From a virus (Duplodnaviria; Heunggongvirae; Uroviricota; Caudoviricetes): DNA of 64,000 nucleotides. The stretch lies in the IMG/VR virus record IMGVR_UViG_3300025769_000070; one strand, 5' to 3'. Made by a program: the position numbers and the translations under genes. The notes under the pieces were generated by a model. It was not told the origin of the DNA and made no database searches. It saw only the letters and a list, made by a program, of their open reading frames with translations. This document shows positions 1 to 64,000 of this stretch, piece by piece (position 1 is the stretch's first letter; every line of letters starts with the position of its first letter).

Positions 1-3000
1 CCGTTATTACCAACTAGTTTGTCTACAGAATTAGAAAACATAGTATAAGATTCTGAACTATTTCCAAGTCCACCAACAGACCCACCATCTGCGTAATATC
101 CAACTCTTCCGCCTTTATTATACCCCTTAATCGAATTCAATCTGTTTAAATTATTTGTTCCTATAGCTTCTGCCGACTTTTTATTAATAACATATTCACC
201 ACGAGTTAACATAGCCGGATTAGCATCAACTCCCGGAACTCCACCAACTGGACCTCCGTTATTTAAATAATCTGCCGGGTTTATATGGTCTTTACCTAAA
301 GATGGCGGATTACTTTGGAATCCATAATCTAAGAAGTTCGCCCTTATTTTTGACAAATTCTTTTTAAAGTATGAGATATTTTTAGCATCTCTAGCACCTT
401 CTACATCTTTAATTTGACCGTTTTTAGCCCATAAGAAGAACAGTTTTTCGTCTTGACTTAAAACGCTAAGTTTGGGATTCTTAGTAAAGTTCCCACTCAA
501 TGTTAGAGAATCGGAAATAGGATTTCCAGTTAGAATAAGCTGTGCTTCACTCTCTTTGAACATACTGAGTTTAGATCCAGAAATCTTAGTTGGATTCACG
601 CCAGCATCTTTATAAGCCTTAATATAAGGTAGTGCGTCTGAACCCAAATTAGACTTTAAAAACTTAGCTAAGTTGGGAGCATTAAATGCTTGTTTTATAT
701 TGTAAATTTCTTGAGGACTAGATGGATAGTTCGATGAACCGGAGATCGATGGCTCATTCAGAATGGCTTCAGCTTTTTTAGCTTTGTTAGCTTTAAGTCT
801 TTCTTGGTTAGCCTTTCTTCGTTTAGCCCTTGCTTCTTCTTTTGCTTTTTGTTCAGCTTTAAGTTTTGCCGCCTTTTCGTTGGCGAGATCAGTTTCGCTT
901 TGCGGGCCAAAAACTACCCCTTCTGCTTTGTCTTTATTTAATCGACGATTTACTTCTTCGTTAATAGATCCTAAAAGTAATGCATCTTGGCGAGGATCTG
1001 GCCCATTTCCTAAGTTAGCTTGTAATGCATCTTGTTGAGCTTTTTGAGATTCGGTTTTGTTTTTAGACGCAGAATTGTATTCGTTTATTGCGGCGAATTC
1101 GGCTGCGGCTATTCCGCCACGTCTATCCGTTCTTCGATCTATTGAACCAGATACCGGGGCTTGTTCAAACTGTTTTTGTCTGTCTGTTGCATAATTCCTC
1201 GCTGCATCTTGAGCTTGAGCAGTTTGCTTGGCTTTTTCTTCCATTGCCCGCCCTGCTTCAGTTTGTCCCGGAGCTAATCTTCTCCGCCCCACTTCAGTTT
1301 GGCCTGGAGCTAATCTAAGTTTTTCTTCGTCTACAGGACCACCCGTAGCATAATTCCCCGCATTAATAGCTGATAACATTCCCGCTCCGTATTTATCAAC
1401 AGAGCTTTTCTTAATCACAAATTCACCAGGTGTCAGCATAGCTGGCACCGTATCGGTTCCTTTTGGTTGGTAGTTAACTAATTGACCAGTACTTGCGTAG
1501 ATTGGTCCACCAGTACTTTTTGGGGTAGCGGCTAATACATCCGCATCTAATTTCTTAGCAATGGTTCTAAGTAAATCATTACGAATTTCGTCTACAGTTA
1601 AATTATTCTCTATCTGTTTTAGTATCTTTTCTTCCGTAGGAACCATATCCGCCAAGACTTCATCGATTTGACTTTCGTTAAACCCTTGATTTCTTAAGAA
1701 GTTTCCGGTAAGATTCTTAATGACTTCTGCACCAGTTCTTCCACCAAAGACAGGAAGTTTTTCAAACCTTTTAAGAAGAGATAGGACATCTGCTCTTTTT
1801 TCTTCCGGTATAACTTCTGCCGATCCAGACTGAACAGCTAATTTGGTAAGTCCTAATGTCTGTTGGAAATTAAATCTAGATTCTTTTGTTCCAAAAGCTA
1901 ATTCTGTAGCTAATTCGCCCTTCTGCCTTCTCCCTTCTCTAGACTCATCTAATTTCTTTTGGAGAATAGCAGTCTCTTGTGTAGTATCAGACAAGAGTTG
2001 CATAGAATTTTCTAATTTATCCGCCTCTAATCCTAAGTCTTGAAGGGCACTTCTGGCAGATTTTTGCTGTTCTAGATTAAGTCTACCACTATTAATATTC
2101 TGTTGAAGTAGTTTTTGAGCATTTTTATTAATAGCAAGTTCGTTAGCAACTAAAGAAACATCTTTTGCAGCATTACCAGTTAAACTACCGCCTAAACCAG
2201 TACCGGCAAGTGCATTTCTACCACGAGCGGTTCTATCTACACCGGCTTGAAACAGAGAAGGATCGTCTCCACGGATTTCCGCTATCTTATTCTTAATATC
2301 CTGTTCTAATTTAAGAGACTCGACTCTACGATCATATATTCTTTGTTCTATAGTATTTCGTTTTTCCAATAACTCGCTATAGTTATCTAAAGACTCATTA
2401 ATCTGCTGACGACCTCTTTCCAGGGTTTCAGCAAATGGCCCAATAGCATCTTCGATAAGTTTCTTCTCCAAGGCTTTAGCCGCCGCAGGATCACCTTTAA
2501 AATCACTTTCAGAAATTTCTTTTTGAATTTGTGTTATCTGTTCATCACTAATTATTCCAGAAAGTCTTTTACGAATATCTCCAGAAACTTTTTGTAAATC
2601 TCCACCAGCTAAACTTTGAGCGAACCCATTAAATGCTCCGAGAACTCCCTGTATTTGATTAGCTTGATTAGCAAAGTCTGGACCTAAACGAGAAACTGCC
2701 CTAAGTCCCTCAGCGAATTTTGCTGTACCAGAACTATCAAAATCAGTCAGATTTGATCCGATTTCTTTTTTACCAACACTTCCGCTTATTGCAAAATCTA
2801 AATTAGCTAGACTATCTTTTTGTCTAGATAAAGCAGCATCAAAAGCTTCGAGAGAAGCATTAAGCCTAACTTGTATAGATAGTTGGGCTAGAAAAATAGA
2901 AATACTACGTTGTCTAGCCGCATTCTCCGAAGCTATAGCCGCAATAGCCGCTTGATTCACTTGAATCATCTGGTTCCAAATAGATTCGGCTTCACCCGGA

Positions 3001-6000
3001 GGAAGTGTGGCTTTAAACGCTTTTGCCAATTCCGGAGAGTCTTGAGCTAATTTTTGCAGAGATATGCCTTGTGCATTTGCTGCTTCTGCTAACTGATCAA
3101 ACGCATCTTTAACCTGCTGATCTGCCTGAGCAATAATTTCTGCTCTATTAGGAGCATCTTTGGATAATTGTATAGCCGCATCTTTTTGTGCTTTGGTTGC
3201 TTGTGCAAGTTTATTGGCTTCAGATGCAAATCCAGCAAAATTAGTTTTTGGATCTAAGTCTCTAGATGCATTTCTAAATTGGACGCCAATACCATCCAAA
3301 GCTTTTTGAATATTAGTAGTTTTGGCTTGTTCAACTCTCTTTTTCTCATTTTTGGCTAATGCTTCACTATATGTTTCCATTTGTCCAAAAAAACCAGTCA
3401 TATTAGCAAGACTAATAGCACCATCATAAATAGAAGTCTTTAATGATGATGCATATGTTGCCAATGTTCCAGCTATTGCTCCAACACCAGCACCAATTGC
3501 TGTTCCAACAACTGGTACAATAGTACCTATTGCTGCACCTGTGGCTGCCGCTCCTAAAATTATTGTTTTGTTTAATTTTGCTTCTGATTCTTGTCTAGCA
3601 GCAAGTGCTGCTTCTTGCACATCACCATTTTGTGCCGCAGACTCTGCTAAATTACCAAAAGAACCTATTATCTGATTTAAAATAGAATCTAATGACCCTA
3701 CAATAGCTGCTGTTGCAACTAAAGGATCTATTTTTGAAGCGACTGATGTTAAGCCTTTTTTAACACCCCTAGTAGCACCTTTAACAGATAGAAATCCTTT
3801 ACTAGCTTCAGTTTGTGCGTCTAGTTGTTTTTGCCTCTTTCTACTAGATTCTGATAAATCCCTTTGGTTTTGAACTAATTGATCATAAACCTGAGTAAGA
3901 GTATCTACAGATTGATTTTGTTTTCTTATAGCTTCTGCTGAATCTTTGACTTCCGCTAAATAAGCTTTTATTGCATCATTAGATGCTGTTGTAGCTTTTA
4001 TTTGATTGCCAACTTTTTTTCCAAACTTTCTTTGAAGATCTGTCGTCGCTCTTATAACCTCTGCGTTATTTGAGTAAGACCTAAGTAACTCTTTTGTTTT
4101 ACTGTCAAGTTTTTCTAATTTTGGCCCAGACGGACCAGCATAGCTCACTTGATTTTGTCCAGCAATTTCTCCTACAACCTGGCCTCTTCTACTACTACCT
4201 TTTTCTCCAGACGGATCACCTCCAATGAACTCAAAATCTTTTTGTAACACTTCAGCGGCTTGAGAAGCGTCTACTATTCTAGTTTGAAACGCATCAATTT
4301 TTTCCGCACCTTCTCTTAGGTTAATATCTAACATAAGACCAGCCTCAAAAAGCTTTTGTCTTACTGCTATAGACTTTTGATCTATACCTATAAGTTCTTT
4401 AAGTACAGAATTAGATTTACCCAATCCATCCTGAAACTGTTTAAAAGAACCCGATATCTGTTTAAGAGAAAATAATAAAACCCCAAATTCAGCAACGGCG
4501 GAAGTAATAAAACCAAATCCTCCAACTTCCCCACCGTCTGCAAATTTTTGAACACCTACAGGACCGCCCTTAGCATACTTATTTATCTTTTTAAGATTGC
4601 CATAACCATATGATTCAGCAGATTTTTTATTGATTACAAATTCGCCGGGGGTTAATAAGGCCGGGACGGTATCTGTTCCTACAGACCCGCCTTTCGCAAA
4701 TTTCGCTATATCTACACCACCATATTGCGTTTTGTCTTTATCTTTTCCGATTGAATATTTTTTAACAACAGCGGCCATAGATGATGGTTCATTAGTAAAA
4801 TAAGCACCAATATTGATATTGTCTTTATACTTACCGGCCCCAATGGTTTTAGCTAAGTAAGTTATAGGATTATTGCCCTTATTGTCGTTTAAAGAATAAG
4901 ATTTATTTTCTTTTAAAAATTTTGCATCACCCGGTTTTGCTGGATAGTCTAAAAATGCACCTCTACGTTTGTCTTGTCGTAATTTTCGAGAAGCGGCAAC
5001 CGCATCTTCAAATATCTCCCAAGTTTTTGTTTTGGATGGATAGTCTTTATTTTTTCTTGCGGCAGATATCATTCTAGCCATCAAAGCATTACTTTTAGTA
5101 GAGTATCTATTTGGTTCAATAACCCCTTTGTAAATTTTGTCTTCGTCTACATTAATAGTTTTGTATAAACTATTAATCTCTTTGCCAGAAGCCTCTACTC
5201 TCCCACCAATAGCATACTTATTAATATCAGCCAACTTGTCAGCACCAAACGCCTGAACAGCACTTTTGCGAATAACAAATTCCCCAGGCTCCAACATAGC
5301 TGGAACAGTATCACCATTCCCAGCACCTGGAACAGAACCTCCGCGATTAAATCCTAAAACAGTACCACCTTTAGCAAATGGTCTTTTGGTTCCTAAGCCT
5401 GGAGTAGTAAATCCAGTTTTAACCGCAGTAGAAAAAATGCCGCCTAGTTTAATAGAGCCAAGAAGGGCTATTAAAGGAATAAGGGGTTTAAGGGTGCGAG
5501 CGATCTCTAAGAATGCGTTAGCCATACTCAAAGCAATCTTAACTATCTCCTTAAAGCTCTGAGTTTGACTAATCTCACGAATTAATGCAGCAAAGTTTTG
5601 ACGAGTTCTCTCAATTGCCTGTGCTGTAGTCTCCTGTGCTTTAGCAACATCTTTATCTAACGAAACCCCACCAGCTAAAGCAACCTGTCTAGCTTCTTCT
5701 GCTTTTTTGAACTGTCCAAGCAATGGAATCACACGAGACACCTGGCGAATACCACCAAGCTGTTCTACGACCTCAGCAAACTTAATCTGCCCCGCTTTAA
5801 TTCCCGCTCTGTCCAATCCCTCACTTAATCTTTTAACAGCCTCAAAAGCACCAACGAAATTACCCTGACCATCTTCAAGTTGAATGTTTAATTCTTTAAA
5901 ATAGTCGATAACTTTTGGACGTTGTAATCTAGCGAAAATTGTACGAAAACCAGTAGAGATGGTCTCGGCGGATTCACGAGTGGTACTTCTAACAGCAGTG

Positions 6001-6746
6001 AAGAGAGAAATGAACTCATTAAATGTACCATTAGCGGCTTTAAAAGCACCACCACCACGACGCACTGCTTCAATGATATCACTAGACTCAACAGCAAATT
6101 TCTTAGATACGGCATTAATTGCACCTAATTGTGACTCTAATGACCCAACGCCTTCTTCAAATTGAGCGATGATAGCAACAGCACCTTCTGCCGTTTGAGC
6201 TATATTATCAAAAGTAGAAGCTAGAGTCGTTTTGGCTAATGAATTTAAAGCTATCTGGGTCTCTCTAGCAGTCAAACCAGACTGTGCTAAGACCACACTA
6301 GTTTTAGCAATAACATTAGCTGATAAGCCATACTGTTGAGATAATTCAGATATTTTATTACTCAAGCCTTCTAAGTTTTTGACATTAGTATCAAACACCT
6401 GGGCGAGTTTAACAAATTCTCTTTCAAACTTAATAGCATCTCTAGTTGCTCTAGATAAAGCTATACTAATTCTACCTAAAATTGCTACTGCTGAAGTATA
6501 AGCGGCGAAGTTTCGTCCAGCTATGCCAATAGCGTCACCAAAATCCTTAGTGTCTTTAGTAGATTTTTTAGTACTGGCACTAATTGCATTAAGCTGTTTA
6601 TTAGCAGTAGCCGCATTATTCAATTGGACATTGGCTTGAATATTCCCAAGTCCAGCTTGAATCTGTTGTCTCAAGGCTGAAACATTGCCGCCAGTTGGTG
6701 GAGTTAGTATTACCTGAAAAGTAAGGCCATTTGGCAATGATGACAT
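1..6746 (-). CDS. tail tape measure protein (3' end beyond window; >2,240 aa)
   Basis: Single uninterrupted minus-strand frame across 6.7 kb, with only short shadow ORFs in other frames. ATG at 6744-6746 is preceded by a GGAG SD. N-terminus reads MSSLPNGLTFQV.... Long Ala/Gln/Lys-rich coiled-coil stretches typical of tape-measure proteins. Four copies of a (G)TDTVPAMLTPGEFVI module. Lies at the distal end of the tail gene string. Confidence 0.8.
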   Translation of the reverse strand, partial: MSSLPNGLTFQVILTPPTGGNVSALRQQIQAGLGNIQANVQLNNAATANKQLNAISASTKKSTKDTKDFGDAIGIAGRNFAAYTSAVAILGRISIALSRATRDAIKFEREFVKLAQVFDTNVKNLEGLSNKISELSQQYGLSANVIAKTSVVLAQSGLTARETQIALNSLAKTTLASTFDNIAQTAEGAVAIIAQFEEGVGSLESQLGAINAVSKKFAVESSDIIEAVRRGGGAFKAANGTFNEFISLFTAVRSTTRESAETISTGFRTIFARLQRPKVIDYFKELNIQLEDGQGNFVGAFEAVKRLSEGLDRAGIKAGQIKFAEVVEQLGGIRQVSRVIPLLGQFKKAEEARQVALAGGVSLDKDVAKAQETTAQAIERTRQNFAALIREISQTQSFKEIVKIALSMANAFLEIARTLKPLIPLIALLGSIKLGGIFSTAVKTGFTTPGLGTKRPFAKGGTVLGFNRGGSVPGAGNGDTVPAMLEPGEFVIRKSAVQAFGADKLADINKYAIGGRVEASGKEINSLYKTINVDEDKIYKGVIEPNRYSTKSNALMARMISAARKNKDYPSKTKTWEIFEDAVAASRKLRQDKRRGAFLDYPAKPGDAKFLKENKSYSLNDNKGNNPITYLAKTIGAGKYKDNINIGAYFTNEPSSMAAVVKKYSIGKDKDKTQYGGVDIAKFAKGGSVGTDTVPALLTPGEFVINKKSAESYGYGNLKKINKYAKGGPVGVQKFADGGEVGGFGFITSAVAEFGVLLFSLKQISGSFKQFQDGLGKSNSVLKELIGIDQKSIAVRQKLFEAGLMLDINLREGAEKIDAFQTRIVDASQAAEVLQKDFEFIGGDPSGEKGSSRRGQVVGEIAGQNQVSYAGPSGPKLEKLDSKTKELLRSYSNNAEVIRATTDLQRKFGKKVGNQIKATTASNDAIKAYLAEVKDSAEAIRKQNQSVDTLTQVYDQLVQNQRDLSESSRKRQKQLDAQTEASKGFLSVKGATRGVKKGLTSVASKIDPLVATAAIVGSLDSILNQIIGSFGNLAESAAQNGDVQEAALAARQESEAKLNKTIILGAAATGAAIGTIVPVVGTAIGAGVGAIAGTLATYASSLKTSIYDGAISLANMTGFFGQMETYSEALAKNEKKRVEQAKTTNIQKALDGIGVQFRNASRDLDPKTNFAGFASEANKLAQATKAQKDAAIQLSKDAPNRAEIIAQADQQVKDAFDQLAEAANAQGISLQKLAQDSPELAKAFKATLPPGEAESIWNQMIQVNQAAIAAIASENAARQRSISIFLAQLSIQVRLNASLEAFDAALSRQKDSLANLDFAISGSVGKKEIGSNLTDFDSSGTAKFAEGLRAVSRLGPDFANQANQIQGVLGAFNGFAQSLAGGDLQKVSGDIRKRLSGIISDEQITQIQKEISESDFKGDPAAAKALEKKLIEDAIGPFAETLERGRQQINESLDNYSELLEKRNTIEQRIYDRRVESLKLEQDIKNKIAEIRGDDPSLFQAGVDRTARGRNALAGTGLGGSLTGNAAKDVSLVANELAINKNAQKLLQQNINSGRLNLEQQKSARSALQDLGLEADKLENSMQLLSDTTQETAILQKKLDESREGRRQKGELATELAFGTKESRFNFQQTLGLTKLAVQSGSAEVIPEEKRADVLSLLKRFEKLPVFGGRTGAEVIKNLTGNFLRNQGFNESQIDEVLADMVPTEEKILKQIENNLTVDEIRNDLLRTIAKKLDADVLAATPKSTGGPIYASTGQLVNYQPKGTDTVPAMLTPGEFVIKKSSVDKYGAGMLSAINAGNYATGGPVDEEKLRLAPGQTEVGRRRLAPGQTEAGRAMEEKAKQTAQAQDAARNYATDRQKQFEQAPVSGSIDRRTDRRGGIAAAEFAAINEYNSASKNKTESQKAQQDALQANLGNGPDPRQDALLLGSINEEVNRRLNKDKAEGVVFGPQSETDLANEKAAKLKAEQKAKEEARAKRRKANQERLKANKAKKAEAILNEPSISGSSNYPSSPQEIYNIKQAFNAPNLAKFLKSNLGSDALPYIKAYKDAGVNPTKISGSKLSMFKESEAQLILTGNPISDSLTLSGNFTKNPKLSVLSQDEKLFFLWAKNGQIKDVEGARDAKNISYFKKNLSKIRANFLDYGFQSNPPSLGKDHINPADYLNNGGPVGGVPGVDANPAMLTRGEYVINKKSAEAIGTNNLNRLNSIKGYNKGGRVGYYADGGSVGGLGNSSESYTMFSNSVDKLVGNN

Positions 6747-6765
6747 GCTATTACTCCATAAAAAA

Positions 6766-6806
6766 AGGGCGTACCTTGATTATTAAATCTTGATACGCCC
6801 CCTTCT
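6766..6806 (-). terminator. putative rho-independent terminator (7-bp GC stem, large loop, T6 tract on minus strand)
   Basis: GGGCGTA...TACGCCC stem followed by TTTTTT on the minus strand, downstream of the gene at 6822-7670. Confidence 0.3.
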
Positions 6807-6821
6807 ATATCATTAAATTAT

Positions 6822-7670
6822 TTATTTTACTGCTGTCTTTTTCCTTTTTGGGGGTTCTTCTTCCTTAATAGTTAATACACCTAAATCATCTTCAAACTCA
6901 GCCTTTTCTACATTATCATCTTTTTCTAAAATAGGAAGTTCATTAATATTAATTCTTTTGCCATCTTCATTTAATATATATCCAAATTCATCAAGACGAT
7001 TACCGTCACGGTCTATAGGTCTTCCATCTTTATCAATTAGTTGGTTTTTATCATCTACAAAATTGAATCGTTTAAGAAATCGGTTTTCTGTTAAAGAATT
7101 TTCATATTCTGGATCAATCTCATATACAAGTTCGCCAACGTGTTTTGCTGCATCCACACTAGCCTGATCATTCGACTTTTCCTGGTAATCATCGAAATCA
7201 GTATAAAAAGGCTTTTGGGACAAGAAATCTTTAGTACAAACAAAGACTAAATACGAGAATTTTTCTGCGTCAGCTTGTCCTTCTGCTGTCAAGTGATCTA
7301 GATTTTGTCTTTCAGAAATTAGGTCTTTAAATTCTTCACGCTTATCACGCAAAGACAAAGCCATTTCTTTAGCTTCACTAATCTTAAGCTTTTCGCCTTC
7401 TGTATTTTTCCCCTTATTTAGTTGATAATCTAGAAGATTAATCTCCTTAATAACATCAACATATTCTTTTTCTTGTTTATCTGTCCAAATACCTTGATCA
7501 ATCATATACATATTAAGCTTTTTACGCAGCATAGCACCTTCTTCCAGAGCCTGCCTAAAAGCTTTCTTGTATACTTTTTCCGCTTCCAAAGACTGCTTGG
7601 TAGTTGGAGTAGAGACAACAAGCTCTATTTCTTTACCATCTTTGTCTTTAGTTGTAAATCGTTTTTCCAT
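6822..7670 (-). CDS. hypothetical Lys/Glu-rich protein (tail assembly chaperone position)
   Basis: 282-aa ORF immediately upstream of the tape measure gene. Highly charged (K/E/D-rich). No recognisable motif. Confidence 0.4.
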   Translation of the reverse strand: MEKRFTTKDKDGKEIELVVSTPTTKQSLEAEKVYKKAFRQALEEGAMLRKKLNMYMIDQGIWTDKQEKEYVDVIKEINLLDYQLNKGKNTEGEKLKISEAKEMALSLRDKREEFKDLISERQNLDHLTAEGQADAEKFSYLVFVCTKDFLSQKPFYTDFDDYQEKSNDQASVDAAKHVGELVYEIDPEYENSLTENRFLKRFNFVDDKNQLIDKDGRPIDRDGNRLDEFGYILNEDGKRININELPILEKDDNVEKAEFEDDLGVLTIKEEEPPKRKKTAVK

Positions 7671-7681
7671 CTTACTTCTCC

Positions 7682-8005
7682 TTAGTTTTTAGTGAATTTA
7701 ATAGGCGTGACCGGAATTTGATATTTATATCTATTCCAAAGTACGTCATACGTAGACAACTCAGATTCTACATTTCGTATCTGAGTATTTCCTTTATCCA
7801 GAATTTCCGATCTAAGATCATCATAAATTTTTCTTATTTCTTCTTGATCTGTAGTTAGTGGCTCTTCTGAATTATGTCCCCATAAAAAGCCAAAATGATC
7901 TTCAATGCTACTTAGAGATCCAATCATTGTGGTTTTTATTTTTTTCTCTATTGCTAAAGATAATTTCTCTTTAGACTTTTTTTTATAATGTACGTCCTTC
8001 GGCAT
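7682..8005 (-). CDS. hypothetical protein (tail assembly chaperone position)
   Basis: 107-aa ORF tightly packed (3-nt gap) with the flanking tail genes. Confidence 0.4.
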   Translation of the reverse strand: MPKDVHYKKKSKEKLSLAIEKKIKTTMIGSLSSIEDHFGFLWGHNSEEPLTTDQEEIRKIYDDLRSEILDKGNTQIRNVESELSTYDVLWNRYKYQIPVTPIKFTKN

Positions 8006-8007
8006 TA

Positions 8008-9018
8008 TTATCCCCTCTTCTTAAGGCTTTCCGAAAGTAATTTATTTGCTTGCATTTTTAATTTAGTTTGCACATGAGAAAATTCATGTTCTTCTAAAGA
8101 ACCTTTTTCTTTTAACTCTTTCTCTCTAGATTGAATAGTAGCCTTTCCTTCTTGAGTATTCATATTATAAACGTTTTTAGCATCTTCTTTATTCTTTACC
8201 ATAACGAAAACTTCGCCTGTTTTTGGCAACGCATCCTTTGCTGACTGTTTTCTTTCATCATCCCTTTTATTCCTTTGAGCAGTAAACCATCCGTCTATAG
8301 CATAATCATCTTCAATAATTTCATCAGAAGGCATATCTGGAGATTCATATATACTATCATAAACTCTAGACCAATTTATCAACGACTTTTGCATATCGGT
8401 AAAATCACAAGCTGGAAAAGAGAAAAGGGCATTCCCGGTTTTTTTGGAGTTCCATATCAATCTCCATTCATGACTCTTGCTTACACGTCTAATCTCTTTA
8501 TCGTCTAACAATTCTTCATTATATTTTGAATAAATAAATTGAGGATTAAAATAATCTTTATCTAGTTTATTTCCGTATTGGTCAGTAGTGCATTCTTGAA
8601 TGATAAACATTGTATATGCATGGGTTTTTAGGCTTTCACATGTATAATTGAATAAACCATACTTAATACGCTGTAAATCTTCAAAGACAGACCCTAGCTC
8701 TTTAATAGCCTTTTTTGTTTTTTCTTTTTTCTCTGTTCTGAAAAAATTATTAAAGTAATCCACCTTCATAGCTTCTAATTGCTTAGGTATCTCAATTAGC
8801 ATAGTCTCTTGTTCATCAGTCCACCATTCATTTTTAATTATAAGATCTTCTAATTCTTCTTGAAGGAATACATTATCTTGAAAAGCCTCTTCATAAATCT
8901 GTTGAGCAAAAGAATCAGCCAGATACCTAGTTTGGGCATCTGGCTGATTTACAATTATCAATTGATCACGTAATTTTACAATGATTTTTCCAGAAAGTAT
9001 CTTATTTAATTCCTTCAT
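8008..9018 (-). CDS. hypothetical acidic protein
   Basis: 336-aa ORF in the tail module; E/D/K-rich; no motif recognised. Confidence 0.4.
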   Translation of the reverse strand: MKELNKILSGKIIVKLRDQLIIVNQPDAQTRYLADSFAQQIYEEAFQDNVFLQEELEDLIIKNEWWTDEQETMLIEIPKQLEAMKVDYFNNFFRTEKKEKTKKAIKELGSVFEDLQRIKYGLFNYTCESLKTHAYTMFIIQECTTDQYGNKLDKDYFNPQFIYSKYNEELLDDKEIRRVSKSHEWRLIWNSKKTGNALFSFPACDFTDMQKSLINWSRVYDSIYESPDMPSDEIIEDDYAIDGWFTAQRNKRDDERKQSAKDALPKTGEVFVMVKNKEDAKNVYNMNTQEGKATIQSREKELKEKGSLEEHEFSHVQTKLKMQANKLLSESLKKRG

Positions 9019-9097
9019 CTAGTCCCTAATCTGTTTGTACTCCGATAAAAGTGTCGAAGAAAACACCCGCCATAGCCGAAACTAATCTAGATTATGA

Positions 9098-10339
9098 TTA
9101 GAATTTATTACTCCAATAAGTACCGCCTACTCGAATAGGGTCTCCGCTATGGAGAATCACGAAATCATTAAAGTTAGAGAAGTTGTAAGTAATACTGGCA
9201 TTTCCTCCACCAGCGTCACCACCACCATAGGTAATAGAAGATATTTTATTCTTTTTACCAAGATGAATAACTGTTGAATCTTTAAGAGCAATACAGATTT
9301 CGTGATTATTCAAATTAGTTCGATTAGTTTCCACAGCGTCTACATTATCTCCAGCAATAGCAATAACTTCTATAGCAGAAGTAACTTCAGTTGGAAATGA
9401 TACATATCGATTATAAGGAATTTTTGTTCCAAGCTGATTAATGGATTCACGACCAAGATCTACAGAACAATTAAAAGATTGAATATGGGCTACATTAGTA
9501 TTCAAACGACCAGCGGAAGTTGGTGCTGTACTAGCCCAAACAGTTCCAGAGATAGTACCGTCTGCCTGAACCCCTTCAATAACAGATGGGAGTATTGTAG
9601 TGTATCTTTCAGAGGCGGAACTTCCACCAGTTACATCACCAGACGTTACAACGTCTTCGCGACGAAGAACATGTCCTGTGCTATAGTTAGGTGCATCATC
9701 ACCAAAAATTGAAGCAAAACCAGAACTGACCCCTCCAGATCCATTAATCAATACCAATTGACCATCAGCATCATCAGTAAGCCACTTTTTGTTATTACCA
9801 ACGAATGATACATCTTCAGTACAGTTTCCATCTGTAGGAATAGTATAGCTAATACTAGACACATACATACCGGAATTGTAGAGTTCAGAGACAGCACTAT
9901 CGCCAGATGTAACAGCTTCTTCTGTAGTAGCATTAATAACCATACGCATATCGGCACGGGTATCTGCTCTATTAGACAAAGTAGTAGATGTCCCAGATAT
10001 AGGATTACCATTTCCATCATACGATGAACCTAGATGGTAAATCAAAGGATATCCATCTAAAACCTTTTGCATCGAAACAGCAATTTCGGGGATATCTTCA
10101 ATGTTCTCATATAGAGACAATTGACCTAACTCAAATGCCTGTTCAAGGTTAAAGTTAGTATCAACACCGACACTTTGAACACCATGAACAATTGTGCTAG
10201 CACCTGTTTGAACTCCTCCTCCAGTTACCCATCCGTCAACTGGAGCACTAGTATTACCAATAGCCCCCAGCGTAACAGCTTGAGTGGCATAAAAAACTCT
10301 TGTATTACTATTTGAAAAACTTGCCATAATTATCTCCAA
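9098..10339 (-). CDS. putative major tail structural protein (tube/sheath-like)
   Basis: 413-aa ORF rich in G/S/T/V. N-terminus reads ...VFYATQAVTLGAIGNTS...VHGVQSVGVDTNFNLEQ. Sits between fibre/baseplate genes and the chaperone-like genes. Assignment is by position only. Confidence 0.35.
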   Translation of the reverse strand: MEIIMASFSNSNTRVFYATQAVTLGAIGNTSAPVDGWVTGGGVQTGASTIVHGVQSVGVDTNFNLEQAFELGQLSLYENIEDIPEIAVSMQKVLDGYPLIYHLGSSYDGNGNPISGTSTTLSNRADTRADMRMVINATTEEAVTSGDSAVSELYNSGMYVSSISYTIPTDGNCTEDVSFVGNNKKWLTDDADGQLVLINGSGGVSSGFASIFGDDAPNYSTGHVLRREDVVTSGDVTGGSSASERYTTILPSVIEGVQADGTISGTVWASTAPTSAGRLNTNVAHIQSFNCSVDLGRESINQLGTKIPYNRYVSFPTEVTSAIEVIAIAGDNVDAVETNRTNLNNHEICIALKDSTVIHLGKKNKISSITYGGGDAGGGNASITYNFSNFNDFVILHSGDPIRVGGTYWSNKF

Positions 10340-10363
10340 GGAAAAATGTTGTATTGCAATTTA

Positions 10364-11335
10364 TTATACACCTAAAATTACTTCAACGGAACATTTAACT
10401 GTTCCAACGTGTAAATTAGGGCTGAGGCTGTAGATAGAGTCAAATTTCATATTAAAAAGACGTAAGTTCTTGAATGGGTATTGTGTTATGAGTTCCGGAA
10501 AATGCAATGCCCCCGAAGCGGGAACACCTCTATGATCAAGGGGGAAGGCATTTGCCTCAGCAATTAGATTTAAATCATACATTTTAAAGTTTTTATCATT
10601 TTGATAAGTAACTATATCAAGTAGATTGTCTCTAATATAATCATCCTCAGATATACAATGAAATAATACATCTGTATATACATAAGAACTTCCGCCAAGT
10701 TGATATCCCTTAAAAGATCTATTATTAACCACTTCTATACCAAGAGCAGGTAATTGAAGTCTATTCTGGGATAATTGAGACCAGTCTCCTGAAGTAGTAT
10801 GGAATTGAGAGTTCTCCACACGCTCTGATTTTTTCTGTATCTCTTGAAACCAAGGCAATCCATCAGATTTTGTAACATTCACATATTTGTAGCTGTAGGC
10901 ACAAGTAACCGTACTAGTAGTTGGGATCGCTGTATCAAAAACTACTCTACCCTGTGGATGATCTACATAATGAGAATAAGTACCAGTTTCTGTTACAGGA
11001 TGAAATACATCATTGACATAAACCCCTGTGACTCCTGGGTTTGCATTGTCCGTACCAACCAAAGGTGGATCAAATTCAGTAGCTACCCCGCTCTGCCAAA
11101 CCCAATTACTTCGAAAACCTTCCCACACTTGACCAGCATTGTATCTAGGATCATTAACAAGCCTAAGCTGGTGTTCATTTCCACCATAATATCCACTAGA
11201 AGGTATAGATACGTTAATAAAGTTTTCTTTTTGCAGAAGTCCCCAATCAAAGAAAGAGATGAGATTCTCTCTTATGTCATTAGTAAGAGTCGAATCACCA
11301 ATCTTTTGAAAGCCTTTCAGATCAATATTTGCCAT
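10364..11335 (-). CDS. virion structural protein (tail/baseplate-associated)
   Basis: 323-aa ORF in the tail module; overlaps the next gene by 1 nt (11335). Confidence 0.4.
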   Translation of the reverse strand: MANIDLKGFQKIGDSTLTNDIRENLISFFDWGLLQKENFINVSIPSSGYYGGNEHQLRLVNDPRYNAGQVWEGFRSNWVWQSGVATEFDPPLVGTDNANPGVTGVYVNDVFHPVTETGTYSHYVDHPQGRVVFDTAIPTTSTVTCAYSYKYVNVTKSDGLPWFQEIQKKSERVENSQFHTTSGDWSQLSQNRLQLPALGIEVVNNRSFKGYQLGGSSYVYTDVLFHCISEDDYIRDNLLDIVTYQNDKNFKMYDLNLIAEANAFPLDHRGVPASGALHFPELITQYPFKNLRLFNMKFDSIYSLSPNLHVGTVKCSVEVILGV

Positions 11336-11970
11336 TATAATACCTTATTAATTTCTTCTTTTATGATATTCTCTATTGCTGTACGGCTTTCAGTAACTAT
11401 CCTCGTCAAAAAGTTATCATCTTTAGTTCCTGCAAATCTAGGATCAACACGAAAGCTATTACCTGACTTAAGCATAAATCCTAGACCACTCCTAGAGTTA
11501 TTAGCATTTACAGAAAAAACACTTTCAAATCCGCTTACAACAACTTGGGAACCTCTATTAAGTAACCAATCCATCCAGTTAATTATATAACCATTACTAT
11601 CATAAGAGCCGGAAGGTATATTTTGAATTGGACCAACAGGATCTATTTTTATTGAAATACCAGAAAATCCGGCACTAAAAATTTTTCCGCCTTTTAAGAC
11701 ATTTACAGAGACTGAACTTTCTATAGCCTGCAACATTTCATTAATTGCTTTATCGGCAACCTCTAGACTTAATCCAAAATCTAGAGCTAATTGTCCATGT
11801 CGTAATTCATCAAGAATTGGATGTGAAACTAATTGTTCAGTAATCAAAGATTTTATTCTCTGCTCAATAAAAACAGAAGCTTTGAGCATCTGCGGATCTA
11901 TTTTCTTAGCTAGTAAAGAGAAAACTTTAGCGGTAAATTGACGGTCTGTAGTAATTAATTTTAATCCCAT
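11335..11970 (-). CDS. hypothetical structural protein
   Basis: 211-aa ORF in the tail module. Confidence 0.4.
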   Translation of the reverse strand: MGLKLITTDRQFTAKVFSLLAKKIDPQMLKASVFIEQRIKSLITEQLVSHPILDELRHGQLALDFGLSLEVADKAINEMLQAIESSVSVNVLKGGKIFSAGFSGISIKIDPVGPIQNIPSGSYDSNGYIINWMDWLLNRGSQVVVSGFESVFSVNANNSRSGLGFMLKSGNSFRVDPRFAGTKDDNFLTRIVTESRTAIENIIKEEINKVL

Positions 11971-11977
11971 GTGACAC

Positions 11978-12199
11978 CTACTCGTTATCGCTATTATCTT
12001 CTTCTACTTCTTCTACTTCTTCAACCTTTTTAATTTTAGGCTGAAAATAAGAAATTTTTACTTCTGGAATACACACCTTACAAGTATCCCTAAAACCTAA
12101 TTTCCCAGAAACGTCTTTATCGAAGAATTCCAGACTGACAATTTTTCTTTGTCCACATGTTTTACATACTTTATTAGCCATGATTATTCCCTCTTCCAA
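11978..12199 (-). CDS. small zinc-ribbon protein with acidic (EEVEEVEE) tail
   Basis: Cysteine pairs CKTCGQ...CKVC; overlaps the upstream gene by 16 nt. Confidence 0.4.
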   Translation of the reverse strand: MEEGIIMANKVCKTCGQRKIVSLEFFDKDVSGKLGFRDTCKVCIPEVKISYFQPKIKKVEEVEEVEEDNSDNE

Positions 12200-12660
12200 A
12201 AGGTTATGATATAACGGTCGTGTTTAAACCCGTGAGGAACAGGTTCGGTAATTCTTGTATATCTAAATGTATCGTGCCCAGCTAATTCAGTATCTGTTAC
12301 TAAAGCTATTGCCCTGTTAATTTTGGTAAGATCGCTAAGATAGCCAATAGTTTGTATAGCTCCATCAGGAACATCTATTTGTCCTATCTTAATGAAGTCT
12401 TTTTTATTACGATAAACTCGCATTTTTATGGTATCAGAAGATTCTACAGTTTTAAATGTAGAAGTCCCCCGGCTAAAACCGGCTGATTCATTTCGATTCT
12501 GTATATTCAGGCTGCGTCTTTGCTTAACTGTAGGTACACTGTCTGTGATTACTTCGACCTGATGGGTATAAATTAAATTGCAGTTCACGCCAAAAGACGC
12601 AATCATCTCATCTGCAAATTCTTTATATTTAGTAAATATGTCAGAAGGAATAGATACCAT
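12184..12660 (-). CDS. hypothetical protein
   Basis: 158-aa ORF in a compact operon. Confidence 0.4.
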   Translation of the reverse strand: MVSIPSDIFTKYKEFADEMIASFGVNCNLIYTHQVEVITDSVPTVKQRRSLNIQNRNESAGFSRGTSTFKTVESSDTIKMRVYRNKKDFIKIGQIDVPDGAIQTIGYLSDLTKINRAIALVTDTELAGHDTFRYTRITEPVPHGFKHDRYIITFWKRE

Positions 12661-12668
12661 AATTTCCC

Positions 12669-12851
12669 CTATGCGGAATAGTAGTCGTAATCATCAAATC
12701 TCCCAGTTAAATAACCGCTCTGTGCGATAATTTCTGATCGATTAAATTTAGGGGCTGTATTATAATAATTCCCCAGTTCATCAGCACCTACAACAACACC
12801 GCCATTCACAATGTCATTAGCTGGTTTTATTTTCTGAAATACATCAGCCAT
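12669..12851 (-). CDS. hypothetical small protein
   Basis: 60-aa ORF, Gly-rich, within the operon. Confidence 0.3.
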   Translation of the reverse strand: MADVFQKIKPANDIVNGGVVVGADELGNYYNTAPKFNRSEIIAQSGYLTGRFDDYDYYSA

Positions 12852-12963
12852 TATAGCCTCTTTTCTTTAAAAGTCTACGAACATGATAAAAGGAGATGAA
12901 TAATATGCATAGCCTTTTCCAATTTTATTAACTTGATTATCTTCGAAAAAATGAAACATTATA

Positions 12964-14892
12964 TTAACCTAAATTCTGAGCTAGTACCATTCCGTCATAG
13001 TGATTTCCGGATGTACATAGAAATCCAAAAAGGTCAGCCCTATTTCCAGAAGTACTAAGAGTTGGTGTTGTAGCTCCATCCCACTTGATTGTATTGAACC
13101 AAGTAACCGTTCTATTTCCAGTTCCATCTTGTTGCAGTCTCAAAATAAACTTTTGCCCCACTGTAGGATTGCTAACAGCAATAATTCTATTGGCTCCTCC
13201 TAAAGTTGCATAATGAGTATTAGATTCATTTAAGTCAAATGTGATAGTAGCACCGTCAGGATTACTTTTAATACTAGTTTTAACAGCTTTATTAGTAGTT
13301 AATACACCGCCAACATTCCCTGAGTCACTGAGAACTAAAGCATCAAAATATCCTGTTCCTGCTGTAGAAAACTCAGATCCATTTAAAGCCAAGCCCGTCC
13401 CCGCAGTATAAGTAGTATCCGTCCCGTTAATAGTCAATACGTTGGTAGAAGTATTATAACTGGTAGTTACAGATCCAGTTCCACTAGCATATACACTATC
13501 ACCAGATGCAATAGTTTCTGTATTCCCGCTACCGTCTCCGAACACCCAATCATAACCTGCACCACCACCACCACCACCACCTTGTGAAACTCCGCTACCA
13601 TTAAAGTAAAGAACGCCTCCTACATTATATAGTTTGTTAGTAGTTACATCGGGAGTTCCGGCCAATAATTGTACGCCGCTTCCAACAGTTATGGTGCGAC
13701 CAAAGTTTCCACTATCTGTCACAACCATTGATGGAGCTGTAAATAACGAATTGCCACTATCGTATGTAAAGCCTACAACTGTGTGGATAGCTACATCGTT
13801 GCCGCCCTTTGCTATAATGAAGGGGACACCGCTCAACTGTGTCCCTGAATTACTAACTTGACCACCGCCAAATCTCGGACCTGTAGGTCTTAAAAATATA
13901 GATCCTGTTGAGGCATGACTTCTGACCACAGTTCCAACAGCTACTGAATAATTTGGCAACCCTGGTTTTGATGAACTTAATACTCCAGAAGATGTGGGGG
14001 ATAAATACGCAAGCTCTCCTTCAGTTAGTGCCGAAGTGTCTATATTTCTGACAAGTCCAAAAGTTGTGATATAACCAAAAGATGAGTCCTCTATATCATG
14101 AGTCGCAAGCCCAAGAATATTCGAGTCTATAAAAGAAGAAGCTATGGCCCTACTAATTTCCATATTACTTCCTTGTACCCCACTAACTATCACTACCGTT
14201 CCATTAGTAATTGTTGAACCCGTATTATTCCTAACTCTAACCCAATTTTCTTGTCCTACTTGAAGACTAATATCAGATTCATCATTATAGAAGGCTAATG
14301 ATTTATTGTCAGTGTCATAAAACAGCCGCCCCTCTTTATAAGGAAGCGTTCCGGTAGTTGCTAAATCTATTGCTGAAAAGTTTCCCGTGCCTTCCGTATA
14401 AATTTGTGAACCACTAATGGTCAATCCACTTCCAGCAGTAGAGACATAACCAGCATCATTCACAGCTTTTGGTGTTAAGGCTTTATTCTGTGATGCGTCT
14501 ATAGTATTTGTTAATATTGTCACACCTGTGACAGAAGTTGACGCGGTCAAAGCATTAAATACAGTCCCAGATAGTTGTAATCCAGTGCCAGCAGTATAGG
14601 TCGTTCCACTACCACCACTACCACCACTAACCCCAGACCATTGTACCCCATTATAAATCTTTAACCCATTGTCGTAGACAAGGTAGCCCGTTGGAGTTGG
14701 AGTAATTACATTTCCTGTTGGTAATACCTTAACGCCATAAACACCAGAAGCGTCATAAGGGATTAGAGAGTCCGCAATATGTTGGTGCATATTACGAAAA
14801 TCAAGTGGAGAAATGTCTCCATTTATATTGTCTATAAACGTTCCAGTAGAAAATACCACTAATTCTGAGGCTGTCTTAAAAGCCATTACCAA
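12964..14892 (-). CDS. tail fibre protein (paralog 1)
   Basis: 642 aa. G/S/T-rich with TYTAGTGLxLxGTxF fibre repeats, a poly-Gly stretch and a TTNKLYNVGGVLYFNG motif. Its C-terminal ~110 aa (KAVKTSIKSN...SNPTVGQKFILRLQQDGTGNRTVTWF...ADLFGF) are shared with the 17212-19422 product. Confidence 0.65.
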   Translation of the reverse strand: MVMAFKTASELVVFSTGTFIDNINGDISPLDFRNMHQHIADSLIPYDASGVYGVKVLPTGNVITPTPTGYLVYDNGLKIYNGVQWSGVSGGSGGSGTTYTAGTGLQLSGTVFNALTASTSVTGVTILTNTIDASQNKALTPKAVNDAGYVSTAGSGLTISGSQIYTEGTGNFSAIDLATTGTLPYKEGRLFYDTDNKSLAFYNDESDISLQVGQENWVRVRNNTGSTITNGTVVIVSGVQGSNMEISRAIASSFIDSNILGLATHDIEDSSFGYITTFGLVRNIDTSALTEGELAYLSPTSSGVLSSSKPGLPNYSVAVGTVVRSHASTGSIFLRPTGPRFGGGQVSNSGTQLSGVPFIIAKGGNDVAIHTVVGFTYDSGNSLFTAPSMVVTDSGNFGRTITVGSGVQLLAGTPDVTTNKLYNVGGVLYFNGSGVSQGGGGGGGAGYDWVFGDGSGNTETIASGDSVYASGTGSVTTSYNTSTNVLTINGTDTTYTAGTGLALNGSEFSTAGTGYFDALVLSDSGNVGGVLTTNKAVKTSIKSNPDGATITFDLNESNTHYATLGGANRIIAVSNPTVGQKFILRLQQDGTGNRTVTWFNTIKWDGATTPTLSTSGNRADLFGFLCTSGNHYDGMVLAQNLG

Positions 14893-15368
14893 CTCCTATA
14901 ATTTCTATCTTGTTGCCTTAATGAATAAGGGGATAGAACAGCTTCTCCAATATTACCACCGGCTTGATATTGAAGTTTCGCGTTCTCGTATTTTTCTTTA
15001 ATATCTTCGTATACTATTTTTAGTCCATTTAATGTTGCGGTCATATTAATACTTGATGGACCGTCGCTAATACTAATCAAATTTGCACCCGCAGTTTTAA
15101 TCTCGCTACCTAATATAATACACCCTGCTCGTAAAGAGACAAGGTTTATAAAGGCGTTGTCTTTAGTCTCAACCGTAGGATCTGGCGATAAAGAACACCC
15201 ATCCACATCAATAGTATAGACTTTTCCGAAATTTATTTCATTGTTCATTAATTGTGCGGCGACCAATATAGAAGTTTCCAATCTTGAATTTGTAAAAGTT
15301 GGATCAGATATATCAGTATCATTAATTAAATGTCTTACTATTGTTGTCATTTCGCTCTGCCACGCCAT
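14886..15368 (-). CDS. hypothetical protein (fibre/baseplate-associated)
   Basis: 160-aa ORF overlapping the fibre gene by 7 nt. Confidence 0.4.
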   Translation of the reverse strand: MAWQSEMTTIVRHLINDTDISDPTFTNSRLETSILVAAQLMNNEINFGKVYTIDVDGCSLSPDPTVETKDNAFINLVSLRAGCIILGSEIKTAGANLISISDGPSSINMTATLNGLKIVYEDIKEKYENAKLQYQAGGNIGEAVLSPYSLRQQDRNYRSW

Positions 15369-15377
15369 AATTATCTC

Positions 15378-15689
15378 CTAAGACAAATTCTTATAAACTC
15401 TAAATGTACTTATATCTGAATAAAATTCATTAACGCCAAAGTCAACAAATGCTTGAATTTTCCAAGTTCCAACAACATCTAAATCTCCTGATGCTGAAGT
15501 ATATGTGATTATTCCATCTGTTCCGTCTGTATAAAAAGAGGCGTTTTTAGACACAACGGTATTATCCGGCTTACTGAATCTAATATAATTAGTAGCTGAA
15601 GAAACATCTACGGCAGTCCCACTCTCTAGAACTGTCACTCTGAATTCTGTACCTACGTTATTTTGATGAATTTCATTCGCGGCCATTAC
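15378..15689 (-). CDS. small beta-rich structural protein
   Basis: ORF track gives 15378-15740; the likely start is the internal Met (MAANEIHQ...). T/S/V/G-rich. Confidence 0.35.
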   Translation of the reverse strand, partial: VMAANEIHQNNVGTEFRVTVLESGTAVDVSSATNYIRFSKPDNTVVSKNASFYTDGTDGIITYTSASGDLDVVGTWKIQAFVDFGVNEFYSDISTFRVYKNLS

Positions 15690-15742
15690 ATAGCCTTTCT
15701 TTTTTACTAGAAATTTTACTTCTTCTACAATAAGATACACCC

Positions 15743-17212
15743 TTAAGTCAATAATAGCATGAATGCTGGATGTGCTGTATTAACAATAGGTACAGTTATT
15801 ACTTCTAATTCTGGAGAAAAAGAAGATCCTTGCTCTGCATAATAATTACGGTAAAAATGAGTTACATTAGAAGCCCATGTGGGAGTAGCGACATCTAGAT
15901 CGTATGTACTTAATATTGAAACAAATCTGGATAATCCAGAAGTATTTACAGCCGCTCTACCAGCGGCATTCATTGTAAAAGTGTTATAACCAGCCGAATT
16001 TACACTTCCTGAAGTTATTTCCGTCGCTAAAGGAGTAGACTGAACAGCTTGAAAATCTGAAGTTGTTGGAACCGTAGTATTTGTAGAACTAGAACCATAA
16101 ATATTTAAAGAGCTAGACCAGAAGGGGCTTGGGTTGGAAGAAGAGAAAATATAATATTTTAATAAACATGATGTTACTAATCCAGATAATGAAGATGTAT
16201 CAAAGAAAAAATTAGCTCTATTCAGCAAATTAAATCTATTTGTTGTAGTATCAGATCTCATTCTTATATATCCGCTAGTATTACTAGCACTAGCTCCATT
16301 CCCATTTCCTGTACTCAATTGCGTCCATGTTTGTCCAGCTACAGATCTTTGTGTCCAAAAATCCATACTTGTAGTTTCTGGATCTGCATCTGGAACAAAT
16401 GTAATATCTGTTCTTAAATAAGATCCATCAGAAAAAGCATTTAGAATAAGTTGTCTAGGAATAAATTTTGTACAACGAACAGTCTCCTTATCTGATAAAA
16501 GCTCAAAATTAACTTTTACATTATGTCTGATAATTTCTCCCTGCTCGTCATACCACCAGCAAACTGGATTTTTAATTAATACGCCTCTAATTTTGGAATC
16601 TCCAAGAGACACAAAAGCTTGAGTATTGTACAAATCTACAGAAGCAGTTGTTTTTCCATCCCAAGGTCTAATACCTTCAGAACCTCCAACCCAGGCTTTT
16701 GCATTTGAAGACCTTAGTAAAAAAGAATATTTTACATATTCTTCGTCTCCTGAAGGCACTTCTCTTATATGCACAACCTTTTCAATTCTGGTAGATAAAC
16801 CTCTCCATAACCCCAATACTAAATCAGCACCATTCCAAGCATTTTTATAGATAATACTACTAGGATGATTTTCGTCTATAAAACCTTCTATATTACGTTC
16901 TGCCTCAATGCATAATGATAATGAAAAATTTGGTTCGGCATTAAACCCCAAACTCACAGGGTCTTCTATAGCTCTTTTTATAGAATAAGAAGAATCAAAA
17001 ACAAAGTCCGACCATTCTTGTGAAGATTTTGCAAAATCAGCACTAGCTGGAAAAGAAGAAACAGTAAAGTCAGGAAGAATTCTTTCATCTATACTAGTCC
17101 ATACTCCTTGTTTTCTAAAATTACGCCATCCTATACTTATTTTTGAAATAATAGTTTTACTGTCTTTTCTGACACTATCTATGTTCCAACCTTGCTGTAA
17201 AAAATTAGTCAT
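15743..17212 (-). CDS. baseplate/tail-fibre-associated structural protein
   Basis: 489-aa ORF. Its start overlaps the stop of the upstream fibre gene at 17212. S/T/N-rich. Confidence 0.45.
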   Translation of the reverse strand: MTNFLQQGWNIDSVRKDSKTIISKISIGWRNFRKQGVWTSIDERILPDFTVSSFPASADFAKSSQEWSDFVFDSSYSIKRAIEDPVSLGFNAEPNFSLSLCIEAERNIEGFIDENHPSSIIYKNAWNGADLVLGLWRGLSTRIEKVVHIREVPSGDEEYVKYSFLLRSSNAKAWVGGSEGIRPWDGKTTASVDLYNTQAFVSLGDSKIRGVLIKNPVCWWYDEQGEIIRHNVKVNFELLSDKETVRCTKFIPRQLILNAFSDGSYLRTDITFVPDADPETTSMDFWTQRSVAGQTWTQLSTGNGNGASASNTSGYIRMRSDTTTNRFNLLNRANFFFDTSSLSGLVTSCLLKYYIFSSSNPSPFWSSSLNIYGSSSTNTTVPTTSDFQAVQSTPLATEITSGSVNSAGYNTFTMNAAGRAAVNTSGLSRFVSILSTYDLDVATPTWASNVTHFYRNYYAEQGSSFSPELEVITVPIVNTAHPAFMLLLT

Positions 17213-19422
17213 TATAAATTATACCCTATTCCAAATCCGTCATATTGTCCACCAGAAGTACAGACAAAACCAAATAAATCCGCCTTATTACCAGTAGAAC
17301 TTAATGTAGGTACAGTATTATCGGGCCATCTTATTGTTGAAAACCAAGTCACTGTTCTATTACCAGTTACATCCTGTTGTAACCTAATAGCAAACTTTTG
17401 ACCTACTGTAGGATTTGATAATGCAAGAGTTCTATTTCCTCCTAGTGTAACAGTATGGAAATTAGATTCATTTAAGTCAAATGTTATAGTTGTAGAGTCA
17501 GCATTAGATTTATTAGAAGTCTTAATAGCTTTTGATACTGTTACTATTCCGCCAGTAATATTTCCGGTTGTAGATATCCCCGCAGAAGTAATAACTCCTG
17601 TAGTTGTATCATTAGCATCATTTCTTAGGTAGTTATCTTGTACATTAAAAGTGGTTCCAGCAAGCTGCAATCCGCTTCCGGCTGAATATGTGGTATCTGT
17701 ATCAGTTACTGTTTCTGTCGCTGTACTAATACTAGTCACATGACCATTACTATCCAACAAAATGTCTTGAATATAAGTTCTACCGGAATTATTTGAACTA
17801 GAAGCCGCTGAGATAGCAGGATGTGCATTTAGATATCCTGAATCATTGACAAACTGACTAATATTGCCACCGCTACGTGCTACTGTGCTATCGACACTAA
17901 AAGTAGTAGTGGCTAGATTTAGACCATCTCCCGCAGAATATGTAGTATTAGTATCTGTATTTACTGGATTTCCATTAAAATATAATGTGCCTCCGCTGTT
18001 GTATAATTTGTTAGTAGTGACAGATGGAGTAGAGGAAGATATTAATATGCCAGTATCTACAGCTACTAAATTATGAACTCTTAAGCCCGTATCATTAACA
18101 TTTAATGATATTATTTCGACTGTGGCATTAGGGTTTAAAGTAGATACCCCGACATTACCCAAAGCTACTCTTCGTGTCGAACTATCGCCAGTGATTAACT
18201 TTTGAATATGAACCTTGTTATCGGTATTATTAAGAATGCTAGTGTTAGCACCACTGTTAACAATCTCTAAATTATTATAACCATCAGCATTATACCCGGC
18301 CTGAAAACCTATATAATTGTTGTGATGACCACTAGAAGATTCTCCCGCATAATATCCAACAAAATTACAAAATTCTGCATCTCTAGATAAACTACCGGCA
18401 TATTCTCCAATCATAACACTTCGAATAGAATTTAAAGATTCATCTCCAGCGTTTCTTCCACCCATGAACACAGTATCACAACCTACAGCATTCGCCCCAG
18501 CGGCCTTTCCTAAGAACTGGCTGTAGGAACAATTATTAGCATTAAAACCCGCCGTAGTTCCAATACATATAACACTGGTTAAAGAAGTACTCTCTTCGCC
18601 TGCCTCAGAGCCAATAAAATCACAACTATCAGCATTCAGGGCATTATAACCAGCATAATCTCCTAACATATTTGTAGAAATATTGCCACTGGATTCCCGT
18701 CCAGCATAACTTCCAATCATATTTGTAGCTCTATTGCCACTGGATGCCCGACCCGCAGTATTGCCAATCATAGCTACATTAGTATTCCCGCTTGACGCCC
18801 ATCCAGCAGACGATCCAATCATTGAAACATTTGTATTGTTTTTATTATAGGCTCCAGCGTAACTACCAATATATTCGACAGAGGCGGGTCCGATAGAATC
18901 AAGTCCCGCATTGTCTCCAATACTAATAAAATCGGCATCTCCAAATGTTATATTTTTAAAATTACCAGTATCTGCTGTATAGAACTGAGTCCCGTTAAGT
19001 CTTAATCCAGTTCCTGCTGTATATGACGTAGCCGCTGTAGTTTGTACGGTAGAATCAGAGAATATTACTCCGGAGCTAGTTAAGACTACTTGATCATTCG
19101 CATTCCTATAAACAGATTTTTCAGCAGGATAAGTTAAGAATACGGTATGCGTACCAGTAGATAAAGTAACGATACTATCCGCATTACTACTTGCTAAAAT
19201 AGTATTACGTGTTAAAGTATCAGGAGATGCGTCAGTTATAGTTCCAATACCAACTTCCCAATCCGTTCCATTTGCATCCTGGATAGCATAGTAACAAGTA
19301 TTTCCATTACCGACAGCAGACACAAAACCTTCGAATCCAGCAACAGCACCGTCTAAATCCAAGGTGCCTGTACCTGTCGTCGAAGATGTTTCTTTTACTC
19401 TGTCTTTTAATATTAAAGCCAT
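17212..19422 (-). CDS. tail fibre protein (paralog 2) with beta-helix-like repeats
   Basis: 736 aa. Central tandem ~15-aa repeats (IGxxAGxASSGNxNxxM), also visible as DNA repeats at 18270-18900. SYTAGTGLRLNGTQF and TTNKLYNSGGTLYFNG motifs. C-terminal domain shared with the 12964-14892 product. Confidence 0.65.
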   Translation of the reverse strand: MALILKDRVKETSSTTGTGTLDLDGAVAGFEGFVSAVGNGNTCYYAIQDANGTDWEVGIGTITDASPDTLTRNTILASSNADSIVTLSTGTHTVFLTYPAEKSVYRNANDQVVLTSSGVIFSDSTVQTTAATSYTAGTGLRLNGTQFYTADTGNFKNITFGDADFISIGDNAGLDSIGPASVEYIGSYAGAYNKNNTNVSMIGSSAGWASSGNTNVAMIGNTAGRASSGNRATNMIGSYAGRESSGNISTNMLGDYAGYNALNADSCDFIGSEAGEESTSLTSVICIGTTAGFNANNCSYSQFLGKAAGANAVGCDTVFMGGRNAGDESLNSIRSVMIGEYAGSLSRDAEFCNFVGYYAGESSSGHHNNYIGFQAGYNADGYNNLEIVNSGANTSILNNTDNKVHIQKLITGDSSTRRVALGNVGVSTLNPNATVEIISLNVNDTGLRVHNLVAVDTGILISSSTPSVTTNKLYNSGGTLYFNGNPVNTDTNTTYSAGDGLNLATTTFSVDSTVARSGGNISQFVNDSGYLNAHPAISAASSSNNSGRTYIQDILLDSNGHVTSISTATETVTDTDTTYSAGSGLQLAGTTFNVQDNYLRNDANDTTTGVITSAGISTTGNITGGIVTVSKAIKTSNKSNADSTTITFDLNESNFHTVTLGGNRTLALSNPTVGQKFAIRLQQDVTGNRTVTWFSTIRWPDNTVPTLSSTGNKADLFGFVCTSGGQYDGFGIGYNL

Positions 19423-21425
19423 TATAAGGCTACCTCAAAGGCTGTATCTATTTCTGTCATGAATTCTGTAGACTGATTTAGATTCATATTTAAAATACTA
19501 TCAGATTCTACATAACTATCTATATTGTTTATACTATGTACATTTAAGTTAAAGGGCTGAGTAGTAACTAAGCTTAAATCAAATTCACATAGAGACTTTT
19601 GTTCTAGTAAAGAAGATAGGCCAGTTGAAAGTTTTGATAGTGAGAATGTATGTTGTCTTCTGATGTTGCCATCAAACAGCACAAGTGATTTAGATTGACC
19701 TCCTATTGATGTTCGGCTCAATAGGGATTTTAGAGTAACTTGTTGTAATCTATTTATATACAGTGGGAAGTTAACAACTTCTGTTCTACCAACTAATACA
19801 CCATTTCCGGTGATTCTAGAACTAGAAGCAAGACTTGCTGACAGTGTCTGAGTTACAATATTGCCATTTATAGCAGCAGATCCGAAGATACTAGCTGAAC
19901 TAGCAGATAACAAACTTCCTACAGCAGACAGGGTAGATGATCCACTGACTAATGAAATTCCGTCAGTAAAAGAATTAGCGTTAGTTATGTTTGAATTTAG
20001 TGTGCTTTGGGCGGAAAGCGACCCATTAATGCTTACTTCTTTACTAGACGTACTTTCCAGTATAGATCGATTAGCTAAACCTGCATTAATAGATAGTATA
20101 ACACCAACATCTGCTGATACTTCAGATGATCCAATTATAGTCTTTTGACTCGTTAAGCTGACTGATCCTATAGCTGTAAGAGTAGAACTCGCCCTAAGAG
20201 ATGAACTCCCTGGTAACTCTTGTCCCCCTTGGGATATTTCCCCAATCAAACGACCTTGTCCAGCAAATAGTAATGGTTTATTTACTATGCTAAAACCGTT
20301 ATTAAACGCCTCTGAAAATGATCCAGGAGAATATCCGCCATTTATTATTAAGCTATTATTAGATCTAATTCTTGAAGAAGATATTAAAGATGTTGAGTTA
20401 CTTATAGTATTGACTATAGTACCAGTAAGTTCTGCCTGTGAGCCAAAACTAGAACCTACAGATAATATCAAACTATTGTCAGGAACTATTGAAGCTTTAC
20501 TACTTAAATTAGCACTATTAGAAGTAGATAGACTGCCTACAGAAAATACTCTAGAAGTACTTGACAACGATACAGAACCGCTTGAAATATTCGTAACGTT
20601 TACGTCTACTCTAGATGTAGAGGCTAAGGAAGCCCTTCCTCCAATACTTACATTAGCACTGCTAGAGACAGTAGCAGAAGCTGAGATAGTCGCTGCTATT
20701 ATTTTTGTTAAGGAGCCATTGACTACTGAAGTATTATTTGATACAATAGAGGAGTTGCCGGAGATTATTAATGACGGATCTCCAACTAGACTACCCGTAC
20801 CAGACATCGTCAATACAGGGTTGCTTGTAGTCAATTTTCCGTCTGACCGTACTTCACTGGATGTAGATAGAGTTTGATCTCCATCAATAATTATACTTCC
20901 TTGACTATCCAAAGAAGCACTTCCGGTAAGTACAGAAGATATCTGCTTAGATATATTTCCTTCGCCACTAAGAAAAGAACTAGCACTTAGTGAAGAAGAT
21001 ATGGCCTTAGATGAACTTCCTTGACTATTGAGAGAAGAGTTCTCTGCTAATGAAGCATCTACCGAGCCAGATAAACTTCCCTGACTTTCTAGAGAGATAT
21101 TCGAAGCTAGTGAGGAAGATATCGAGCTAGATAAACTCCCCTGGCTTTCGAGAGAAGCATTCGATACAAGTGAAGAATATATCGATTGAGATATACTTCC
21201 TGTAAAATTAACTTCAGAAGAGGCTGGTAAAAAGGCAGGGCTGGATAATACAAAAGAAGCCTCAGACACTAATGTAGCTTGAGAAGCTAGACTAATATCT
21301 GAGGCTTTAATGAAGCTTGGTCCGGCACTTATAGTTGACGTGGCAGACAGTGTAGACGCACCATCCTTGAATCCACCACCAAGTGATGAAAATGGTAACG
21401 TGCTAAAGGCTTCAATACTAAACAT
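19422..21425 (-). CDS. Ser-rich low-complexity repeat structural protein
   Basis: 667 aa, about 30% Ser, with recurring SSSLASNxSLESQGSLS modules. Start overlaps the stop of the next gene. Sits in the structural operon. Confidence 0.5.
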   Translation of the reverse strand: MFSIEAFSTLPFSSLGGGFKDGASTLSATSTISAGPSFIKASDISLASQATLVSEASFVLSSPAFLPASSEVNFTGSISQSIYSSLVSNASLESQGSLSSSISSSLASNISLESQGSLSGSVDASLAENSSLNSQGSSSKAISSSLSASSFLSGEGNISKQISSVLTGSASLDSQGSIIIDGDQTLSTSSEVRSDGKLTTSNPVLTMSGTGSLVGDPSLIISGNSSIVSNNTSVVNGSLTKIIAATISASATVSSSANVSIGGRASLASTSRVDVNVTNISSGSVSLSSTSRVFSVGSLSTSNSANLSSKASIVPDNSLILSVGSSFGSQAELTGTIVNTISNSTSLISSSRIRSNNSLIINGGYSPGSFSEAFNNGFSIVNKPLLFAGQGRLIGEISQGGQELPGSSSLRASSTLTAIGSVSLTSQKTIIGSSEVSADVGVILSINAGLANRSILESTSSKEVSINGSLSAQSTLNSNITNANSFTDGISLVSGSSTLSAVGSLLSASSASIFGSAAINGNIVTQTLSASLASSSRITGNGVLVGRTEVVNFPLYINRLQQVTLKSLLSRTSIGGQSKSLVLFDGNIRRQHTFSLSKLSTGLSSLLEQKSLCEFDLSLVTTQPFNLNVHSINNIDSYVESDSILNMNLNQSTEFMTEIDTAFEVAL

Positions 21426-21446
21426 GACTTAACCTATTTAAAAGGA

Positions 21447-21863
21447 TTAGTCAAATTTAATATCAAGATCTGATATATTGAACCGGAATGTATCTCCCAA
21501 TAAAACATCTCTAGGGGTTGTTAAACCACCCTTAAAGAAGATATTACCGCCACTTAGAGCATCTGCAATAATAACTCCACTAGCATATCCCCAATTCCCT
21601 GCGGCAGTAGGGAAAGTAATAGCTGTATTATTAGAGACAAGTTGACCGCTACCATCTACCGTTGGTGGATCAAAATTACCAGTTGGGACGTGAACTCGTG
21701 CATATCCATTTCCAGTAATTTCATTGGCTGAAGGATTTGATTCGCTAGGATAGTCAGAAGTTAAACCAATATAAACACCTGTAGAAGGAAGAGTAAAAGA
21801 TTGACCCCTAAAAATAGCCGATAATAGGCCGGATTCAAAATAGTCGGTCATCGCATTGCTCAT
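21447..21863 (-). CDS. hypothetical structural protein
   Basis: 138-aa ORF between the homing endonuclease and the Ser-rich protein. Confidence 0.4.
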   Translation of the reverse strand: MSNAMTDYFESGLLSAIFRGQSFTLPSTGVYIGLTSDYPSESNPSANEITGNGYARVHVPTGNFDPPTVDGSGQLVSNNTAITFPTAAGNWGYASGVIIADALSGGNIFFKGGLTTPRDVLLGDTFRFNISDLDIKFD

Positions 21864-21913
21864 GACGACTCCTTATTATTTTTGTGTAATGAATTAACAA
21901 GCTATACAATCTA

Positions 21914-23524
21914 TTACACCTTATTATAGGTTTTTACCCATTTAGCCTGACCACAATCCCAAATCTTGTTCATACCGTGTTCATATCCAGTATTTGAGGG
22001 GAATTTCATACGGTGGTAGGTAGACTGAGTGTCTGTCCACTTAAAACTTTTGTAACACGATTGACAAGAAAATCCTAAATCAGACAAATATTCTCCAGAT
22101 CCGTATCTTTTATCAATAAATGTCGTAATACTATCTGGATTGTTCTCTAGTTCAAAAGATTTTAATAATCTAGAGAACCCCCCAGGAATAGAATACCCCT
22201 TCTTTGGACAGAATCTACTAATTTCCCAATTATTATCTTTTTTTCTTCTGACTCTCATAGCACAATAAACGATTTTGTCATTATGTAGTGTATATGTTAG
22301 CCCCTGACCTTTTCCCATTAAATGGTTATCTTCAAAAAACATTTTTGATAATGAAGCACCCATTTTTCCAATTTTTAGTTTCCTAGCATAAATAGTATCG
22401 CTGATTGATAGTTTGTTATTGATAATAGATTCAACAATTTCAAATTTATTCAATAACTCGTCTTCTAAAAAGAAAAGGGACTTATAGCCAAGTGCTTCAT
22501 AAGCGTCTTTTTTATTTATATGATATCTGTCATCCTGTTGAATTTTATCTGAGTGCCAAAATAACCCGTCCGTTTCAATAATTAAACTAAATTCCGGAAT
22601 TACAAAGTCAGGGTAAAATCTATCTAATTTTTTATTGTAATCAAAATCTATTCCTTTCTCTTTTAATAGATTAAAAATTAAAGTTTCGATGTTAGTCATA
22701 CTCTTTTTGTAATTAATAGCATAGTCCCATCCATGCTGATTTGCTAATGTCGCAAAGTAACTTCTAGAAATACCTATCCTTTGAGACCATTCTGTCTTGT
22801 TCATGCCCTTATGAGTTTCTATCTGCCCCATTTCTGTTTTTGTTTTTAGGGACTTAGCATTGATAGCACAGGCATTTTCCGGCACCTGCATATAGTATTC
22901 TTTTCCATATCTATCTAGACAGGTTTGTCTTGATTTCTTTCTAACTTCTTCTAATTGGAAAACGTTATCAACTCCAAACTTTTCTTTTGATAATTTTTTA
23001 CATGATTCCGAAGCTAAATAGTATTCATGACCATATAATTTTTTGTTAGTGTTTTTCCTTTTTTCTTTGAATTCATCAACAGAAGATACGTTCTCTACAC
23101 CATATCTTTTCATACAAGTTTCTTTATATTTACTCTGTACTTCTTGAGATTGTACAGCAAACTCTACTCCGTATTTTTTTAAGCAGGTTTCTTTAGATCT
23201 ATTCTGGACGCTTTTATTCATCATAGGATGTTCAGCTCCATATTTTTCCAAATTAGTTTCTTTTATTTTATCTTTAATGTCTTTTCTTTGGAATGGATTA
23301 GACACCCCATGTTTCTGTATAGATATCTCTTCCCTCTTTTTATCACGACATTTTTTACAACAGTCTTTTGGTAATTTATCTCTACCAGTACTATATATCT
23401 TCATTGTTGTTTCATAGGTATTCTCACAGTAATCACAGAGGGCTAATATTTTTTTACGAGAGAACTTACTTAGGTTTTTGACTTCATATCCAAATTTTGA
23501 TTTAGTTTGTTCGTTTAAAAACAT
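21914..23524 (-). CDS. free-standing homing endonuclease (Vsr/DUF559-type PD-(D/E)xK domain, HEF-like)
   Basis: C-terminal IIETDGLFWHSD...D motif typical of the Vsr-like/DUF559 endonuclease core. N-terminal CxxC pair plus tandem ~30-aa E(T/S)xxKKYGV repeats, probably DNA-binding modules. Inserted between the capsid and tail modules. Confidence 0.55.
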   Translation of the reverse strand: MFLNEQTKSKFGYEVKNLSKFSRKKILALCDYCENTYETTMKIYSTGRDKLPKDCCKKCRDKKREEISIQKHGVSNPFQRKDIKDKIKETNLEKYGAEHPMMNKSVQNRSKETCLKKYGVEFAVQSQEVQSKYKETCMKRYGVENVSSVDEFKEKRKNTNKKLYGHEYYLASESCKKLSKEKFGVDNVFQLEEVRKKSRQTCLDRYGKEYYMQVPENACAINAKSLKTKTEMGQIETHKGMNKTEWSQRIGISRSYFATLANQHGWDYAINYKKSMTNIETLIFNLLKEKGIDFDYNKKLDRFYPDFVIPEFSLIIETDGLFWHSDKIQQDDRYHINKKDAYEALGYKSLFFLEDELLNKFEIVESIINNKLSISDTIYARKLKIGKMGASLSKMFFEDNHLMGKGQGLTYTLHNDKIVYCAMRVRRKKDNNWEISRFCPKKGYSIPGGFSRLLKSFELENNPDSITTFIDKRYGSGEYLSDLGFSCQSCYKSFKWTDTQSTYHRMKFPSNTGYEHGMNKIWDCGQAKWVKTYNKV

Positions 23525-23551
23525 TCTATGATTCCTAAAGAGACTATTTTC

Positions 23552-23588
23552 AATAAAAAAAGAGAGGCGGGCCGAAACCCGCCTCTCT
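23552..23588 (-). terminator. rho-independent terminator after the capsid gene
   Basis: Minus-strand hairpin AGAGAGGCGGG-uuucgg-CCCGCCUCUCU followed by a U7 tract. Confidence 0.6.
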
Positions 23589-23605
23589 ATTATAGCAAAA
23601 ATATC

Positions 23606-24616
23606 TTAGAAACTAGCCGCAATTACACGTCGAGAATCCAATACCCCAAAACCTAGCTCACTAAATCCGTAAAAACCCATCTTCTGATGACGATGCAGCA
23701 TCTCATCTTCGAAGATAGTAACTTCTTGTTTAACTGGCATAACAAAGCTATCGCTAGCCTTGAGGTCAAGACCGATAACCAGTTCTACATCACCATTAGG
23801 ACCAAGTGCCCCACCAAGATTGTTAGTGAAGTAGTTCTGATATTCTTGGCTCTGTCCGAGTTCATCAAGAGCATGAAGATTAACATTGAACAAGCGAGAA
23901 AGTGCTCCACTTTCATCATTAGCGACATGAACTTCTCGACGACTAGTGTCATCAAGCTGATCAACGCCCCAGTTTCGCATGTCCTCAATTCCTTCAGGAC
24001 TCAGATAAGCATCGGTCAATTGACCACGATTCATAGAACCAGAGTTACCGCCACCATTACGTCTCATAACGGTCTTCATCAGACTTACGAGTCGTTTGGT
24101 GAACTGACCAGGAGCCGCATCAGTATCGAACAGCAAGATATTACGATCAACAGTAGCAGCCAAAATAGTATGCCAACCATCATCGTTCATCTTCTTGACG
24201 AAACCAGCTTCCAGGGCTTGAGCGGCACGATTCACAACGTCCCAACGTGCTTCGCGAACATATCGAAGAAGCATATCGATTGAGTTAGTAATTGAGTACG
24301 TAGGAATCGTCACATAGTCGCCTTCAACAGTCCGCTCAGGCACACGACCATGACCAGGATTGGTGTAAGCGACAAATTCATCTTCTTCTCCTGGAGCAAT
24401 AAGATCCAGAGGAAATTCAGTTGAAGTACCTGGCTCCATAGGAATGCGTTCAAAGATACCACCAAGGATATCTCCAACAAGAACGCCTTCTCGGAGAGGC
24501 AATTCAATAGCTTTAGCCAACTGATGCTGTGCGACAAGAGCTTCCGGCTTATTAGAACTACCGGCCCTTTTGATCAGTTCGATAAAGTCAGGACTAGGTT
24601 TAGTAAGAATAGACAT
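23606..24616 (-). CDS. major capsid protein
   Basis: 336 aa, immediately downstream of the scaffold and decoration genes and followed by a strong terminator. Composition and size fit an HK97-fold MCP. Assignment rests on synteny. Confidence 0.55.
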   Translation of the reverse strand: MSILTKPSPDFIELIKRAGSSNKPEALVAQHQLAKAIELPLREGVLVGDILGGIFERIPMEPGTSTEFPLDLIAPGEEDEFVAYTNPGHGRVPERTVEGDYVTIPTYSITNSIDMLLRYVREARWDVVNRAAQALEAGFVKKMNDDGWHTILAATVDRNILLFDTDAAPGQFTKRLVSLMKTVMRRNGGGNSGSMNRGQLTDAYLSPEGIEDMRNWGVDQLDDTSRREVHVANDESGALSRLFNVNLHALDELGQSQEYQNYFTNNLGGALGPNGDVELVIGLDLKASDSFVMPVKQEVTIFEDEMLHRHQKMGFYGFSELGFGVLDSRRVIAASF

Positions 24617-24641
24617 TTATTTTACCCCTAAGAAAAGTTTG

Positions 24642-25091
24642 TTAGACGTTGACAGCGACCTTGGCAAAGCCATCGGCGTTCTTCGTTGATAGAAATTGAC
24701 CAATTTTTGGAGCCGTACCATCCTGCGTAGCAGAGCAGTTGCCCGAATCAGCCAAATAACAATCTTGGCCTGCCGTTGGAGTACCAGAAATCTGGTCCGT
24801 AACGACCCAACCTTTTCGCAAGAGGGTAACTTTACCTCCCTGCTGAACTTCATCTTTCTGCCAATTAATATGATAACGAGACTGATCAATATTAACGACA
24901 TCATTTAAAAGAATACCAGCAAACTTCGCACCACTTGCTTCTGCTGCAACTGTAACAACAGCGTTGCTGTTATCCATTGCGGAACCAGAACCAGCAGTAC
25001 TGATACTCATGAACTGACCTTTTTCAGCCGTTTCGTTAATGAAAAAACTAATGTCAGTATCAAGTTCGTTTCGATCACCTTTAAGAGCCAT
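24642..25091 (-). CDS. head decoration-like protein
   Basis: About 149 aa (start MALKGD with an AGGGG SD). Located between the scaffold and capsid genes, the usual position and size for a decoration protein. Confidence 0.4.
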   Translation of the reverse strand: MALKGDRNELDTDISFFINETAEKGQFMSISTAGSGSAMDNSNAVVTVAAEASGAKFAGILLNDVVNIDQSRYHINWQKDEVQQGGKVTLLRKGWVVTDQISGTPTAGQDCYLADSGNCSATQDGTAPKIGQFLSTKNADGFAKVAVNV

Positions 25092-25106
25092 TGTAAACAC
25101 CCCTGA

Positions 25107-26456
25107 TTATTTAAGGTTTTGAGTAGTTTTAAGAACATTTCTAAAATAACTAGCAGTAGAAGCAAACGTATCTGTCAGATCTTCTGGAGTAGAAATAAGA
25201 GCGGCTTCCGCTTCTTGTTCAACTTCCTCAAGTTCTTCAGCAACACTTTCTTCTACTTCTTCTACTTCTTCTTCTACCGCTTCAGCAATAACTACTTCAG
25301 GAGTAGCCTGTGGCGTATGGACCAATTCCAACATCGCTGCAAAAGCTTCATCATCTACAGAGTCGAACTTTTCTAAAAGATTGCCGACTTTGTCTTCAGT
25401 AATACCAACTTCAAGAGCCTGCTTAGTACGATTCAACGTGCGAATAGTAGCAACAGCCTCAGTGAGTTTAGTCTTGGAAGCATCTAGTTCAGATTTGACC
25501 GTAGCCAATTCTGTACTAAGAGCTTTTTCAGTTTCTACATGCTGTGCGATAGTTTCATTAAGTTCAGCAATCACAGCATCTTTTTCATTTTTCACATTTT
25601 CAAGTTCTGTAAGAGTAACGGAAGCTACGGCAGCTTCCAATTCAGGACTCGTGACCGATTGAGCATCGGACATAGCAAACTCCTTAATTTTAAAAGGTTG
25701 AGTTTCTTGCTCGAATACATCTTGGTTCGAATCAAGAATGATACTTCTAGGATTAGCAGGTTGATTAACTAAGCCTTTACCAGAAAAAGAGATATTACGC
25801 AATAATCTACCAACTTTGTATCCATTCCATTTACCTTCGCCTCCATAAACCCGGAGATGTTTTGTTAAGAATGCAGAGTCTTCATCTCTAACAACTACAT
25901 TTATTTTACCTTCTGGACTAATCACAGAATAATCAAAGTCAGAAAATAGACACTCCATAGAGACTGCCCATTTTCCTTCATCAATCTCTTCAGTCAAAGA
26001 TTTAATTCTTTGACGGAGTTCTGGATCACTCCAGCTTTTATAAATAACAGCCGAAGTAATAATATCGAATACTTCTGGTCTTTCTTCAGATACAACCTTC
26101 GACCCATCTTGATCAACAACAATAGAACCAGTTATATGCCCAATGATATCAGTTTCATTATGCATATAGTTAAATTGCTTATCTACCGGAGTATCTCTTG
26201 CCGCCCAAACTTCATCAGGATCAAAAACATCGTCGTTTTTATTCCATCCAGTAGAGACAAGGATTGAGTTCAGATAATATAAATCAATCTGGTCAGGATT
26301 TGAATTACCAAAACCAGCAATAGTCTTTTGAATATCTTCTTTAGAAGGATGGGTATAGTCAGCATCAAGAAGAATTTTTGCTTCTAGTGCCACACTAGCA
26401 CTAGACTTAACTATATCACTTAAACCATCTAAAATTTCTTGTTCATATATTTTCAT
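25107..26456 (-). CDS. scaffolding protein (N-terminal globular domain, possible prohead protease fusion)
   Basis: 449 aa. The C-terminal half is a coiled-coil, Ala/Glu-rich region with EEEVEEVEE acidic repeats. Lies between the portal and decoration genes. Confidence 0.5.
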   Translation of the reverse strand: MKIYEQEILDGLSDIVKSSASVALEAKILLDADYTHPSKEDIQKTIAGFGNSNPDQIDLYYLNSILVSTGWNKNDDVFDPDEVWAARDTPVDKQFNYMHNETDIIGHITGSIVVDQDGSKVVSEERPEVFDIITSAVIYKSWSDPELRQRIKSLTEEIDEGKWAVSMECLFSDFDYSVISPEGKINVVVRDEDSAFLTKHLRVYGGEGKWNGYKVGRLLRNISFSGKGLVNQPANPRSIILDSNQDVFEQETQPFKIKEFAMSDAQSVTSPELEAAVASVTLTELENVKNEKDAVIAELNETIAQHVETEKALSTELATVKSELDASKTKLTEAVATIRTLNRTKQALEVGITEDKVGNLLEKFDSVDDEAFAAMLELVHTPQATPEVVIAEAVEEEVEEVEESVAEELEEVEQEAEAALISTPEDLTDTFASTASYFRNVLKTTQNLK

Positions 26457-26487
26457 ATAGTCACCTCGTTTTATTATACACCAAATT

Positions 26488-28578
26488 TTATAATTCGGCG
26501 TCTTTTATTTGAACGTATGCAAAACAATAAATTTGACGCATCTCTTCTAGTGATGGTTCTTTAGAGTTTGAATTGAAGAAATCTTGCTTAAGACTAGCTA
26601 TTTCAGATAGTATTAAGGGGGTGAGATTTGGTTCACTTTCCAATATACCAAGAATTACTTCATCAGTAATCTCTTGAAATAGTTCCAAATGTGATAATAC
26701 ACTTAGTTTTAAAAGTTCAAACTCATTAGACTGAGACTTTGTTAATGTCCTTGAATCTTTCTTATTGCAATGAGCTAGAAAAGAAGGAAGCAGGGAGTCG
26801 GCAATTTTCTTCTGTGCCGATATTGCCCATATTAAGGCAGATGCTTTCCCAGGATTTGTCCTTGGATTGACCCTTCTTTGTTTTCTAGGTTTTGTATCCC
26901 TGGCATTTTTAGGTCTGCCATTTTCCGGACTTGGTTGTTTAGGATTTTCTGACTTTGGATTAGTTCCTGGCTCTTGACCTATAGGAGCTTGGGGGTTACG
27001 TTTTACTCTAGATACTTGCTCAATGCTGATCTGATCCTTATTAAGAGCAATCTTGTTGAACTCATCTTCCTGTTGGGCATTATGATAAGGACCAGCTTTA
27101 GGAGGAATCTTATAGCTTTCTCGTGCTCTGGATTCTCTTTTGACTCTAGCTGTTTCAATCTCTTCATTTTCTCCAAACCTTTCTCTAACTGTTTCGAGAG
27201 AAATAACATCTCTATCAGCTAGTTGTATTAACAAGGCTTTTTCTGAAGAATCATCAGATAGAATCATATGGTCAAAATGTATATAGGCGGGATTCTTGAA
27301 CCCCATAGCTTTCTGGACTTTTCGGATTTCTCCATTCCAGAATTTAGAGAGCATATTTCTACCGTATTCAAGTCTCTCAATTAATGTTTTGAGAGAGATG
27401 AAATTATTAGTAAATCCGCCGCTCTGTCCAGCAATTCCGGTTAAAGTTGGGGGAATACCCAATCCGGCATATATGCTATTTAATACAGGACCATACTTTT
27501 CATTACCTAAGAATTTATAAACCTGGCTATTACTCTCTTTGAAGTCAATTTCCGGACCCCAAACCAGATCCATTGTTCCTCCACCAACGTTAGTAGCTAA
27601 GACATCTCGCAATTTATCAATTGCTGCCTTTGTTGGGAGAATTTTGTGCTCAAGATCTCCTAGACGCCAAAGACGAATATTAGATATAGCACCATCTAGA
27701 GCAGACATATCAGCGAGCTTCATCTTCTCAAGCATCGTGATATCGTCAAGTATTGGGTTAATCATGGGATATGCCCATAATTGCCAATCGTCTTTCTTAT
27801 AATGAAAGACTTCTATAGTTTCTGGTTTTAGCTCAATCCTTTCCTGATTATTTTTTAATGCGTTAATTATATCAACTGGAAGATTTTTGAGTGTCGAATT
27901 TTTCTTTTTAAATTCATCTCGTATCTTTTTAGAGATTTTCACAAAATATTTTTTATCGCCAGAAAATAAAGCAGTCTCACCACCATCTACTTCTATAGTA
28001 GTTGGATTAAGAAAATTGTATACAAAAGGAATTCTACGAGTAGACATTTTCTCTTCGAGGTATTTAAGATCTTCATCACCCTTTGTTAAAGTTCTTTGAT
28101 TTACTTTAGTAAGTTTTACATAACGACGTTTAACAATAACGTTTCCGGTACGAAATAAATTATTTAAGAAACGCTCAGATCGTTCAGACCCACCAATTTC
28201 TTCCCACCAACGACGATAGAATTTTTGGGCATTAGGATCACTATGAACCAAACTAATCCCTTGTGAGCCAAAATCGCCCATCAAGTCGATAACGTTTTTT
28301 ATAATCCCAACTTTATCATATGCAGACATACATCGCTGCATAATATCCTGTTGATGATTGGGAGGTTCTTCCCCCGGTCTGAATCCATAATAACTATTTT
28401 TACTATAGCTATCACGAACAGAAAGACCTGGCTCCATACTGAGGAAGGTCCGGCTTGAAGCACTAGCGGACATCATTCCTTGATATGAAGATAAATTTTC
28501 AGATGCTCTTTCTAAAGCATCTTTATCATTCATATCTATATATAGATTTTTAGCTGTACTAAGATTTTCTTCAGACAT
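26488..28578 (-). CDS. portal protein
   Basis: 696 aa, immediately downstream of the terminase large subunit, with a basic/Pro-rich C-terminal tail. Assigned by synteny. Confidence 0.55.
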   Translation of the reverse strand: MSEENLSTAKNLYIDMNDKDALERASENLSSYQGMMSASASSRTFLSMEPGLSVRDSYSKNSYYGFRPGEEPPNHQQDIMQRCMSAYDKVGIIKNVIDLMGDFGSQGISLVHSDPNAQKFYRRWWEEIGGSERSERFLNNLFRTGNVIVKRRYVKLTKVNQRTLTKGDEDLKYLEEKMSTRRIPFVYNFLNPTTIEVDGGETALFSGDKKYFVKISKKIRDEFKKKNSTLKNLPVDIINALKNNQERIELKPETIEVFHYKKDDWQLWAYPMINPILDDITMLEKMKLADMSALDGAISNIRLWRLGDLEHKILPTKAAIDKLRDVLATNVGGGTMDLVWGPEIDFKESNSQVYKFLGNEKYGPVLNSIYAGLGIPPTLTGIAGQSGGFTNNFISLKTLIERLEYGRNMLSKFWNGEIRKVQKAMGFKNPAYIHFDHMILSDDSSEKALLIQLADRDVISLETVRERFGENEEIETARVKRESRARESYKIPPKAGPYHNAQQEDEFNKIALNKDQISIEQVSRVKRNPQAPIGQEPGTNPKSENPKQPSPENGRPKNARDTKPRKQRRVNPRTNPGKASALIWAISAQKKIADSLLPSFLAHCNKKDSRTLTKSQSNEFELLKLSVLSHLELFQEITDEVILGILESEPNLTPLILSEIASLKQDFFNSNSKEPSLEEMRQIYCFAYVQIKDAEL

Positions 28579-28632
28579 AATCTAACCTTGTTATGATTAC
28601 AATTAAACTACGTCTGTTTAATACACCGTTTT

Positions 28633-31600
28633 TTAATAAACCCCATTCATTTTTTCTGTATACCAGTTAGGACCAAGAAAAACAGCCTCGGTTTTTTTAT
28701 TACTATCTGGCACGGAAGCAAAGCCTCCATAAATTTCATAAGAGTCTTGAATGCGGGCGTTACGAGCTTGTCGAGCAGCCATATTAGCCATTAAAAGTGC
28801 TGAATATCGGTCTTTTCTCAGTCTATCTTTCTTGCCCACACCTGTCTTAACTTCTGGTGTATTCCACTGATCTCTACCTGTAGGAGTCTGACGAATTTCT
28901 ATAAGACACAGTTCATCCTTCAATGCCTCAATTTCCATCACACAATCTTCCAAAGTATCATAAGTTCTGTTACTGGCTTTATCCTGTTCAATAGACAATC
29001 CAATTGTAATAGGATCAAATCTGGGGAATAGAAGAACTTTATCTTCCAGATCTTTTCTTAGACCATGATTAGCCTCAGAGAGCCAGTCATATTTCGCAAA
29101 CTGGCATAATTCTAATATATGAAGACCCTGTTCGTCGTCAGTATCTTTTTCCTTGTCTTCATCGATAACAGGCCAAATAGGAAGTTCTCCTGGTAGAAGC
29201 CTAACAGGATCATGTAAAGCTTCAGCTACAGCAATTCCGCCACCTTGAGCATCCATTGCGATATGAATAGTTGGAAAAGCCCCCATTAGATCACGAATAC
29301 GTCTGGCACAATATGCGTAGAAGTCCCCTTCTTCTGTTAATCCGCGTTTTAATCTCTCATTATACTCTTTTCTTGTAGTAGTCCAAACATGAGCTATTCT
29401 TCTATGATCTGAGTTTACTTCTAATACAACAATCGAAAAATTATCGACTTCAGATGCAGGGTCTACACCAATAATATATTGCTTATCAATTTGCCCCTTT
29501 AGTGAGGGGTCAAAGTATAAGTCGCCAGAAGGTAACTTGATTGGTTTTTGCTCAGAACCCGTACATGCTTCAATCAAACTTCTCTTAAAGAATCCTGCAC
29601 TATCTGTACAGAAAACAGCACTAAATTCCATCAGATAAATGCCGTTATGTACGGTAGCCTTAGAACGGGCTACTTGAGCGTCATCCATAAATCCTTTAGG
29701 AATTAACTCAAAAGGCATTCTAATAACTGAATAATCTTTCCAGTTGAAACTATCCGGCACTTTTTCTTCGCCAAAAGTCTCTTTAAGCTTGACAGGATCG
29801 CCCTTAGAGTTTATAATTGAACGCCATCGTTTCCAATATGTTGAGAAATGATTAAAGTCATAATAAGCTGTTCCTGATAAAACAATCTGGTTACCAAAGT
29901 CTTCATTGGCAAAGTTTTCTTGTAAAAGAGAAAGGTCATATCCTCTTTGTTTTGCAAGATTTTTAGCTGCGGCTAATTTGACGCCTTCGGACGGTGATGA
30001 GGAAACGGCACCAAAACCGGCAATAACGTTTTCGAATATGTCACGGGACTGTGAAGCAAATTCGTCTGCAATGATATCATTTGCTCTTAGTCCACGAATC
30101 TTTTGACCATCACCCACAGGAATAGCGGTTACTGTACTGCTATTTATAATCATTCGGCACATGTCTACATCACGACGAGGCCCGCTATTAGAATCACATA
30201 AATCTCTTAATATAGGAGATTTCTTCCAGATGGTTTCCATATATTCATGAAGAAATTTAGACTGACGAAAAGCTGCTCCAATAACTACAACTTTTCGTTC
30301 AGGCATAATTAATGCACGCATTAATGAATAAAGGGATAGGAGAAAGGTATTGTGAGTTACAATATAGTCTTTAGTGATGTATGTATGATCAGGACTATCC
30401 ACTGAGATACATTGCATCTCTTCAAATTCATTTACATATTCCGCAGATATTAAAGAAGTATATTTCTCACGAGAAGTCTGGTTATTTTTTAACCTCTCTA
30501 CTTTTCTAGGTAGCTTAAAAACCTGTTTAGAGGTGTTGATAAAGACTCTATAGTAAGGATTACGTGGGATTTGTTTTCCACGAATTTCGGAATAACTACC
30601 TGATCTATCGTCAATCTTCAATTGGCAGCTAATTCCTAAACTTCTTAAGACTTCTATTAAATCTTTAACCAGTTTTTCGCATGAATTAGTAAATTCAATA
30701 GCTCCATTTTTATTACAAGACCCATCCGTATCTAACAGACCTCTAACAATCTCCATCCTCTGCTCTACCGATGAAGTCTTATATTCTTCTGGAATAAATT
30801 TATCTTTACATCCTACATTTAATTTCATTCCTTCAATTATACTAACTAATCGATTACCATCTCTTTTATAGAATGATTTGCCCTTTTTAGAAAATCTTTT
30901 ATTTAGTTGTTTATCTATGTCAACGATTGTGTAGTTGTTATTACTAGAATCTTTCTTAATTTCAAATCCGTCTAATCTAGTTCTAAACTGCTCAATAATG
31001 AACGCATCGTCACTGGCAATTTTTGGCGTTCTGGTTGTCATACATCCATCACCAAGTAGACATCCCAATATATATGGATCTAAAGGTAGTTGTTTTTCTT
31101 CATACTGAATTGGCTCAGTCAGTGGAAGCTTATACTTATAAGCCCATTTACCAGGAGACGAATAAAATCTAACCCCGTCATTAATAATATCTTTGGTAGA
31201 TACCGTAACTTCCTTCTGTTGTTTTTTCATTACCCATAAATGATCTTCGCAGCAATCAATCTCTCTACCATCTGCAAATTTTAATCTACAAACTTGTTTC
31301 TTGCCTTGTGGATAAATACCAACTATATTACATAATTTTCCGTTCCTGGAATACACTTTATGATTATAAGTAATATCGCCCATACGAACCCATCCTTGGT
31401 CAGTAAGCAATGGTTCTGTACATTTAGTTGCTTTCCCAACGCCACGACTACCAATCAGCATGGGAAACTTTCGCTTCCAGATTTCCTCAAGCATAAGTCC
31501 TTGAAAAGGGACAAGGTCTATATTCAATATGTTCTTACAGAGAAAACAGAAGTACTCAGGCTGTATCATTAGCCAGGTAAACGTCTTGTAAAATTCCTCT

Positions 31601-31716
31601 GGATCGTCTGTAGTGAGTAAATCGAAAGGCTTACATAACTCATTTTTATTATAATTAATATTAAGCCAAGCATCATTAAGTTCGGATAATATTTCTACTC
31701 TTAAGCGTTCAGTCAT
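28633..31716 (-). CDS. terL: terminase large subunit interrupted by an intein
   Basis: Walker A GSRGVGKATK is split after K98 by an insertion starting with Cys. The extein carries Walker B DIIADE and the nuclease motifs GVDPA and IAMDAQGGG. Total 1027 aa, about 669 aa extein plus 358 aa intein. Confidence 0.85.
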   Translation of the reverse strand: MTERLRVEILSELNDAWLNINYNKNELCKPFDLLTTDDPEEFYKTFTWLMIQPEYFCFLCKNILNIDLVPFQGLMLEEIWKRKFPMLIGSRGVGKATKCTEPLLTDQGWVRMGDITYNHKVYSRNGKLCNIVGIYPQGKKQVCRLKFADGREIDCCEDHLWVMKKQQKEVTVSTKDIINDGVRFYSSPGKWAYKYKLPLTEPIQYEEKQLPLDPYILGCLLGDGCMTTRTPKIASDDAFIIEQFRTRLDGFEIKKDSSNNNYTIVDIDKQLNKRFSKKGKSFYKRDGNRLVSIIEGMKLNVGCKDKFIPEEYKTSSVEQRMEIVRGLLDTDGSCNKNGAIEFTNSCEKLVKDLIEVLRSLGISCQLKIDDRSGSYSEIRGKQIPRNPYYRVFINTSKQVFKLPRKVERLKNNQTSREKYTSLISAEYVNEFEEMQCISVDSPDHTYITKDYIVTHNTFLLSLYSLMRALIMPERKVVVIGAAFRQSKFLHEYMETIWKKSPILRDLCDSNSGPRRDVDMCRMIINSSTVTAIPVGDGQKIRGLRANDIIADEFASQSRDIFENVIAGFGAVSSSPSEGVKLAAAKNLAKQRGYDLSLLQENFANEDFGNQIVLSGTAYYDFNHFSTYWKRWRSIINSKGDPVKLKETFGEEKVPDSFNWKDYSVIRMPFELIPKGFMDDAQVARSKATVHNGIYLMEFSAVFCTDSAGFFKRSLIEACTGSEQKPIKLPSGDLYFDPSLKGQIDKQYIIGVDPASEVDNFSIVVLEVNSDHRRIAHVWTTTRKEYNERLKRGLTEEGDFYAYCARRIRDLMGAFPTIHIAMDAQGGGIAVAEALHDPVRLLPGELPIWPVIDEDKEKDTDDEQGLHILELCQFAKYDWLSEANHGLRKDLEDKVLLFPRFDPITIGLSIEQDKASNRTYDTLEDCVMEIEALKDELCLIEIRQTPTGRDQWNTPEVKTGVGKKDRLRKDRYSALLMANMAARQARNARIQDSYEIYGGFASVPDSNKKTEAVFLGPNWYTEKMNGVY
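30349..31422 (-). mobile_element. intein with LAGLIDADG homing endonuclease domain inside terL
   Basis: Starts with Cys after the P-loop and ends ...IVTHN followed by Thr. Two LAGLIDADG motifs (LGCLLGDGC and GLLDTDGS). Classic P-loop insertion site for terminase inteins. Confidence 0.75.
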
Positions 31717-32153
31717 TTAGGTTCACCTAGATTTATATCAATTCCGGTATGGAGTATTGAATACCCGGAAATAAAAGATGTAATTTGCACTCTTTTAACA
31801 CTAATTCCATATTCTTGCATTCTTCGATGAACCAAACCTGTGATTTCCCTATTCATTTTTGTCCGGTCATCCATTAACTCTTTTAATTCTTTTCTAGCTA
31901 CATAACGACAGATTAGACCCATAGTTTCATCGTCAATCTGGTCTGTTACTTCGTAGGCTTTCGCTATCGCTGTCATAACGTCATCGACCTCGTAAGACAC
32001 CACAGACCTTAGTTTGAGTGGTTTACCATCTAACGTCATTAAGTCTTGTTCAAGCGTATACAGAGACTGTCTGACAACAGGTAATAGATAGTAAGTTGAG
32101 AAAAAAGGGATATACCAGTAACGACCTGGTAAAAGAAGAAGGGATGTGTGCAT
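31713..32153 (-). CDS. short SPFH/band-7-like protein with N-terminal hydrophobic segment
   Basis: The segment LEQDLMTLDGKPLKLRSVVSYEVDDVMTAIAKAYEV...LKELMDDRTKMNREI...EYGISVKRVQITSF resembles the SPFH core. The N-terminus YWYIPFFSTYYLL is hydrophobic. Overlaps the terL start by 4 nt. Confidence 0.4.
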   Translation of the reverse strand: MHTSLLLLPGRYWYIPFFSTYYLLPVVRQSLYTLEQDLMTLDGKPLKLRSVVSYEVDDVMTAIAKAYEVTDQIDDETMGLICRYVARKELKELMDDRTKMNREITGLVHRRMQEYGISVKRVQITSFISGYSILHTGIDINLGEPK

Positions 32154-32265
32154 ACCTTTGAATTTTACGCCTTGATGGGTTGGTTCGACTAGAATTCGAC
32201 GGGGGATTAAATCCCCTATCAGTTTTACTAGCTCACCAAGCCATTCTAGATATGCAAAAATTTTA

Positions 32266-32760
32266 TCATTCCTTAGAATTATGTTCTACCCATGTATCCC
32301 TAATTAATTGTGCCGCATATTTTTCAGCTTCTATCTTGTTCTCACAATACACAAATTCAATGTCGTAATTATCCATAACCTCATGAATTAATTTCCGGAA
32401 AAACCCGGAACCACCTCTTATATATTTCTTTTTACATTCTGGAATTCCGGAGTCATTAGGAAAACTAAAGATATGGGACTCCGGAAATTCACACAATATG
32501 ATTGCTTTCTGAATCTTTGAGAGCTTATCAAGCTCTCTATAAAAACGCTCTTTCATTGATGTCTTCGCTAAGTTACCATATAGCTCACCACTAGTTGACT
32601 TTCTTTCAATAGCTAGAATATGTTCCATGCCTTCTATCGAGTAATCTCCCGCGTCTAGTTTCCGGAACTCTGTCTTCATATACTCTCCGGTAGACAAGTA
32701 TGGTGCTACCTCAAAGAAAGGCTTTTGCTCACGAGTATCTATCAATATATTTATAGTCAT
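32266..32760 (-). CDS. ERCC4/XPF-type nuclease domain protein
   Basis: ILIDTREQ...GDYSIEG...ILAIERKSTSGELYGNL matches the ERCC4 metal-binding signature (DxRE...GDx...ERKxxxD). Confidence 0.55.
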   Translation of the reverse strand: MTINILIDTREQKPFFEVAPYLSTGEYMKTEFRKLDAGDYSIEGMEHILAIERKSTSGELYGNLAKTSMKERFYRELDKLSKIQKAIILCEFPESHIFSFPNDSGIPECKKKYIRGGSGFFRKLIHEVMDNYDIEFVYCENKIEAEKYAAQLIRDTWVEHNSKE

Positions 32761-33035
32761 TTTTTTTCATTTTTGGCAATGATTTGTTTGAATAGTCCTA
32801 CATAATGGGCTTCTTTTCCATTAATTGATTCATGACACTCTTTACAAAGAGTAATTAGATTAAATACTTCATATCTTAGCCAAGAGGCATCAGACCAACG
32901 TTCAATATGATGGACATGTAATTTTTTACGGCTCTTGCATCCTGGCATTTGGCACGTTCGTTTATCCCTCTTTAAGGTTTTTAACCTAGCGTCTTTATAA
33001 ATAGGGCAGTCATAATGTCTTCTAACCATTCTCAA
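32757..33035 (-). CDS. HNH endonuclease
   Basis: CxxC...HVHHI...N...TLCKECH HNH/zinc-finger motif. 92 aa. Overlaps the downstream gene by 4 nt. Near the terminase, as is common for packaging-associated HNH proteins. Confidence 0.8.
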   Translation of the reverse strand: MRMVRRHYDCPIYKDARLKTLKRDKRTCQMPGCKSRKKLHVHHIERWSDASWLRYEVFNLITLCKECHESINGKEAHYVGLFKQIIAKNEKK

Positions 33036-33181
33036 ATGACCAATCTTAGTCTAGTAATATATTTTGATTGTTATGTAAAACTAAGAAGATAAACAGATTC
33101 ATATAATATGTCATTGTTTATGCCTTCATTAATTTTTAATTCAAAGTATGAACATAATATCTTTATAGCTTATTCTACAAA

Positions 33182-33646
33182 TTATTCGTAACTATAAGAG
33201 CCTGTATTAGGATCGGTTGTTTTTATTGATAGTTGATCTTTTACCCGGATTACTTGATATATACACCTACCGTTCTCAATCATTTGTCTAATTTTTTTTT
33301 GACGATCAGTTTCTCTTGATTCCCCCGTCTTAAATTCTATTAGAACAATCTGGTCACCTTTAAAATCAAAAACAACCATATCAATAGGAGAACCTAGAAA
33401 TCGTACATCTTTCGGATCATATGGAAACCCATCTAGGTACGGAGCAAATTGTTCCGCTATCTGCCCTGTTCTTACTTCTGTTGATTTTAACTTGGATTTT
33501 ATCTCGGAAATCTCTCTCCTAAGTTTTTGATTAGTAGATTGCTCTCTTTTTAAGTTATCTATTAAAATTTTAAATAAGATAAAGAGAATAATCGTAAAAC
33601 CAAGTACAACAAAAGTAAACAACAATGTATTATAATTCATACTCAA
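33182..33646 (-). CDS. membrane-anchored Hjc-like/PD-(D/E)xK nuclease-domain protein
   Basis: N-terminal TM helix (LLFTFVVLGFTIILFILF), then a coiled coil, then a C-terminal GSPIDMVVFDF...IVLIEFKTGESR D-E-K motif. Confidence 0.4.
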   Translation of the reverse strand: MSMNYNTLLFTFVVLGFTIILFILFKILIDNLKREQSTNQKLRREISEIKSKLKSTEVRTGQIAEQFAPYLDGFPYDPKDVRFLGSPIDMVVFDFKGDQIVLIEFKTGESRETDRQKKIRQMIENGRCIYQVIRVKDQLSIKTTDPNTGSYSYE

Positions 33647-34718
33647 CCATTTCCTTTACAAGTTCTTCAAAACTATAGGATGGTGCCCATCCAAAGGTTT
33701 CTTGTGCTTTTTTACATGATCCTCTCAAGTAATCCACTTCTGCCGGACGGTAGAATTCCGGGTCAGTAACTACAAAGGGTTCCCAATCATCAATATCTAT
33801 ATGCTTGAAAGCTACTGTTAGGAATTCCCTAATAGTTCTGGTTTCACCAGTACATATAACGAAATCATCTGATTTTTCCTGTTGAAGAATACTATGCATT
33901 CCCTCAGCATAGTCTTTTGCATGACCCCAATCTCGACTTGCATCTAGATTACCTAAACGTAATTTAGGAAAACCTTGTTTATCGTATGGTGAAAAGTAAA
34001 TGATATCTGGATCATCATCCATTCTTAACTGACCCTGCTCAAAACCCTGCTGGGTATCCATCCATCTTGAAAACTCACCAATCCATTTGGTAATCTTTTT
34101 CGTAACAAACTTATCACCTCTGCGAGGTGATTCGTGATTGAACAGGATTCCTGCCGCAGCATAAATACCATATGACTCACGATACAAGCGTACAAGGTGG
34201 TGTGCCCCCAGCTTTGCTACGGCGTATGGGGATTGGGGCATCATTTTTGTATTTTCGTCTTGATATTTCTCGACAGATCCTATACCATGCTCTGTGTAGG
34301 CTATAGACTGATAGGTATCATAACTTGATCCAAACAGTTCACTCGTGCTTGCTTGGTAAAATTTAGTTGTTGGAGATAGTTCCTTAATACAATTAAGGAT
34401 ATTCAAAACTCCTTCATAATTAATCTTACTCGTAACCACTGGCTGCTTAAACGATGTAGCTACATGAGATTGGGCCGCTAAATTATAAAATTCAGATACC
34501 CTATACTTAGTCAACAAAGACGTAATATAATGGGCATCACAAATATCGCCTTCCTCAAACTGAAAATTAGGATTAGTCAATAAATGTTTGATTCTATCAG
34601 AGGTATCTACAGAAACCCGACGAGAGAAGCCAATTACAAAATAGCCTTTCTTTAGCAAAATTTCAGCTAGATAAGATCCTGTTTGTCCTGTAACTCCAGA
34701 AATGACTGCTACTTGCAT
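33630..34718 (-). CDS. gmd: GDP-mannose 4,6-dehydratase
   Basis: Rossmann motif SGVTGQTGSYLAEILLKKGY, catalytic S...YxxxK (YAVAKL), and the C-terminal GMD-specific region. 362 aa. Confidence 0.9.
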   Translation of the reverse strand: MQVAVISGVTGQTGSYLAEILLKKGYFVIGFSRRVSVDTSDRIKHLLTNPNFQFEEGDICDAHYITSLLTKYRVSEFYNLAAQSHVATSFKQPVVTSKINYEGVLNILNCIKELSPTTKFYQASTSELFGSSYDTYQSIAYTEHGIGSVEKYQDENTKMMPQSPYAVAKLGAHHLVRLYRESYGIYAAAGILFNHESPRRGDKFVTKKITKWIGEFSRWMDTQQGFEQGQLRMDDDPDIIYFSPYDKQGFPKLRLGNLDASRDWGHAKDYAEGMHSILQQEKSDDFVICTGETRTIREFLTVAFKHIDIDDWEPFVVTDPEFYRPAEVDYLRGSCKKAQETFGWAPSYSFEELVKEMVEYEL

Positions 34719-34788
34719 TTGTTATCCTAGAAAAATAATAAGGTCAGGTAAGCTAACAATTTATTATATCCCAAATAAGAAAAAATAT

Positions 34789-35208
34789 ATGTCCTCAGTG
34801 AAAATTCGCAAAGTTTATCAACGTTCCGTAGAAGCCCGAAATAATTGCTGTCTCCCCGCCTGCATTAGTTCTTTAACAGGTATTCCTATGAGGGAGATAC
34901 CTTATCAGAAGAGACATATCAGAAAAAACTGGTTTACCGCCATGAATAAGTTCTTAGACTCTAAAGGTTTTGAGTTGAGAATCGTTCTTGCGGAACTTGT
35001 TAAACCTGATAAACCATATATTAAATGTTATGAGTTCAAGATTGACGGTGGGAACATAGGTTCACATTCCGTTGTGAATGTTGGATTCAAGACAATACAT
35101 GATCCGTCAAAGTTTCTTCAAAAGAAGATAAAGCCAAAAGGATTCAATATGTCCTACAAAGAGACATATTATCTGGAAATATCTAGAAAAAGGACAAGGC
35201 CCATATAA
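34789..35208 (+). CDS. hypothetical protein (lone plus-strand gene in a minus-strand block)
   Basis: ORF 34702-35208 with a probable start at MSSVKIRK. Cys-rich N-terminal region. Confidence 0.35.
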   Translation: MSSVKIRKVYQRSVEARNNCCLPACISSLTGIPMREIPYQKRHIRKNWFTAMNKFLDSKGFELRIVLAELVKPDKPYIKCYEFKIDGGNIGSHSVVNVGFKTIHDPSKFLQKKIKPKGFNMSYKETYYLEISRKRTRPI

Positions 35209-36000
35209 TTAATCAACAGTATCAGCACTGAGTAATGGCCTGTCTATCATTCCATCAGCATATTGATGATAATCCCCCAGGCGGGCCTTTTCTTGTTGAA
35301 CAGCAAGCCGGAATTTTTCCATATATTGGTTTTGTTCATCTAGCCATTCAGGATCGCGTAGAACCTTTTGAACCAGTCCGTCAAATGTCTCCCTATTATT
35401 TTCCAGCTTTTGAATACGTTGTTCTCTAGTACCTTTTAAGTCTTTAAACATCTTAGACTTTTTATCTTGTAAGTCCTTGAATTCTTTTGAGATAGATTCT
35501 TTAGCCGCACGTAATGTGGCTATTTGTCTTTCCAGATTAAAGATTTGTTCAACATCGCGATCCTCTATTGGCTTCCGTTTTTCATTAACAATTAACTGTT
35601 CAAATTCCGCCACAGTTTGCATAGAGCTTTGTTGTTCCCGTAAAGCCCTGTTCATCAGAATCTCAAGTTTAATCACGTCAATAATCTGAAGTTCTTCAGT
35701 GGGCAGAATATCCTTACGGAATTGCCCCACAATCTGTGACCAGTGATAAAGGAACAATTTGAGTTCCTCTTCGGAAAATTGGGCTTGCAATTCGCTCCAA
35801 TACGGCCTGCTCTTTAAATCATAGGCCGCTTGTACTTCAAAATTCTTCTTAGTACTTGGCCCCTTACCTATCTTACTCAAATGCTTCAGAATAGGATCAA
35901 TCGCCCGATCTAAATTTTCCGCAATTTCTTCTGCCGTAAGTTTATCACAGTTAGTTTCGATATAGTCCCATTCCGCTTTTGATAGTCTTCCTGTTTTCAC
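35209..36000 (-). CDS. coiled-coil regulatory/DNA-binding-like protein (N-terminal HTH-like segment)
   Basis: The N-terminus LSKAEWDYIETNCDKLTAEEIAENL looks HTH-like. A long Q/E/K-rich coiled coil follows. Sits upstream of the sigma-like gene. Confidence 0.35.
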   Translation of the reverse strand: MKTGRLSKAEWDYIETNCDKLTAEEIAENLDRAIDPILKHLSKIGKGPSTKKNFEVQAAYDLKSRPYWSELQAQFSEEELKLFLYHWSQIVGQFRKDILPTEELQIIDVIKLEILMNRALREQQSSMQTVAEFEQLIVNEKRKPIEDRDVEQIFNLERQIATLRAAKESISKEFKDLQDKKSKMFKDLKGTREQRIQKLENNRETFDGLVQKVLRDPEWLDEQNQYMEKFRLAVQQEKARLGDYHQYADGMIDRPLLSADTVD

Positions 36001-36479
36001 CAGTCTTCCCCCAGAATTTCTTTGACAGAATCAATTACCGCTTGTCTACGACCTTTTGTAATAACCACCCCGTTAGACATACGTAAGAAGTCGTTTTTAA
36101 TTAAAGGACTCATTTTTGATAGCAGAAAATCCACCGAATCCTGATTATCAATGCTCTCTTCTGTAAAAAGAGAAAGGGGCTGGATAGAGATGGGTCGCAT
36201 AAGGTTTCTTTTTGTCTCATTAGACTTTTGTCTTTTTTGAGACGATTCCTCTAATCCCAAACGAAAGAAATTGTCGCGTTTAAAGTTTTTGAGTCTATTA
36301 GACATATGGACAGAAATAAAATTTTCTAAAGGCCGGGTTTGATCCCATCTTTCATAAGCCTCTAATCCAAAAATTATTGCTTCCTGTTCTATGTCTTTTA
36401 CATCAAAATAGCCGAAGACGTACTTAGTCGCTAACCTCTTCGCTATCGTCTGGATCATGTTCAGATGTGTCTGGTTCAA
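35997..36479 (-). CDS. sigma-70-family-like transcription factor (probable late-gene regulator)
   Basis: DIEQEAIIFGLEAYERWD...FISVHMSNRLKNFKR resembles sigma region 2. The C-terminal LIKNDFLRMSNGVVITKGRRQAVIDSVKEIL resembles a region-4 HTH. Confidence 0.45.
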   Translation of the reverse strand: MNQTHLNMIQTIAKRLATKYVFGYFDVKDIEQEAIIFGLEAYERWDQTRPLENFISVHMSNRLKNFKRDNFFRLGLEESSQKRQKSNETKRNLMRPISIQPLSLFTEESIDNQDSVDFLLSKMSPLIKNDFLRMSNGVVITKGRRQAVIDSVKEILGEDW

Positions 36480-36639
36480 GTATAGCCTTCGCTTTCATTA
36501 AACATGGGTCTGGTATAAGAAGTTCTAAAGTCACGGCTTTCTTTAACTCTTCAGTTTCTTTTATGAGCATAAAAACTCTCCAGGTAAGGGTATAATCTAT
36601 TATATCCAATTTCTTCTCCAAAAGGTTAATACACCAAAA

Positions 36640-37077
36640 ATGAATTATTTACAAATAGCACTATCGGGAAAAGCGGGAGCGGGAAAATTCGCCAAAGTCT
36701 CAAAAGAAGATTATGGGATGCTGATTCGCTACTCATGGAACTACAGAGATGGTTATGCAATTACTAAGATTAACCGTAAAGAAGTGCGAATGCATCGACT
36801 CGTATTAGGGGTTGAAGATCCCGAAATACTAGTAGACCATAAGGATAGAGATCGACTCAATAACCAAAGGACAAATCTCCGGACATTTACACATACCCAG
36901 AACTCTAATAATAGAACTACCTCTCGTTATATTATAGCTTTTGGCGAGAAGCAGACTGTGGGCGAGTGGGCGGTAGACCCAAGATGCGGATGCTCCTATA
37001 ATGTTTTATTAAAGAGACTGGATAAGGAAATTGATCCAGAGATTGCTATATTGGCTCCTGATGATTCAGGTTCTTAG
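36640..37077 (+). CDS. HNH homing endonuclease
   Basis: HRLV...VDHKDRDRLNNQRTNLR is an HNH_3-type motif. Sits at the boundary between the late and early modules. Confidence 0.7.
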   Translation: MNYLQIALSGKAGAGKFAKVSKEDYGMLIRYSWNYRDGYAITKINRKEVRMHRLVLGVEDPEILVDHKDRDRLNNQRTNLRTFTHTQNSNNRTTSRYIIAFGEKQTVGEWAVDPRCGCSYNVLLKRLDKEIDPEIAILAPDDSGS

Positions 37078-37288
37078 CGGGGTAGTAAGGGTGAGACAAT
37101 TTGGAGAGTGGTTTGGCGAATTTTGTTTGAACCCCCCCGGCCAACAGATTCCTACTACTCCCGAACAAATTACAAGATAAAACCCCCTGTCCTGTCCCCC
37201 TAAGTGTCCTGTCCGAAAATTCAAAAGAATTGAAAATTGATAAACCCTTTGGTAGTAACGACTTAGGTAAAAACCGAAAATTTACCTC

Positions 37289-37316
37289 TTGATAACAAGA
37301 ATCGCCAGCCTATAAT
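37289..37316 (+). promoter_or_regulatory. sigma70-type promoter (TTGATA-16-TATAAT) at start of early module
   Basis: Near-consensus hexamers with a 16-nt spacer, about 45 nt upstream of the first early gene. Confidence 0.5.
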
Positions 37317-37362
37317 TAGGTGCAAGACGGAAACGACACCAAAAACAAAGGAAAAAAGTAAG

Positions 37363-37587
37363 ATGATCACAGTTTGCCTCAATGATGGTCATGTAGTGTA
37401 CGAATTCAACACAGTCACTGAATTCGTCGATGCGTTCCCTGATGGTCTGGACCAGGACAATCTCGACCAGGGCTGTTATGTCAACTGTTCTATCCGTCAG
37501 GCTCAGGAAATAGCTTGGGAGCGAGAAGACCGGAAACGTCGATACAATACCAAGTTGCCATTCGTTGGTCAGCGTTGTCGAGACTAG
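37363..37587 (+). CDS. small early protein, paralog A
   Basis: 74 aa, about 88% identical to the 37995-38219 product (MI(T/K)VCL(N/K)DGHVVYEFNT...). Preceded by a GGA-rich leader. Confidence 0.55.
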   Translation: MITVCLNDGHVVYEFNTVTEFVDAFPDGLDQDNLDQGCYVNCSIRQAQEIAWEREDRKRRYNTKLPFVGQRCRD

Positions 37588-37662
37588 GCTTGACGTTGCT
37601 TGCCAGGTCTGATACAATCGGGCCTGGCTGTTTCCCACTGTCTGATCTCAAGGAATGTTTGA

Positions 37663-37899
37663 ATGCGAAAATCAGTATACCAACTGTCAGCAGGTGATGT
37701 TGTTCGCTGCTTCAATGGTACTGGTGATCAGGTTGTCAGTTGTACGGATATCGTACAACATAACAAGAAGAAGCGAATACTTGTTCTAGTGAACAAGAAG
37801 ACAGGGGTAAGGCGGCGTGTGGTATGGGGCTACTATACAAAGGTCTCCATGCAGCCCATCATTCCAAGTACTGCACCTGCGATCAGTATACGAAAGTGA
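37663..37899 (+). CDS. hypothetical small early protein
   Basis: 78-aa ORF with an AGGA SD; followed by palindrome GCCACTAGTGGC and leader element copy 1. Confidence 0.45.
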   Translation: MRKSVYQLSAGDVVRCFNGTGDQVVSCTDIVQHNKKKRILVLVNKKTGVRRRVVWGYYTKVSMQPIIPSTAPAISIRK

Positions 37900-37911
37900 G
37901 CCACTAGTGGC

Positions 37912-37971
37912 ACCGGCGGAAGCCGAGTCGTCTCACTCACCGCAGGTGTGAGTGAGCGAGACGCAACGGAA
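37912..37971 (+). repeat. conserved intergenic stem-loop/leader element, copy 1
   Basis: ACCGGCGGAAGCCGA-GTCGTCTCACTCAC-CGCAGGT-GTGAGTGAGCGAGAC-GCAACGGAA. Inverted repeat of 8 bp or more, followed by GGA motifs and an ATG about 25 nt downstream. Confidence 0.8.
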
Positions 37972-37994
37972 TAAAATCAACGGAGAATCGAGCG

Positions 37995-38219
37995 ATGATC
38001 AAGGTTTGCCTAAAAGATGGTCATGTAGTGTACGAATTCAACACCATCCCCGAATTTGTCGATGCATTCCCTGATGGCCTAGACCAGGAGAATCTGAACC
38101 AGGGCTGTTACGTGAACTGCACTATCCGTCAGGCTCAAGAGATTGCCTGGGAGCGTGAGGACAGGAAACGTCGATACAATACCAAGCTCCCATTCGTTGG
38201 TCAACGTTGCCGGGACTAG
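37995..38219 (+). CDS. small early protein, paralog B
   Basis: 74 aa, paralog of the 37363-37587 product. Confidence 0.55.
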   Translation: MIKVCLKDGHVVYEFNTIPEFVDAFPDGLDQENLNQGCYVNCTIRQAQEIAWEREDRKRRYNTKLPFVGQRCRD

Positions 38220-38275
38220 GGGCTAGGCTACGGGTTGCAACTTCCGCTTTCTTTTATTCAGGATGGAGTTCTAAA

Positions 38276-38500
38276 ATGAAGCCAATCACTCAGCGACCAA
38301 TCCCAGAGGGTTACACTACTGAATGGGATAACACTATCTGGAATGTGGGTATTGTTTTCCTGTGGTCAGATATTTTCGACGATTATTTGCAATGCGGTCG
38401 AATCACTGTGAAGCCCGGAGATACTTTGGCCGAAGCGTTCGAACGTGAAATGAATGAACCAATGTGGACAGAATTTGAAGTTTTCTTCGTCAACGAATAG
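38276..38500 (+). CDS. hypothetical small early protein
   Basis: ORF 38207-38500; probable start MKPITQRP with a GGATGGAG SD. Confidence 0.45.
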   Translation: MKPITQRPIPEGYTTEWDNTIWNVGIVFLWSDIFDDYLQCGRITVKPGDTLAEAFEREMNEPMWTEFEVFFVNE

Positions 38501-38505
38501 ACAGG

Positions 38506-38706
38506 ATGGAACCAGTGGACCCACGTATCACATATATGGCTATTTTCAATGCCATGTCAATCGGTGACTTCACAATGGCGAGAGTTCACGCCACCGACCT
38601 GAAAGAATGGTTGGACAAAGGTGGATTCTATCCCGACACCTATACAAAAGTGGAGGTGGACGCCTATCTCGCGAGCGTATTGAGACGTACAGTAGGGTAT
38701 GAATGA
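38506..38706 (+). CDS. hypothetical small early protein
   Basis: 66-aa ORF in the operon. Confidence 0.4.
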   Translation: MEPVDPRITYMAIFNAMSIGDFTMARVHATDLKEWLDKGGFYPDTYTKVEVDAYLASVLRRTVGYE

Positions 38707-38721
38707 TCAAAAGCGAAGGCG

Positions 38722-38790
38722 GTCGTGTTGCCCGTTCTTCGCCGGTCGTCCCACTCACAGCAGGTGTGAGTGAGCGGGACGCAACGGAAA
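38722..38790 (+). repeat. conserved intergenic stem-loop/leader element, copy 2
   Basis: ...GGTCGTCCCACTCACAGCAGGTGTGAGTGAGCGGGACGCAACGGAAAC.... ACGGAG then ATG follow downstream. Confidence 0.8.
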
Positions 38791-38814
38791 CAAAACACTA
38801 AACGGAGAACGGCG

Positions 38815-39027
38815 ATGCTTGACATCAAATTGACATCATACGAAAAGCGAATCATCGGCACACTGACCGATGAAGGGCACACACTTTATGTAACCGGAGA
38901 CGGTTGGATCTTTGAAGAATCTTGCGGAGATAAGCACACTTTCCAGTCTTTTCGAAAGTTCTTTGAGTTCTGCGAGTATCGTGAGTCGCAATTGCTGCTC
39001 GTGCGAGAAATGCAGGAGACTTTTTAA
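38815..39027 (+). CDS. hypothetical small early protein
   Basis: MLDIKLTSYEK...; the start follows element copy 2 and a GGAGAACGG SD. Confidence 0.45.
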   Translation: MLDIKLTSYEKRIIGTLTDEGHTLYVTGDGWIFEESCGDKHTFQSFRKFFEFCEYRESQLLLVREMQETF

Positions 39028-39057
39028 ATAACGCCCTTTAGACGGAGATTGAAGAGA

Positions 39058-39236
39058 TGAACGGACCAGAAGCAATCGAGTTTTTCGTAGCGAACGCAAA
39101 TGTCTACAACGAATGGTCAGAAGCTGCTATGTGGCAGCATGTCAGCCACGTCGTTAGAAAATCCCACAAAGAACCAAATCGGGTCTGGACAGTGGAAGAA
39201 CTATCCGCTATGATAGCACAAGCGGAGAACCAGTAA
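39058..39236 (+). CDS. hypothetical small protein (59 aa, below ORF-track cutoff)
   Basis: ATG preceded by GGAGATTGAAGAG. Reads MNGPEAIEFFVANANVYNEW.... Confidence 0.35.
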
Positions 39237-39251
39237 CCCATATGCGAGGTA

Positions 39252-39321
39252 CGGGTGTGTTACCCGTGCTTCGCGGGTCGTCTCACTCACCGCAGGTGTG
39301 AGTGAGCGAGACGCAACGGAA
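39252..39321 (+). repeat. conserved intergenic stem-loop/leader element, copy 3
   Basis: ...GGGTCGTCTCACTCACCGCAGGTGTGAGTGAGCGAGACGCAACGGAAAAC.... Followed by AAGGACGGAAACG then ATG. Confidence 0.8.
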
Positions 39322-39349
39322 AACAACTCAAAACAAAAGGACGGAAACG

Positions 39350-39478
39350 ATGGACGATTTCGATGATGTGACGTGTGAAGAGTTTTTCGACGACGAAAAG
39401 TATTACCGCAGTGTGCCAGATGCTGAGTTTGAGCAATCGGTTCCCTTCTCGTATCAGGTATCACTTTTCTTCGAATAA
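39350..39478 (+). CDS. hypothetical acidic mini-protein (42 aa)
   Basis: MDDFDDVTCEEFFDDEKYY...; the ATG follows element copy 3 and an AAGGACGGAAACG SD. Confidence 0.3.
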   Translation: MDDFDDVTCEEFFDDEKYYRSVPDAEFEQSVPFSYQVSLFFE

Positions 39479-39482
39479 CCGC

Positions 39483-39510
39483 TTGACATTCTCTGTCAAT
39501 GGGCTACAAT
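39483..39510 (+). promoter_or_regulatory. sigma70-type promoter (TTGACA-16-TACAAT)
   Basis: Consensus -35 box and 16-nt spacer. Confidence 0.5.
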
Positions 39511-39551
39511 CCACTTCTCAAACGGAAACTGTCTTTTAGAAGGAAAACACT

Positions 39552-39848
39552 ATGTCGCACACAATCTTCGAAAACGCTTTTGGTAAGATTTCCCATGAAG
39601 TTCGAAGGGATTATGTTATCTCTGATGAAGAACTGTTCGGGATGGTCAGCCGGGACTTCTACAAATCCTTGAACAATCCAGAAGTGACGGGAACGAAATC
39701 AATGCTCAAAAGTCTGGCAAAAGAACAAGGCCAGGTTGTGGAAGAAACACCAGAAGAAATTGCGATTCGCGAAGCAATGGAACGTGAGCAGAGGATTCTT
39801 GCCCATATCAGACGGGTTCAAATCGAATTGCAATGCTGTGAAGATTGA
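39552..39848 (+). CDS. hypothetical small early protein
   Basis: 98-aa ORF preceded by a GAAGGAAAACACT SD. Confidence 0.45.
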   Translation: MSHTIFENAFGKISHEVRRDYVISDEELFGMVSRDFYKSLNNPEVTGTKSMLKSLAKEQGQVVEETPEEIAIREAMEREQRILAHIRRVQIELQCCED

Positions 39849-39901
39849 AGATTGAAGATTGAAGAGGACGGAAACAATCCCCAGAAAAGAAGGAAAGAAC
39901 G

Positions 39902-40066
39902 ATGAAAGACGCTGAACGCCTGATGATCATCCGTGCCCTGGCATTAAATTGTCGGGACAACGCAAAGAATGGGGCAGATGAGGACAATCGTCCACTTCTG
40001 GACCTGATCCATGAGTTAGCGTTTCAGATGGATGTTGAGTACACAAATTTTTCGCTGGGGGAGTAA
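39902..40066 (+). CDS. hypothetical small protein (54 aa)
   Basis: ATG preceded by GAAGGAAAGAACG. Reads MKDAERLMIIRAL.... Confidence 0.35.
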   Translation: MKDAERLMIIRALALNCRDNAKNGADEDNRPLLDLIHELAFQMDVEYTNFSLGE

Positions 40067-40165
40067 TGCTAATAAACGCAATCCAAGACGCGACCCCCTA
40101 CGTAATTGGAACAGGTCTGTTCCTGTTCATAATGACACTTCTAGAAAAGAATGGAAGACTTTAGG

Positions 40166-40345
40166 ATGCTAGTACTGTCAAGAAAAAAAGACGAAAAGAT
40201 CACAATTCAGATTCCCGGAAAACCGGATATCGAAATCATGATCATCGAAACGGGCATCAAGACGCGGGTGGGGATTAAAGCTCCACAAGAATACCAGATC
40301 GTCAGAAACGAACTGATTGGAACGTCAAGAGGGCTTCCAAAATAG
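40166..40345 (+). CDS. csrA: carbon storage regulator CsrA homologue
   Basis: MLVLSRKKDEKITIQ...IMIIETGIKTRVGIKAPQEYQIVRNELI aligns to the CsrA/RsmA consensus MLILTRRxGE...V..GNQVRIGI.APKEV.V.REEI, with a short insertion. Confidence 0.8.
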   Translation: MLVLSRKKDEKITIQIPGKPDIEIMIIETGIKTRVGIKAPQEYQIVRNELIGTSRGLPK

Positions 40346-40437
40346 GTTTCTTGATATCGGTTCTTTGATATGGGGCGGGTGGGGAAATTGTCCCTGCCTG
40401 CCTTTATCTTTTACCAGAAAAATAGCCTGTCTGTTTT

Positions 40438-40497
40438 ACCGGCGGAAGCCGAGTCGTCTCACTCACCGCAGGTGTGAGTGAGCGAGACGCAGCGGAA
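40438..40497 (+). repeat. conserved intergenic stem-loop/leader element, copy 4
   Basis: ACCGGCGGAAGCCGAGTCGTCTCACTCACCGCAGGTGTGAGTGAGCGAGACGCAGCGGAA; about 60 nt near-identical to copy 1. Confidence 0.8.
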
Positions 40498-40616
40498 AAC
40501 AAGACACAAAGGAAAACCAAAAAGTCAGAATTTTCAGCTTGCAAGCCACAATGATTGTGTTACAATGCTCTCTCAATGGAACGGCGACCAACTTTTTCTT
40601 TCATGGGGATGAACGA

Positions 40617-41879
40617 ATGACTAAATGGATCAAGATGCACAATGATGGTGAATTCGACGTTATTACCGCAATTGGTATGCTGGGGGCGTCGGTGAAGATG
40701 GGTGAAGATCCCATTGGTCTCTATGGTTCTGGTATCAAGTACGCTATGGCTCAGGCTTTGCGTATGGGTATCTCGCTGAAGATTTCCGACAAGGGAAATC
40801 TGTACACTCTCACGTCCTTCGAAACTGAGTTTCGGGGGCGACAATTTCAAAGTGTCGGTCTCAAGACAAAGACCGGAAAGATCCATAAAACTGGAATCAC
40901 TACTGATTTCGGTAAAGAAGACTGGACAGATATTTGGTTCATCTTCCGCGAATTTTATTCGAACTGCCTTGATGAAGGCGGATTTCTGGAAATCGTGGAC
41001 GGTATACAAACCAGCGAGTCAGGCGTTGACGTTTTTATCCCGTATACTCCATTCAAGGAAATCGTTGATAACCTGAGTGATTACTTTTGTCCTAAAGATT
41101 TTAAGCTAAAAGTCGGCACGGGACGAGTATTCAAAAAGGGAGTATGGGTTGGGAATATGTCGGTCGATACAGGCTTGGACTTCCAGTCTGATTACATCGA
41201 AATTACTGAAACCCGAACGCTCAACCAATATTGTGCTTGGAGGCGTTTAGAAGGCATTATCGAAAGCTACGCAGAAAAAGAACATTTGGTCGAACTGCTC
41301 AAGCATGAAGAATGTTGGACAGAAATGCCGAACCTATGGTTGTGCGGCGAGAAATGCGAGGAGCATTTGCACGCAGCCCTAGTCGAAGTATATGGCAAAG
41401 ATTATATGATCTGTCCAAATGTGGATTGGATTATCAAAGATGCCATAGAAGTCTACGGAAGGAATCCGGTAGTATTTCCATCGGAATGGAAATTGCCAAC
41501 ATCAAAAATTCAAACGATGCAAGATCTGGCGAATAGTATCATCTTCCGCGATGCGACAGAAGCAGAGCAAAAAGTCATTGATAAAGGAATGAAGGCTTTA
41601 GCATGGATGGACGATGTTCCTAATCCTTTTGATTCCCTTTATAGTGTCAGGATAAAAGACATCAAAGTCAGAATCCTGAAGACAGACGAGAATTGTGGCG
41701 GATTGGCTAAACAAGGTTCCACCGAAATTGCCATCAATTCATCAGTGGTGAGCGGAGATTTTAAGAAGTTTTTGCAAACCCTGATGCACGAGTGCGTTCA
41801 CGCCATCACTGGCGAACAAGACTATACCAGAGGATTCGCTAGCTTCATGGAAAGAGCTTTAGTGTCCTTCTCTGTTTGA
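40617..41879 (+). CDS. hypothetical protein with C-terminal HExxH (metallopeptidase-like) motif
   Basis: ORF 40539-41879; probable start MTKWIKMH with a GGGGA SD. LMHECVHAITGEQDY. A G-rich GLYGSGIKYA motif is also present. Confidence 0.45.
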   Translation: MTKWIKMHNDGEFDVITAIGMLGASVKMGEDPIGLYGSGIKYAMAQALRMGISLKISDKGNLYTLTSFETEFRGRQFQSVGLKTKTGKIHKTGITTDFGKEDWTDIWFIFREFYSNCLDEGGFLEIVDGIQTSESGVDVFIPYTPFKEIVDNLSDYFCPKDFKLKVGTGRVFKKGVWVGNMSVDTGLDFQSDYIEITETRTLNQYCAWRRLEGIIESYAEKEHLVELLKHEECWTEMPNLWLCGEKCEEHLHAALVEVYGKDYMICPNVDWIIKDAIEVYGRNPVVFPSEWKLPTSKIQTMQDLANSIIFRDATEAEQKVIDKGMKALAWMDDVPNPFDSLYSVRIKDIKVRILKTDENCGGLAKQGSTEIAINSSVVSGDFKKFLQTLMHECVHAITGEQDYTRGFASFMERALVSFSV

Positions 41880-42112
41880 TTCCATCCCCGTGGATTGAGT
41901 GGCGGGCATGATGCCCGCTGCTCAATATTTTGACTGGAGGCGAAATGTTCTGCATGTATCTTTCACCGGCAGGAAAACAATTCAATAGAATTGTAAGGGT
42001 TACTGGCGAAGTCGCCGTATGTATTGCGACAGGAAAGAAACGGTTCATTGACCCGATGTTTCTGAGACCAACAGTTTCCGCAGATTGGCAACTCTGAGAT
42101 AAAGGGCTTGAA

Positions 42113-42134
42113 GAGGCCGCTACGGAGCGGCCTC
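42113..42134 (+). terminator. GC-rich hairpin (member of repeated GGCCGCTACGGAGC family), terminator-like
   Basis: GAGGCCGCT-ACGG-AGCGGCCTC, a 9-bp stem. No clean U tract follows. Confidence 0.35.
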
Positions 42135-42205
42135 TGAGGGCCGCTCTGATGTAGACTAACCTGTACGGATGATCGAACAATCTTTGATAATTAAGCTCAA
42201 TTAAG

Positions 42206-42233
42206 TTGCAATGGTCTGCCGATATGATATACT
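42206..42233 (+). promoter_or_regulatory. sigma70-type promoter (TTGCAA-16-TATACT), TTGCAATGG family
   Basis: Shares the TTGCAATGG...GTGACATGAG architecture with the promoters at 44071 and 45353. Confidence 0.45.
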
Positions 42234-42296
42234 AGTGACATGAGACGCGGGGGCAATCAGCCCAACACGGGGTTTTTTCTTCAAAGGAGAATTGTG

Positions 42297-43193
42297 ATGC
42301 AGAATGTTCTTTCAAGTGACGTTGCTGAAACAGTCAAAAAAGAGTTCGATTTCCAGGTCAACAAGTTCCCCTTGTCTGGTCCCGATGGAATGAAGACTCC
42401 CTGTTATGGTCTGTTCCGGTCTGACAATGCGTCTTTCGTTGGTTCTTGCAACAATGCCAAAAGTCGGAACTATATTCCACACCAGACTGACGATGTCATT
42501 GCTCTGGTTGAAGCGTCTTCCACGCTGTTTGATGGTGAAGTCGATGTCACCTGTTTCTTCAATCAGGGGCACTATGTGTCCGTTCAACCAACAATGGACA
42601 AACGCAAAGCCGTGTTCGGCCAAAAGGATAACGTCTTCCCGCGAATCATTATTAACGCGGGATATGATGGTCAGGCTTTCAAAGCGAACATGGGCTACTA
42701 TCGTGACGTTTGCAAGAATCTGAGTATCATGAGAATGGTCAAAGGTACGACTGTTTCGATTCGTCACATGAGCAACCTACGCTCCGAGATGGATGAATTG
42801 ATTGAAACGTTCGGCGTTCTTGGCGAATCGTGGGAAGCTCTGGGGCAAAGAATTGATGCTCTTGAACAAACCAAAGTCTCTTTGGTAGGATTCCTGGAAG
42901 ATGTTTTTGGACCAGTCCCAGAAGAAACGGGACGGGGAAAAACGGTCGCGGAAAATCGTATTGAGAAGATTGTTGGTCGTCTTCTCAACGAACGATTCAA
43001 AACGGGACGACCATTGAGTGAAGGCGTGGCCCCGGAATATTCTGGATGGGAGCTTGCAAATGCTGTGCAGGGATATACTCAACATGATAAGCCCCGGCAT
43101 GGTAATCCTACTGAGTTTCAACGTGCTATCATGGCAATGAATGATCAACACGTCAATAAAGCATTCGAATTGCTTTTATCAATGAGTGCTTAG
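42297..43193 (+). CDS. DUF932-like (phage/plasmid-like) protein
   Basis: ORF 42240-43193; probable start MQNVLSS with an AAGGAGA SD. Reads ...CYGLFRSDN...HQTDDVIALVEA...IIINAGYDGQAFKANMGYYRDVCKNL..., recalled DUF932 signatures. Confidence 0.5.
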   Translation: MQNVLSSDVAETVKKEFDFQVNKFPLSGPDGMKTPCYGLFRSDNASFVGSCNNAKSRNYIPHQTDDVIALVEASSTLFDGEVDVTCFFNQGHYVSVQPTMDKRKAVFGQKDNVFPRIIINAGYDGQAFKANMGYYRDVCKNLSIMRMVKGTTVSIRHMSNLRSEMDELIETFGVLGESWEALGQRIDALEQTKVSLVGFLEDVFGPVPEETGRGKTVAENRIEKIVGRLLNERFKTGRPLSEGVAPEYSGWELANAVQGYTQHDKPRHGNPTEFQRAIMAMNDQHVNKAFELLLSMSA

Positions 43194-43205
43194 AATTGGT
43201 AAGGT

Positions 43206-43240
43206 GGGGGGATGGCGGAAACCCGCCATTCCCCTATCCC
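43206..43240 (+). repeat. palindromic direct repeat flanking HNH gene (left copy)
   Basis: GGGGGATGGCGGAAACCCGCCATTCCCCTAT. Confidence 0.6.
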
Positions 43241-43854
43241 AAAGTCTGAAGTATGTATTGGGCAAAACTTCTTAATTCATCGGGGCTAGCGTCAGATTTC
43301 ATTCGATTGGCTTTATGGCTCAGAATTTGGACATTGCCAATAATATAACCTTTTGTGTTGTCTATTCTGTCAATTGTTGCAGATTCTGATACAATTCGAC
43401 TAGTACCACCATAAGACAGTTCAATTCCCAATATCGGGCAGAACGGAACGTAGATGGAATCTAGATGCTCGCGAGTCAGATTAAACTCCCATCCTTTTTC
43501 TTTTGCTCGCTTTTTTGCGTTTTTCAACCTACCCGCCCATTTGTCATCTTTTTTTCTTTGGGCAATTTGAGCCTTGTTCTTCTCATAATATTCTCTTTGA
43601 TACTTGTCATAAGCTTCTTTTGAGGCATAGCCGTTACGCTGCCAAGCTTCTAACATGGAACGTCTCTTCTTTTGATAAGTTACACGGTTTTCTTTAGCCC
43701 TTTCTTTAGTGTCCAGCAGTTCACAATCATAACAGATAGTCTTTTGATAGTCGTAAAATTCTCCGGTTTTGACCTTGTTAACAATCCTTGGTCGTTGTAT
43801 AATCCTGAAATCTGAGAGGGGTTTATCGACTTGACATTTTCTACACTTTTTCAT
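43234..43854 (-). CDS. HNH-family endonuclease (free-standing, opposite strand to its neighbours)
   Basis: N-terminal CRKC...CYDC zinc finger. C-terminal ATIDRIDNTKGYIIGNVQILSHKANRMK is an HNH_3-like motif. Lone minus-strand gene in the plus-strand module. Confidence 0.6.
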   Translation of the reverse strand: MKKCRKCQVDKPLSDFRIIQRPRIVNKVKTGEFYDYQKTICYDCELLDTKERAKENRVTYQKKRRSMLEAWQRNGYASKEAYDKYQREYYEKNKAQIAQRKKDDKWAGRLKNAKKRAKEKGWEFNLTREHLDSIYVPFCPILGIELSYGGTSRIVSESATIDRIDNTKGYIIGNVQILSHKANRMKSDASPDELRSFAQYILQTLG

Positions 43855-43922
43855 TGTAAATACCCTTGAAAAGAAAATTTGTTCTCAAGGTTATATACAC
43901 CCTTTTCGATTCAAAAAGGACA

Positions 43923-43957
43923 AACGGGGATGGCGGATTTACGCCATTCCCCTATGC
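43923..43957 (+). repeat. palindromic direct repeat flanking HNH gene (right copy)
   Basis: GGGGATGGCGGATTTACGCCATTCCCCTAT. Confidence 0.6.
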
Positions 43958-44070
43958 GAGAGTATATCCTCCATCTTATAAATGGTAGAAAGATTAATTG
44001 GTTCATGTGCGTTCGATTCGCACCTCTCGCACTGACACTGAGTTTTTTCAAAAACTCTAAAGATAACGCT

Positions 44071-44098
44071 TGCAATGGTCGATAATTACAGTACAATG
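44071..44098 (+). promoter_or_regulatory. sigma70-type promoter (TTGCAA-16-TACAAT), TTGCAATGG family
   Basis: TTGCAATGGTCGATAATTACAGTACAATGGTGACATAAAG, near-identical to the promoter at 45353. Confidence 0.5.
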
Positions 44099-44170
44099 GT
44101 GACATAAAGCGATCAGCTTGACCTACAACCAGGCCATCATCTTGGCCGAATCAATCCTGGAGGCTTTGAA

Positions 44171-44458
44171 ATGAAAGACATTATGGTTGGCGGATTCTTT
44201 GTTCTTTTTATTATTGGGGCATTGTTTATTGGTGCAACTAATGTACCACTAGAGCAAGAACCACCAACAGAGCTTCAACAACTACAAACTGAGGTGCGGT
44301 CTTTACGCAACGACCTGAACCAGTTAATCCTTGCATTGCCCGAAGATCCGACCATCATTGTAGATGGTCAAGTGGTAGACGAACATTTTGACTGGAACGT
44401 GTTTCATAACGTGCCGGGGAAAACAGATGATCAAAAAACCAGCGTTTTACCAGATTGA
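44171..44458 (+). CDS. small membrane-anchored protein
   Basis: N-terminal TM helix GGFFVLFIIGALFIGA; Q/L-rich. Confidence 0.45.
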   Translation: MKDIMVGGFFVLFIIGALFIGATNVPLEQEPPTELQQLQTEVRSLRNDLNQLILALPEDPTIIVDGQVVDEHFDWNVFHNVPGKTDDQKTSVLPD

Positions 44459-44837
44459 CCAGTGGAACATGCTTTCACTACTGGAACCGTTTCAAAAGGT
44501 GGACGTATACCGGAACTTGACTTCTGGTCTGTGGAGTGTCAGGCAGAATGGGATTGTTATACTACACGCTGAGTGTATAGCAATTTACAACCCCGAATTT
44601 ATCGTCAGTCAAAAGGGAAGGGCGAGGGTAATTCGGGAACAAAAGAAATACATCCATGCTTATGTTCGGGGCTTTCCTACATTTTTATCTGGGAAAAGGA
44701 CAGGGCCAGTTAATCCAACGGTTTTGACTTATAATCCCTACATTCACGAGAGTTTTGTGGACGAACGGGGGAATCCGGTATATAATGCTGGCATGTGTGT
44801 GTTGCGTCCGGATCATAAAGTTGAGGTAGTCAGATGA
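44427..44837 (+). CDS. hypothetical protein
   Basis: ORF 44388-44837; likely start MIKKPAFYQ with a GGGGAAAACAG SD. Confidence 0.4.
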   Translation: MIKKPAFYQIDQWNMLSLLEPFQKVDVYRNLTSGLWSVRQNGIVILHAECIAIYNPEFIVSQKGRARVIREQKKYIHAYVRGFPTFLSGKRTGPVNPTVLTYNPYIHESFVDERGNPVYNAGMCVLRPDHKVEVVR

Positions 44838-45003
44838 ATGAATATTGGGTAATCATGAAGGCGGCAGGTATTCAACCCTCTTACGTGTATGGTCCATTCA
44901 CATATCAAGAGGCCAGAAAAGAGTATGACCGGCGAACTGATCTGTACGAACAAAACAACCGGGAATTCACAATTCGATTGACAAAGACCGAAATTCTGGC
45001 GTA
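44836..45003 (+). CDS. hypothetical mini-protein (55 aa)
   Basis: ATGA start/stop overlap with the upstream gene. Reads MNEYWVIMKAAGIQPSYVYGPFTYQEARKEY.... Confidence 0.3.
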
Positions 45004-45266
45004 AGCCAGTTGGTATGAGAAAGCTCCTCATACTGTAAAGTGGTAAACGGTGAAGCACGGTCCACTATAATAAAACGGGGTTTCACCATACAATATGGAG
45101 TAGGGGCCACTATTGATAACTGTGGCAGTCAGACCGCAATATCTGACCGGGTTTGCTTTCTTCTTTTCTAGGGAGATTTAAGCACAGAAGAGTAATTAAC
45201 TTCTGAATACCCATGCGGGTTCAATTCCCGCCTACTCCTGCCTTATTCTTTTACTAGGCCGCTACG

Positions 45267-45288
45267 GAGCAGCCGCTGGCGGCTGCTC
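45267..45288 (+). terminator. GC-rich hairpin (GGCCGCTACGGAGCAGCCGCTGGCGGCTGCTC family)
   Basis: GAGCAGCCG-CTGG-CGGCTGCTC, a 9-bp stem. Confidence 0.35.
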
Positions 45289-45352
45289 TGATGCGTGTAT
45301 TCCAGTGAACGTATGTCTTTCTGTTCTTTTTCGGTTTTCTCAAGGTTGGTGC

Positions 45353-45380
45353 TTGCAATGGACGATAACTATAGTATAAT
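45353..45380 (+). promoter_or_regulatory. sigma70-type promoter (TTGCAA-16-TATAAT), TTGCAATGG family
   Basis: TTGCAATGGACGATAACTATAGTATAATGGTGACATAAGAG. Confidence 0.5.
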
Positions 45381-45461
45381 GGTGACATAAGAGACAACGG
45401 GAAAAAAAGCAGAATGGACATTATGACTCAGCAAGCAATTCCATTTGGGGGATGATTCGGC

Positions 45462-45758
45462 ATGAAAAAATATCAACTACGCAATCAGTTAGACTCATCC
45501 AAAACTAGGATACGTGAACTGGAAGCTCAATTAGTTCATCAGCATCATTTTGCTGATGCTAACATCGACAAATGTTCTACTGAGAAATTGTTGGGTTCTG
45601 CTGTCATCCTGGAATTAACTGCTTTAGGTGGCAGAACTATTGTAGCACCTATTGCTATAAGTGACGGGCTATCTCTAGAGACAATTGAAGCATTGAAGGC
45701 CGACATATGCCGATCCTACAAGAATCGTGTTGAGTTCAAACCAAAGGGGATGGAATGA
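45462..45758 (+). CDS. hypothetical protein
   Basis: 98-aa ORF with a GGGGGATGATTCGGC SD region. Confidence 0.45.
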   Translation: MKKYQLRNQLDSSKTRIRELEAQLVHQHHFADANIDKCSTEKLLGSAVILELTALGGRTIVAPIAISDGLSLETIEALKADICRSYKNRVEFKPKGME

Positions 45759-45988
45759 GATCGAAGCCTGTTCCTCACCACACTTTTCCCGGTGGGTATC
45801 CAATGTTCTACTACGTGAAGTCAGATGATGGTCACCTACACAGTTGCCCATCATGTGTCAATCAGAATCGTGTGGGTAGGAATGTGACGAAAGTTGAAGG
45901 TCACATTAACTATGAGGACGACAGTCTAACTTGTGATGTTTGTGAAAAGCGGATAGAATCCGCCTATGGGAGGGAGAATGAAAACTGA
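45755..45988 (+). CDS. zinc-ribbon small protein
   Basis: CPSC...CDVC cysteine pairs. ATGA overlap with the upstream gene. Confidence 0.45.
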   Translation: MRSKPVPHHTFPGGYPMFYYVKSDDGHLHSCPSCVNQNRVGRNVTKVEGHINYEDDSLTCDVCEKRIESAYGRENEN

Positions 45989-46199
45989 AGTTTGGTATCA
46001 ATGGAAAGAATTGATCGAAGGGCGATTGGTTGATGCCGAGTCTAATCCAATGCATAGCGAGACTCCTATAGGCGATTTTCTATTTGATTCACCGGAAGAT
46101 GCGAGGGATTACCTTGACGAATCCTTTGAAGACGAAGTCAAACCGGACTGGATTCTTGTTCGCACAACTTATGATCCCATAGGGGGTTACAATGGCTAA
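45978..46199 (+). CDS. hypothetical acidic protein
   Basis: ORF 45966-46199; probable start MKTEVW after a GGGAGGGAGA SD. Confidence 0.4.
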   Translation: MKTEVWYQWKELIEGRLVDAESNPMHSETPIGDFLFDSPEDARDYLDESFEDEVKPDWILVRTTYDPIGGYNG

Positions 46200-46242
46200 T
46201 AAAAAGAAAAGGCAGGTTTTTAACTAAAATCGCCAAAATACC

Positions 46243-46270
46243 TTGAAATCTCTCTGAGACATGGTACAAT
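46243..46270 (+). promoter_or_regulatory. sigma70-type promoter (TTGAAA-16-TACAAT)
   Basis: Hexamers with a 16-nt spacer. Confidence 0.4.
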
Positions 46271-46567
46271 TGACACAGCGGTGATCTAGTGATGACGATT
46301 ACAATATGATCACCAATGTTGGCTTGACCGCCAGTGTTTGACCGGCAACACAAAAAGTCCGTCTGAGATGTTTCCCAGTTCTTTAAGCTAGACGTTAAAC
46401 GATAGAATGTGGCGTAGAATGTTATAATAGTGTTCACCAGGTTCTGAATCTTTTACAACGTCAGAGAAAGATAAATGATCCGGCGTGTCAACGAAAGTTG
46501 TTAAATTGTTCCACTGCGGTGAGTTCAAACACGTAATCTATCAGTTTTGGTCGTTTACTGAGGTAAC

Positions 46568-46652
46568 AACTAAACGGCCACAGGGGATTTGGTGTATTTG
46601 GTAACACGCCGCTATTTAAGCGAGGCACATCGGTTCGATTCCGATTTTAGTT
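46568..46652 (+). other. tRNA-like element (class-II-like, non-canonical anticodon arm)
   Basis: Perfect 7-bp acceptor pairing AACTAAA/TTTAGTT. T-arm ATCGG-TTCGATT-CCGAT. D-arm GCCA...TGGT with GG. The anticodon arm has only a GTGT/ACAC stem with an 8-nt loop. Confidence 0.3.
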
Positions 46653-46673
46653 TGGAACGCCTGAAATTGAGAA

Positions 46674-46699
46674 GTGAGGTTCGAATCCTTACAATCCCA
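46674..46699 (+). other. tRNA 3'-half-like fragment (T-arm GGTTCGAATCC + acceptor-like tail)
   Basis: TGAGG-TTCGAAT-CCTTA then CAATCCCA. No matching 5' half at tRNA distance. Confidence 0.25.
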
Positions 46700-46718
46700 T
46701 TTGGTATCCTGATTTTGC

Positions 46719-46746
46719 TTGACTGTTCGTGTCAACGTGGTACAAT
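46719..46746 (+). promoter_or_regulatory. sigma70-type promoter (TTGACT-16-TACAAT)
   Basis: Upstream of the gene at 46811. Confidence 0.45.
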
Positions 46747-46810
46747 TCGCATATGAAAAACGTGCTCATCACAGCACTGATTTTGGGCTTCCTTTTGGAG
46801 TGGTTTAGAG

Positions 46811-47086
46811 ATGAAGATTAGCAGAGCAAAAGCGTTAAAACTTATTAAGGCTTCTAACGGGAAGACTTTTGGAGTTGGTTTCATTAAAAAGAACGGGGAG
46901 CAAAGGAATATGAATGCCCGTCTGGGTGTTAAAAAGGGAGTTATTGGTGTGGGGATGAAATACGATCCATCAGAACATGATTTGATCACCGCTTTCGATA
47001 TGAAGAAAGACGGTTTTCGTATGATCAACCTTAACACTCTTTTCAGACTTTCAACCAAAAAGAAAACTTACGAAATCGTAGATTAG
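46811..47086 (+). CDS. hypothetical basic protein
   Basis: 91-aa ORF with a GGAGTGG SD. Confidence 0.45.
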   Translation: MKISRAKALKLIKASNGKTFGVGFIKKNGEQRNMNARLGVKKGVIGVGMKYDPSEHDLITAFDMKKDGFRMINLNTLFRLSTKKKTYEIVD

Positions 47087-47091
47087 GGGGG

Positions 47092-47316
47092 ATGGTGGAA
47101 GAAGAACTTGAAGAAATCAGAGAAAGAATAAAAAGGCAGCACCTTAACTATCTATGGCAAGAAGATCACATGATGGAAATCATCATGCAAATTTGTCGAG
47201 AACAGGATGATGATCGAGAAGCTGTTAAAAATGTTATCAAGTCTACTATCTCTTTGGCATATTCGACAGGAGCCGCTGACGCCACTGAGATGACTATTGA
47301 ATTACTCAATAAATAG
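47092..47316 (+). CDS. hypothetical acidic protein
   Basis: 74-aa ORF with an AGGGGGG SD. Confidence 0.45.
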   Translation: MVEEELEEIRERIKRQHLNYLWQEDHMMEIIMQICREQDDDREAVKNVIKSTISLAYSTGAADATEMTIELLNK

Positions 47317-47328
47317 GATCAGATTGAA

Positions 47329-47362
47329 GCCTCAGATTGCATCAGTAATCTGGGGCTTTTTT
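47329..47362 (+). terminator. rho-independent terminator
   Basis: CAGATTGCATCAGTAATCTG hairpin followed by GGGGCTTTTTTG. Confidence 0.4.
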
Positions 47363-47381
47363 GTATTCATAGGGTGCAACA

Positions 47382-47411
47382 GAGCAGCCGCTGGCGGCTG
47401 CTCGTTTGTGT
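47382..47411 (+). terminator. GC hairpin family member with U-rich tail
   Basis: GAGCAGCCGCTGGCGGCTGCTC followed by GTTTGTGT. Confidence 0.45.
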
Positions 47412-47464
47412 ATCTGCCTATACGGGTGAATTCGGCTATTTTTCACTTTTTAGACTTAAGACTA

Positions 47465-47492
47465 TTGCAATCAACTGTCGATATATTATAAT
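47465..47492 (+). promoter_or_regulatory. sigma70-type promoter (TTGCAA-16-TATAAT)
   Basis: TTGCAATCAACTGTCGATATATTATAATAGGGACATGAAG. Confidence 0.5.
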
Positions 47493-47538
47493 AGGGACAT
47501 GAAGGGGAGAGAACGAAACACTAAACGGGGGAGAGAGA

Positions 47539-47724
47539 ATGAAGTTTAGAGTGACAATGAAGAATCCTGATTGTGTGTCGCAGGCTATCGACGACGCCAT
47601 TGCTGATGATCCTCATCAGGAAGACGATATCAGATCAGCTATCTCTAGGTGGTTCAAATACGAGGATTATTTGGAAGTAGAGATTGACACTTCTGTCGGA
47701 ACTTGCGTGGTGATCAAACCATGA
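47539..47724 (+). CDS. hypothetical small protein
   Basis: 61-aa ORF with a GGGGGAGAGAGA SD. Confidence 0.4.
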   Translation: MKFRVTMKNPDCVSQAIDDAIADDPHQEDDIRSAISRWFKYEDYLEVEIDTSVGTCVVIKP

Positions 47725-47888
47725 ACAATCAAAGAGCTATACTTGAACAGTTGCGGGATGCGTTAGCGATTGTGTCTGAAGCGTATATCGAATGTCCACA
47801 TTGTGTTTGTGGGCCGGTATTGCAAGCCAAACAGAGTCTTGAGGATGCTGTCCATAGACTAGAAAAAAACATTGAAAGTTCAAACTAG
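47703..47888 (+). CDS. hypothetical small protein (CxxC...CxC)
   Basis: 61-aa ORF overlapping the upstream gene by 22 nt. Confidence 0.4.
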   Translation: MRGDQTMNNQRAILEQLRDALAIVSEAYIECPHCVCGPVLQAKQSLEDAVHRLEKNIESSN

Positions 47889-47921
47889 TAAAAAGGAAGG
47901 CAGATTAACGCAAGAAAACAC

Positions 47922-47949
47922 TTGACACGGCCAGTAACTAAGTTATAAT
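47922..47949 (+). promoter_or_regulatory. sigma70-type promoter (TTGACA-16-TATAAT)
   Basis: Perfect consensus hexamers. Confidence 0.55.
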
Positions 47950-47978
47950 ACGGAAGTCAACTCACACGGGGGAAAACG

Positions 47979-48722
47979 ATGATTACATTTTCAGAAGCGA
48001 ACAGTAAACTCAAAAAATTGCAAGCCGTTACTGGTCGAACTGTTTTCAGCTTCGACCTATTGTCGGGGCACACTTGTCCCGGTGCGAAGGATTGTTTCAC
48101 CAAAGTTGTTTATGATTGGCTGACAGATACTTATTCGCTGTTCGATGGTCCTGATCAGGAGTTTCGTTGTTACGCTGCAAGCCAAGAGCAACAATATACA
48201 GGCGTTTACAATAAGCGTCTCGAAAACTGGACTATCCTGGAAAGAATGTCCAGTCCGAACATAATGGCAGCAGCTATTGAAGCTGCTATGCCTAGTCACG
48301 CGGCGACTATTCGGATTCATTCAGGCGGCGACTTCTTTAGTATGTCTTATTTCAAGGCATGGATACTTGTTGCCAAACGCAACCCGCTAAAAAGATTCTA
48401 TGCGTACACTAAGTTTCTGCCAGCATGGGTTAAATTTATGGGGATTATTCCCGCAAATTTAATTCTGACGGCATCGCGTGGTGGGCGTTATGATCATCTG
48501 ATCGACAAACACGGTCTGAGAGAAGCTAAGGTGATCTATGACGAGTCTGAGGCTAACGGTCTGGCGATTGATGTTGACGATTCTATTGCCGCCGATCCTG
48601 ATCGGAGAAATGAGGATTTCTGTCTGCTGATCCACGGACAAGGGCAAGCGGGTTCTGATCAGGCAAAGATTCACAGTGAACTAACACGGGCAAAACGAAA
48701 CGCCAAACTAATCTCTAACTAG
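47979..48722 (+). CDS. hypothetical protein (GHTCPGAKDC motif)
   Basis: 247-aa ORF with a GGGGGAAAACG SD. Confidence 0.5.
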   Translation: MITFSEANSKLKKLQAVTGRTVFSFDLLSGHTCPGAKDCFTKVVYDWLTDTYSLFDGPDQEFRCYAASQEQQYTGVYNKRLENWTILERMSSPNIMAAAIEAAMPSHAATIRIHSGGDFFSMSYFKAWILVAKRNPLKRFYAYTKFLPAWVKFMGIIPANLILTASRGGRYDHLIDKHGLREAKVIYDESEANGLAIDVDDSIAADPDRRNEDFCLLIHGQGQAGSDQAKIHSELTRAKRNAKLISN

Positions 48723-48735
48723 GGGGACCAAACCT

Positions 48736-49038
48736 GTGACTATTGAAGAACAAATTGCTGTAATGGACGCTTTCCGTAATGGGTTTTGTATTGATTCCCG
48801 CCTAAAATCCCCGCCGGGAGTTGTAAAGTCTTGCTGGTGCTGTAATGAGAGTCCGGGTTGGGATTGGGTTAACTATGAATATCGGGTTCGACCTGTGCCA
48901 AAAATTACTCGTCAAAATTTAATTGACGATATAATCACGGTGTGCCGCAATGCGGAGAATCGTATGTTAGCGGCGAACCACCGTCATGTTACTGGTAGCC
49001 AAGTTTTCTGGGATGAAGACGAATTCTCAGAAAACTAG
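48736..49038 (+). CDS. hypothetical Cys/Trp-containing protein
   Basis: 100-aa ORF. Confidence 0.45.
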   Translation: MTIEEQIAVMDAFRNGFCIDSRLKSPPGVVKSCWCCNESPGWDWVNYEYRVRPVPKITRQNLIDDIITVCRNAENRMLAANHRHVTGSQVFWDEDEFSEN

Positions 49039-49048
49039 AAGAAACGAC

Positions 49049-49076
49049 TTGCATTAGCTTTAGCTTATGCTATAAT
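49049..49076 (+). promoter_or_regulatory. sigma70-type promoter (TTGCAT-16-TATAAT)
   Basis: Hexamers with a 16-nt spacer. Confidence 0.45.
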
Positions 49077-49110
49077 TTGGAAAAGACCAGGCATGTGACC
49101 TGGCAACATT

Positions 49111-49464
49111 TTGACCGGGAACAAAGTTCCCCTTTTTGAAAAGAGGTTTGCTATGGAAGACACGACTTTTGTGGAAATGTGGATTGACACTCACGCTGAA
49201 GGTGGCACCATCAATGACATGGTTAAAAACTATCGTCAGGCGGTGCCGGAATGTACCGCGAGCGATGCAAGTCTGAAGACTGCACTCTCGACCCGAGCTA
49301 CTAAAATCAGGGCAGAACTGATTGCTCTGGGAAAAACTGAAGATGAAGTCACGAAACTCTTCCCAAAGTTCCCGCGAGCCACCAAAACCAAGCAGAATCT
49401 CCAGTCTGCTGTTGCCCGTATCCTTGAAATGGCAGGAGAAAAAGCTGAACCGGAAGGAGAATGA
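49111..49464 (+). CDS. hypothetical protein
   Basis: 117-aa ORF with an AAAGAGG SD. Confidence 0.45.
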   Translation: MTGNKVPLFEKRFAMEDTTFVEMWIDTHAEGGTINDMVKNYRQAVPECTASDASLKTALSTRATKIRAELIALGKTEDEVTKLFPKFPRATKTKQNLQSAVARILEMAGEKAEPEGE

Positions 49465-49556
49465 AAACACTCCTGATCATTGGATTTTGTGTAGGATTCA
49501 TGCTATCCTTCGTGTCTGATGAGTAGTTCAAGTGGGGGAGAAATCCCCCACTATTT

Positions 49557-49640
49557 GCGGGCGTGATGTAATTGGCAGCCATATTCCGCTTAAACCGGAA
49601 TGGGAACAATCCCGTGCAGGTTCGAATCCTGTCGCCCGTA
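49557..49640 (+). tRNA. tRNA-Leu(UAA), class II
   Basis: Acceptor GCGGGCG/CGCCCGT (G1-U72 wobble). 3-bp D stem ATG/CAT with GG in the loop. Anticodon stem TTCCG/CGGAA with loop CTTAAAC, giving anticodon UAA. Long variable arm GGGAACAATCCC. T-arm GCAGG-TTCGAAT-CCTGT. Discriminator A. Confidence 0.7.
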
Positions 49641-49692
49641 TTATAGTTGAAAACCTGGTAAAAAGACAAGGCCAAATAGGGGGAATCTTCTT

Positions 49693-49953
49693 ATGAGGAT
49701 TATTGAAGCCAGCTTATGTTTGAGATTTTACCGATCAAACGGCTGGACGCGAGAAGCCGTTCGGGAACTGTTATCCGATGATAAACGTCTGTCGCGAGTA
49801 TGTCCAAGGTATTTTGACGACCGTGACAGAGTTGGGGTAGAAGATGATCTGCCCCATGATGATTGTGATTACTTCGCAGTCTATGATTGTGGAGATCCAT
49901 TCTCAAAGGATGCAATCGCGAAACATGAACTGATACCGTTCATGCTGGGCTGA
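49693..49953 (+). CDS. hypothetical protein
   Basis: 86-aa ORF with an AGGGGGAATC SD. Confidence 0.4.
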   Translation: MRIIEASLCLRFYRSNGWTREAVRELLSDDKRLSRVCPRYFDDRDRVGVEDDLPHDDCDYFAVYDCGDPFSKDAIAKHELIPFMLG

Positions 49954-49969
49954 GGCTGATTCTTCCAAA

Positions 49970-50043
49970 GGCAAGAGGGGTTGTATTACCCCTTCTTGCC
50001 CGCTTCCGCAGCGTAGCTGCGGGTAATTGACCGTCTTTTTTCG
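49970..50043 (+). terminator. tandem hairpins + T-tract (end of GC-richer early module)
   Basis: GGCAAGAGGGG-ttgtatta-CCCCTTCTTGCC (11 bp), then CCGCAGC-gta-GCTGCGG, then TCTTTTTT. Confidence 0.5.
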
Positions 50044-50474
50044 TCGCTAGGGCACGGGATAAAATGCAAATACATGGTAATGTACCTTGCTTTAAATTAG
50101 ATTTTATATTCAATCTTTGGTTTAGTAACCAGATCTCTCTAGCTCTTAAGTATAGATTACAAACTCTTGCCCAAACTGGCATTGCAGAAGTATCTGTTAA
50201 TATAAAGAAAGCTTATATTGAATCGCCTGTATAAGCTTGCTCCCCGCCATAAGTGGCGGATTAAACACATCTTTCCTTTGCCAAGGTACGTGATTAATGA
50301 GTCGTACTAAGAATTTATACTCGCTTTTAAACCAAGTACATAAATGTGTTCCAAGAACTAACCTTCTAGCCCATTTACCCATTATTGAATTTGAGTTAAT
50401 CTTTGATCATGAGTTTATGAGTGCAAAACGCAATAACTCTTGGCAAATTTATGAAATTGTTTTAGGATTCTATA

Positions 50475-51173
50475 ATGCATCAGATTGCAGATCTCCAGAA
50501 CCGCCTAGATTCCGCTTACAAAGTTTTGACGGAAGATTTAGACAAACAGAAGTATCTGAATGAGCTACAACAGATCCAAAATGAGTTCCCTGATCTGGTA
50601 AAAAAGGAATTCCTCAGTCGTCAGGACAAACGAACATTCTTGGAATTTGGGGAATCTATAGCAGACCATATACGGGGAGAGCGGGAAATTGCCGATTTTT
50701 GGATGGGGAACTATGGGGAACAATGGTTTGGCACAAAAAGTTACCAATATAAAGGCGTGGATTCTAGGGGAAGATTAATTTGTGCTAGTTTGAAATTACG
50801 CTCAACTTTCAAAGAGCCAGATTTAGTCATAAATTCCAATACTGAAGAAGAAGAGTATGTAGAGCTAAAAACTTGCCGCGTATTATACAAAGCTACCTAT
50901 AAAGAGGCTGATATCCGCCATTATGGTAAGCTAGGCAATGTAAACATAGTGACACTCCACGCCACCGGCCAGTTCTCTCTTAATAAAGTTGGCTACTATA
51001 CACTACTCACTCCGAATGGCCTTTCTCTTTTACTAGATAAAATGGATTCAGGAGAGGTCCAAGTAGAACCTAGACCTGAATTTGGGGGCAGAAAATGCAT
51101 CAATTTCACGAGAGAACAGCTTAAAAACCACTTCTACGTTGAAGATATCGACCTAAAAAATGTGCAAATATAA
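50475..51173 (+). CDS. hypothetical protein
   Basis: 232-aa ORF. Confidence 0.45.
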   Translation: MHQIADLQNRLDSAYKVLTEDLDKQKYLNELQQIQNEFPDLVKKEFLSRQDKRTFLEFGESIADHIRGEREIADFWMGNYGEQWFGTKSYQYKGVDSRGRLICASLKLRSTFKEPDLVINSNTEEEEYVELKTCRVLYKATYKEADIRHYGKLGNVNIVTLHATGQFSLNKVGYYTLLTPNGLSLLLDKMDSGEVQVEPRPEFGGRKCINFTREQLKNHFYVEDIDLKNVQI

Positions 51174-51350
51174 ACAAATCGGCTTTTTAGCAATCTTGAT
51201 ACTCCACTGGCGGCAGATTTTATGAATGAAACTGCCCGTCTTTTGTAAGTTATTGGTACTAAAGGACTTAGAAAATGGGTCTTTTTGTGCCAATTTTTGA
51301 AAAAGTGGCGAGCCAGATGCTAATTTGAACAAATATGGAGCATACATCAC

Positions 51351-51378
51351 TTGACAAGAGTCATTCTTGTGGTATAAT
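51351..51378 (+). promoter_or_regulatory. sigma70-type promoter (TTGACA-16-TATAAT) preceding ~380-nt untranslated region
   Basis: Perfect hexamers; the next start codon is at 51763. Confidence 0.5.
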
Positions 51379-51762
51379 GGTCCTAGTTGTCATCGACAGG
51401 CAGATAACTGGTCTATGAGCGGAGTGTATGAGTTGAACACATAAAAAGACGTATCTGGTAGAATCTTGTAGGATTTTAACAGGTTCAGGTGTATTAGTAG
51501 TGTAATACACTAAGCGTGTTGTGTGGTGACCTGGTTCAAAAAATCCCCCATTTCCCACACTCTCTACCACTCTCTCTCTTCTATTACTCTATGTATATAG
51601 TATATTAGTTTAGTTTGTTTGTTTTTTATTTTAAGGGTAATTTTTATAAGTTGTGTTGTTTTTTGTAAATACGCCTCGAAAAAAATAGAAAGCAAGAAGA
51701 AAAATTTAACATTCTATTTATTAACGCGGTTATTTTATACACAAATACCATAGGATCAAGCA

Positions 51763-52143
51763 ATGAACGAAGAAATACAAAATAAGCTGTTAGGTTACCT
51801 ATCAAAGGTTGAAAATAGTATTAATGATGTGGTGGACTTTGGGTCTGACCAAGTGCCGCTTTTAGTCCAAGAAATCTTAATTTATACGGGGATAGAAGCT
51901 GCACTATATGCCACGCTCCAGATCATCTCTTCCTTATTTTTCTTGTATATAGGGAAGAAAATGTCTTTAGCTATAAAAGAAGTAATTAACGATGAACAAC
52001 ATTATATCCCCATAGTATTTTCACTGATGATATCTACACCATTTTTATGTTCTGCTCTAGAAAACATACTAATAGTCTTAAAGGTGTATTTTGCCCCTCG
52101 TATATTTCTGTTGGAATATATTCGGGAGATTATCAGAAATTAG
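51763..52143 (+). CDS. small membrane protein (2 TM helices; holin-like size)
   Basis: Hydrophobic segments IYTGIEAALYATLQIISSLFFLYI and IPIVFSLMISTPFLCSALENILIVL. Confidence 0.4.
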   Translation: MNEEIQNKLLGYLSKVENSINDVVDFGSDQVPLLVQEILIYTGIEAALYATLQIISSLFFLYIGKKMSLAIKEVINDEQHYIPIVFSLMISTPFLCSALENILIVLKVYFAPRIFLLEYIREIIRN

Positions 52144-52254
52144 CCAAAGTATACAATAGGAAATTTAACCCCGAAAATTTAGTAATTTAGAACCCTCCAG
52201 TCATTCATTTGGTTGGGGGTTTTCTTTTATCCTTTTAAAAAGAGAAGGCCCAAA

Positions 52255-53469
52255 ATGCAGAAACTTCAAACAATGGTAGATAATCTTAAAGCAACGAGTT
52301 CTCGTAATAATAAGATACAAATTCTTAAAGACAATCCTTGGTCTAAAGATATTCTCTTTCGTATATACAACCCGGATATTCTTTATGGGGTAAAATCGGG
52401 AAAATGCCGGAAATTATCACACCTAAAAGGTCTCCATTCTAATGACCTTTATCATTTACTAGACCAATTGATTAAACACAGTGGTCATGATTGTGTAAGG
52501 CTTGTTAATCAGTTTGTTCTGGACAACCCTAATTATGAAGAATTGATTTATAATGTCGTGGACAAGTCTTTAAAATGTAGGATTGATGATACAGTTATTA
52601 ATTCCGCATTCCCTGGACTTATTCCTACGTTTAATGTCGCTTTAGCTGAACAATATGATAAATACTCTGATAGAGTCAAACCCGACTGGCTTTGGTCAAG
52701 AAAATTAGACGGGGTACGTCTGATAGCGACCAAGAGAGGCTCAGACGTAACTTATCAATCCAGAGAGGGTAAGTACTTCACAACGCTAGACGCCCTCACA
52801 GAGCAGATTAGAGGTATTGAGGGCGACTTTGTCCTGGATGGTGAAATTTGTGTGATGAAAGACGGTAATGAGGATTTTTCTGGTATTGTGGGGGCTGTTA
52901 AAAGAAAAGGCCATACAATTGAAAATCCTAAATTCTTCGTATTCGACATCTTGACTATTGAAGAGTTCGAATCGCGGGAATCCACGTCTGTACTGAAAGA
53001 AAGGCTTGCCAGACTGGAATTTTCCGGTAAAATTGAGAAATTAGAACAGAGGGAGATTGGAGATGGGGGATTATTTGATTACCCCGATACTTGGGAAGGT
53101 TTGATTCTTAGGGCGAATGTTCCCTATGAAGGCAAGCGTACCTCAAATATGCTCAAGGTAAAGAAATTTCAAGACGATGAATATGTCGTGGAATCTTTAG
53201 AAATTGGAGACTTTCAGATCGTAGAAGACGGTCGGGAAAAAATTATTGAGACTGTAACCAATGTCTCCTTTTCTCATAAGGGTGAGAAGGTAAGTGCCGG
53301 ATCTGGATTTAGCCTTGACCAAAGAAAAGAATATTATGCCGATCATAGTAAGATTATCGGTAAAGTTGTAACAATCAAACACTTTGGAGAGAGCAAAGAT
53401 AAAAACGGTAAAATCTCTTTAAGGTTTCCTACTATTAAAATAGTACATGGTGATCATCGTAAAATCTAA
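52255..53469 (+). CDS. ATP-dependent DNA ligase
   Basis: Motif I KLDGVR, motif III LDGEICV, motif IV EGLILRAN, motif V LKVKKF. ORF 52213-53469; start MQKLQT with an AGAGAAGG SD. Confidence 0.85.
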   Translation: MQKLQTMVDNLKATSSRNNKIQILKDNPWSKDILFRIYNPDILYGVKSGKCRKLSHLKGLHSNDLYHLLDQLIKHSGHDCVRLVNQFVLDNPNYEELIYNVVDKSLKCRIDDTVINSAFPGLIPTFNVALAEQYDKYSDRVKPDWLWSRKLDGVRLIATKRGSDVTYQSREGKYFTTLDALTEQIRGIEGDFVLDGEICVMKDGNEDFSGIVGAVKRKGHTIENPKFFVFDILTIEEFESRESTSVLKERLARLEFSGKIEKLEQREIGDGGLFDYPDTWEGLILRANVPYEGKRTSNMLKVKKFQDDEYVVESLEIGDFQIVEDGREKIIETVTNVSFSHKGEKVSAGSGFSLDQRKEYYADHSKIIGKVVTIKHFGESKDKNGKISLRFPTIKIVHGDHRKI

Positions 53470-53475
53470 TCAATT

Positions 53476-53967
53476 ATGATAAATAAATTTAGACACATTC
53501 AATACACTGATGATGGATGCGATGAATATCAGTGTTTAAGCTGCTATGGAAAGTTAGAAATCCGGTATATCAATAATTGGAAATTCTGCCCAATGTGTGG
53601 TATCGAGTTTTCAGGTGAATTAGAGTGTAGGGAACATAACACGCCGTCGTGGCTGTACAAGCTTGATCTGGATTACCATGATCAGTATGAGCTTAAGAAA
53701 AAGCTCTGGAAAACTAAGAAGTCAGGATGGGTAATTGAATATAGGGATATTTGGTTTAATAAGTCAGATAGCGGAGAAATTTTATATAGACACGATCATT
53801 TTGCTTCAACTAATTGGGCTGTCTATAGAGATAATAGGTCTATAAATATTACAGCTATTGAAATTTTTAAACATCTTAAAGATTTAAGGTTTCAGAGTCG
53901 AATAGACTATAATATTTTAGATTATGGTCTTATTACTGAATATAGAGGAAGATATGTCTCGAATTGA
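53476..53967 (+). CDS. zinc-ribbon-containing hypothetical protein
   Basis: CxxC...CxxC near the N-terminus. 163 aa. Confidence 0.45.
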   Translation: MINKFRHIQYTDDGCDEYQCLSCYGKLEIRYINNWKFCPMCGIEFSGELECREHNTPSWLYKLDLDYHDQYELKKKLWKTKKSGWVIEYRDIWFNKSDSGEILYRHDHFASTNWAVYRDNRSINITAIEIFKHLKDLRFQSRIDYNILDYGLITEYRGRYVSN

Positions 53968-54095
53968 ATTAGACTTATTTATTAGTGGTCTAGAATATTC
54001 CTTTTGGATTCAATGTTTAATGTTTAATGATGAATTCATCGTGTTTGTCCCCAGATATATTACTGATTTAGAAAGTGTAGTTAGTAGGTGTTATA

Positions 54096-54359
54096 ATGAG
54101 TAATTTTGTATTCTCTAGTATGCTACACTCGCAGTTAAACTCGCAGTTACACTGGCATTTATACTCAGAGTTAGACTCGCAGTTACACTCGCAGTTAAGC
54201 TCACAGTCACACTGGCAGTTATACTCGCAGTCACACTGGCAGTTATACTCGCAGTTAAGCTCGCAGTTACGCTCGCGGTTACACTCGAAGTTAATCTCGC
54301 AGTTAGGCTCGCAGTTATACTGGCAGTTAGACTCGCGGTTGGAGAGAGATAGTGAATAG
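54096..54359 (+). CDS. lead mini-ORF of array A (MSNFVFSSMLH + (SQLx)n ...QLERDSE), coding status uncertain
   Basis: Real ATG with an AGGTG SD and a unique N-terminus. Downstream blocks re-start at GTG inside the punctuation with a GGAGAG SD. Punctuation carries stops in two plus-strand frames. Confidence 0.3.
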   Translation: MSNFVFSSMLHSQLNSQLHWHLYSELDSQLHSQLSSQSHWQLYSQSHWQLYSQLSSQLRSRLHSKLISQLGSQLYWQLDSRLERDSE

Positions 54360-55793
54360 ATCGCAGTTACACTTGCAGTTAAACTTGCAGTTACGCTCAC
54401 AGTCAAACTATCAGTTACGCTCGCAGTTAAACTCGCAGTTACACTTGCAGTTAAACTTGCAGTTACGCTCACAGTCAAACTATCAGTTACGCTCGCAGTT
54501 AAACTCGCAGTTATACTCGCAGTTAAACTCGCAGTTATACTCGCAGCTAAACTCGCAGTTATACTGGCAGTTATACTCGCAGTTACGCTCACAGTTGGAG
54601 AAAGATAGTGAATAGATCCCAGTTACACTCGCAGTTAATCTCGAAGTTAGGCTCGCAGTTATCCGGGGTGTTATACTCGCAGTTATACTCGCAGTTACGC
54701 TCGCGGTTACACTCGAAGTTAATCTCGCAGTTAGGCTCGCAGTTATACTGGCAGTTAGACTCGCGGTTGGAGAGAGATAGTGAATAGATCGCAGTTACAC
54801 TTGCAGTTAAACTTGCAGTTACGCTCACAGTCAAACTATCAGTTACGCTCGCAGTTAAACTCGCAGTTACACTTGCAGTTACACTTGGAGTTACACTGGC
54901 AGTTAGACTCGCAGTTATACTCGCAGTTATACTTGCAGTCAAACTTACAGTTACGCTTGCAGTTAGACTCGCAGTTACGCTCACAGTTGGAGAGATAGTG
55001 AATAACTTACAGTTAGACTCACAGTTACGCTCGCAGTTAAACTCGCAGTTACACTTGCAGTTACACTTGGAGTTACACTGGCAGTTAGACTCGCAGTTAT
55101 ACTCGCAGTTATACTTGCAGTCAAACTTACAGTTACGCTTGCAGTTAGACTATCAGTTACACTCCCAGTTAGAGAAAGATAGTGAATCCCAGTTGGAGAG
55201 AGATAGTGAATAGCTCGCAGTTATCCGGGGTGTTATACTCGCAGTTATACTCGCAGTTACACTCGGACTTACGATCACAGTTACAATTTCGGTTAGACTC
55301 GCAGTTATACTGGCAGTCATACTCACAGTTAGAATCGCAGTTATACTCACAGTTGGAGAGAGATAGTGAATAGATCGCAGTTAATCTCGCAGTTACTCTC
55401 GCAGTTATACTGGCAGTTATGCTCGCAGTTAGGCTCGCAGTTATACTGGCAGTTAGACTCGCAGTTACGCTCGCAGTTACGCTCACAGTTAGGCTCGCAG
55501 TTATACTGGCAGTTAGTCTTGCAGTCAAGCTCGCAGTTAGACTCGCAGTTACGCTCACAGTTGGAGAGATAGTGAATAACTTACAGTTAGACTCGCAGTT
55601 ATACTCGCATTTAAGCTCGCAGTTACACTCGCAGTTACACTCGCAGTTAAACTCACAGTTACGCTCGCAGTTAGACTCTCAGTTATACTTTCAGTTATAC
55701 TCGCAGTTATACTCACATTTAGACTCTCCGTTATACTGGCAGTCATTATCGCAGTTATACTGGCAGTTGGAGAGAGATAGTGAAGTGTATTAC
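54121..55793. repeat. array A: ~125 tandem 12-bp units (consensus ACTCGCAGTTAN) in 8 blocks separated by 25-bp punctuation GTTGGAGAGAGATAGTGAATAGATC
   Basis: Read directly. Punctuation copies sit at 54341, 54594, 54766, 54986 (short variant ...GAGATAGTGAATAACTTAC), 55168/55192 (tandem), 55352, 55562 (short variant) and 55766. Higher-order 72-bp and roughly 200-bp duplications. The variable positions within the 12-mer are 1, 4, 5, 10 and 12. Confidence 0.9.
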
Positions 55794-55910
55794 TGGCAAT
55801 ATCCCGATCAGCCGTAAAAATGGAAATTACCACTTGACGCCACCTCAGAGCTTGGTATGATGTGACCTGTTGAGAGCCAACAAAGCTATAACAAGTAGAG
55901 AGTAGATAAA

Positions 55911-56105
55911 ATGATACACAATGCATATAAAAGTGCATTCCTGGAAATAATTAGAAGATACAATATGGTGTATAAAGACACGATGAATGCTGAAGACATA
56001 TATAATGTCAAAAGATTAATTTCTTCAGGTATCGGTTTTTGGGAATCTGGAGAAAAAGGCCGAAAATACTATCTTTTTCCTTGCACGCCGCCGATAACCA
56101 AGTAA
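55911..56105 (+). CDS. hypothetical small protein
   Basis: 64-aa ORF. Confidence 0.4.
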   Translation: MIHNAYKSAFLEIIRRYNMVYKDTMNAEDIYNVKRLISSGIGFWESGEKGRKYYLFPCTPPITK

Positions 56106-56121
56106 AATGGGAGCATAAGAC

Positions 56122-56445
56122 ATGACATGCGAAATCAAATCTAAACCCGAATGTGAAGTAAAATCTTCAAAAAAGTCTGGTAAAGAGGTAAGGCTCTATA
56201 CTGATGAAGCTTTACTAAGACTGACGGGAACTGTCAAAAATCACCTGAAAACTGATGTGATCAATCTTTTTGACAATCGTTACCGTATTAATGTCTGGAC
56301 TGAAGAACGAAGATCAGACAGACTTATCAGTCACTTTCAGATACCAAAAAGTTTTTTCGCTTCTCTTGAAGATGGGGAATTTATTGACAGAACTATTCAA
56401 CCAAAACCAAAACCTGTTGGGAAAATTAATCTGTTCTCTGAATAA
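56122..56445 (+). CDS. hypothetical protein
   Basis: 107-aa ORF with a GGGAGCATAAGAC SD. Confidence 0.45.
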   Translation: MTCEIKSKPECEVKSSKKSGKEVRLYTDEALLRLTGTVKNHLKTDVINLFDNRYRINVWTEERRSDRLISHFQIPKSFFASLEDGEFIDRTIQPKPKPVGKINLFSE

Positions 56446-56493
56446 CCAAACATTGACGTTTAACTACTTTTATTTACTTTTGAACTGAGGATT

Positions 56494-57330
56494 TTGAATA
56501 TGGCTAAAGCTAAAAAGCAATCTTTTACCCCAGAAGAAGAAGCTCTTATTCCGGAATTCTTCGAAAAGTATCTTAAACAACAGACGGAACAAGCGTCTCT
56601 TGAAGATATTACGAAGGCTGTGAATACAATCTGGGCGGACATGGGGCAACCGCCGCCAGAAATTAAGGTGATGGACTCTCCTATCGCCTGTAAGAAAGAT
56701 TGCCCAAATCTTAAAGATTTTGCTTCTCCTTATTGGAGTATTTGGTTTAACTCATACGCAGCAATGTATGATTTTGCCAACACTATTGGTCTTGAAATGG
56801 ACCAAGAGAAACTTGAGAAATTTCTTTTATGGACTCGTTGCTGCCCCTTTATCCTTTTCAAGGATGATTTTGTTTACGTAAGTCGTAAACCTATCAAACT
56901 TGGATTCAATGATGCGGGACAGCTTCATTGTGACGATGGACCGGCTTGTCTCTATGCGGATGGATGGTCAATCTGGTCTCTGAACGGTGTAGCCGTTACA
57001 GAGCAAATCGTAATGAGACCAGAAACTTTGACTCTCGAACAGATAAAGAACGAAGAAAACGAAGAAGTTAAGCGTTTGATGATCGAGCGTTATGGTTTCG
57101 AACTATACCTTGCACAAGTTAATGCGGAATTGATTGATCGTCGAACAAACGATATTGAAGGAACTAGAGAGCTTCTGTATAAAGCAGACGGTATGCAGTT
57201 CCTACTGTGCATCTGTCCAAGCACTGCTAAAGAATTCTGCCTGGAAGTAGAAAACGGAATTAAAACATGTGCAGAGGCACAAAAATATCTGTCTAGTGGA
57301 TTATCAGACAGAATCATTAGTGCTTCTTAA
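56494..57330 (+). CDS. hypothetical protein (Cys-rich central region)
   Basis: 278-aa ORF with a GAGGATTTTGAAT SD. Confidence 0.5.
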   Translation: MNMAKAKKQSFTPEEEALIPEFFEKYLKQQTEQASLEDITKAVNTIWADMGQPPPEIKVMDSPIACKKDCPNLKDFASPYWSIWFNSYAAMYDFANTIGLEMDQEKLEKFLLWTRCCPFILFKDDFVYVSRKPIKLGFNDAGQLHCDDGPACLYADGWSIWSLNGVAVTEQIVMRPETLTLEQIKNEENEEVKRLMIERYGFELYLAQVNAELIDRRTNDIEGTRELLYKADGMQFLLCICPSTAKEFCLEVENGIKTCAEAQKYLSSGLSDRIISAS

Positions 57331-57369
57331 ATACGGAAATTCAAAAAAGCCAATTCGACAAAAATAAAC

Positions 57370-57397
57370 TTGACTCCGGCCTCAGACCGGATATAAT
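57370..57397 (+). promoter_or_regulatory. sigma70-type promoter (TTGACT-16-TATAAT)
   Basis: Precedes the GAGGAG SD of the gene at 57433. Confidence 0.5.
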
Positions 57398-57432
57398 CTG
57401 ACTGTAACGTTACTACTTTTTCTTTTGAGGAG

Positions 57433-57855
57433 ATGAAGATGGCTGTTGAAAGTTTTCAAGAAAATCTGGCTGAACTGCGTTCTTCTGTAGAAGGGCTGAA
57501 CGCCGCAAAAACCGAGCGAATTAGTGCTCCTTCATTGGGAGATGTCGTTCGCCAGGGAGACATCTACTTGGTATGCCTTAATGCTCTACCATCAGGCAAG
57601 CCGACAAAGGACACTCAGCTTGCCCCTGGCAACACTCAGGGTAGCCGACATATCCTTGTCGGAGACGCTACAATCGTTAAGGAAGTTACCTTCCGAGACA
57701 TTAATAGCGTACTCACTGGACCTGCTTTTAAGTGCAACAGTGACGTTGAAGTCACGCACCCAGAGCATGGAAACCGGATTCTGCCGGAAGGCACTATCTG
57801 GCAAGTTGTTTATCAACTTTCCCACAGTGAAGAAGTTAAGCGTGTGCAAGACTAG
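57433..57855 (+). CDS. hypothetical protein
   Basis: 140-aa ORF with a strong GAGGAG SD. Confidence 0.5.
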   Translation: MKMAVESFQENLAELRSSVEGLNAAKTERISAPSLGDVVRQGDIYLVCLNALPSGKPTKDTQLAPGNTQGSRHILVGDATIVKEVTFRDINSVLTGPAFKCNSDVEVTHPEHGNRILPEGTIWQVVYQLSHSEEVKRVQD

Positions 57856-57924
57856 ACTTAGTTAAAAGGGTCTTACAAGGGGTTGGAGTCACATCCAGCC
57901 CCTTATTTTTTGGATAAATGAATT

Positions 57925-58155
57925 ATGAAAATTAAAAAATTGGATAATAAACTGATTCTTAGAGATTATAAAGAAAAATTGTATTATGTCTTGAACTCTT
58001 TGGATAGTCAGTTGTATAAAGATGTTAATACCAGTTTTTTTTATTTTCCTTATCTTACAAAATATTATAATTCAGAACAGGTGTCACTAAATAGAATAGC
58101 CCATGATATGAACGATATGGTGCGTGATCAGTTCTGGAGTGATTGTAATGAATAA
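57925..58155 (+). CDS. hypothetical protein
   Basis: 76-aa ORF; its stop overlaps the start of the array B lead ORF. Confidence 0.4.
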   Translation: MKIKKLDNKLILRDYKEKLYYVLNSLDSQLYKDVNTSFFYFPYLTKYYNSEQVSLNRIAHDMNDMVRDQFWSDCNE

Positions 58156-58315
58156 TTTCCAGTTCAACCATCATTTATATTCGGATTTAGACTCGCAATT
58201 GTCATTGCAGTTATACCCTCATTTACAACACAAGTTATACTGGATGTTACGTTCTCAAATACGTTCGCAGTTACACTCGCAGTTAGAATCGCAGTTGGAG
58301 AAAGATAGTGAATAG
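58124..58315 (+). CDS. lead mini-ORF of array B (MNNFQFNHH + tetrapeptide repeats ...QLEKDSE), coding status uncertain
   Basis: ATG start overlapping the upstream stop. N-terminus similar to the array A lead ORF (M-x-N-F-x-F). Confidence 0.3.
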   Translation: MISSGVIVMNNFQFNHHLYSDLDSQLSLQLYPHLQHKLYWMLRSQIRSQLHSQLESQLEKDSE

Positions 58316-58545
58316 ATCGCAGTTACACTTGCAGTTATACTCGCAGTTAAACGATCATTTTTACTCGCAGTTACGCTCGCAGTTAAACTCGCAGTTATAC
58401 TTACAGTTACACTCGCAGTTACACTCGCAGTTATACTGGCGGTTACACTCCCAGTTGGAGAGAGATAGTGAATAGCTCGCAGTTACACTTGCAATTATTC
58501 TCGCAGTTAAGCTCGCGGTTATACTGGCAGTTGAACTCTCAGTGC
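58175..58545. repeat. array B: second copy of the 12-bp repeat/punctuation architecture (~30 units, 2 punctuation motifs, degenerate 5' block)
   Basis: Punctuation at 58294 (GTTGGAGAAAGATAGTGAATAGATC) and 58454 (GTTGGAGAGAGATAGTGAATAGCTC). The 12-mers are ACTCGCAGTTAN. Confidence 0.85.
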
Positions 58546-58667
58546 TTATTCCCTTTATACAAGGAGTTATTATCACAATTATCCACTCAGACTCAAACAT
58601 ACTCAGATTTGAATGAATGGAATGATAAATATTAATAAAAGGGTGTATAATTATCAGGAGGTGTATT

Positions 58668-58925
58668 ATGCACGAAATGCCAAAAGTAACCAACTCGACA
58701 CTAGACTCTACTCTAGCAACATTACGGCATGAAGAAGAATATAGTAGAAAAACTATACATGATTTAAAAGAGAATAATCCTGTCCTCTATTCTTTACTAG
58801 AAATAATTGTTAGCTCTGATAAAGACCCCGAATATATCAAAGGATTTTTATTAGGAGCTACTCAATTTTATACATTAATATCACGTCAAATTGTTTCCGA
58901 TGAATTTGAAAGGACTTGGGGATGA
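58668..58925 (+). CDS. hypothetical protein
   Basis: 85-aa ORF with a CAGGAGGTG SD. Confidence 0.5.
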   Translation: MHEMPKVTNSTLDSTLATLRHEEEYSRKTIHDLKENNPVLYSLLEIIVSSDKDPEYIKGFLLGATQFYTLISRQIVSDEFERTWG

Positions 58926-59101
58926 AAAAAACATCAATATTTAGTTTTTATAATGCTATAGATCTTCCTACTGAACAGAAGTGGGCGGTGTATTCCCTAC
59001 TCCGTAATAATATTGCAGGAGAACCTTTTAAAGGAATAGAGGATAGACTTGATATTCAACTAGAATCTATTTTACAAAGAAAATATAGAGATGTTAATTG
59101 A
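58916..59101 (+). CDS. hypothetical small protein
   Basis: 61-aa ORF overlapping the upstream gene by 10 nt. Confidence 0.4.
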   Translation: MGMKKTSIFSFYNAIDLPTEQKWAVYSLLRNNIAGEPFKGIEDRLDIQLESILQRKYRDVN

Positions 59102-60219
59102 GCGGGGTTAACACTAACCTGACTAATCAGGTGATTACAGGATCAGGAACTGTAGGTTCCAGCTCTGCATTGCTGGAGTTAAACACTACTGCAACAACTT
59201 CTTCTTCAGCCCAATTGACCTCTTCACGATTCCTGAAATACCGTCCCGGACAAGGAGCGTTAGGCAGGTTCACAGCTTTGTTTACGACAGGTGCTGCAAA
59301 TTCTAAACAGTACGCAGGTCTAGGCACTCCGTCTTTGGATAACGGATTCTTCTTTGGTTATGACGGTGCTACTTTTGGAATCTGCCATATCAATGATAGC
59401 AGTGAAGTCTGGGTTGCTCAATCATCCTGGAATGTAGATGTGTGTGACGGAACAGCGGGGTCTACTAACAAGAGTGGGTTCGACCTAGACCCTACCCAAG
59501 GAAACATCTACCAAATCAAATACCAATATCTTGGATTTGGCAACATTAAGTTCTATGTTGAGAACTCAGATGACGGAGAATTTATTCTTGTTCACGTTAT
59601 TAAGTATGCCAACTCAAATACAGCCACTAGTCTTTCTCAGCCATCTCTCAACCTGCTGTGGAACGTCACAAACACTACAAACAATACTGACATTGCTATC
59701 AAAGCAGGCTCAGGTGCTTTGTTCGTTGAGGGAATCAAAAAAAGACTAGGATCAAAATACAGTAGAGACAACTCAAAAGGGGCGATCACTACTGAGACTA
59801 ATATCATCTCTATCCGAAACGCTACAACATACAACGGAATAACAAATGCTGCTCCTATTGTGATAAATACTTTGTCAATAGCGTCTAACAAAAGCGGTTC
59901 CATTGCTGGGACGGCGATTGTCCGACTAAAAAAAGGCGTATCGCTTGGTGGCAGTCCCTCATTTGCAGCAAATGATGGATCGACCGCAGACAATGGAGTG
60001 ACTATTACAAGTGGACAATCAACCGTATCATACGATACGGCAGGTACGACTATTACTGGAGGCACGCAGATTTATGCAGCCTGTATCGTAGTTGGCGGTA
60101 ACGATGTGATTCCATTAGAAGGGATAGAAATAGAACCTGGCGAGACACTAACCATATCAGCACAATCAGATGATTCGTCAACGGTTCAGGTTGCGGTCGA
60201 TTGGGTGGAGGAAGTCTAA
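59098..60219 (+). CDS. beta-rich structural-like protein (G/S/T/N-rich); Met-free ORF with TTG start overlapping upstream stop (TTGA)
   Basis: 373 codons with no internal ATG. The frame opens at TTG 59098, overlapping the TGA of the upstream ORF. Composition resembles a fibre or capsid-accessory protein. Confidence 0.45.
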   Translation: MSGVNTNLTNQVITGSGTVGSSSALLELNTTATTSSSAQLTSSRFLKYRPGQGALGRFTALFTTGAANSKQYAGLGTPSLDNGFFFGYDGATFGICHINDSSEVWVAQSSWNVDVCDGTAGSTNKSGFDLDPTQGNIYQIKYQYLGFGNIKFYVENSDDGEFILVHVIKYANSNTATSLSQPSLNLLWNVTNTTNNTDIAIKAGSGALFVEGIKKRLGSKYSRDNSKGAITTETNIISIRNATTYNGITNAAPIVINTLSIASNKSGSIAGTAIVRLKKGVSLGGSPSFAANDGSTADNGVTITSGQSTVSYDTAGTTITGGTQIYAACIVVGGNDVIPLEGIEIEPGETLTISAQSDDSSTVQVAVDWVEEV

Positions 60220-60386
60220 TGTGGCCGTCATTACTGAATATTCTGGGCAAATTACCTCCTGCATCAGGTAACTCGTTTACGTCATTATCGGCTATGGGGA
60301 CTCCTGGTCGATTTCAGTCATTCTCTCCAAAAGGACAGACAGCAGAATTTCTTTCAATTAATTATTTTCTTAATTTAAGATTTGAA

Positions 60387-60872
60387 TTAGACCCTATCTT
60401 TATCAAGCTCTTTAAGAAGCGATGAACTATACTTCTTTTCCATAGGTAAAAAGACCATTTTTATCCCCAGCTTATTGCAAACTTCTTCTTCTTGTTTGTT
60501 ATAAGTCTGGGGATTTCTATCGCCACTATTAAAAAATAGGAATCTGTCTTTATTTAAAAAAGAAAATATTCCCCCAGTCCTTTCTTCTTTTATCCGCTTT
60601 ACCAAAGAATATAATGTCTTAGATACACTAGAATCTTGATCAAAAGATATAAAAGCTTCATCAACAACTTTTAAAGCCTGTACAATCCGGTGTCTATGTT
60701 CTTCGTCCATAAATACTTTTGAACCTTTAATATCTACCTGATGATCATTATTTACAATGACAATCAAATAATCACATTGAGACTTAGCTCCTTCTAAATA
60801 GTCAAGATGACCAGCATGAAGAGGGTTTGCGTACAAACTAGCTATACCATATCTATATTTCATATTATCCAA
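60387..60872 (-). CDS. HIGH-motif nucleotidyltransferase (cytidylyl/adenylyltransferase-like, sugar-phosphate activating)
   Basis: IASLYANPLHAGHLDYL matches the (T/H)xGH nucleotidyltransferase signature. Confidence 0.55.
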   Translation of the reverse strand: MDNMKYRYGIASLYANPLHAGHLDYLEGAKSQCDYLIVIVNNDHQVDIKGSKVFMDEEHRHRIVQALKVVDEAFISFDQDSSVSKTLYSLVKRIKEERTGGIFSFLNKDRFLFFNSGDRNPQTYNKQEEEVCNKLGIKMVFLPMEKKYSSSLLKELDKDRV

Positions 60873-61143
60873 TTCAAAATTATATTAAGTGTAATGAATA
60901 GATTAGTTATAATAGCTTGCAATACAAGAAAAGTTCGTATAAAAGCTATATTATCACTTTCCTTTGTAGAAATCCCAGATTTTTCCCCTATGGCTTTACA
61001 CCATAATCTCCATAGACTCATTGCATCCCCTGAATTATAGGTAAAGGATCACAATCATACAACCCAGAACAAGTAAAAGAATTCAATAGCTGGTAAAAGA
61101 ACAAGGCCAATTTAGCAAGTAGTCGCTAAACGGCCCATAATAT

Positions 61144-61494
61144 TCACTGCATTTTGTGAATACCGGAATCTCTTTCAATAGAATACGCTATGGCAGTAAT
61201 TGTCCCATCAGGTTTTGTGTCGTTCACAAGGACTCTCGGACCCGATGTCAGCCCCATGACAAGCTGATCGTAAAAGATTCCGACACTGTGTAACTGCCTC
61301 TCTGTGAGTGATCTCAGCCCCTCTGGGCGAGCGGTGGTGATGACGATGTAGTGTCCATCAGCCCGCCACTTTAACAAAGTCTCCTGTGTACCTTGTATTG
61401 GTCTTGGTTCCCCCATCATCATGCCATACAGATCATTTCCGTGATGAAGAAGTGTACCGTCAATATCTAAGAAGTATGTATTATTTGAACTCAT
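61144..61494 (-). CDS. HAD-superfamily phosphatase (GmhB/KdsC-like size)
   Basis: FLDIDGTLL motif I and IVITTARPE motif II. 116 aa. Confidence 0.65.
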   Translation of the reverse strand: MSSNNTYFLDIDGTLLHHGNDLYGMMMGEPRPIQGTQETLLKWRADGHYIVITTARPEGLRSLTERQLHSVGIFYDQLVMGLTSGPRVLVNDTKPDGTITAIAYSIERDSGIHKMQ

Positions 61495-61637
61495 TATATT
61501 CTATACTTTCTATAATGAAGAGTGCTTGTTCTATTAAGAAAATTTTATCTTCAAAAGGAGACGGGTCTTCTACTATATCAAAATAGTCTTCAATAAAAGT
61601 AAGAAGAAGTTTCTCTATTTTATTTCTTTTAATAGCA

Positions 61638-62609
61638 TTATACATATTGATTAATTATTCTAGATCCATATGGATCGACGCTAAAGTCAATAAAGTTTTT
61701 CCTGTATTTTTGTTTAAAATCGTTCTTATTTTTAGAACTATCAATTAATCCAAATATAAACCCGCTACCACCGCTACCAATTAACTTGCCCCCAATCATC
61801 CCCTCATCTTGCAGACGGTTATACATCTGGTCAATTTCATAATTACTTACAATGTTTGATATCTTTTTCTTTTCCAGCCAAGAGTTATGTAATAAACGAG
61901 CAATACAATCAATGTCAGAGTTTAAAAAATAATCATATGCTTTGTGTGCAAACTCTTTAATGCGATGCTTGGATTCAATATTATCAGAATTTTTGTGAGA
62001 CTCAGCAATATTAAATGATTTTCTTGACCTGCCCGTATAAATAAGAATTGCCCTATTAAAGAATTCCCTCTGAAACTCTTCACTAATGGGCATTGGTTTA
62101 ACTTTAAAATCATTATCTGCAATATGTATAGAGTTAAATCCTCCGTAACTAGCCCATATTTGGTCTTGTATCCCCCCAGCCTCACCTAATAGGTCTCGCT
62201 CTATATAAATAGCCTCTTTAGCAAGCCTCTTATTACTTATAGAATCTCCAGAAAGTCTATAAAATGAATTTAGTAGACCAACTATAAAAGATGAAGAAGA
62301 CCCAATGCCTGTTTGCGAGGGAAGATCTGATAGGTGAACAATCTCTACTCCTTCACGCACATTAAGGAAGTCTAAGACCCCACGAACACCATTATGTTTT
62401 ATTTCTTCGTTATTATCAACTATCTCTGTCTTAGCATAACAAATCTTAGTTTTATAATCAAGAATTCCTGGAGTCATTCTAACATTAGTATAACAATACT
62501 TGTCTATAGTAAAACCTATAAGCAATGACCCATATCGATTGTAGTAATTTTCATAATCAGTAGAACCACCAAACATAGAGATTCTAAACGGTGTTTGAGA
62601 TATAATCAT
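61638..62609 (-). CDS. GHMP-family sugar kinase (heptose-7-P/galacto-kinase-like)
   Basis: LPSQTGIGSSSSFIVGLLNSF matches the GHMP PxxSGLGSSAA motif. The C-terminal GGKLIGSGGSGF motif is also present. Confidence 0.75.
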   Translation of the reverse strand: MIISQTPFRISMFGGSTDYENYYNRYGSLLIGFTIDKYCYTNVRMTPGILDYKTKICYAKTEIVDNNEEIKHNGVRGVLDFLNVREGVEIVHLSDLPSQTGIGSSSSFIVGLLNSFYRLSGDSISNKRLAKEAIYIERDLLGEAGGIQDQIWASYGGFNSIHIADNDFKVKPMPISEEFQREFFNRAILIYTGRSRKSFNIAESHKNSDNIESKHRIKEFAHKAYDYFLNSDIDCIARLLHNSWLEKKKISNIVSNYEIDQMYNRLQDEGMIGGKLIGSGGSGFIFGLIDSSKNKNDFKQKYRKNFIDFSVDPYGSRIINQYV

Positions 62610-63120
62610 CTAGTTGTTTTCTAAAAACCGATTTTCCTCGACCAATATTAGCTTTCCAATCACTTGAGGATTCTTTATTCACATAATCTGTAACAAATTT
62701 ATAACATACAAATTTAATGTTATACTTCTTACACACAGAAGCAATAGCGAATGCTTCCATGTCTACTAAATCAGGTTCTAGATGACCATCACCCTTCACT
62801 CGTTTAAAAGAATACTCATCTAAGAACCTATCTCCTGTCGAACAGATACATCCTGTTTCGTCTGTTGTAATTATGTTCGGACTAAATTCACCGACAAGAT
62901 CTCTGTCTTGAAATATCCCGCACTTATACAAACCAGACATGGATGGTTTTAAAGCACCGCAAGTTCCGAAATTGATAATAACTTCTGGATCATAATTATC
63001 TATAACTTCCATTGCTGCTATTGCAGCATTTACTTTGCCAACACCGCTATAGTATATCCTATTTTTATATTTTGGATAATCAAATTCTTCTTCTAAGGCG
63101 GTTACTATCCTGAATTCCAT
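62584..63120 (-). CDS. MTA/SAH-nucleosidase-like (PNP/UDP phosphorylase family) protein
   Basis: GVGKVNAAIAAMEVIDNYDPEVIINFGTCGAL and DMEAFAIASVC match MTAN signature regions. Likely start MEFRIV. Confidence 0.6.
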   Translation of the reverse strand: MEFRIVTALEEEFDYPKYKNRIYYSGVGKVNAAIAAMEVIDNYDPEVIINFGTCGALKPSMSGLYKCGIFQDRDLVGEFSPNIITTDETGCICSTGDRFLDEYSFKRVKGDGHLEPDLVDMEAFAIASVCKKYNIKFVCYKFVTDYVNKESSSDWKANIGRGKSVFRKQLDDYISNTV

Positions 63121-63121
63121 T

Positions 63122-64000
63122 TTAATAATTCCTGCATCTTTCTGCATCGTTAGGAGACATTAAGTCATAGAATCTAGACATTTCGGCAATTCCGTATTCT
63201 AATGTATAGTTTGGTCTATATCCTAAATTATAAAGTTTACCACTAGACACATTATAATCACGTTTGTCAGGATCAGTCCTATCTGTAACAACAGAGTAGG
63301 TAGCACCAAGTTCTTTACAGACTAATTTGACTAATTCCATTTTAGTAGTATTTAGATTGTCATTACCTAAATTATAGACCTGTCCTTTCATATACCTTTG
63401 TTCTTCAATAGCAAAGTCAAACCCTCTTACAATATCCTTGACGTGTATATAGTTACGTCTAAATTGAGGATCAAAGACAGTAATATTTCCTTCTTCTTGT
63501 GCTACTTTTACTAAATTATTCACCAACAGATCTGTACGCGGTCTATAAGACCATCCGAATACAGTGGCTAATCTAAAACATACTGTATTTCGATATCCGC
63601 TAATAAGCGTATCTTCTGCCGCCTGTTTTGTCCTAGCATATAAAGAAAGAGGGTTTGATGGAGTTTCTTCTGTACATATTTCCTCTCCAGTAGAACCATA
63701 GCCAGAATTAGTGTTAGGGTATATAACTAACTGATTATTCAAATAAGGAATTAGTTCAGAAAACCAATCCTGATTTAAAGCTTTTGTAACGTATTGATAC
63801 TTATCGCATAGTGGTGCTCCAACTAAAGCCGCTAATGGAATAATTACATCGGATGTCTTAATATGATGTATTAAGTTATCAGACCAATTAGTAACATCTT
63901 CTATATAAAGTTTGCCACCTTTATCACAAAAAACACTACTTACTAATGTCCCCTGATCATACCATAGATTATCAAATCCTACAACTTCATTACCCATAGA
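63122..64000 (-). CDS. NAD-dependent sugar epimerase/dehydratase (extended SDR), 5' end beyond window
   Basis: Catalytic LYARTKQAAE (YxxxK). Typical epimerase C-terminal region. The ORF runs off the window edge. Confidence 0.7.
   Translation of the reverse strand, partial: SMGNEVVGFDNLWYDQGTLVSSVFCDKGGKLYIEDVTNWSDNLIHHIKTSDVIIPLAALVGAPLCDKYQYVTKALNQDWFSELIPYLNNQLVIYPNTNSGYGSTGEEICTEETPSNPLSLYARTKQAAEDTLISGYRNTVCFRLATVFGWSYRPRTDLLVNNLVKVAQEEGNITVFDPQFRRNYIHVKDIVRGFDFAIEEQRYMKGQVYNLGNDNLNTTKMELVKLVCKELGATYSVVTDRTDPDKRDYNVSSGKLYNLGYRPNYTLEYGIAEMSRFYDLMSPNDAERCRNY

Follow-up and report, generated by a model that had tools for sequence, protein, structure and literature searches.

Genes for an activated, probably heptose-type sugar at the promoter-distal end of a larger glycan cassette in an uncultured marine tailed phage

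Why does a tailed phage carry a run of genes for making an activated sugar, which sugar would they make and what would it be attached to? The locus lies at one end of IMG/VR record IMGVR_UViG_3300025769_000070, in a window of 64,000 nucleotides (the whole stretch analysed) that is phage DNA, encoding tail-fibre proteins, a large terminase with a LAGLIDADG insert and a virion protein. An initial annotation described five consecutive minus-strand genes and a distant gmd. All five genes are present with a significant domain match each, and their order and strand hold, but they are not strictly consecutive, as two small ORFs intervene:

60387-60872, minus strand, nucleotidyltransferase of 158-161 aa (CTP_transf_like, E 1.7e-11)
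60860-61021, minus strand, 53-aa ORF (phrog_1679, a function-unknown family, E 8e-17)
61144-61494, minus strand, HAD phosphatase of 116 aa (DIDGTL motif; Hydrolase_3, E 5.5e-5)
61481-61645, minus strand, 54-aa ORF (no match)
61638-62609, minus strand, HddA/WcbL-like GHMP kinase (GHMP_kinases_N and GHMP_kinases_C)
62584-63147, minus strand, mini MTA/SAH nucleosidase (MTAN) of 178-187 aa, here 187 aa (PNP_UDP_1, E 8e-18)
63122-64000, minus strand, Cj1427-like SDR truncated by the window end, its ORF running to 63997 (Epimerase, E 2e-16)
33630-34718, minus strand, GMD-family enzyme (PF16363, 344 bits)

Adjacent genes in the cluster overlap by 8-26 nt with the sole exception of one 122-nt gap, indicating a single translationally coupled operon; promoter-like and terminator-like sites between 59800 and 64000 were no more frequent than in shuffled sequence. 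The operon does not end with the window. A contig of the same phage (L144; loci are given L numbers), 99.86% identical over window positions 60384-64000, continues the cluster for 10 kb with genes for a DegT-family protein, a B12-radical-SAM (rSAM) enzyme, a ThDP-dependent E1 beta and alpha pair, SDRs, a sugar dehydrogenase, a methyltransferase and three GT-A paralogues. Glycosyltransferases had been suggested as something to look for just past 64 kb, and these three bear that out; their family (c24) has a GT-A fold (hhalign probability 97.5%; GT2 matches in the PDB). The five flagged genes are the distal quarter of a larger cassette of at least 14 kb. We consider it rather probable that this is a glycan cassette, with 18 genes or more and the flagged five as its promoter-distal module, in an uncultured marine tailed phage with a genome of probably about 150 kb. 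At the megablast level no INPHARED record matched the cluster, and none of the cultured INPHARED phages had the same cassette architecture.

The kinase points to a heptose. Its best model was HddA (NF049969, 151 bits, cut-off 600), with 65 bits for the second-best NCBIfam family, and its four top PDB matches were all heptose-7-P kinases (4n3o, 3k85, 4usm and 4usk; 106-140 bits), with mevalonate kinase at 46 bits. The kinase (phrog_34407) is predicted to convert heptose-7-phosphate into heptose-1,7-bisphosphate. GmhA-like SIS genes lie within the cassettes of L015, L016, L055, L059, L076, L122 and L123, although none was found in this phage across the 14 kb seen. The kinase matches and these in-cassette isomerase genes lend support to the earlier proposal that kinase, phosphatase and nucleotidyltransferase provide steps of an NDP-heptose route. 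HddA was the best kinase model, but all genes fell below the equivalog cut-offs for HddA, GmhB, HddC and RfaE.

The HAD phosphatase, whose DxDxT motif reads DIDGTL, was assigned to phrog_1238 (E 5.8e-9) and had a single weak match in the PDB search, to the Pnkp1 phosphatase. It adjoins the kinase and nucleotidyltransferase in the nearest relatives and carries an internal deletion in L145-L147, exactly the backbones that have lost the kinase, and this minimal HAD would act as the heptose-1,7-bisphosphate 7-phosphatase (the GmhB step). The nucleotidyltransferase (phrog_7878) scored 44.8 bits to PF01467, 50.6 bits to TIGR00125 and 48 bits to rfaE_dom_II (cut-off 181), with PDB matches to ECT (3elb), an RfaE-II-like protein (3glv) and TagD (1coz) in which the alignment covers the HxGH half only. 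In 56 of 64 loci its gene lies beside that of the GHMP kinase. The predicted role of this cytidylyltransferase-fold enzyme is the conversion of heptose-1-phosphate and an NTP into NDP-heptose. The nucleotide and the anomer match no known scheme: the RfaE-II/TagD fold is known for beta-heptose-1-P whereas HddA-type kinases yield the alpha anomer, the nearest homologues of the downstream enzymes (Cj1427, ColD, GMD and GDP-fucose synthase) all use GDP-sugars, and in the cassette's cellular version an HddC-like enzyme replaces this one.

Phage backbones without the kinase keep the nucleotidyltransferase intact at 98% identity, an observation that runs counter to a heptose assignment. The 53-aa ORF is retained alongside it in the cassette-swapped phages, while L005 and L007 have a 73% homologue well away from the cassette; this ORF is probably a passenger and not a pathway enzyme. 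The 54-aa ORF, found in L001, L002, L144 and L145, had no match in Pfam, NCBIfam or PHROG.

The fifth gene had been called an epimerase/dehydratase. It does belong to the SDR family, but its type is that of Cj1427, the GDP-heptose C4-dehydrogenase of Campylobacter jejuni. The full-length protein (313 aa, from L002 and L144) aligned end to end with PDB 6VO6/6VO8 at 228 bits, and its AF2 model (pLDDT 94) matched Cj1427 in Foldseek with E 1e-34, TM 0.90 and 44% identity, the next fold family following at 1e-22. Aligned to 6VO6 it has the NTNSGYG motif in common with Cj1427 and a YxxxK catalytic motif, consistent with an NAD-dependent C4-dehydrogenase converting NDP-heptose to NDP-4-keto-heptose. 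The DegT-family protein encoded next to it has RfbH as its top NCBIfam model and carries His at the Lys position, as do 83 of 94 cassette sequences in all; in the L043-type member ColD was the top PDB match and this His aligned with ColD His188. Cj1427 together with a PLP-dependent C3-dehydratase produces GDP-3-deoxy-4-keto-heptose in vitro (PMC10680097).

On balance we favour a cassette that makes an activated, chemically tailored seven-carbon sugar. In the proposed route, whose substrates, step order, nucleotide and acceptor we infer from the observed gene content, homologies, catalytic-residue conservation, synteny, co-occurrence and cassette replacement, host GmhA (or an SIS isomerase of the phage's own in some relatives) would convert sedoheptulose-7-P into D-glycero-D-manno-heptose-7-phosphate. 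The HddA-like kinase would then phosphorylate C1, the small HAD phosphatase would remove the 7-phosphate and the cytidylyltransferase-fold enzyme would turn heptose-1-P into NDP-heptose. After C4 oxidation by the Cj1427-like SDR, the ColD/RfbH-type PLP/PMP enzyme, with His for the Schiff-base Lys and its gene just past the window, would strip the 3-hydroxyl to give NDP-3-deoxy-4-keto-heptose. The ThDP E1 alpha/beta pair would probably attach a two-carbon branch like that of yersiniose- and eurekanate-type sugars, and the products of the other upstream genes (the B12-radical-SAM enzyme, reductase/epimerase SDRs and methyltransferase) may then tailor the keto sugar before the three GT-A paralogues pass it to an acceptor.

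A close parallel is the capsular heptose genes of C. jejuni, which comprise GmhA, HddA (Cj1425), GmhB, HddC (Cj1423), Cj1427, a C3-dehydratase (HS:5), C3/C5 epimerases and C4 reductases. In common with them are the HddA-type GHMP kinase, the close Cj1427 homologue with an adjoining DegT-family 3-dehydratase, RmlC-like epimerases and SDR reductases, present here or in related cassettes, and the logic of C4 oxidation of an NDP-heptose followed by tailoring. In contrast to C. jejuni, the nucleotidyltransferase has a cytidylyltransferase fold and is not of the HddC type, a 116-aa HAD replaces GmhB, and the cassette is carried by a phage with an extra ThDP E1 alpha/beta pair, a B12-radical-SAM enzyme and a mini-MTAN.

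The distant gmd reported at the outset is real and lies some 26-27 kb from the cluster, isolated and surrounded by nuclease genes. It scored 328 bits to TIGR01472 (cut-off 415) and 293 bits to Pseudomonas aeruginosa GMD (1rpn). In L043-type phages a GMD-like gene of the same score (329 bits) directly adjoins the kinase and nucleotidyltransferase, and since such genes lie within the cassette in other phage lineages and a ColD-type dehydratase normally uses the GMD product, it is plausible that gmd is functionally tied to the cluster, possibly as a feeder for the 3-dehydratase. The substrate could on this evidence be a hexose, with GMD supplying GDP-4-keto-6-deoxymannose, a ColD-type enzyme turning it into a colitose- or yersiniose-type 3,6-dideoxy-4-keto sugar, and the kinase, HAD and nucleotidyltransferase activating some other sugar or polyol phosphate. 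The GMD product is the natural substrate of ColD, the best solved match of the L043-type dehydratase, and the phage encodes a GDP-fucose-synthase-like SDR besides GMD. The kinase, HAD and nucleotidyltransferase scores all fall far under equivalog cut-offs, and the last enzyme resembles glycerol-phosphate and ethanolamine-phosphate cytidylyltransferases about as much as RfaE-II. Pathways to GDP-colitose, CDP-3,6-dideoxyhexoses and yersiniose-type sugars (GMD, ColD or E1/RfbH, ThDP branching) likewise combine a 3-dehydratase of the PLP/PMP type, with His for Lys and a 4-keto sugar nucleotide as substrate, with a ThDP enzyme positioned to branch the 3-deoxy-4-keto intermediate; yersiniose and AviB1-B2 are analogues of such two-carbon branching. 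Here, by contrast, a split alpha/beta pair resembling PDH-E1 takes the place of a YerE-like ThDP enzyme, a heptose is the probable sugar, and no E3-type reductase turned up. A hexose substrate is unlikely: the SDR beside the 3-dehydratase is closely homologous to a heptose-specific C4-dehydrogenase, which would be redundant if GMD supplied the 4-keto sugar, the four best solved relatives of the kinase all act on heptose, and GmhA-like genes occur in the cassette. Some C. jejuni serotypes make both 6-deoxy- and 6-hydroxy-heptoses (PMC10680097), and by analogy heptose and hexose routes could coexist here.

As to the acceptor, we consider the likeliest destination of the proposed heptose to be a surface glycan, either on the virion or on the host envelope. 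The case for the envelope is weakened by the lack of any flippase, polymerase or initiating phosphoglycosyltransferase among the genes seen. The sugar might instead go to hypermodified phage DNA, for example glycosylated 5-hydroxymethyl-pyrimidines, as a guard against host nucleases, and there is a direct precedent in a metagenomic phage cluster that adds one or two heptoses to 5hmC in E. coli (bioRxiv 10.1101/2023.12.21.572611). That cluster is also phage-borne and reaches an activated heptose by a minimal set of kinase, HAD phosphatase and cytidylyltransferase-fold enzyme, but its kinase is APH-like and HAD-fused where ours is a GHMP kinase, and it has no C4-dehydrogenase, 3-dehydratase or tailoring genes of the ThDP or rSAM kind. 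Many relatives have the cassette beside genes of nucleotide metabolism and replication, namely dUTPase-, dCMP-deaminase- and SSB-like ORFs (judged by eye from sequence) and a Pfam-confirmed DNA polymerase III alpha fragment, together with a conserved GT4 (GT-B) gene, and the hypervariability described below is compatible with an arms race against restriction systems. Against DNA as the acceptor, a scan of every ORF of at least 140 aa outside the structural block, in the window and L144, found no TET/5mYOX, C5-methyltransferase, thymidylate-synthase-like hydroxymethylase or T4-type DNA glycosyltransferase, whereas the 5hmC-heptosylating cluster adjoins C5-methyltransferase, TET and GT-B DNA glycosyltransferase genes. 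The glycosyltransferases in the cassette of this phage are GT-A paralogues and not of the precedent's GT-B type, related cassettes encode PAP2 and Mpo1-like membrane proteins, which suggest lipid or envelope chemistry, and homologous cassettes occur in cellular genomes, where DNA glycosylation would be unexpected. We regard DNA modification as improbable.

The nucleosidase had been taken as a possible sign of a novel branch of the pathway, a suggestion that finds no support here. It has the fold and the catalytic Glu/Glu/Asp of bacterial MTA/SAH nucleosidase (MtnN/Pfs), but is about 45 residues shorter, scores under the NCBIfam cut-offs and sits inside a phage sugar cassette. Scores were 65 bits to PF01048, 78 bits to the PRK05634 nucleosidase (cut-off 129) and 54 bits to TIGR01704 (cut-off 73.8), and all of the Foldseek top 50 for its AF2 model (pLDDT 86.5) were MTANs or futalosine hydrolase, with TM about 0.75. 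E21, M130-E131 and D154 do not vary within the family and coincide in the alignment with the catalytic motifs of solved MTANs. Members of the family are also found outside sugar clusters. An rSAM gene, which in this phage lies about 1.6 kb past the window end, accompanies the MTAN in 11 of 12 lineages and occurs without it in 13 (dereplicated table 11/1/13/13, Fisher p = 0.014, for lineages that are not phylogenetically independent). The rSAM enzyme scored best to HpnJ and not to a methyltransferase. Clearance of 5'-deoxyadenosine relieves radical-SAM inhibition, an established role of Pfs with biotin synthase. The mini-MTAN is best explained as a scavenger standing outside the sugar pathway, which would clear inhibitory 5'-deoxyadenosine from the cassette's radical-SAM enzyme and SAH from its methyltransferase; 5'-deoxyadenosine is an inhibitor of radical-SAM enzymes (PMC8102628).

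A biosynthetic role, in which the MTAN would free 5-deoxyribose or 5-methylthioribose from 5'-deoxyadenosine or MTA for the ThDP E1 pair to extend by two carbons into a deoxy-heptulose that is next isomerised, phosphorylated at C1 by the GHMP kinase and activated with a nucleotide, seems very unlikely. Cyanobacterial salvage of 5-deoxyadenosine reportedly yields 7-deoxysedoheptulose, via 5-deoxyribose and transketolase. Cyanobacteria reportedly convert 5-deoxyadenosine into a bioactive molecule by salvage (PMC8102628), the position of the nucleosidase between SDR and kinase is kept in the nearest relatives, and the PNP_UDP_1 nucleosidases HpnG and MqnB are genuine pathway enzymes after radical-SAM steps, HpnJ being closest to the cassette rSAM. 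In L017, L018 and L020 the genes for MTAN, kinase, nucleotidyltransferase and HAD stay grouped although the 10 kb around them contain no rSAM gene, which also counts against the scavenger reading, as do the 13 lineages with rSAM but no MTAN; L017-type phages, however, are missing the E1 pair that the biosynthetic route requires. Only about a third of cassettes with otherwise orthologous kinase, nucleotidyltransferase and SDR have the nucleosidase, which is thus dispensable to the core pathway; in a Kyanoviridae phage a member of the mini-MTAN family stands by itself next to ribonucleotide reductase genes, bacterial members lie in housekeeping contexts, and a 7-deoxy sugar would leave the bisphosphate phosphatase without a role. 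That the genes merely raise the host's supply of canonical ADP-L-glycero-beta-D-manno-heptose for the LPS inner core is barely credible: RfaE domain II is the best specific nucleotidyltransferase model, and PHROG (and JGI for some homologues) labels the family 'bifunctional heptose 7-phosphate kinase/heptose 1-phosphate adenyltransferase', but the kinase is of GHMP and not PfkB type, the SDR is Cj1427-like and not HldD (TIGR02197 53 bits, cut-off 275), and the dehydratase, ThDP, rSAM and glycosyltransferase genes would be roleless in core heptose synthesis.

The same cassette was found at over 100 loci from marine viruses and metagenomes, being conserved in 62 IMG/VR loci and on dozens of contigs from marine metagenomes. 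Some genome assemblies of cellular organisms (marine Alphaproteobacteria, Nitrospinota and CPR) also have it. Marine cyanomyoviruses (for instance P-SSM2, S-SSM7 and SynMITS9220M01) likewise have heptose-kinase-like, cytidylyltransferase-like, gmd and glycosyltransferase genes, and P-SSM2 harbours LPS gene clusters, although the cyanomyovirus homologues are only 24-32% identical to the cassette kinase. In near-identical phage backbones, whose nucleotidyltransferase is 98% identical, the same place is taken by an unrelated sugar cassette, which marks the locus as hypervariable. The cassette is most likely a variant of an already known type of phage cargo, and not a new kind of system.

The minus-strand cluster at 60387-64000 is the distal part of a large phage cassette, conserved and exchangeable, that would make a modified heptose, probably 3-deoxy and possibly C-branched. 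Seven ORFs were found in this stretch, all on the minus strand, with overlaps of 8-26 nt and a single 122-nt gap, in a window that also carries phage genes for tail-fibre proteins, a virion protein and a large terminase that bears a LAGLIDADG insertion. The initial annotation had proposed a five-gene cluster accompanied by a distant gmd, and both were borne out, with clear-domain genes at 60387-63997 and the gmd at 33630-34718.

Genes of the cluster and the distant GMD-family gene
60387-60872, minus strand: nucleotidyltransferase (NT) of the cytidylyltransferase fold, clear domain
60860-61021, minus strand: p53, a small ORF of 53 aa matching phrog_1679
61144-61494, minus strand: HAD phosphatase of 116 aa with a DIDGTL motif
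61481-61645, minus strand: p54, a small ORF of 54 aa without a hit
61638-62609, minus strand: GHMP kinase, clear domain
62584-63147, minus strand: nucleosidase (PNP_UDP_1), here the mini-MTAN (MTA/SAH nucleosidase)
63122-63997, minus strand: SDR, clear domain, truncated by the window end
33630-34718, minus strand: GMD-family gene shortly beyond the terminase, in a group of nuclease genes, below the TIGR01472 cut-off

Megablast of the cluster against INPHARED gave zero matches and no near relative there, and a promoter and terminator scan of 59800-64000 returned counts not above those of shuffled sequence. The Pfam and TIGR01472 models each matched the GMD-family protein in two stretches, which implies a putative insertion after about residue 217. 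This protein and a GMD-like one encoded inside the cassette of L043-type phages, a group of related loci, both scored below the equivalog cut-off, and the product of 33630-34718 may therefore act as a heptose 4,6-dehydratase instead of a true GDP-mannose dehydratase.

Further assemblies of this phage, located by exact-sequence look-ups, extended the cassette to at least 14 kb. The first (L002) was 100% identical to window 61412-64000 and added 359 nt that supply the start of the SDR and reach into the 3' end of a DegT-family gene. The second (L144; JGI Ga0070749_10001134) matched window 60384-64000 at 99.86% and continued for 10 kb more.

Genes of the second assembly, outward from the window end
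First: DegT-family gene, 381 aa
Next: B12-binding radical-SAM (rSAM) enzyme, 507 aa, best model HpnJ (136 bits)
Next: ThDP-dependent E1 beta and E1 alpha subunits
Next: GDP-fucose-synthase-like SDR, split in this assembly
Next: two GT-A paralogues, then a GalE-like SDR
Next: nucleotide-sugar dehydrogenase, 271 aa
Outermost listed: third GT-A paralogue, then a methyltransferase

Pfam gave zero hits for the three GT-A paralogues, in which a DD motif was invariant; their profile matched GT2-annotated clusters with an hhalign probability of 97.5%, and solved GT2 enzymes matched as well. The ThDP and B12-rSAM tailoring steps and the built-in nucleosidase are unusual features. At the position corresponding to window 63066 this independent assembly also lacked 1 nt of the MTAN gene, and at that corresponding to window 62315 a C>T change placed a stop at kinase codon 99; these differences could be assembly errors or natural decay of the module.

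The SDR matched PDB 6VO6/6VO8 over its full length at 228 bits (next PDB hit 72 bits), and its AlphaFold model (pLDDT 94) superposed on the same structures with a TM of 0.90, an rmsd of 2.0 and 44% identity. Entry titles in the Foldseek output identify 6VO6 as Cj1427, for which the E-value was 1e-34 compared to 1e-22 for the next SDR class and 7e-20 for H. pylori RfaD. Full-length homology and fold make the SDR Cj1427-type, clearly apart from other SDR classes, HldD among them (TIGR02197, 53 bits; cut-off 274.6). Cj1427 oxidizes C4 of GDP-heptose using a tightly bound NAD that is recycled by alpha-ketoglutarate (PMC10680097). In the DegT-family alignment, the phage segment FSHYIAHILACGEGG has a His at the column of the Schiff-base Lys found in perosamine synthetase (FSFFGNKIITTGEGG) and 7b0m (FSFNGNKIITTGGGG), a substitution present in 83 of 94 DegT-family sequences from cassettes, including that of the window's phage. 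For an L043-type member, ColD was the best solved match (182 bits), the phage His aligning with ColD His188 and, in the ColD H188N mutant entry, with the substituted Asn. RfbH was the best NCBIfam model, and the predicted product is a ColD/E1 (RfbH)-type 3-dehydratase, not an aminotransferase. Cj1427 together with a PLP-dependent C3-dehydratase yields GDP-3-deoxy-4-keto-heptose in vitro (PMC10680097), and the adjacent phage SDR and DegT-family genes match this pair in their predicted functions. An analogy to septacidin (heptose, 4'-oxidation and transamination on an adenine N-glycoside), which might have explained the nucleosidase, was dropped because SepI belongs to the GMC oxidases and SepG is a genuine aminotransferase, whereas the phage DegT-family member is a predicted dehydratase.

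The kinase was clearly closest to HddA among NCBIfam models (NF049969, 151 bits compared to 65 for the next family; equivalog cut-off 600), and its four best solved relatives in the PDB are heptose-7-phosphate kinases; it is of the GHMP type and does not have a PfkB-family heptose-7-phosphate kinase domain. Functions of the HAD and NT are predicted more weakly. The HAD, at only 116 aa, retains motif I and is syntenic with the kinase, with no hit to the GmhB model. In three related contigs (L145-L147) in which the kinase and everything upstream were replaced, the HAD gene is missing 215 nt from its interior (window 61394 to 61179) and the NT is intact, a natural experiment supporting a role for the HAD alongside the kinase. 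The NT is a PF01467 cytidylyltransferase-like protein and not an HddC-type guanylyltransferase (NTP_transferase fold); its best specific model was RfaE domain II (TIGR02199, 48 bits; cut-off 181.5) over residues 18-83 only, and an HddC-like protein fills its position in marine Alphaproteobacteria cassettes. The pairing of a GHMP kinase with an NT of cytidylyltransferase fold is odd in a cassette where every downstream enzyme resembles GDP-sugar enzymes. A GmhA-like SIS gene was not found in the window cluster or in the 10 kb beyond it, and this step could be supplied by the host; such a gene does lie inside the cassette at seven related loci (L076, L059, L015, L016, L055, L122 and L123). The NDP-heptose interpretation of the initial annotation was largely right.

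The nucleosidase belongs to an abundant family with members of 170-190 aa, and at 187 aa has two deletions compared to solved MTANs. Residues E21, M130-E131 and D154 were invariant in 61 family members, in motifs that align with S. aureus MTAN, and correspond to Glu12, Met173-Glu174 and Asp197 of E. coli Pfs (E. coli numbering). The protein combines the PNP_UDP_1 fold with the MTAN catalytic residues, and the 50 top Foldseek matches to its model (pLDDT 86.5) were MTANs or futalosine hydrolase only; scores for the full-length MtnN/Pfs family (~230 aa) were not reached (TIGR01704, 54.2 compared to 73.8; NF004168, 78 compared to 129). Given the invariant catalytic residues and these structural matches, the mini-MTAN almost certainly functions as an adenosyl-nucleoside hydrolase. 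The rSAM gene lies ~1.6 kb past the window end in this phage. After dereplication at 85% kinase identity, lineages with the MTAN had the rSAM gene in 11 cases and lacked it in one, and those without the MTAN were divided 13 with and 13 without, an association (one-sided Fisher p = 0.014) that is indicative only because the lineages are not independent. As radical-SAM enzymes are inhibited by 5'-deoxyadenosine (PMC8102628), clearance of this by-product is the simplest reading of the mini-MTAN, and its earlier designation as a possible novel branch is probably wrong. Mini-MTANs are not confined to sugar cassettes, with relatives beside ribonucleotide reductase genes in the Kyanoviridae phage C48C1 and in ordinary bacterial contexts. 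The closest relative of the window's MTAN (L065, 66% identity) is in a locus that starts at a contig end with no upstream context.

A biosynthetic role for the mini-MTAN, in which radical-SAM waste would be turned into sugar, is very improbable. Cleavage of 5'-deoxyadenosine (or MTA) would yield 5-deoxyribose (or methylthioribose), to which the ThDP E1 alpha/beta pair would add two carbons, and the resulting deoxy-heptulose would, after isomerization, receive a 1-phosphate from the GHMP kinase and then be activated with a nucleotide to give an unprecedented NDP-deoxyheptose, displayed via the phage's hypervariable glycan island. Three loci (L017, L018 and L020) with the order MTAN-kinase-NT-HAD and no rSAM gene within 10 kb keep this route alive at that low probability.

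The cassette proved widespread. The kinase as query recovered 62 IMG/VR loci and the SDR 52 metagenome loci, mostly marine (TARA, JGI), with more than 100 loci in total. Flanking ORFs were clustered over 64 loci (the 62 IMG/VR loci plus the window's own phage and its first additional assembly), with the kinase and NT together in 56/64, the SDR in 56/64, the DegT-family gene in 48/64, the E1 alpha/beta pair in ~41/64, the B12-rSAM in 39/64, an RmlC-like epimerase in 30/64, the MTAN in 22/64, the HAD in 19/64 and a GmhA-like SIS in 4/64. GT2, GT4, PAP2, Mpo1-like, DJ-1 and cupin genes also recurred. The exact order of the window, DegT-SDR-MTAN-kinase-HAD-NT, was kept in the closest relatives, and at one locus (L076) an inserted GmhA-like SIS gene separates the DegT-family gene from the SDR. 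Marine Alphaproteobacteria single-cell genomes carried E1a-E1b-DegT-SDR (63% identity)-kinase followed by the HddC-like guanylyltransferase, most of the cassette was also present on Nitrospinota, Saccharibacteria and Parcubacteria contigs, and the Prochlorococcus version was a plain kinase-SIS-NT-SDR set. On four MAG contigs binned as Candidatus Saccharibacteria (L122-L125) the cassette was complete and 59-71% identical to viral versions; these contigs may be phage sequences placed in the wrong bin or a genuine cellular reservoir.

A 151,692-bp contig and others carry an NT with 98% identity to that of the window, and their DNA was 98.6% identical to the window over NT-p53 and 94% over p54. 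Comparison of L145-L147 with window 59124-61676 showed that, upstream of 61676, the heptose cassette was swapped for an unrelated sugar cassette (GNAT, RmlD-like reductase, FdtA-like isomerase, SDR, UDP-GlcNAc 2-epimerase, GT2 and GT1), and that on the opposite side two ORFs, of 284 and 505 aa, took the place of the gene for a 373-aa virion protein (59098-60219). As these replacements occurred between near-identical backbones, the locus behaves like a serotype island in this phage lineage. The 373-aa protein, sought across 147 loci, was found only in the same phage, and without linkage to the cassette in other lineages it is unsupported as the glycan target.

Three acceptors are candidates for the product. 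Relatives carry PAP2 and Mpo1-like membrane proteins, and cellular genomes hold homologous cassettes, both of which suggest an envelope or lipid-linked glycan. Phage DNA has a direct precedent in 5hmC heptosylation, where a phage kinase/HAD, a cytidylyltransferase and a glycosyltransferase put heptose on 5hmC (bioRxiv 10.1101/2023.12.21.572611), and nucleotide-metabolism genes neighbor the cassette in relatives. Against DNA, no enzyme forming the acceptor base (C5-MT with TET/5mYOX, or dCMP/dUMP hydroxymethylase) was found among the scanned window ORFs or in L144, in a scan that covered the small ORFs and structural block only in part. The virion is the third candidate, to which only hypervariability and adjacency to a variable structural gene point.

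Several other features of the window were observed. A 12-nt unit, TACACTCGCAGT, is repeated in tandem over a very long stretch at 54124-55768 (~135 copies, 70% matches), with smaller arrays 2.5 kb further on at 58265-58538; all six frames are open across these arrays, giving 'SQL...' and 'TAS...' repeat ORFs, and L145 and L147 share the repeat family. The large terminase (28633-31716, minus strand, 1027 aa) contains a LAGLIDADG_3 domain at residues 319-389, which suggests a putative intein or homing-endonuclease insertion. One ORF, 2248 aa or longer (1-6746, minus strand), adjoins the structural module and leaves the window at its left end, and may encode a giant virion or tape-measure-like protein. 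Between 36000 and 50000, G+C is 0.41-0.47 compared to 0.34-0.39 elsewhere, GC skew switches sign, and there are few ORFs of at least 100 aa, in a region of distinct composition that holds many small genes on the plus strand; a tRNA-Leu(TAA) lies at 49556-49641.

Phage-borne nucleotide-sugar genes are already known, but this cassette stands apart in its marine spread, its serotype-like exchange and a biochemical richness in which a Cj1427-type oxidase and a ColD-type 3-dehydratase stand beside a ThDP C-branching pair and a B12-radical-SAM enzyme. No description of it was found in the portion of the literature covered on phage heptose, GHMP kinase, radical SAM, MTA nucleosidase and auxiliary metabolic genes. 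As a source of compact enzymes for heptose nucleotides of the rare 3-deoxy or branched kinds, the cassette offers an HAD of 116 aa, an NT of 158 aa and an MTAN of 178 aa, and the pairing of a mini-MTAN with a radical-SAM enzyme would be a clear case of a virus that brings its own means of detoxifying the by-product of an auxiliary pathway. Should the product be attached to virions, host envelopes or DNA, the cassette would represent a major uncharacterized axis of phage-host recognition or evasion in the oceans.
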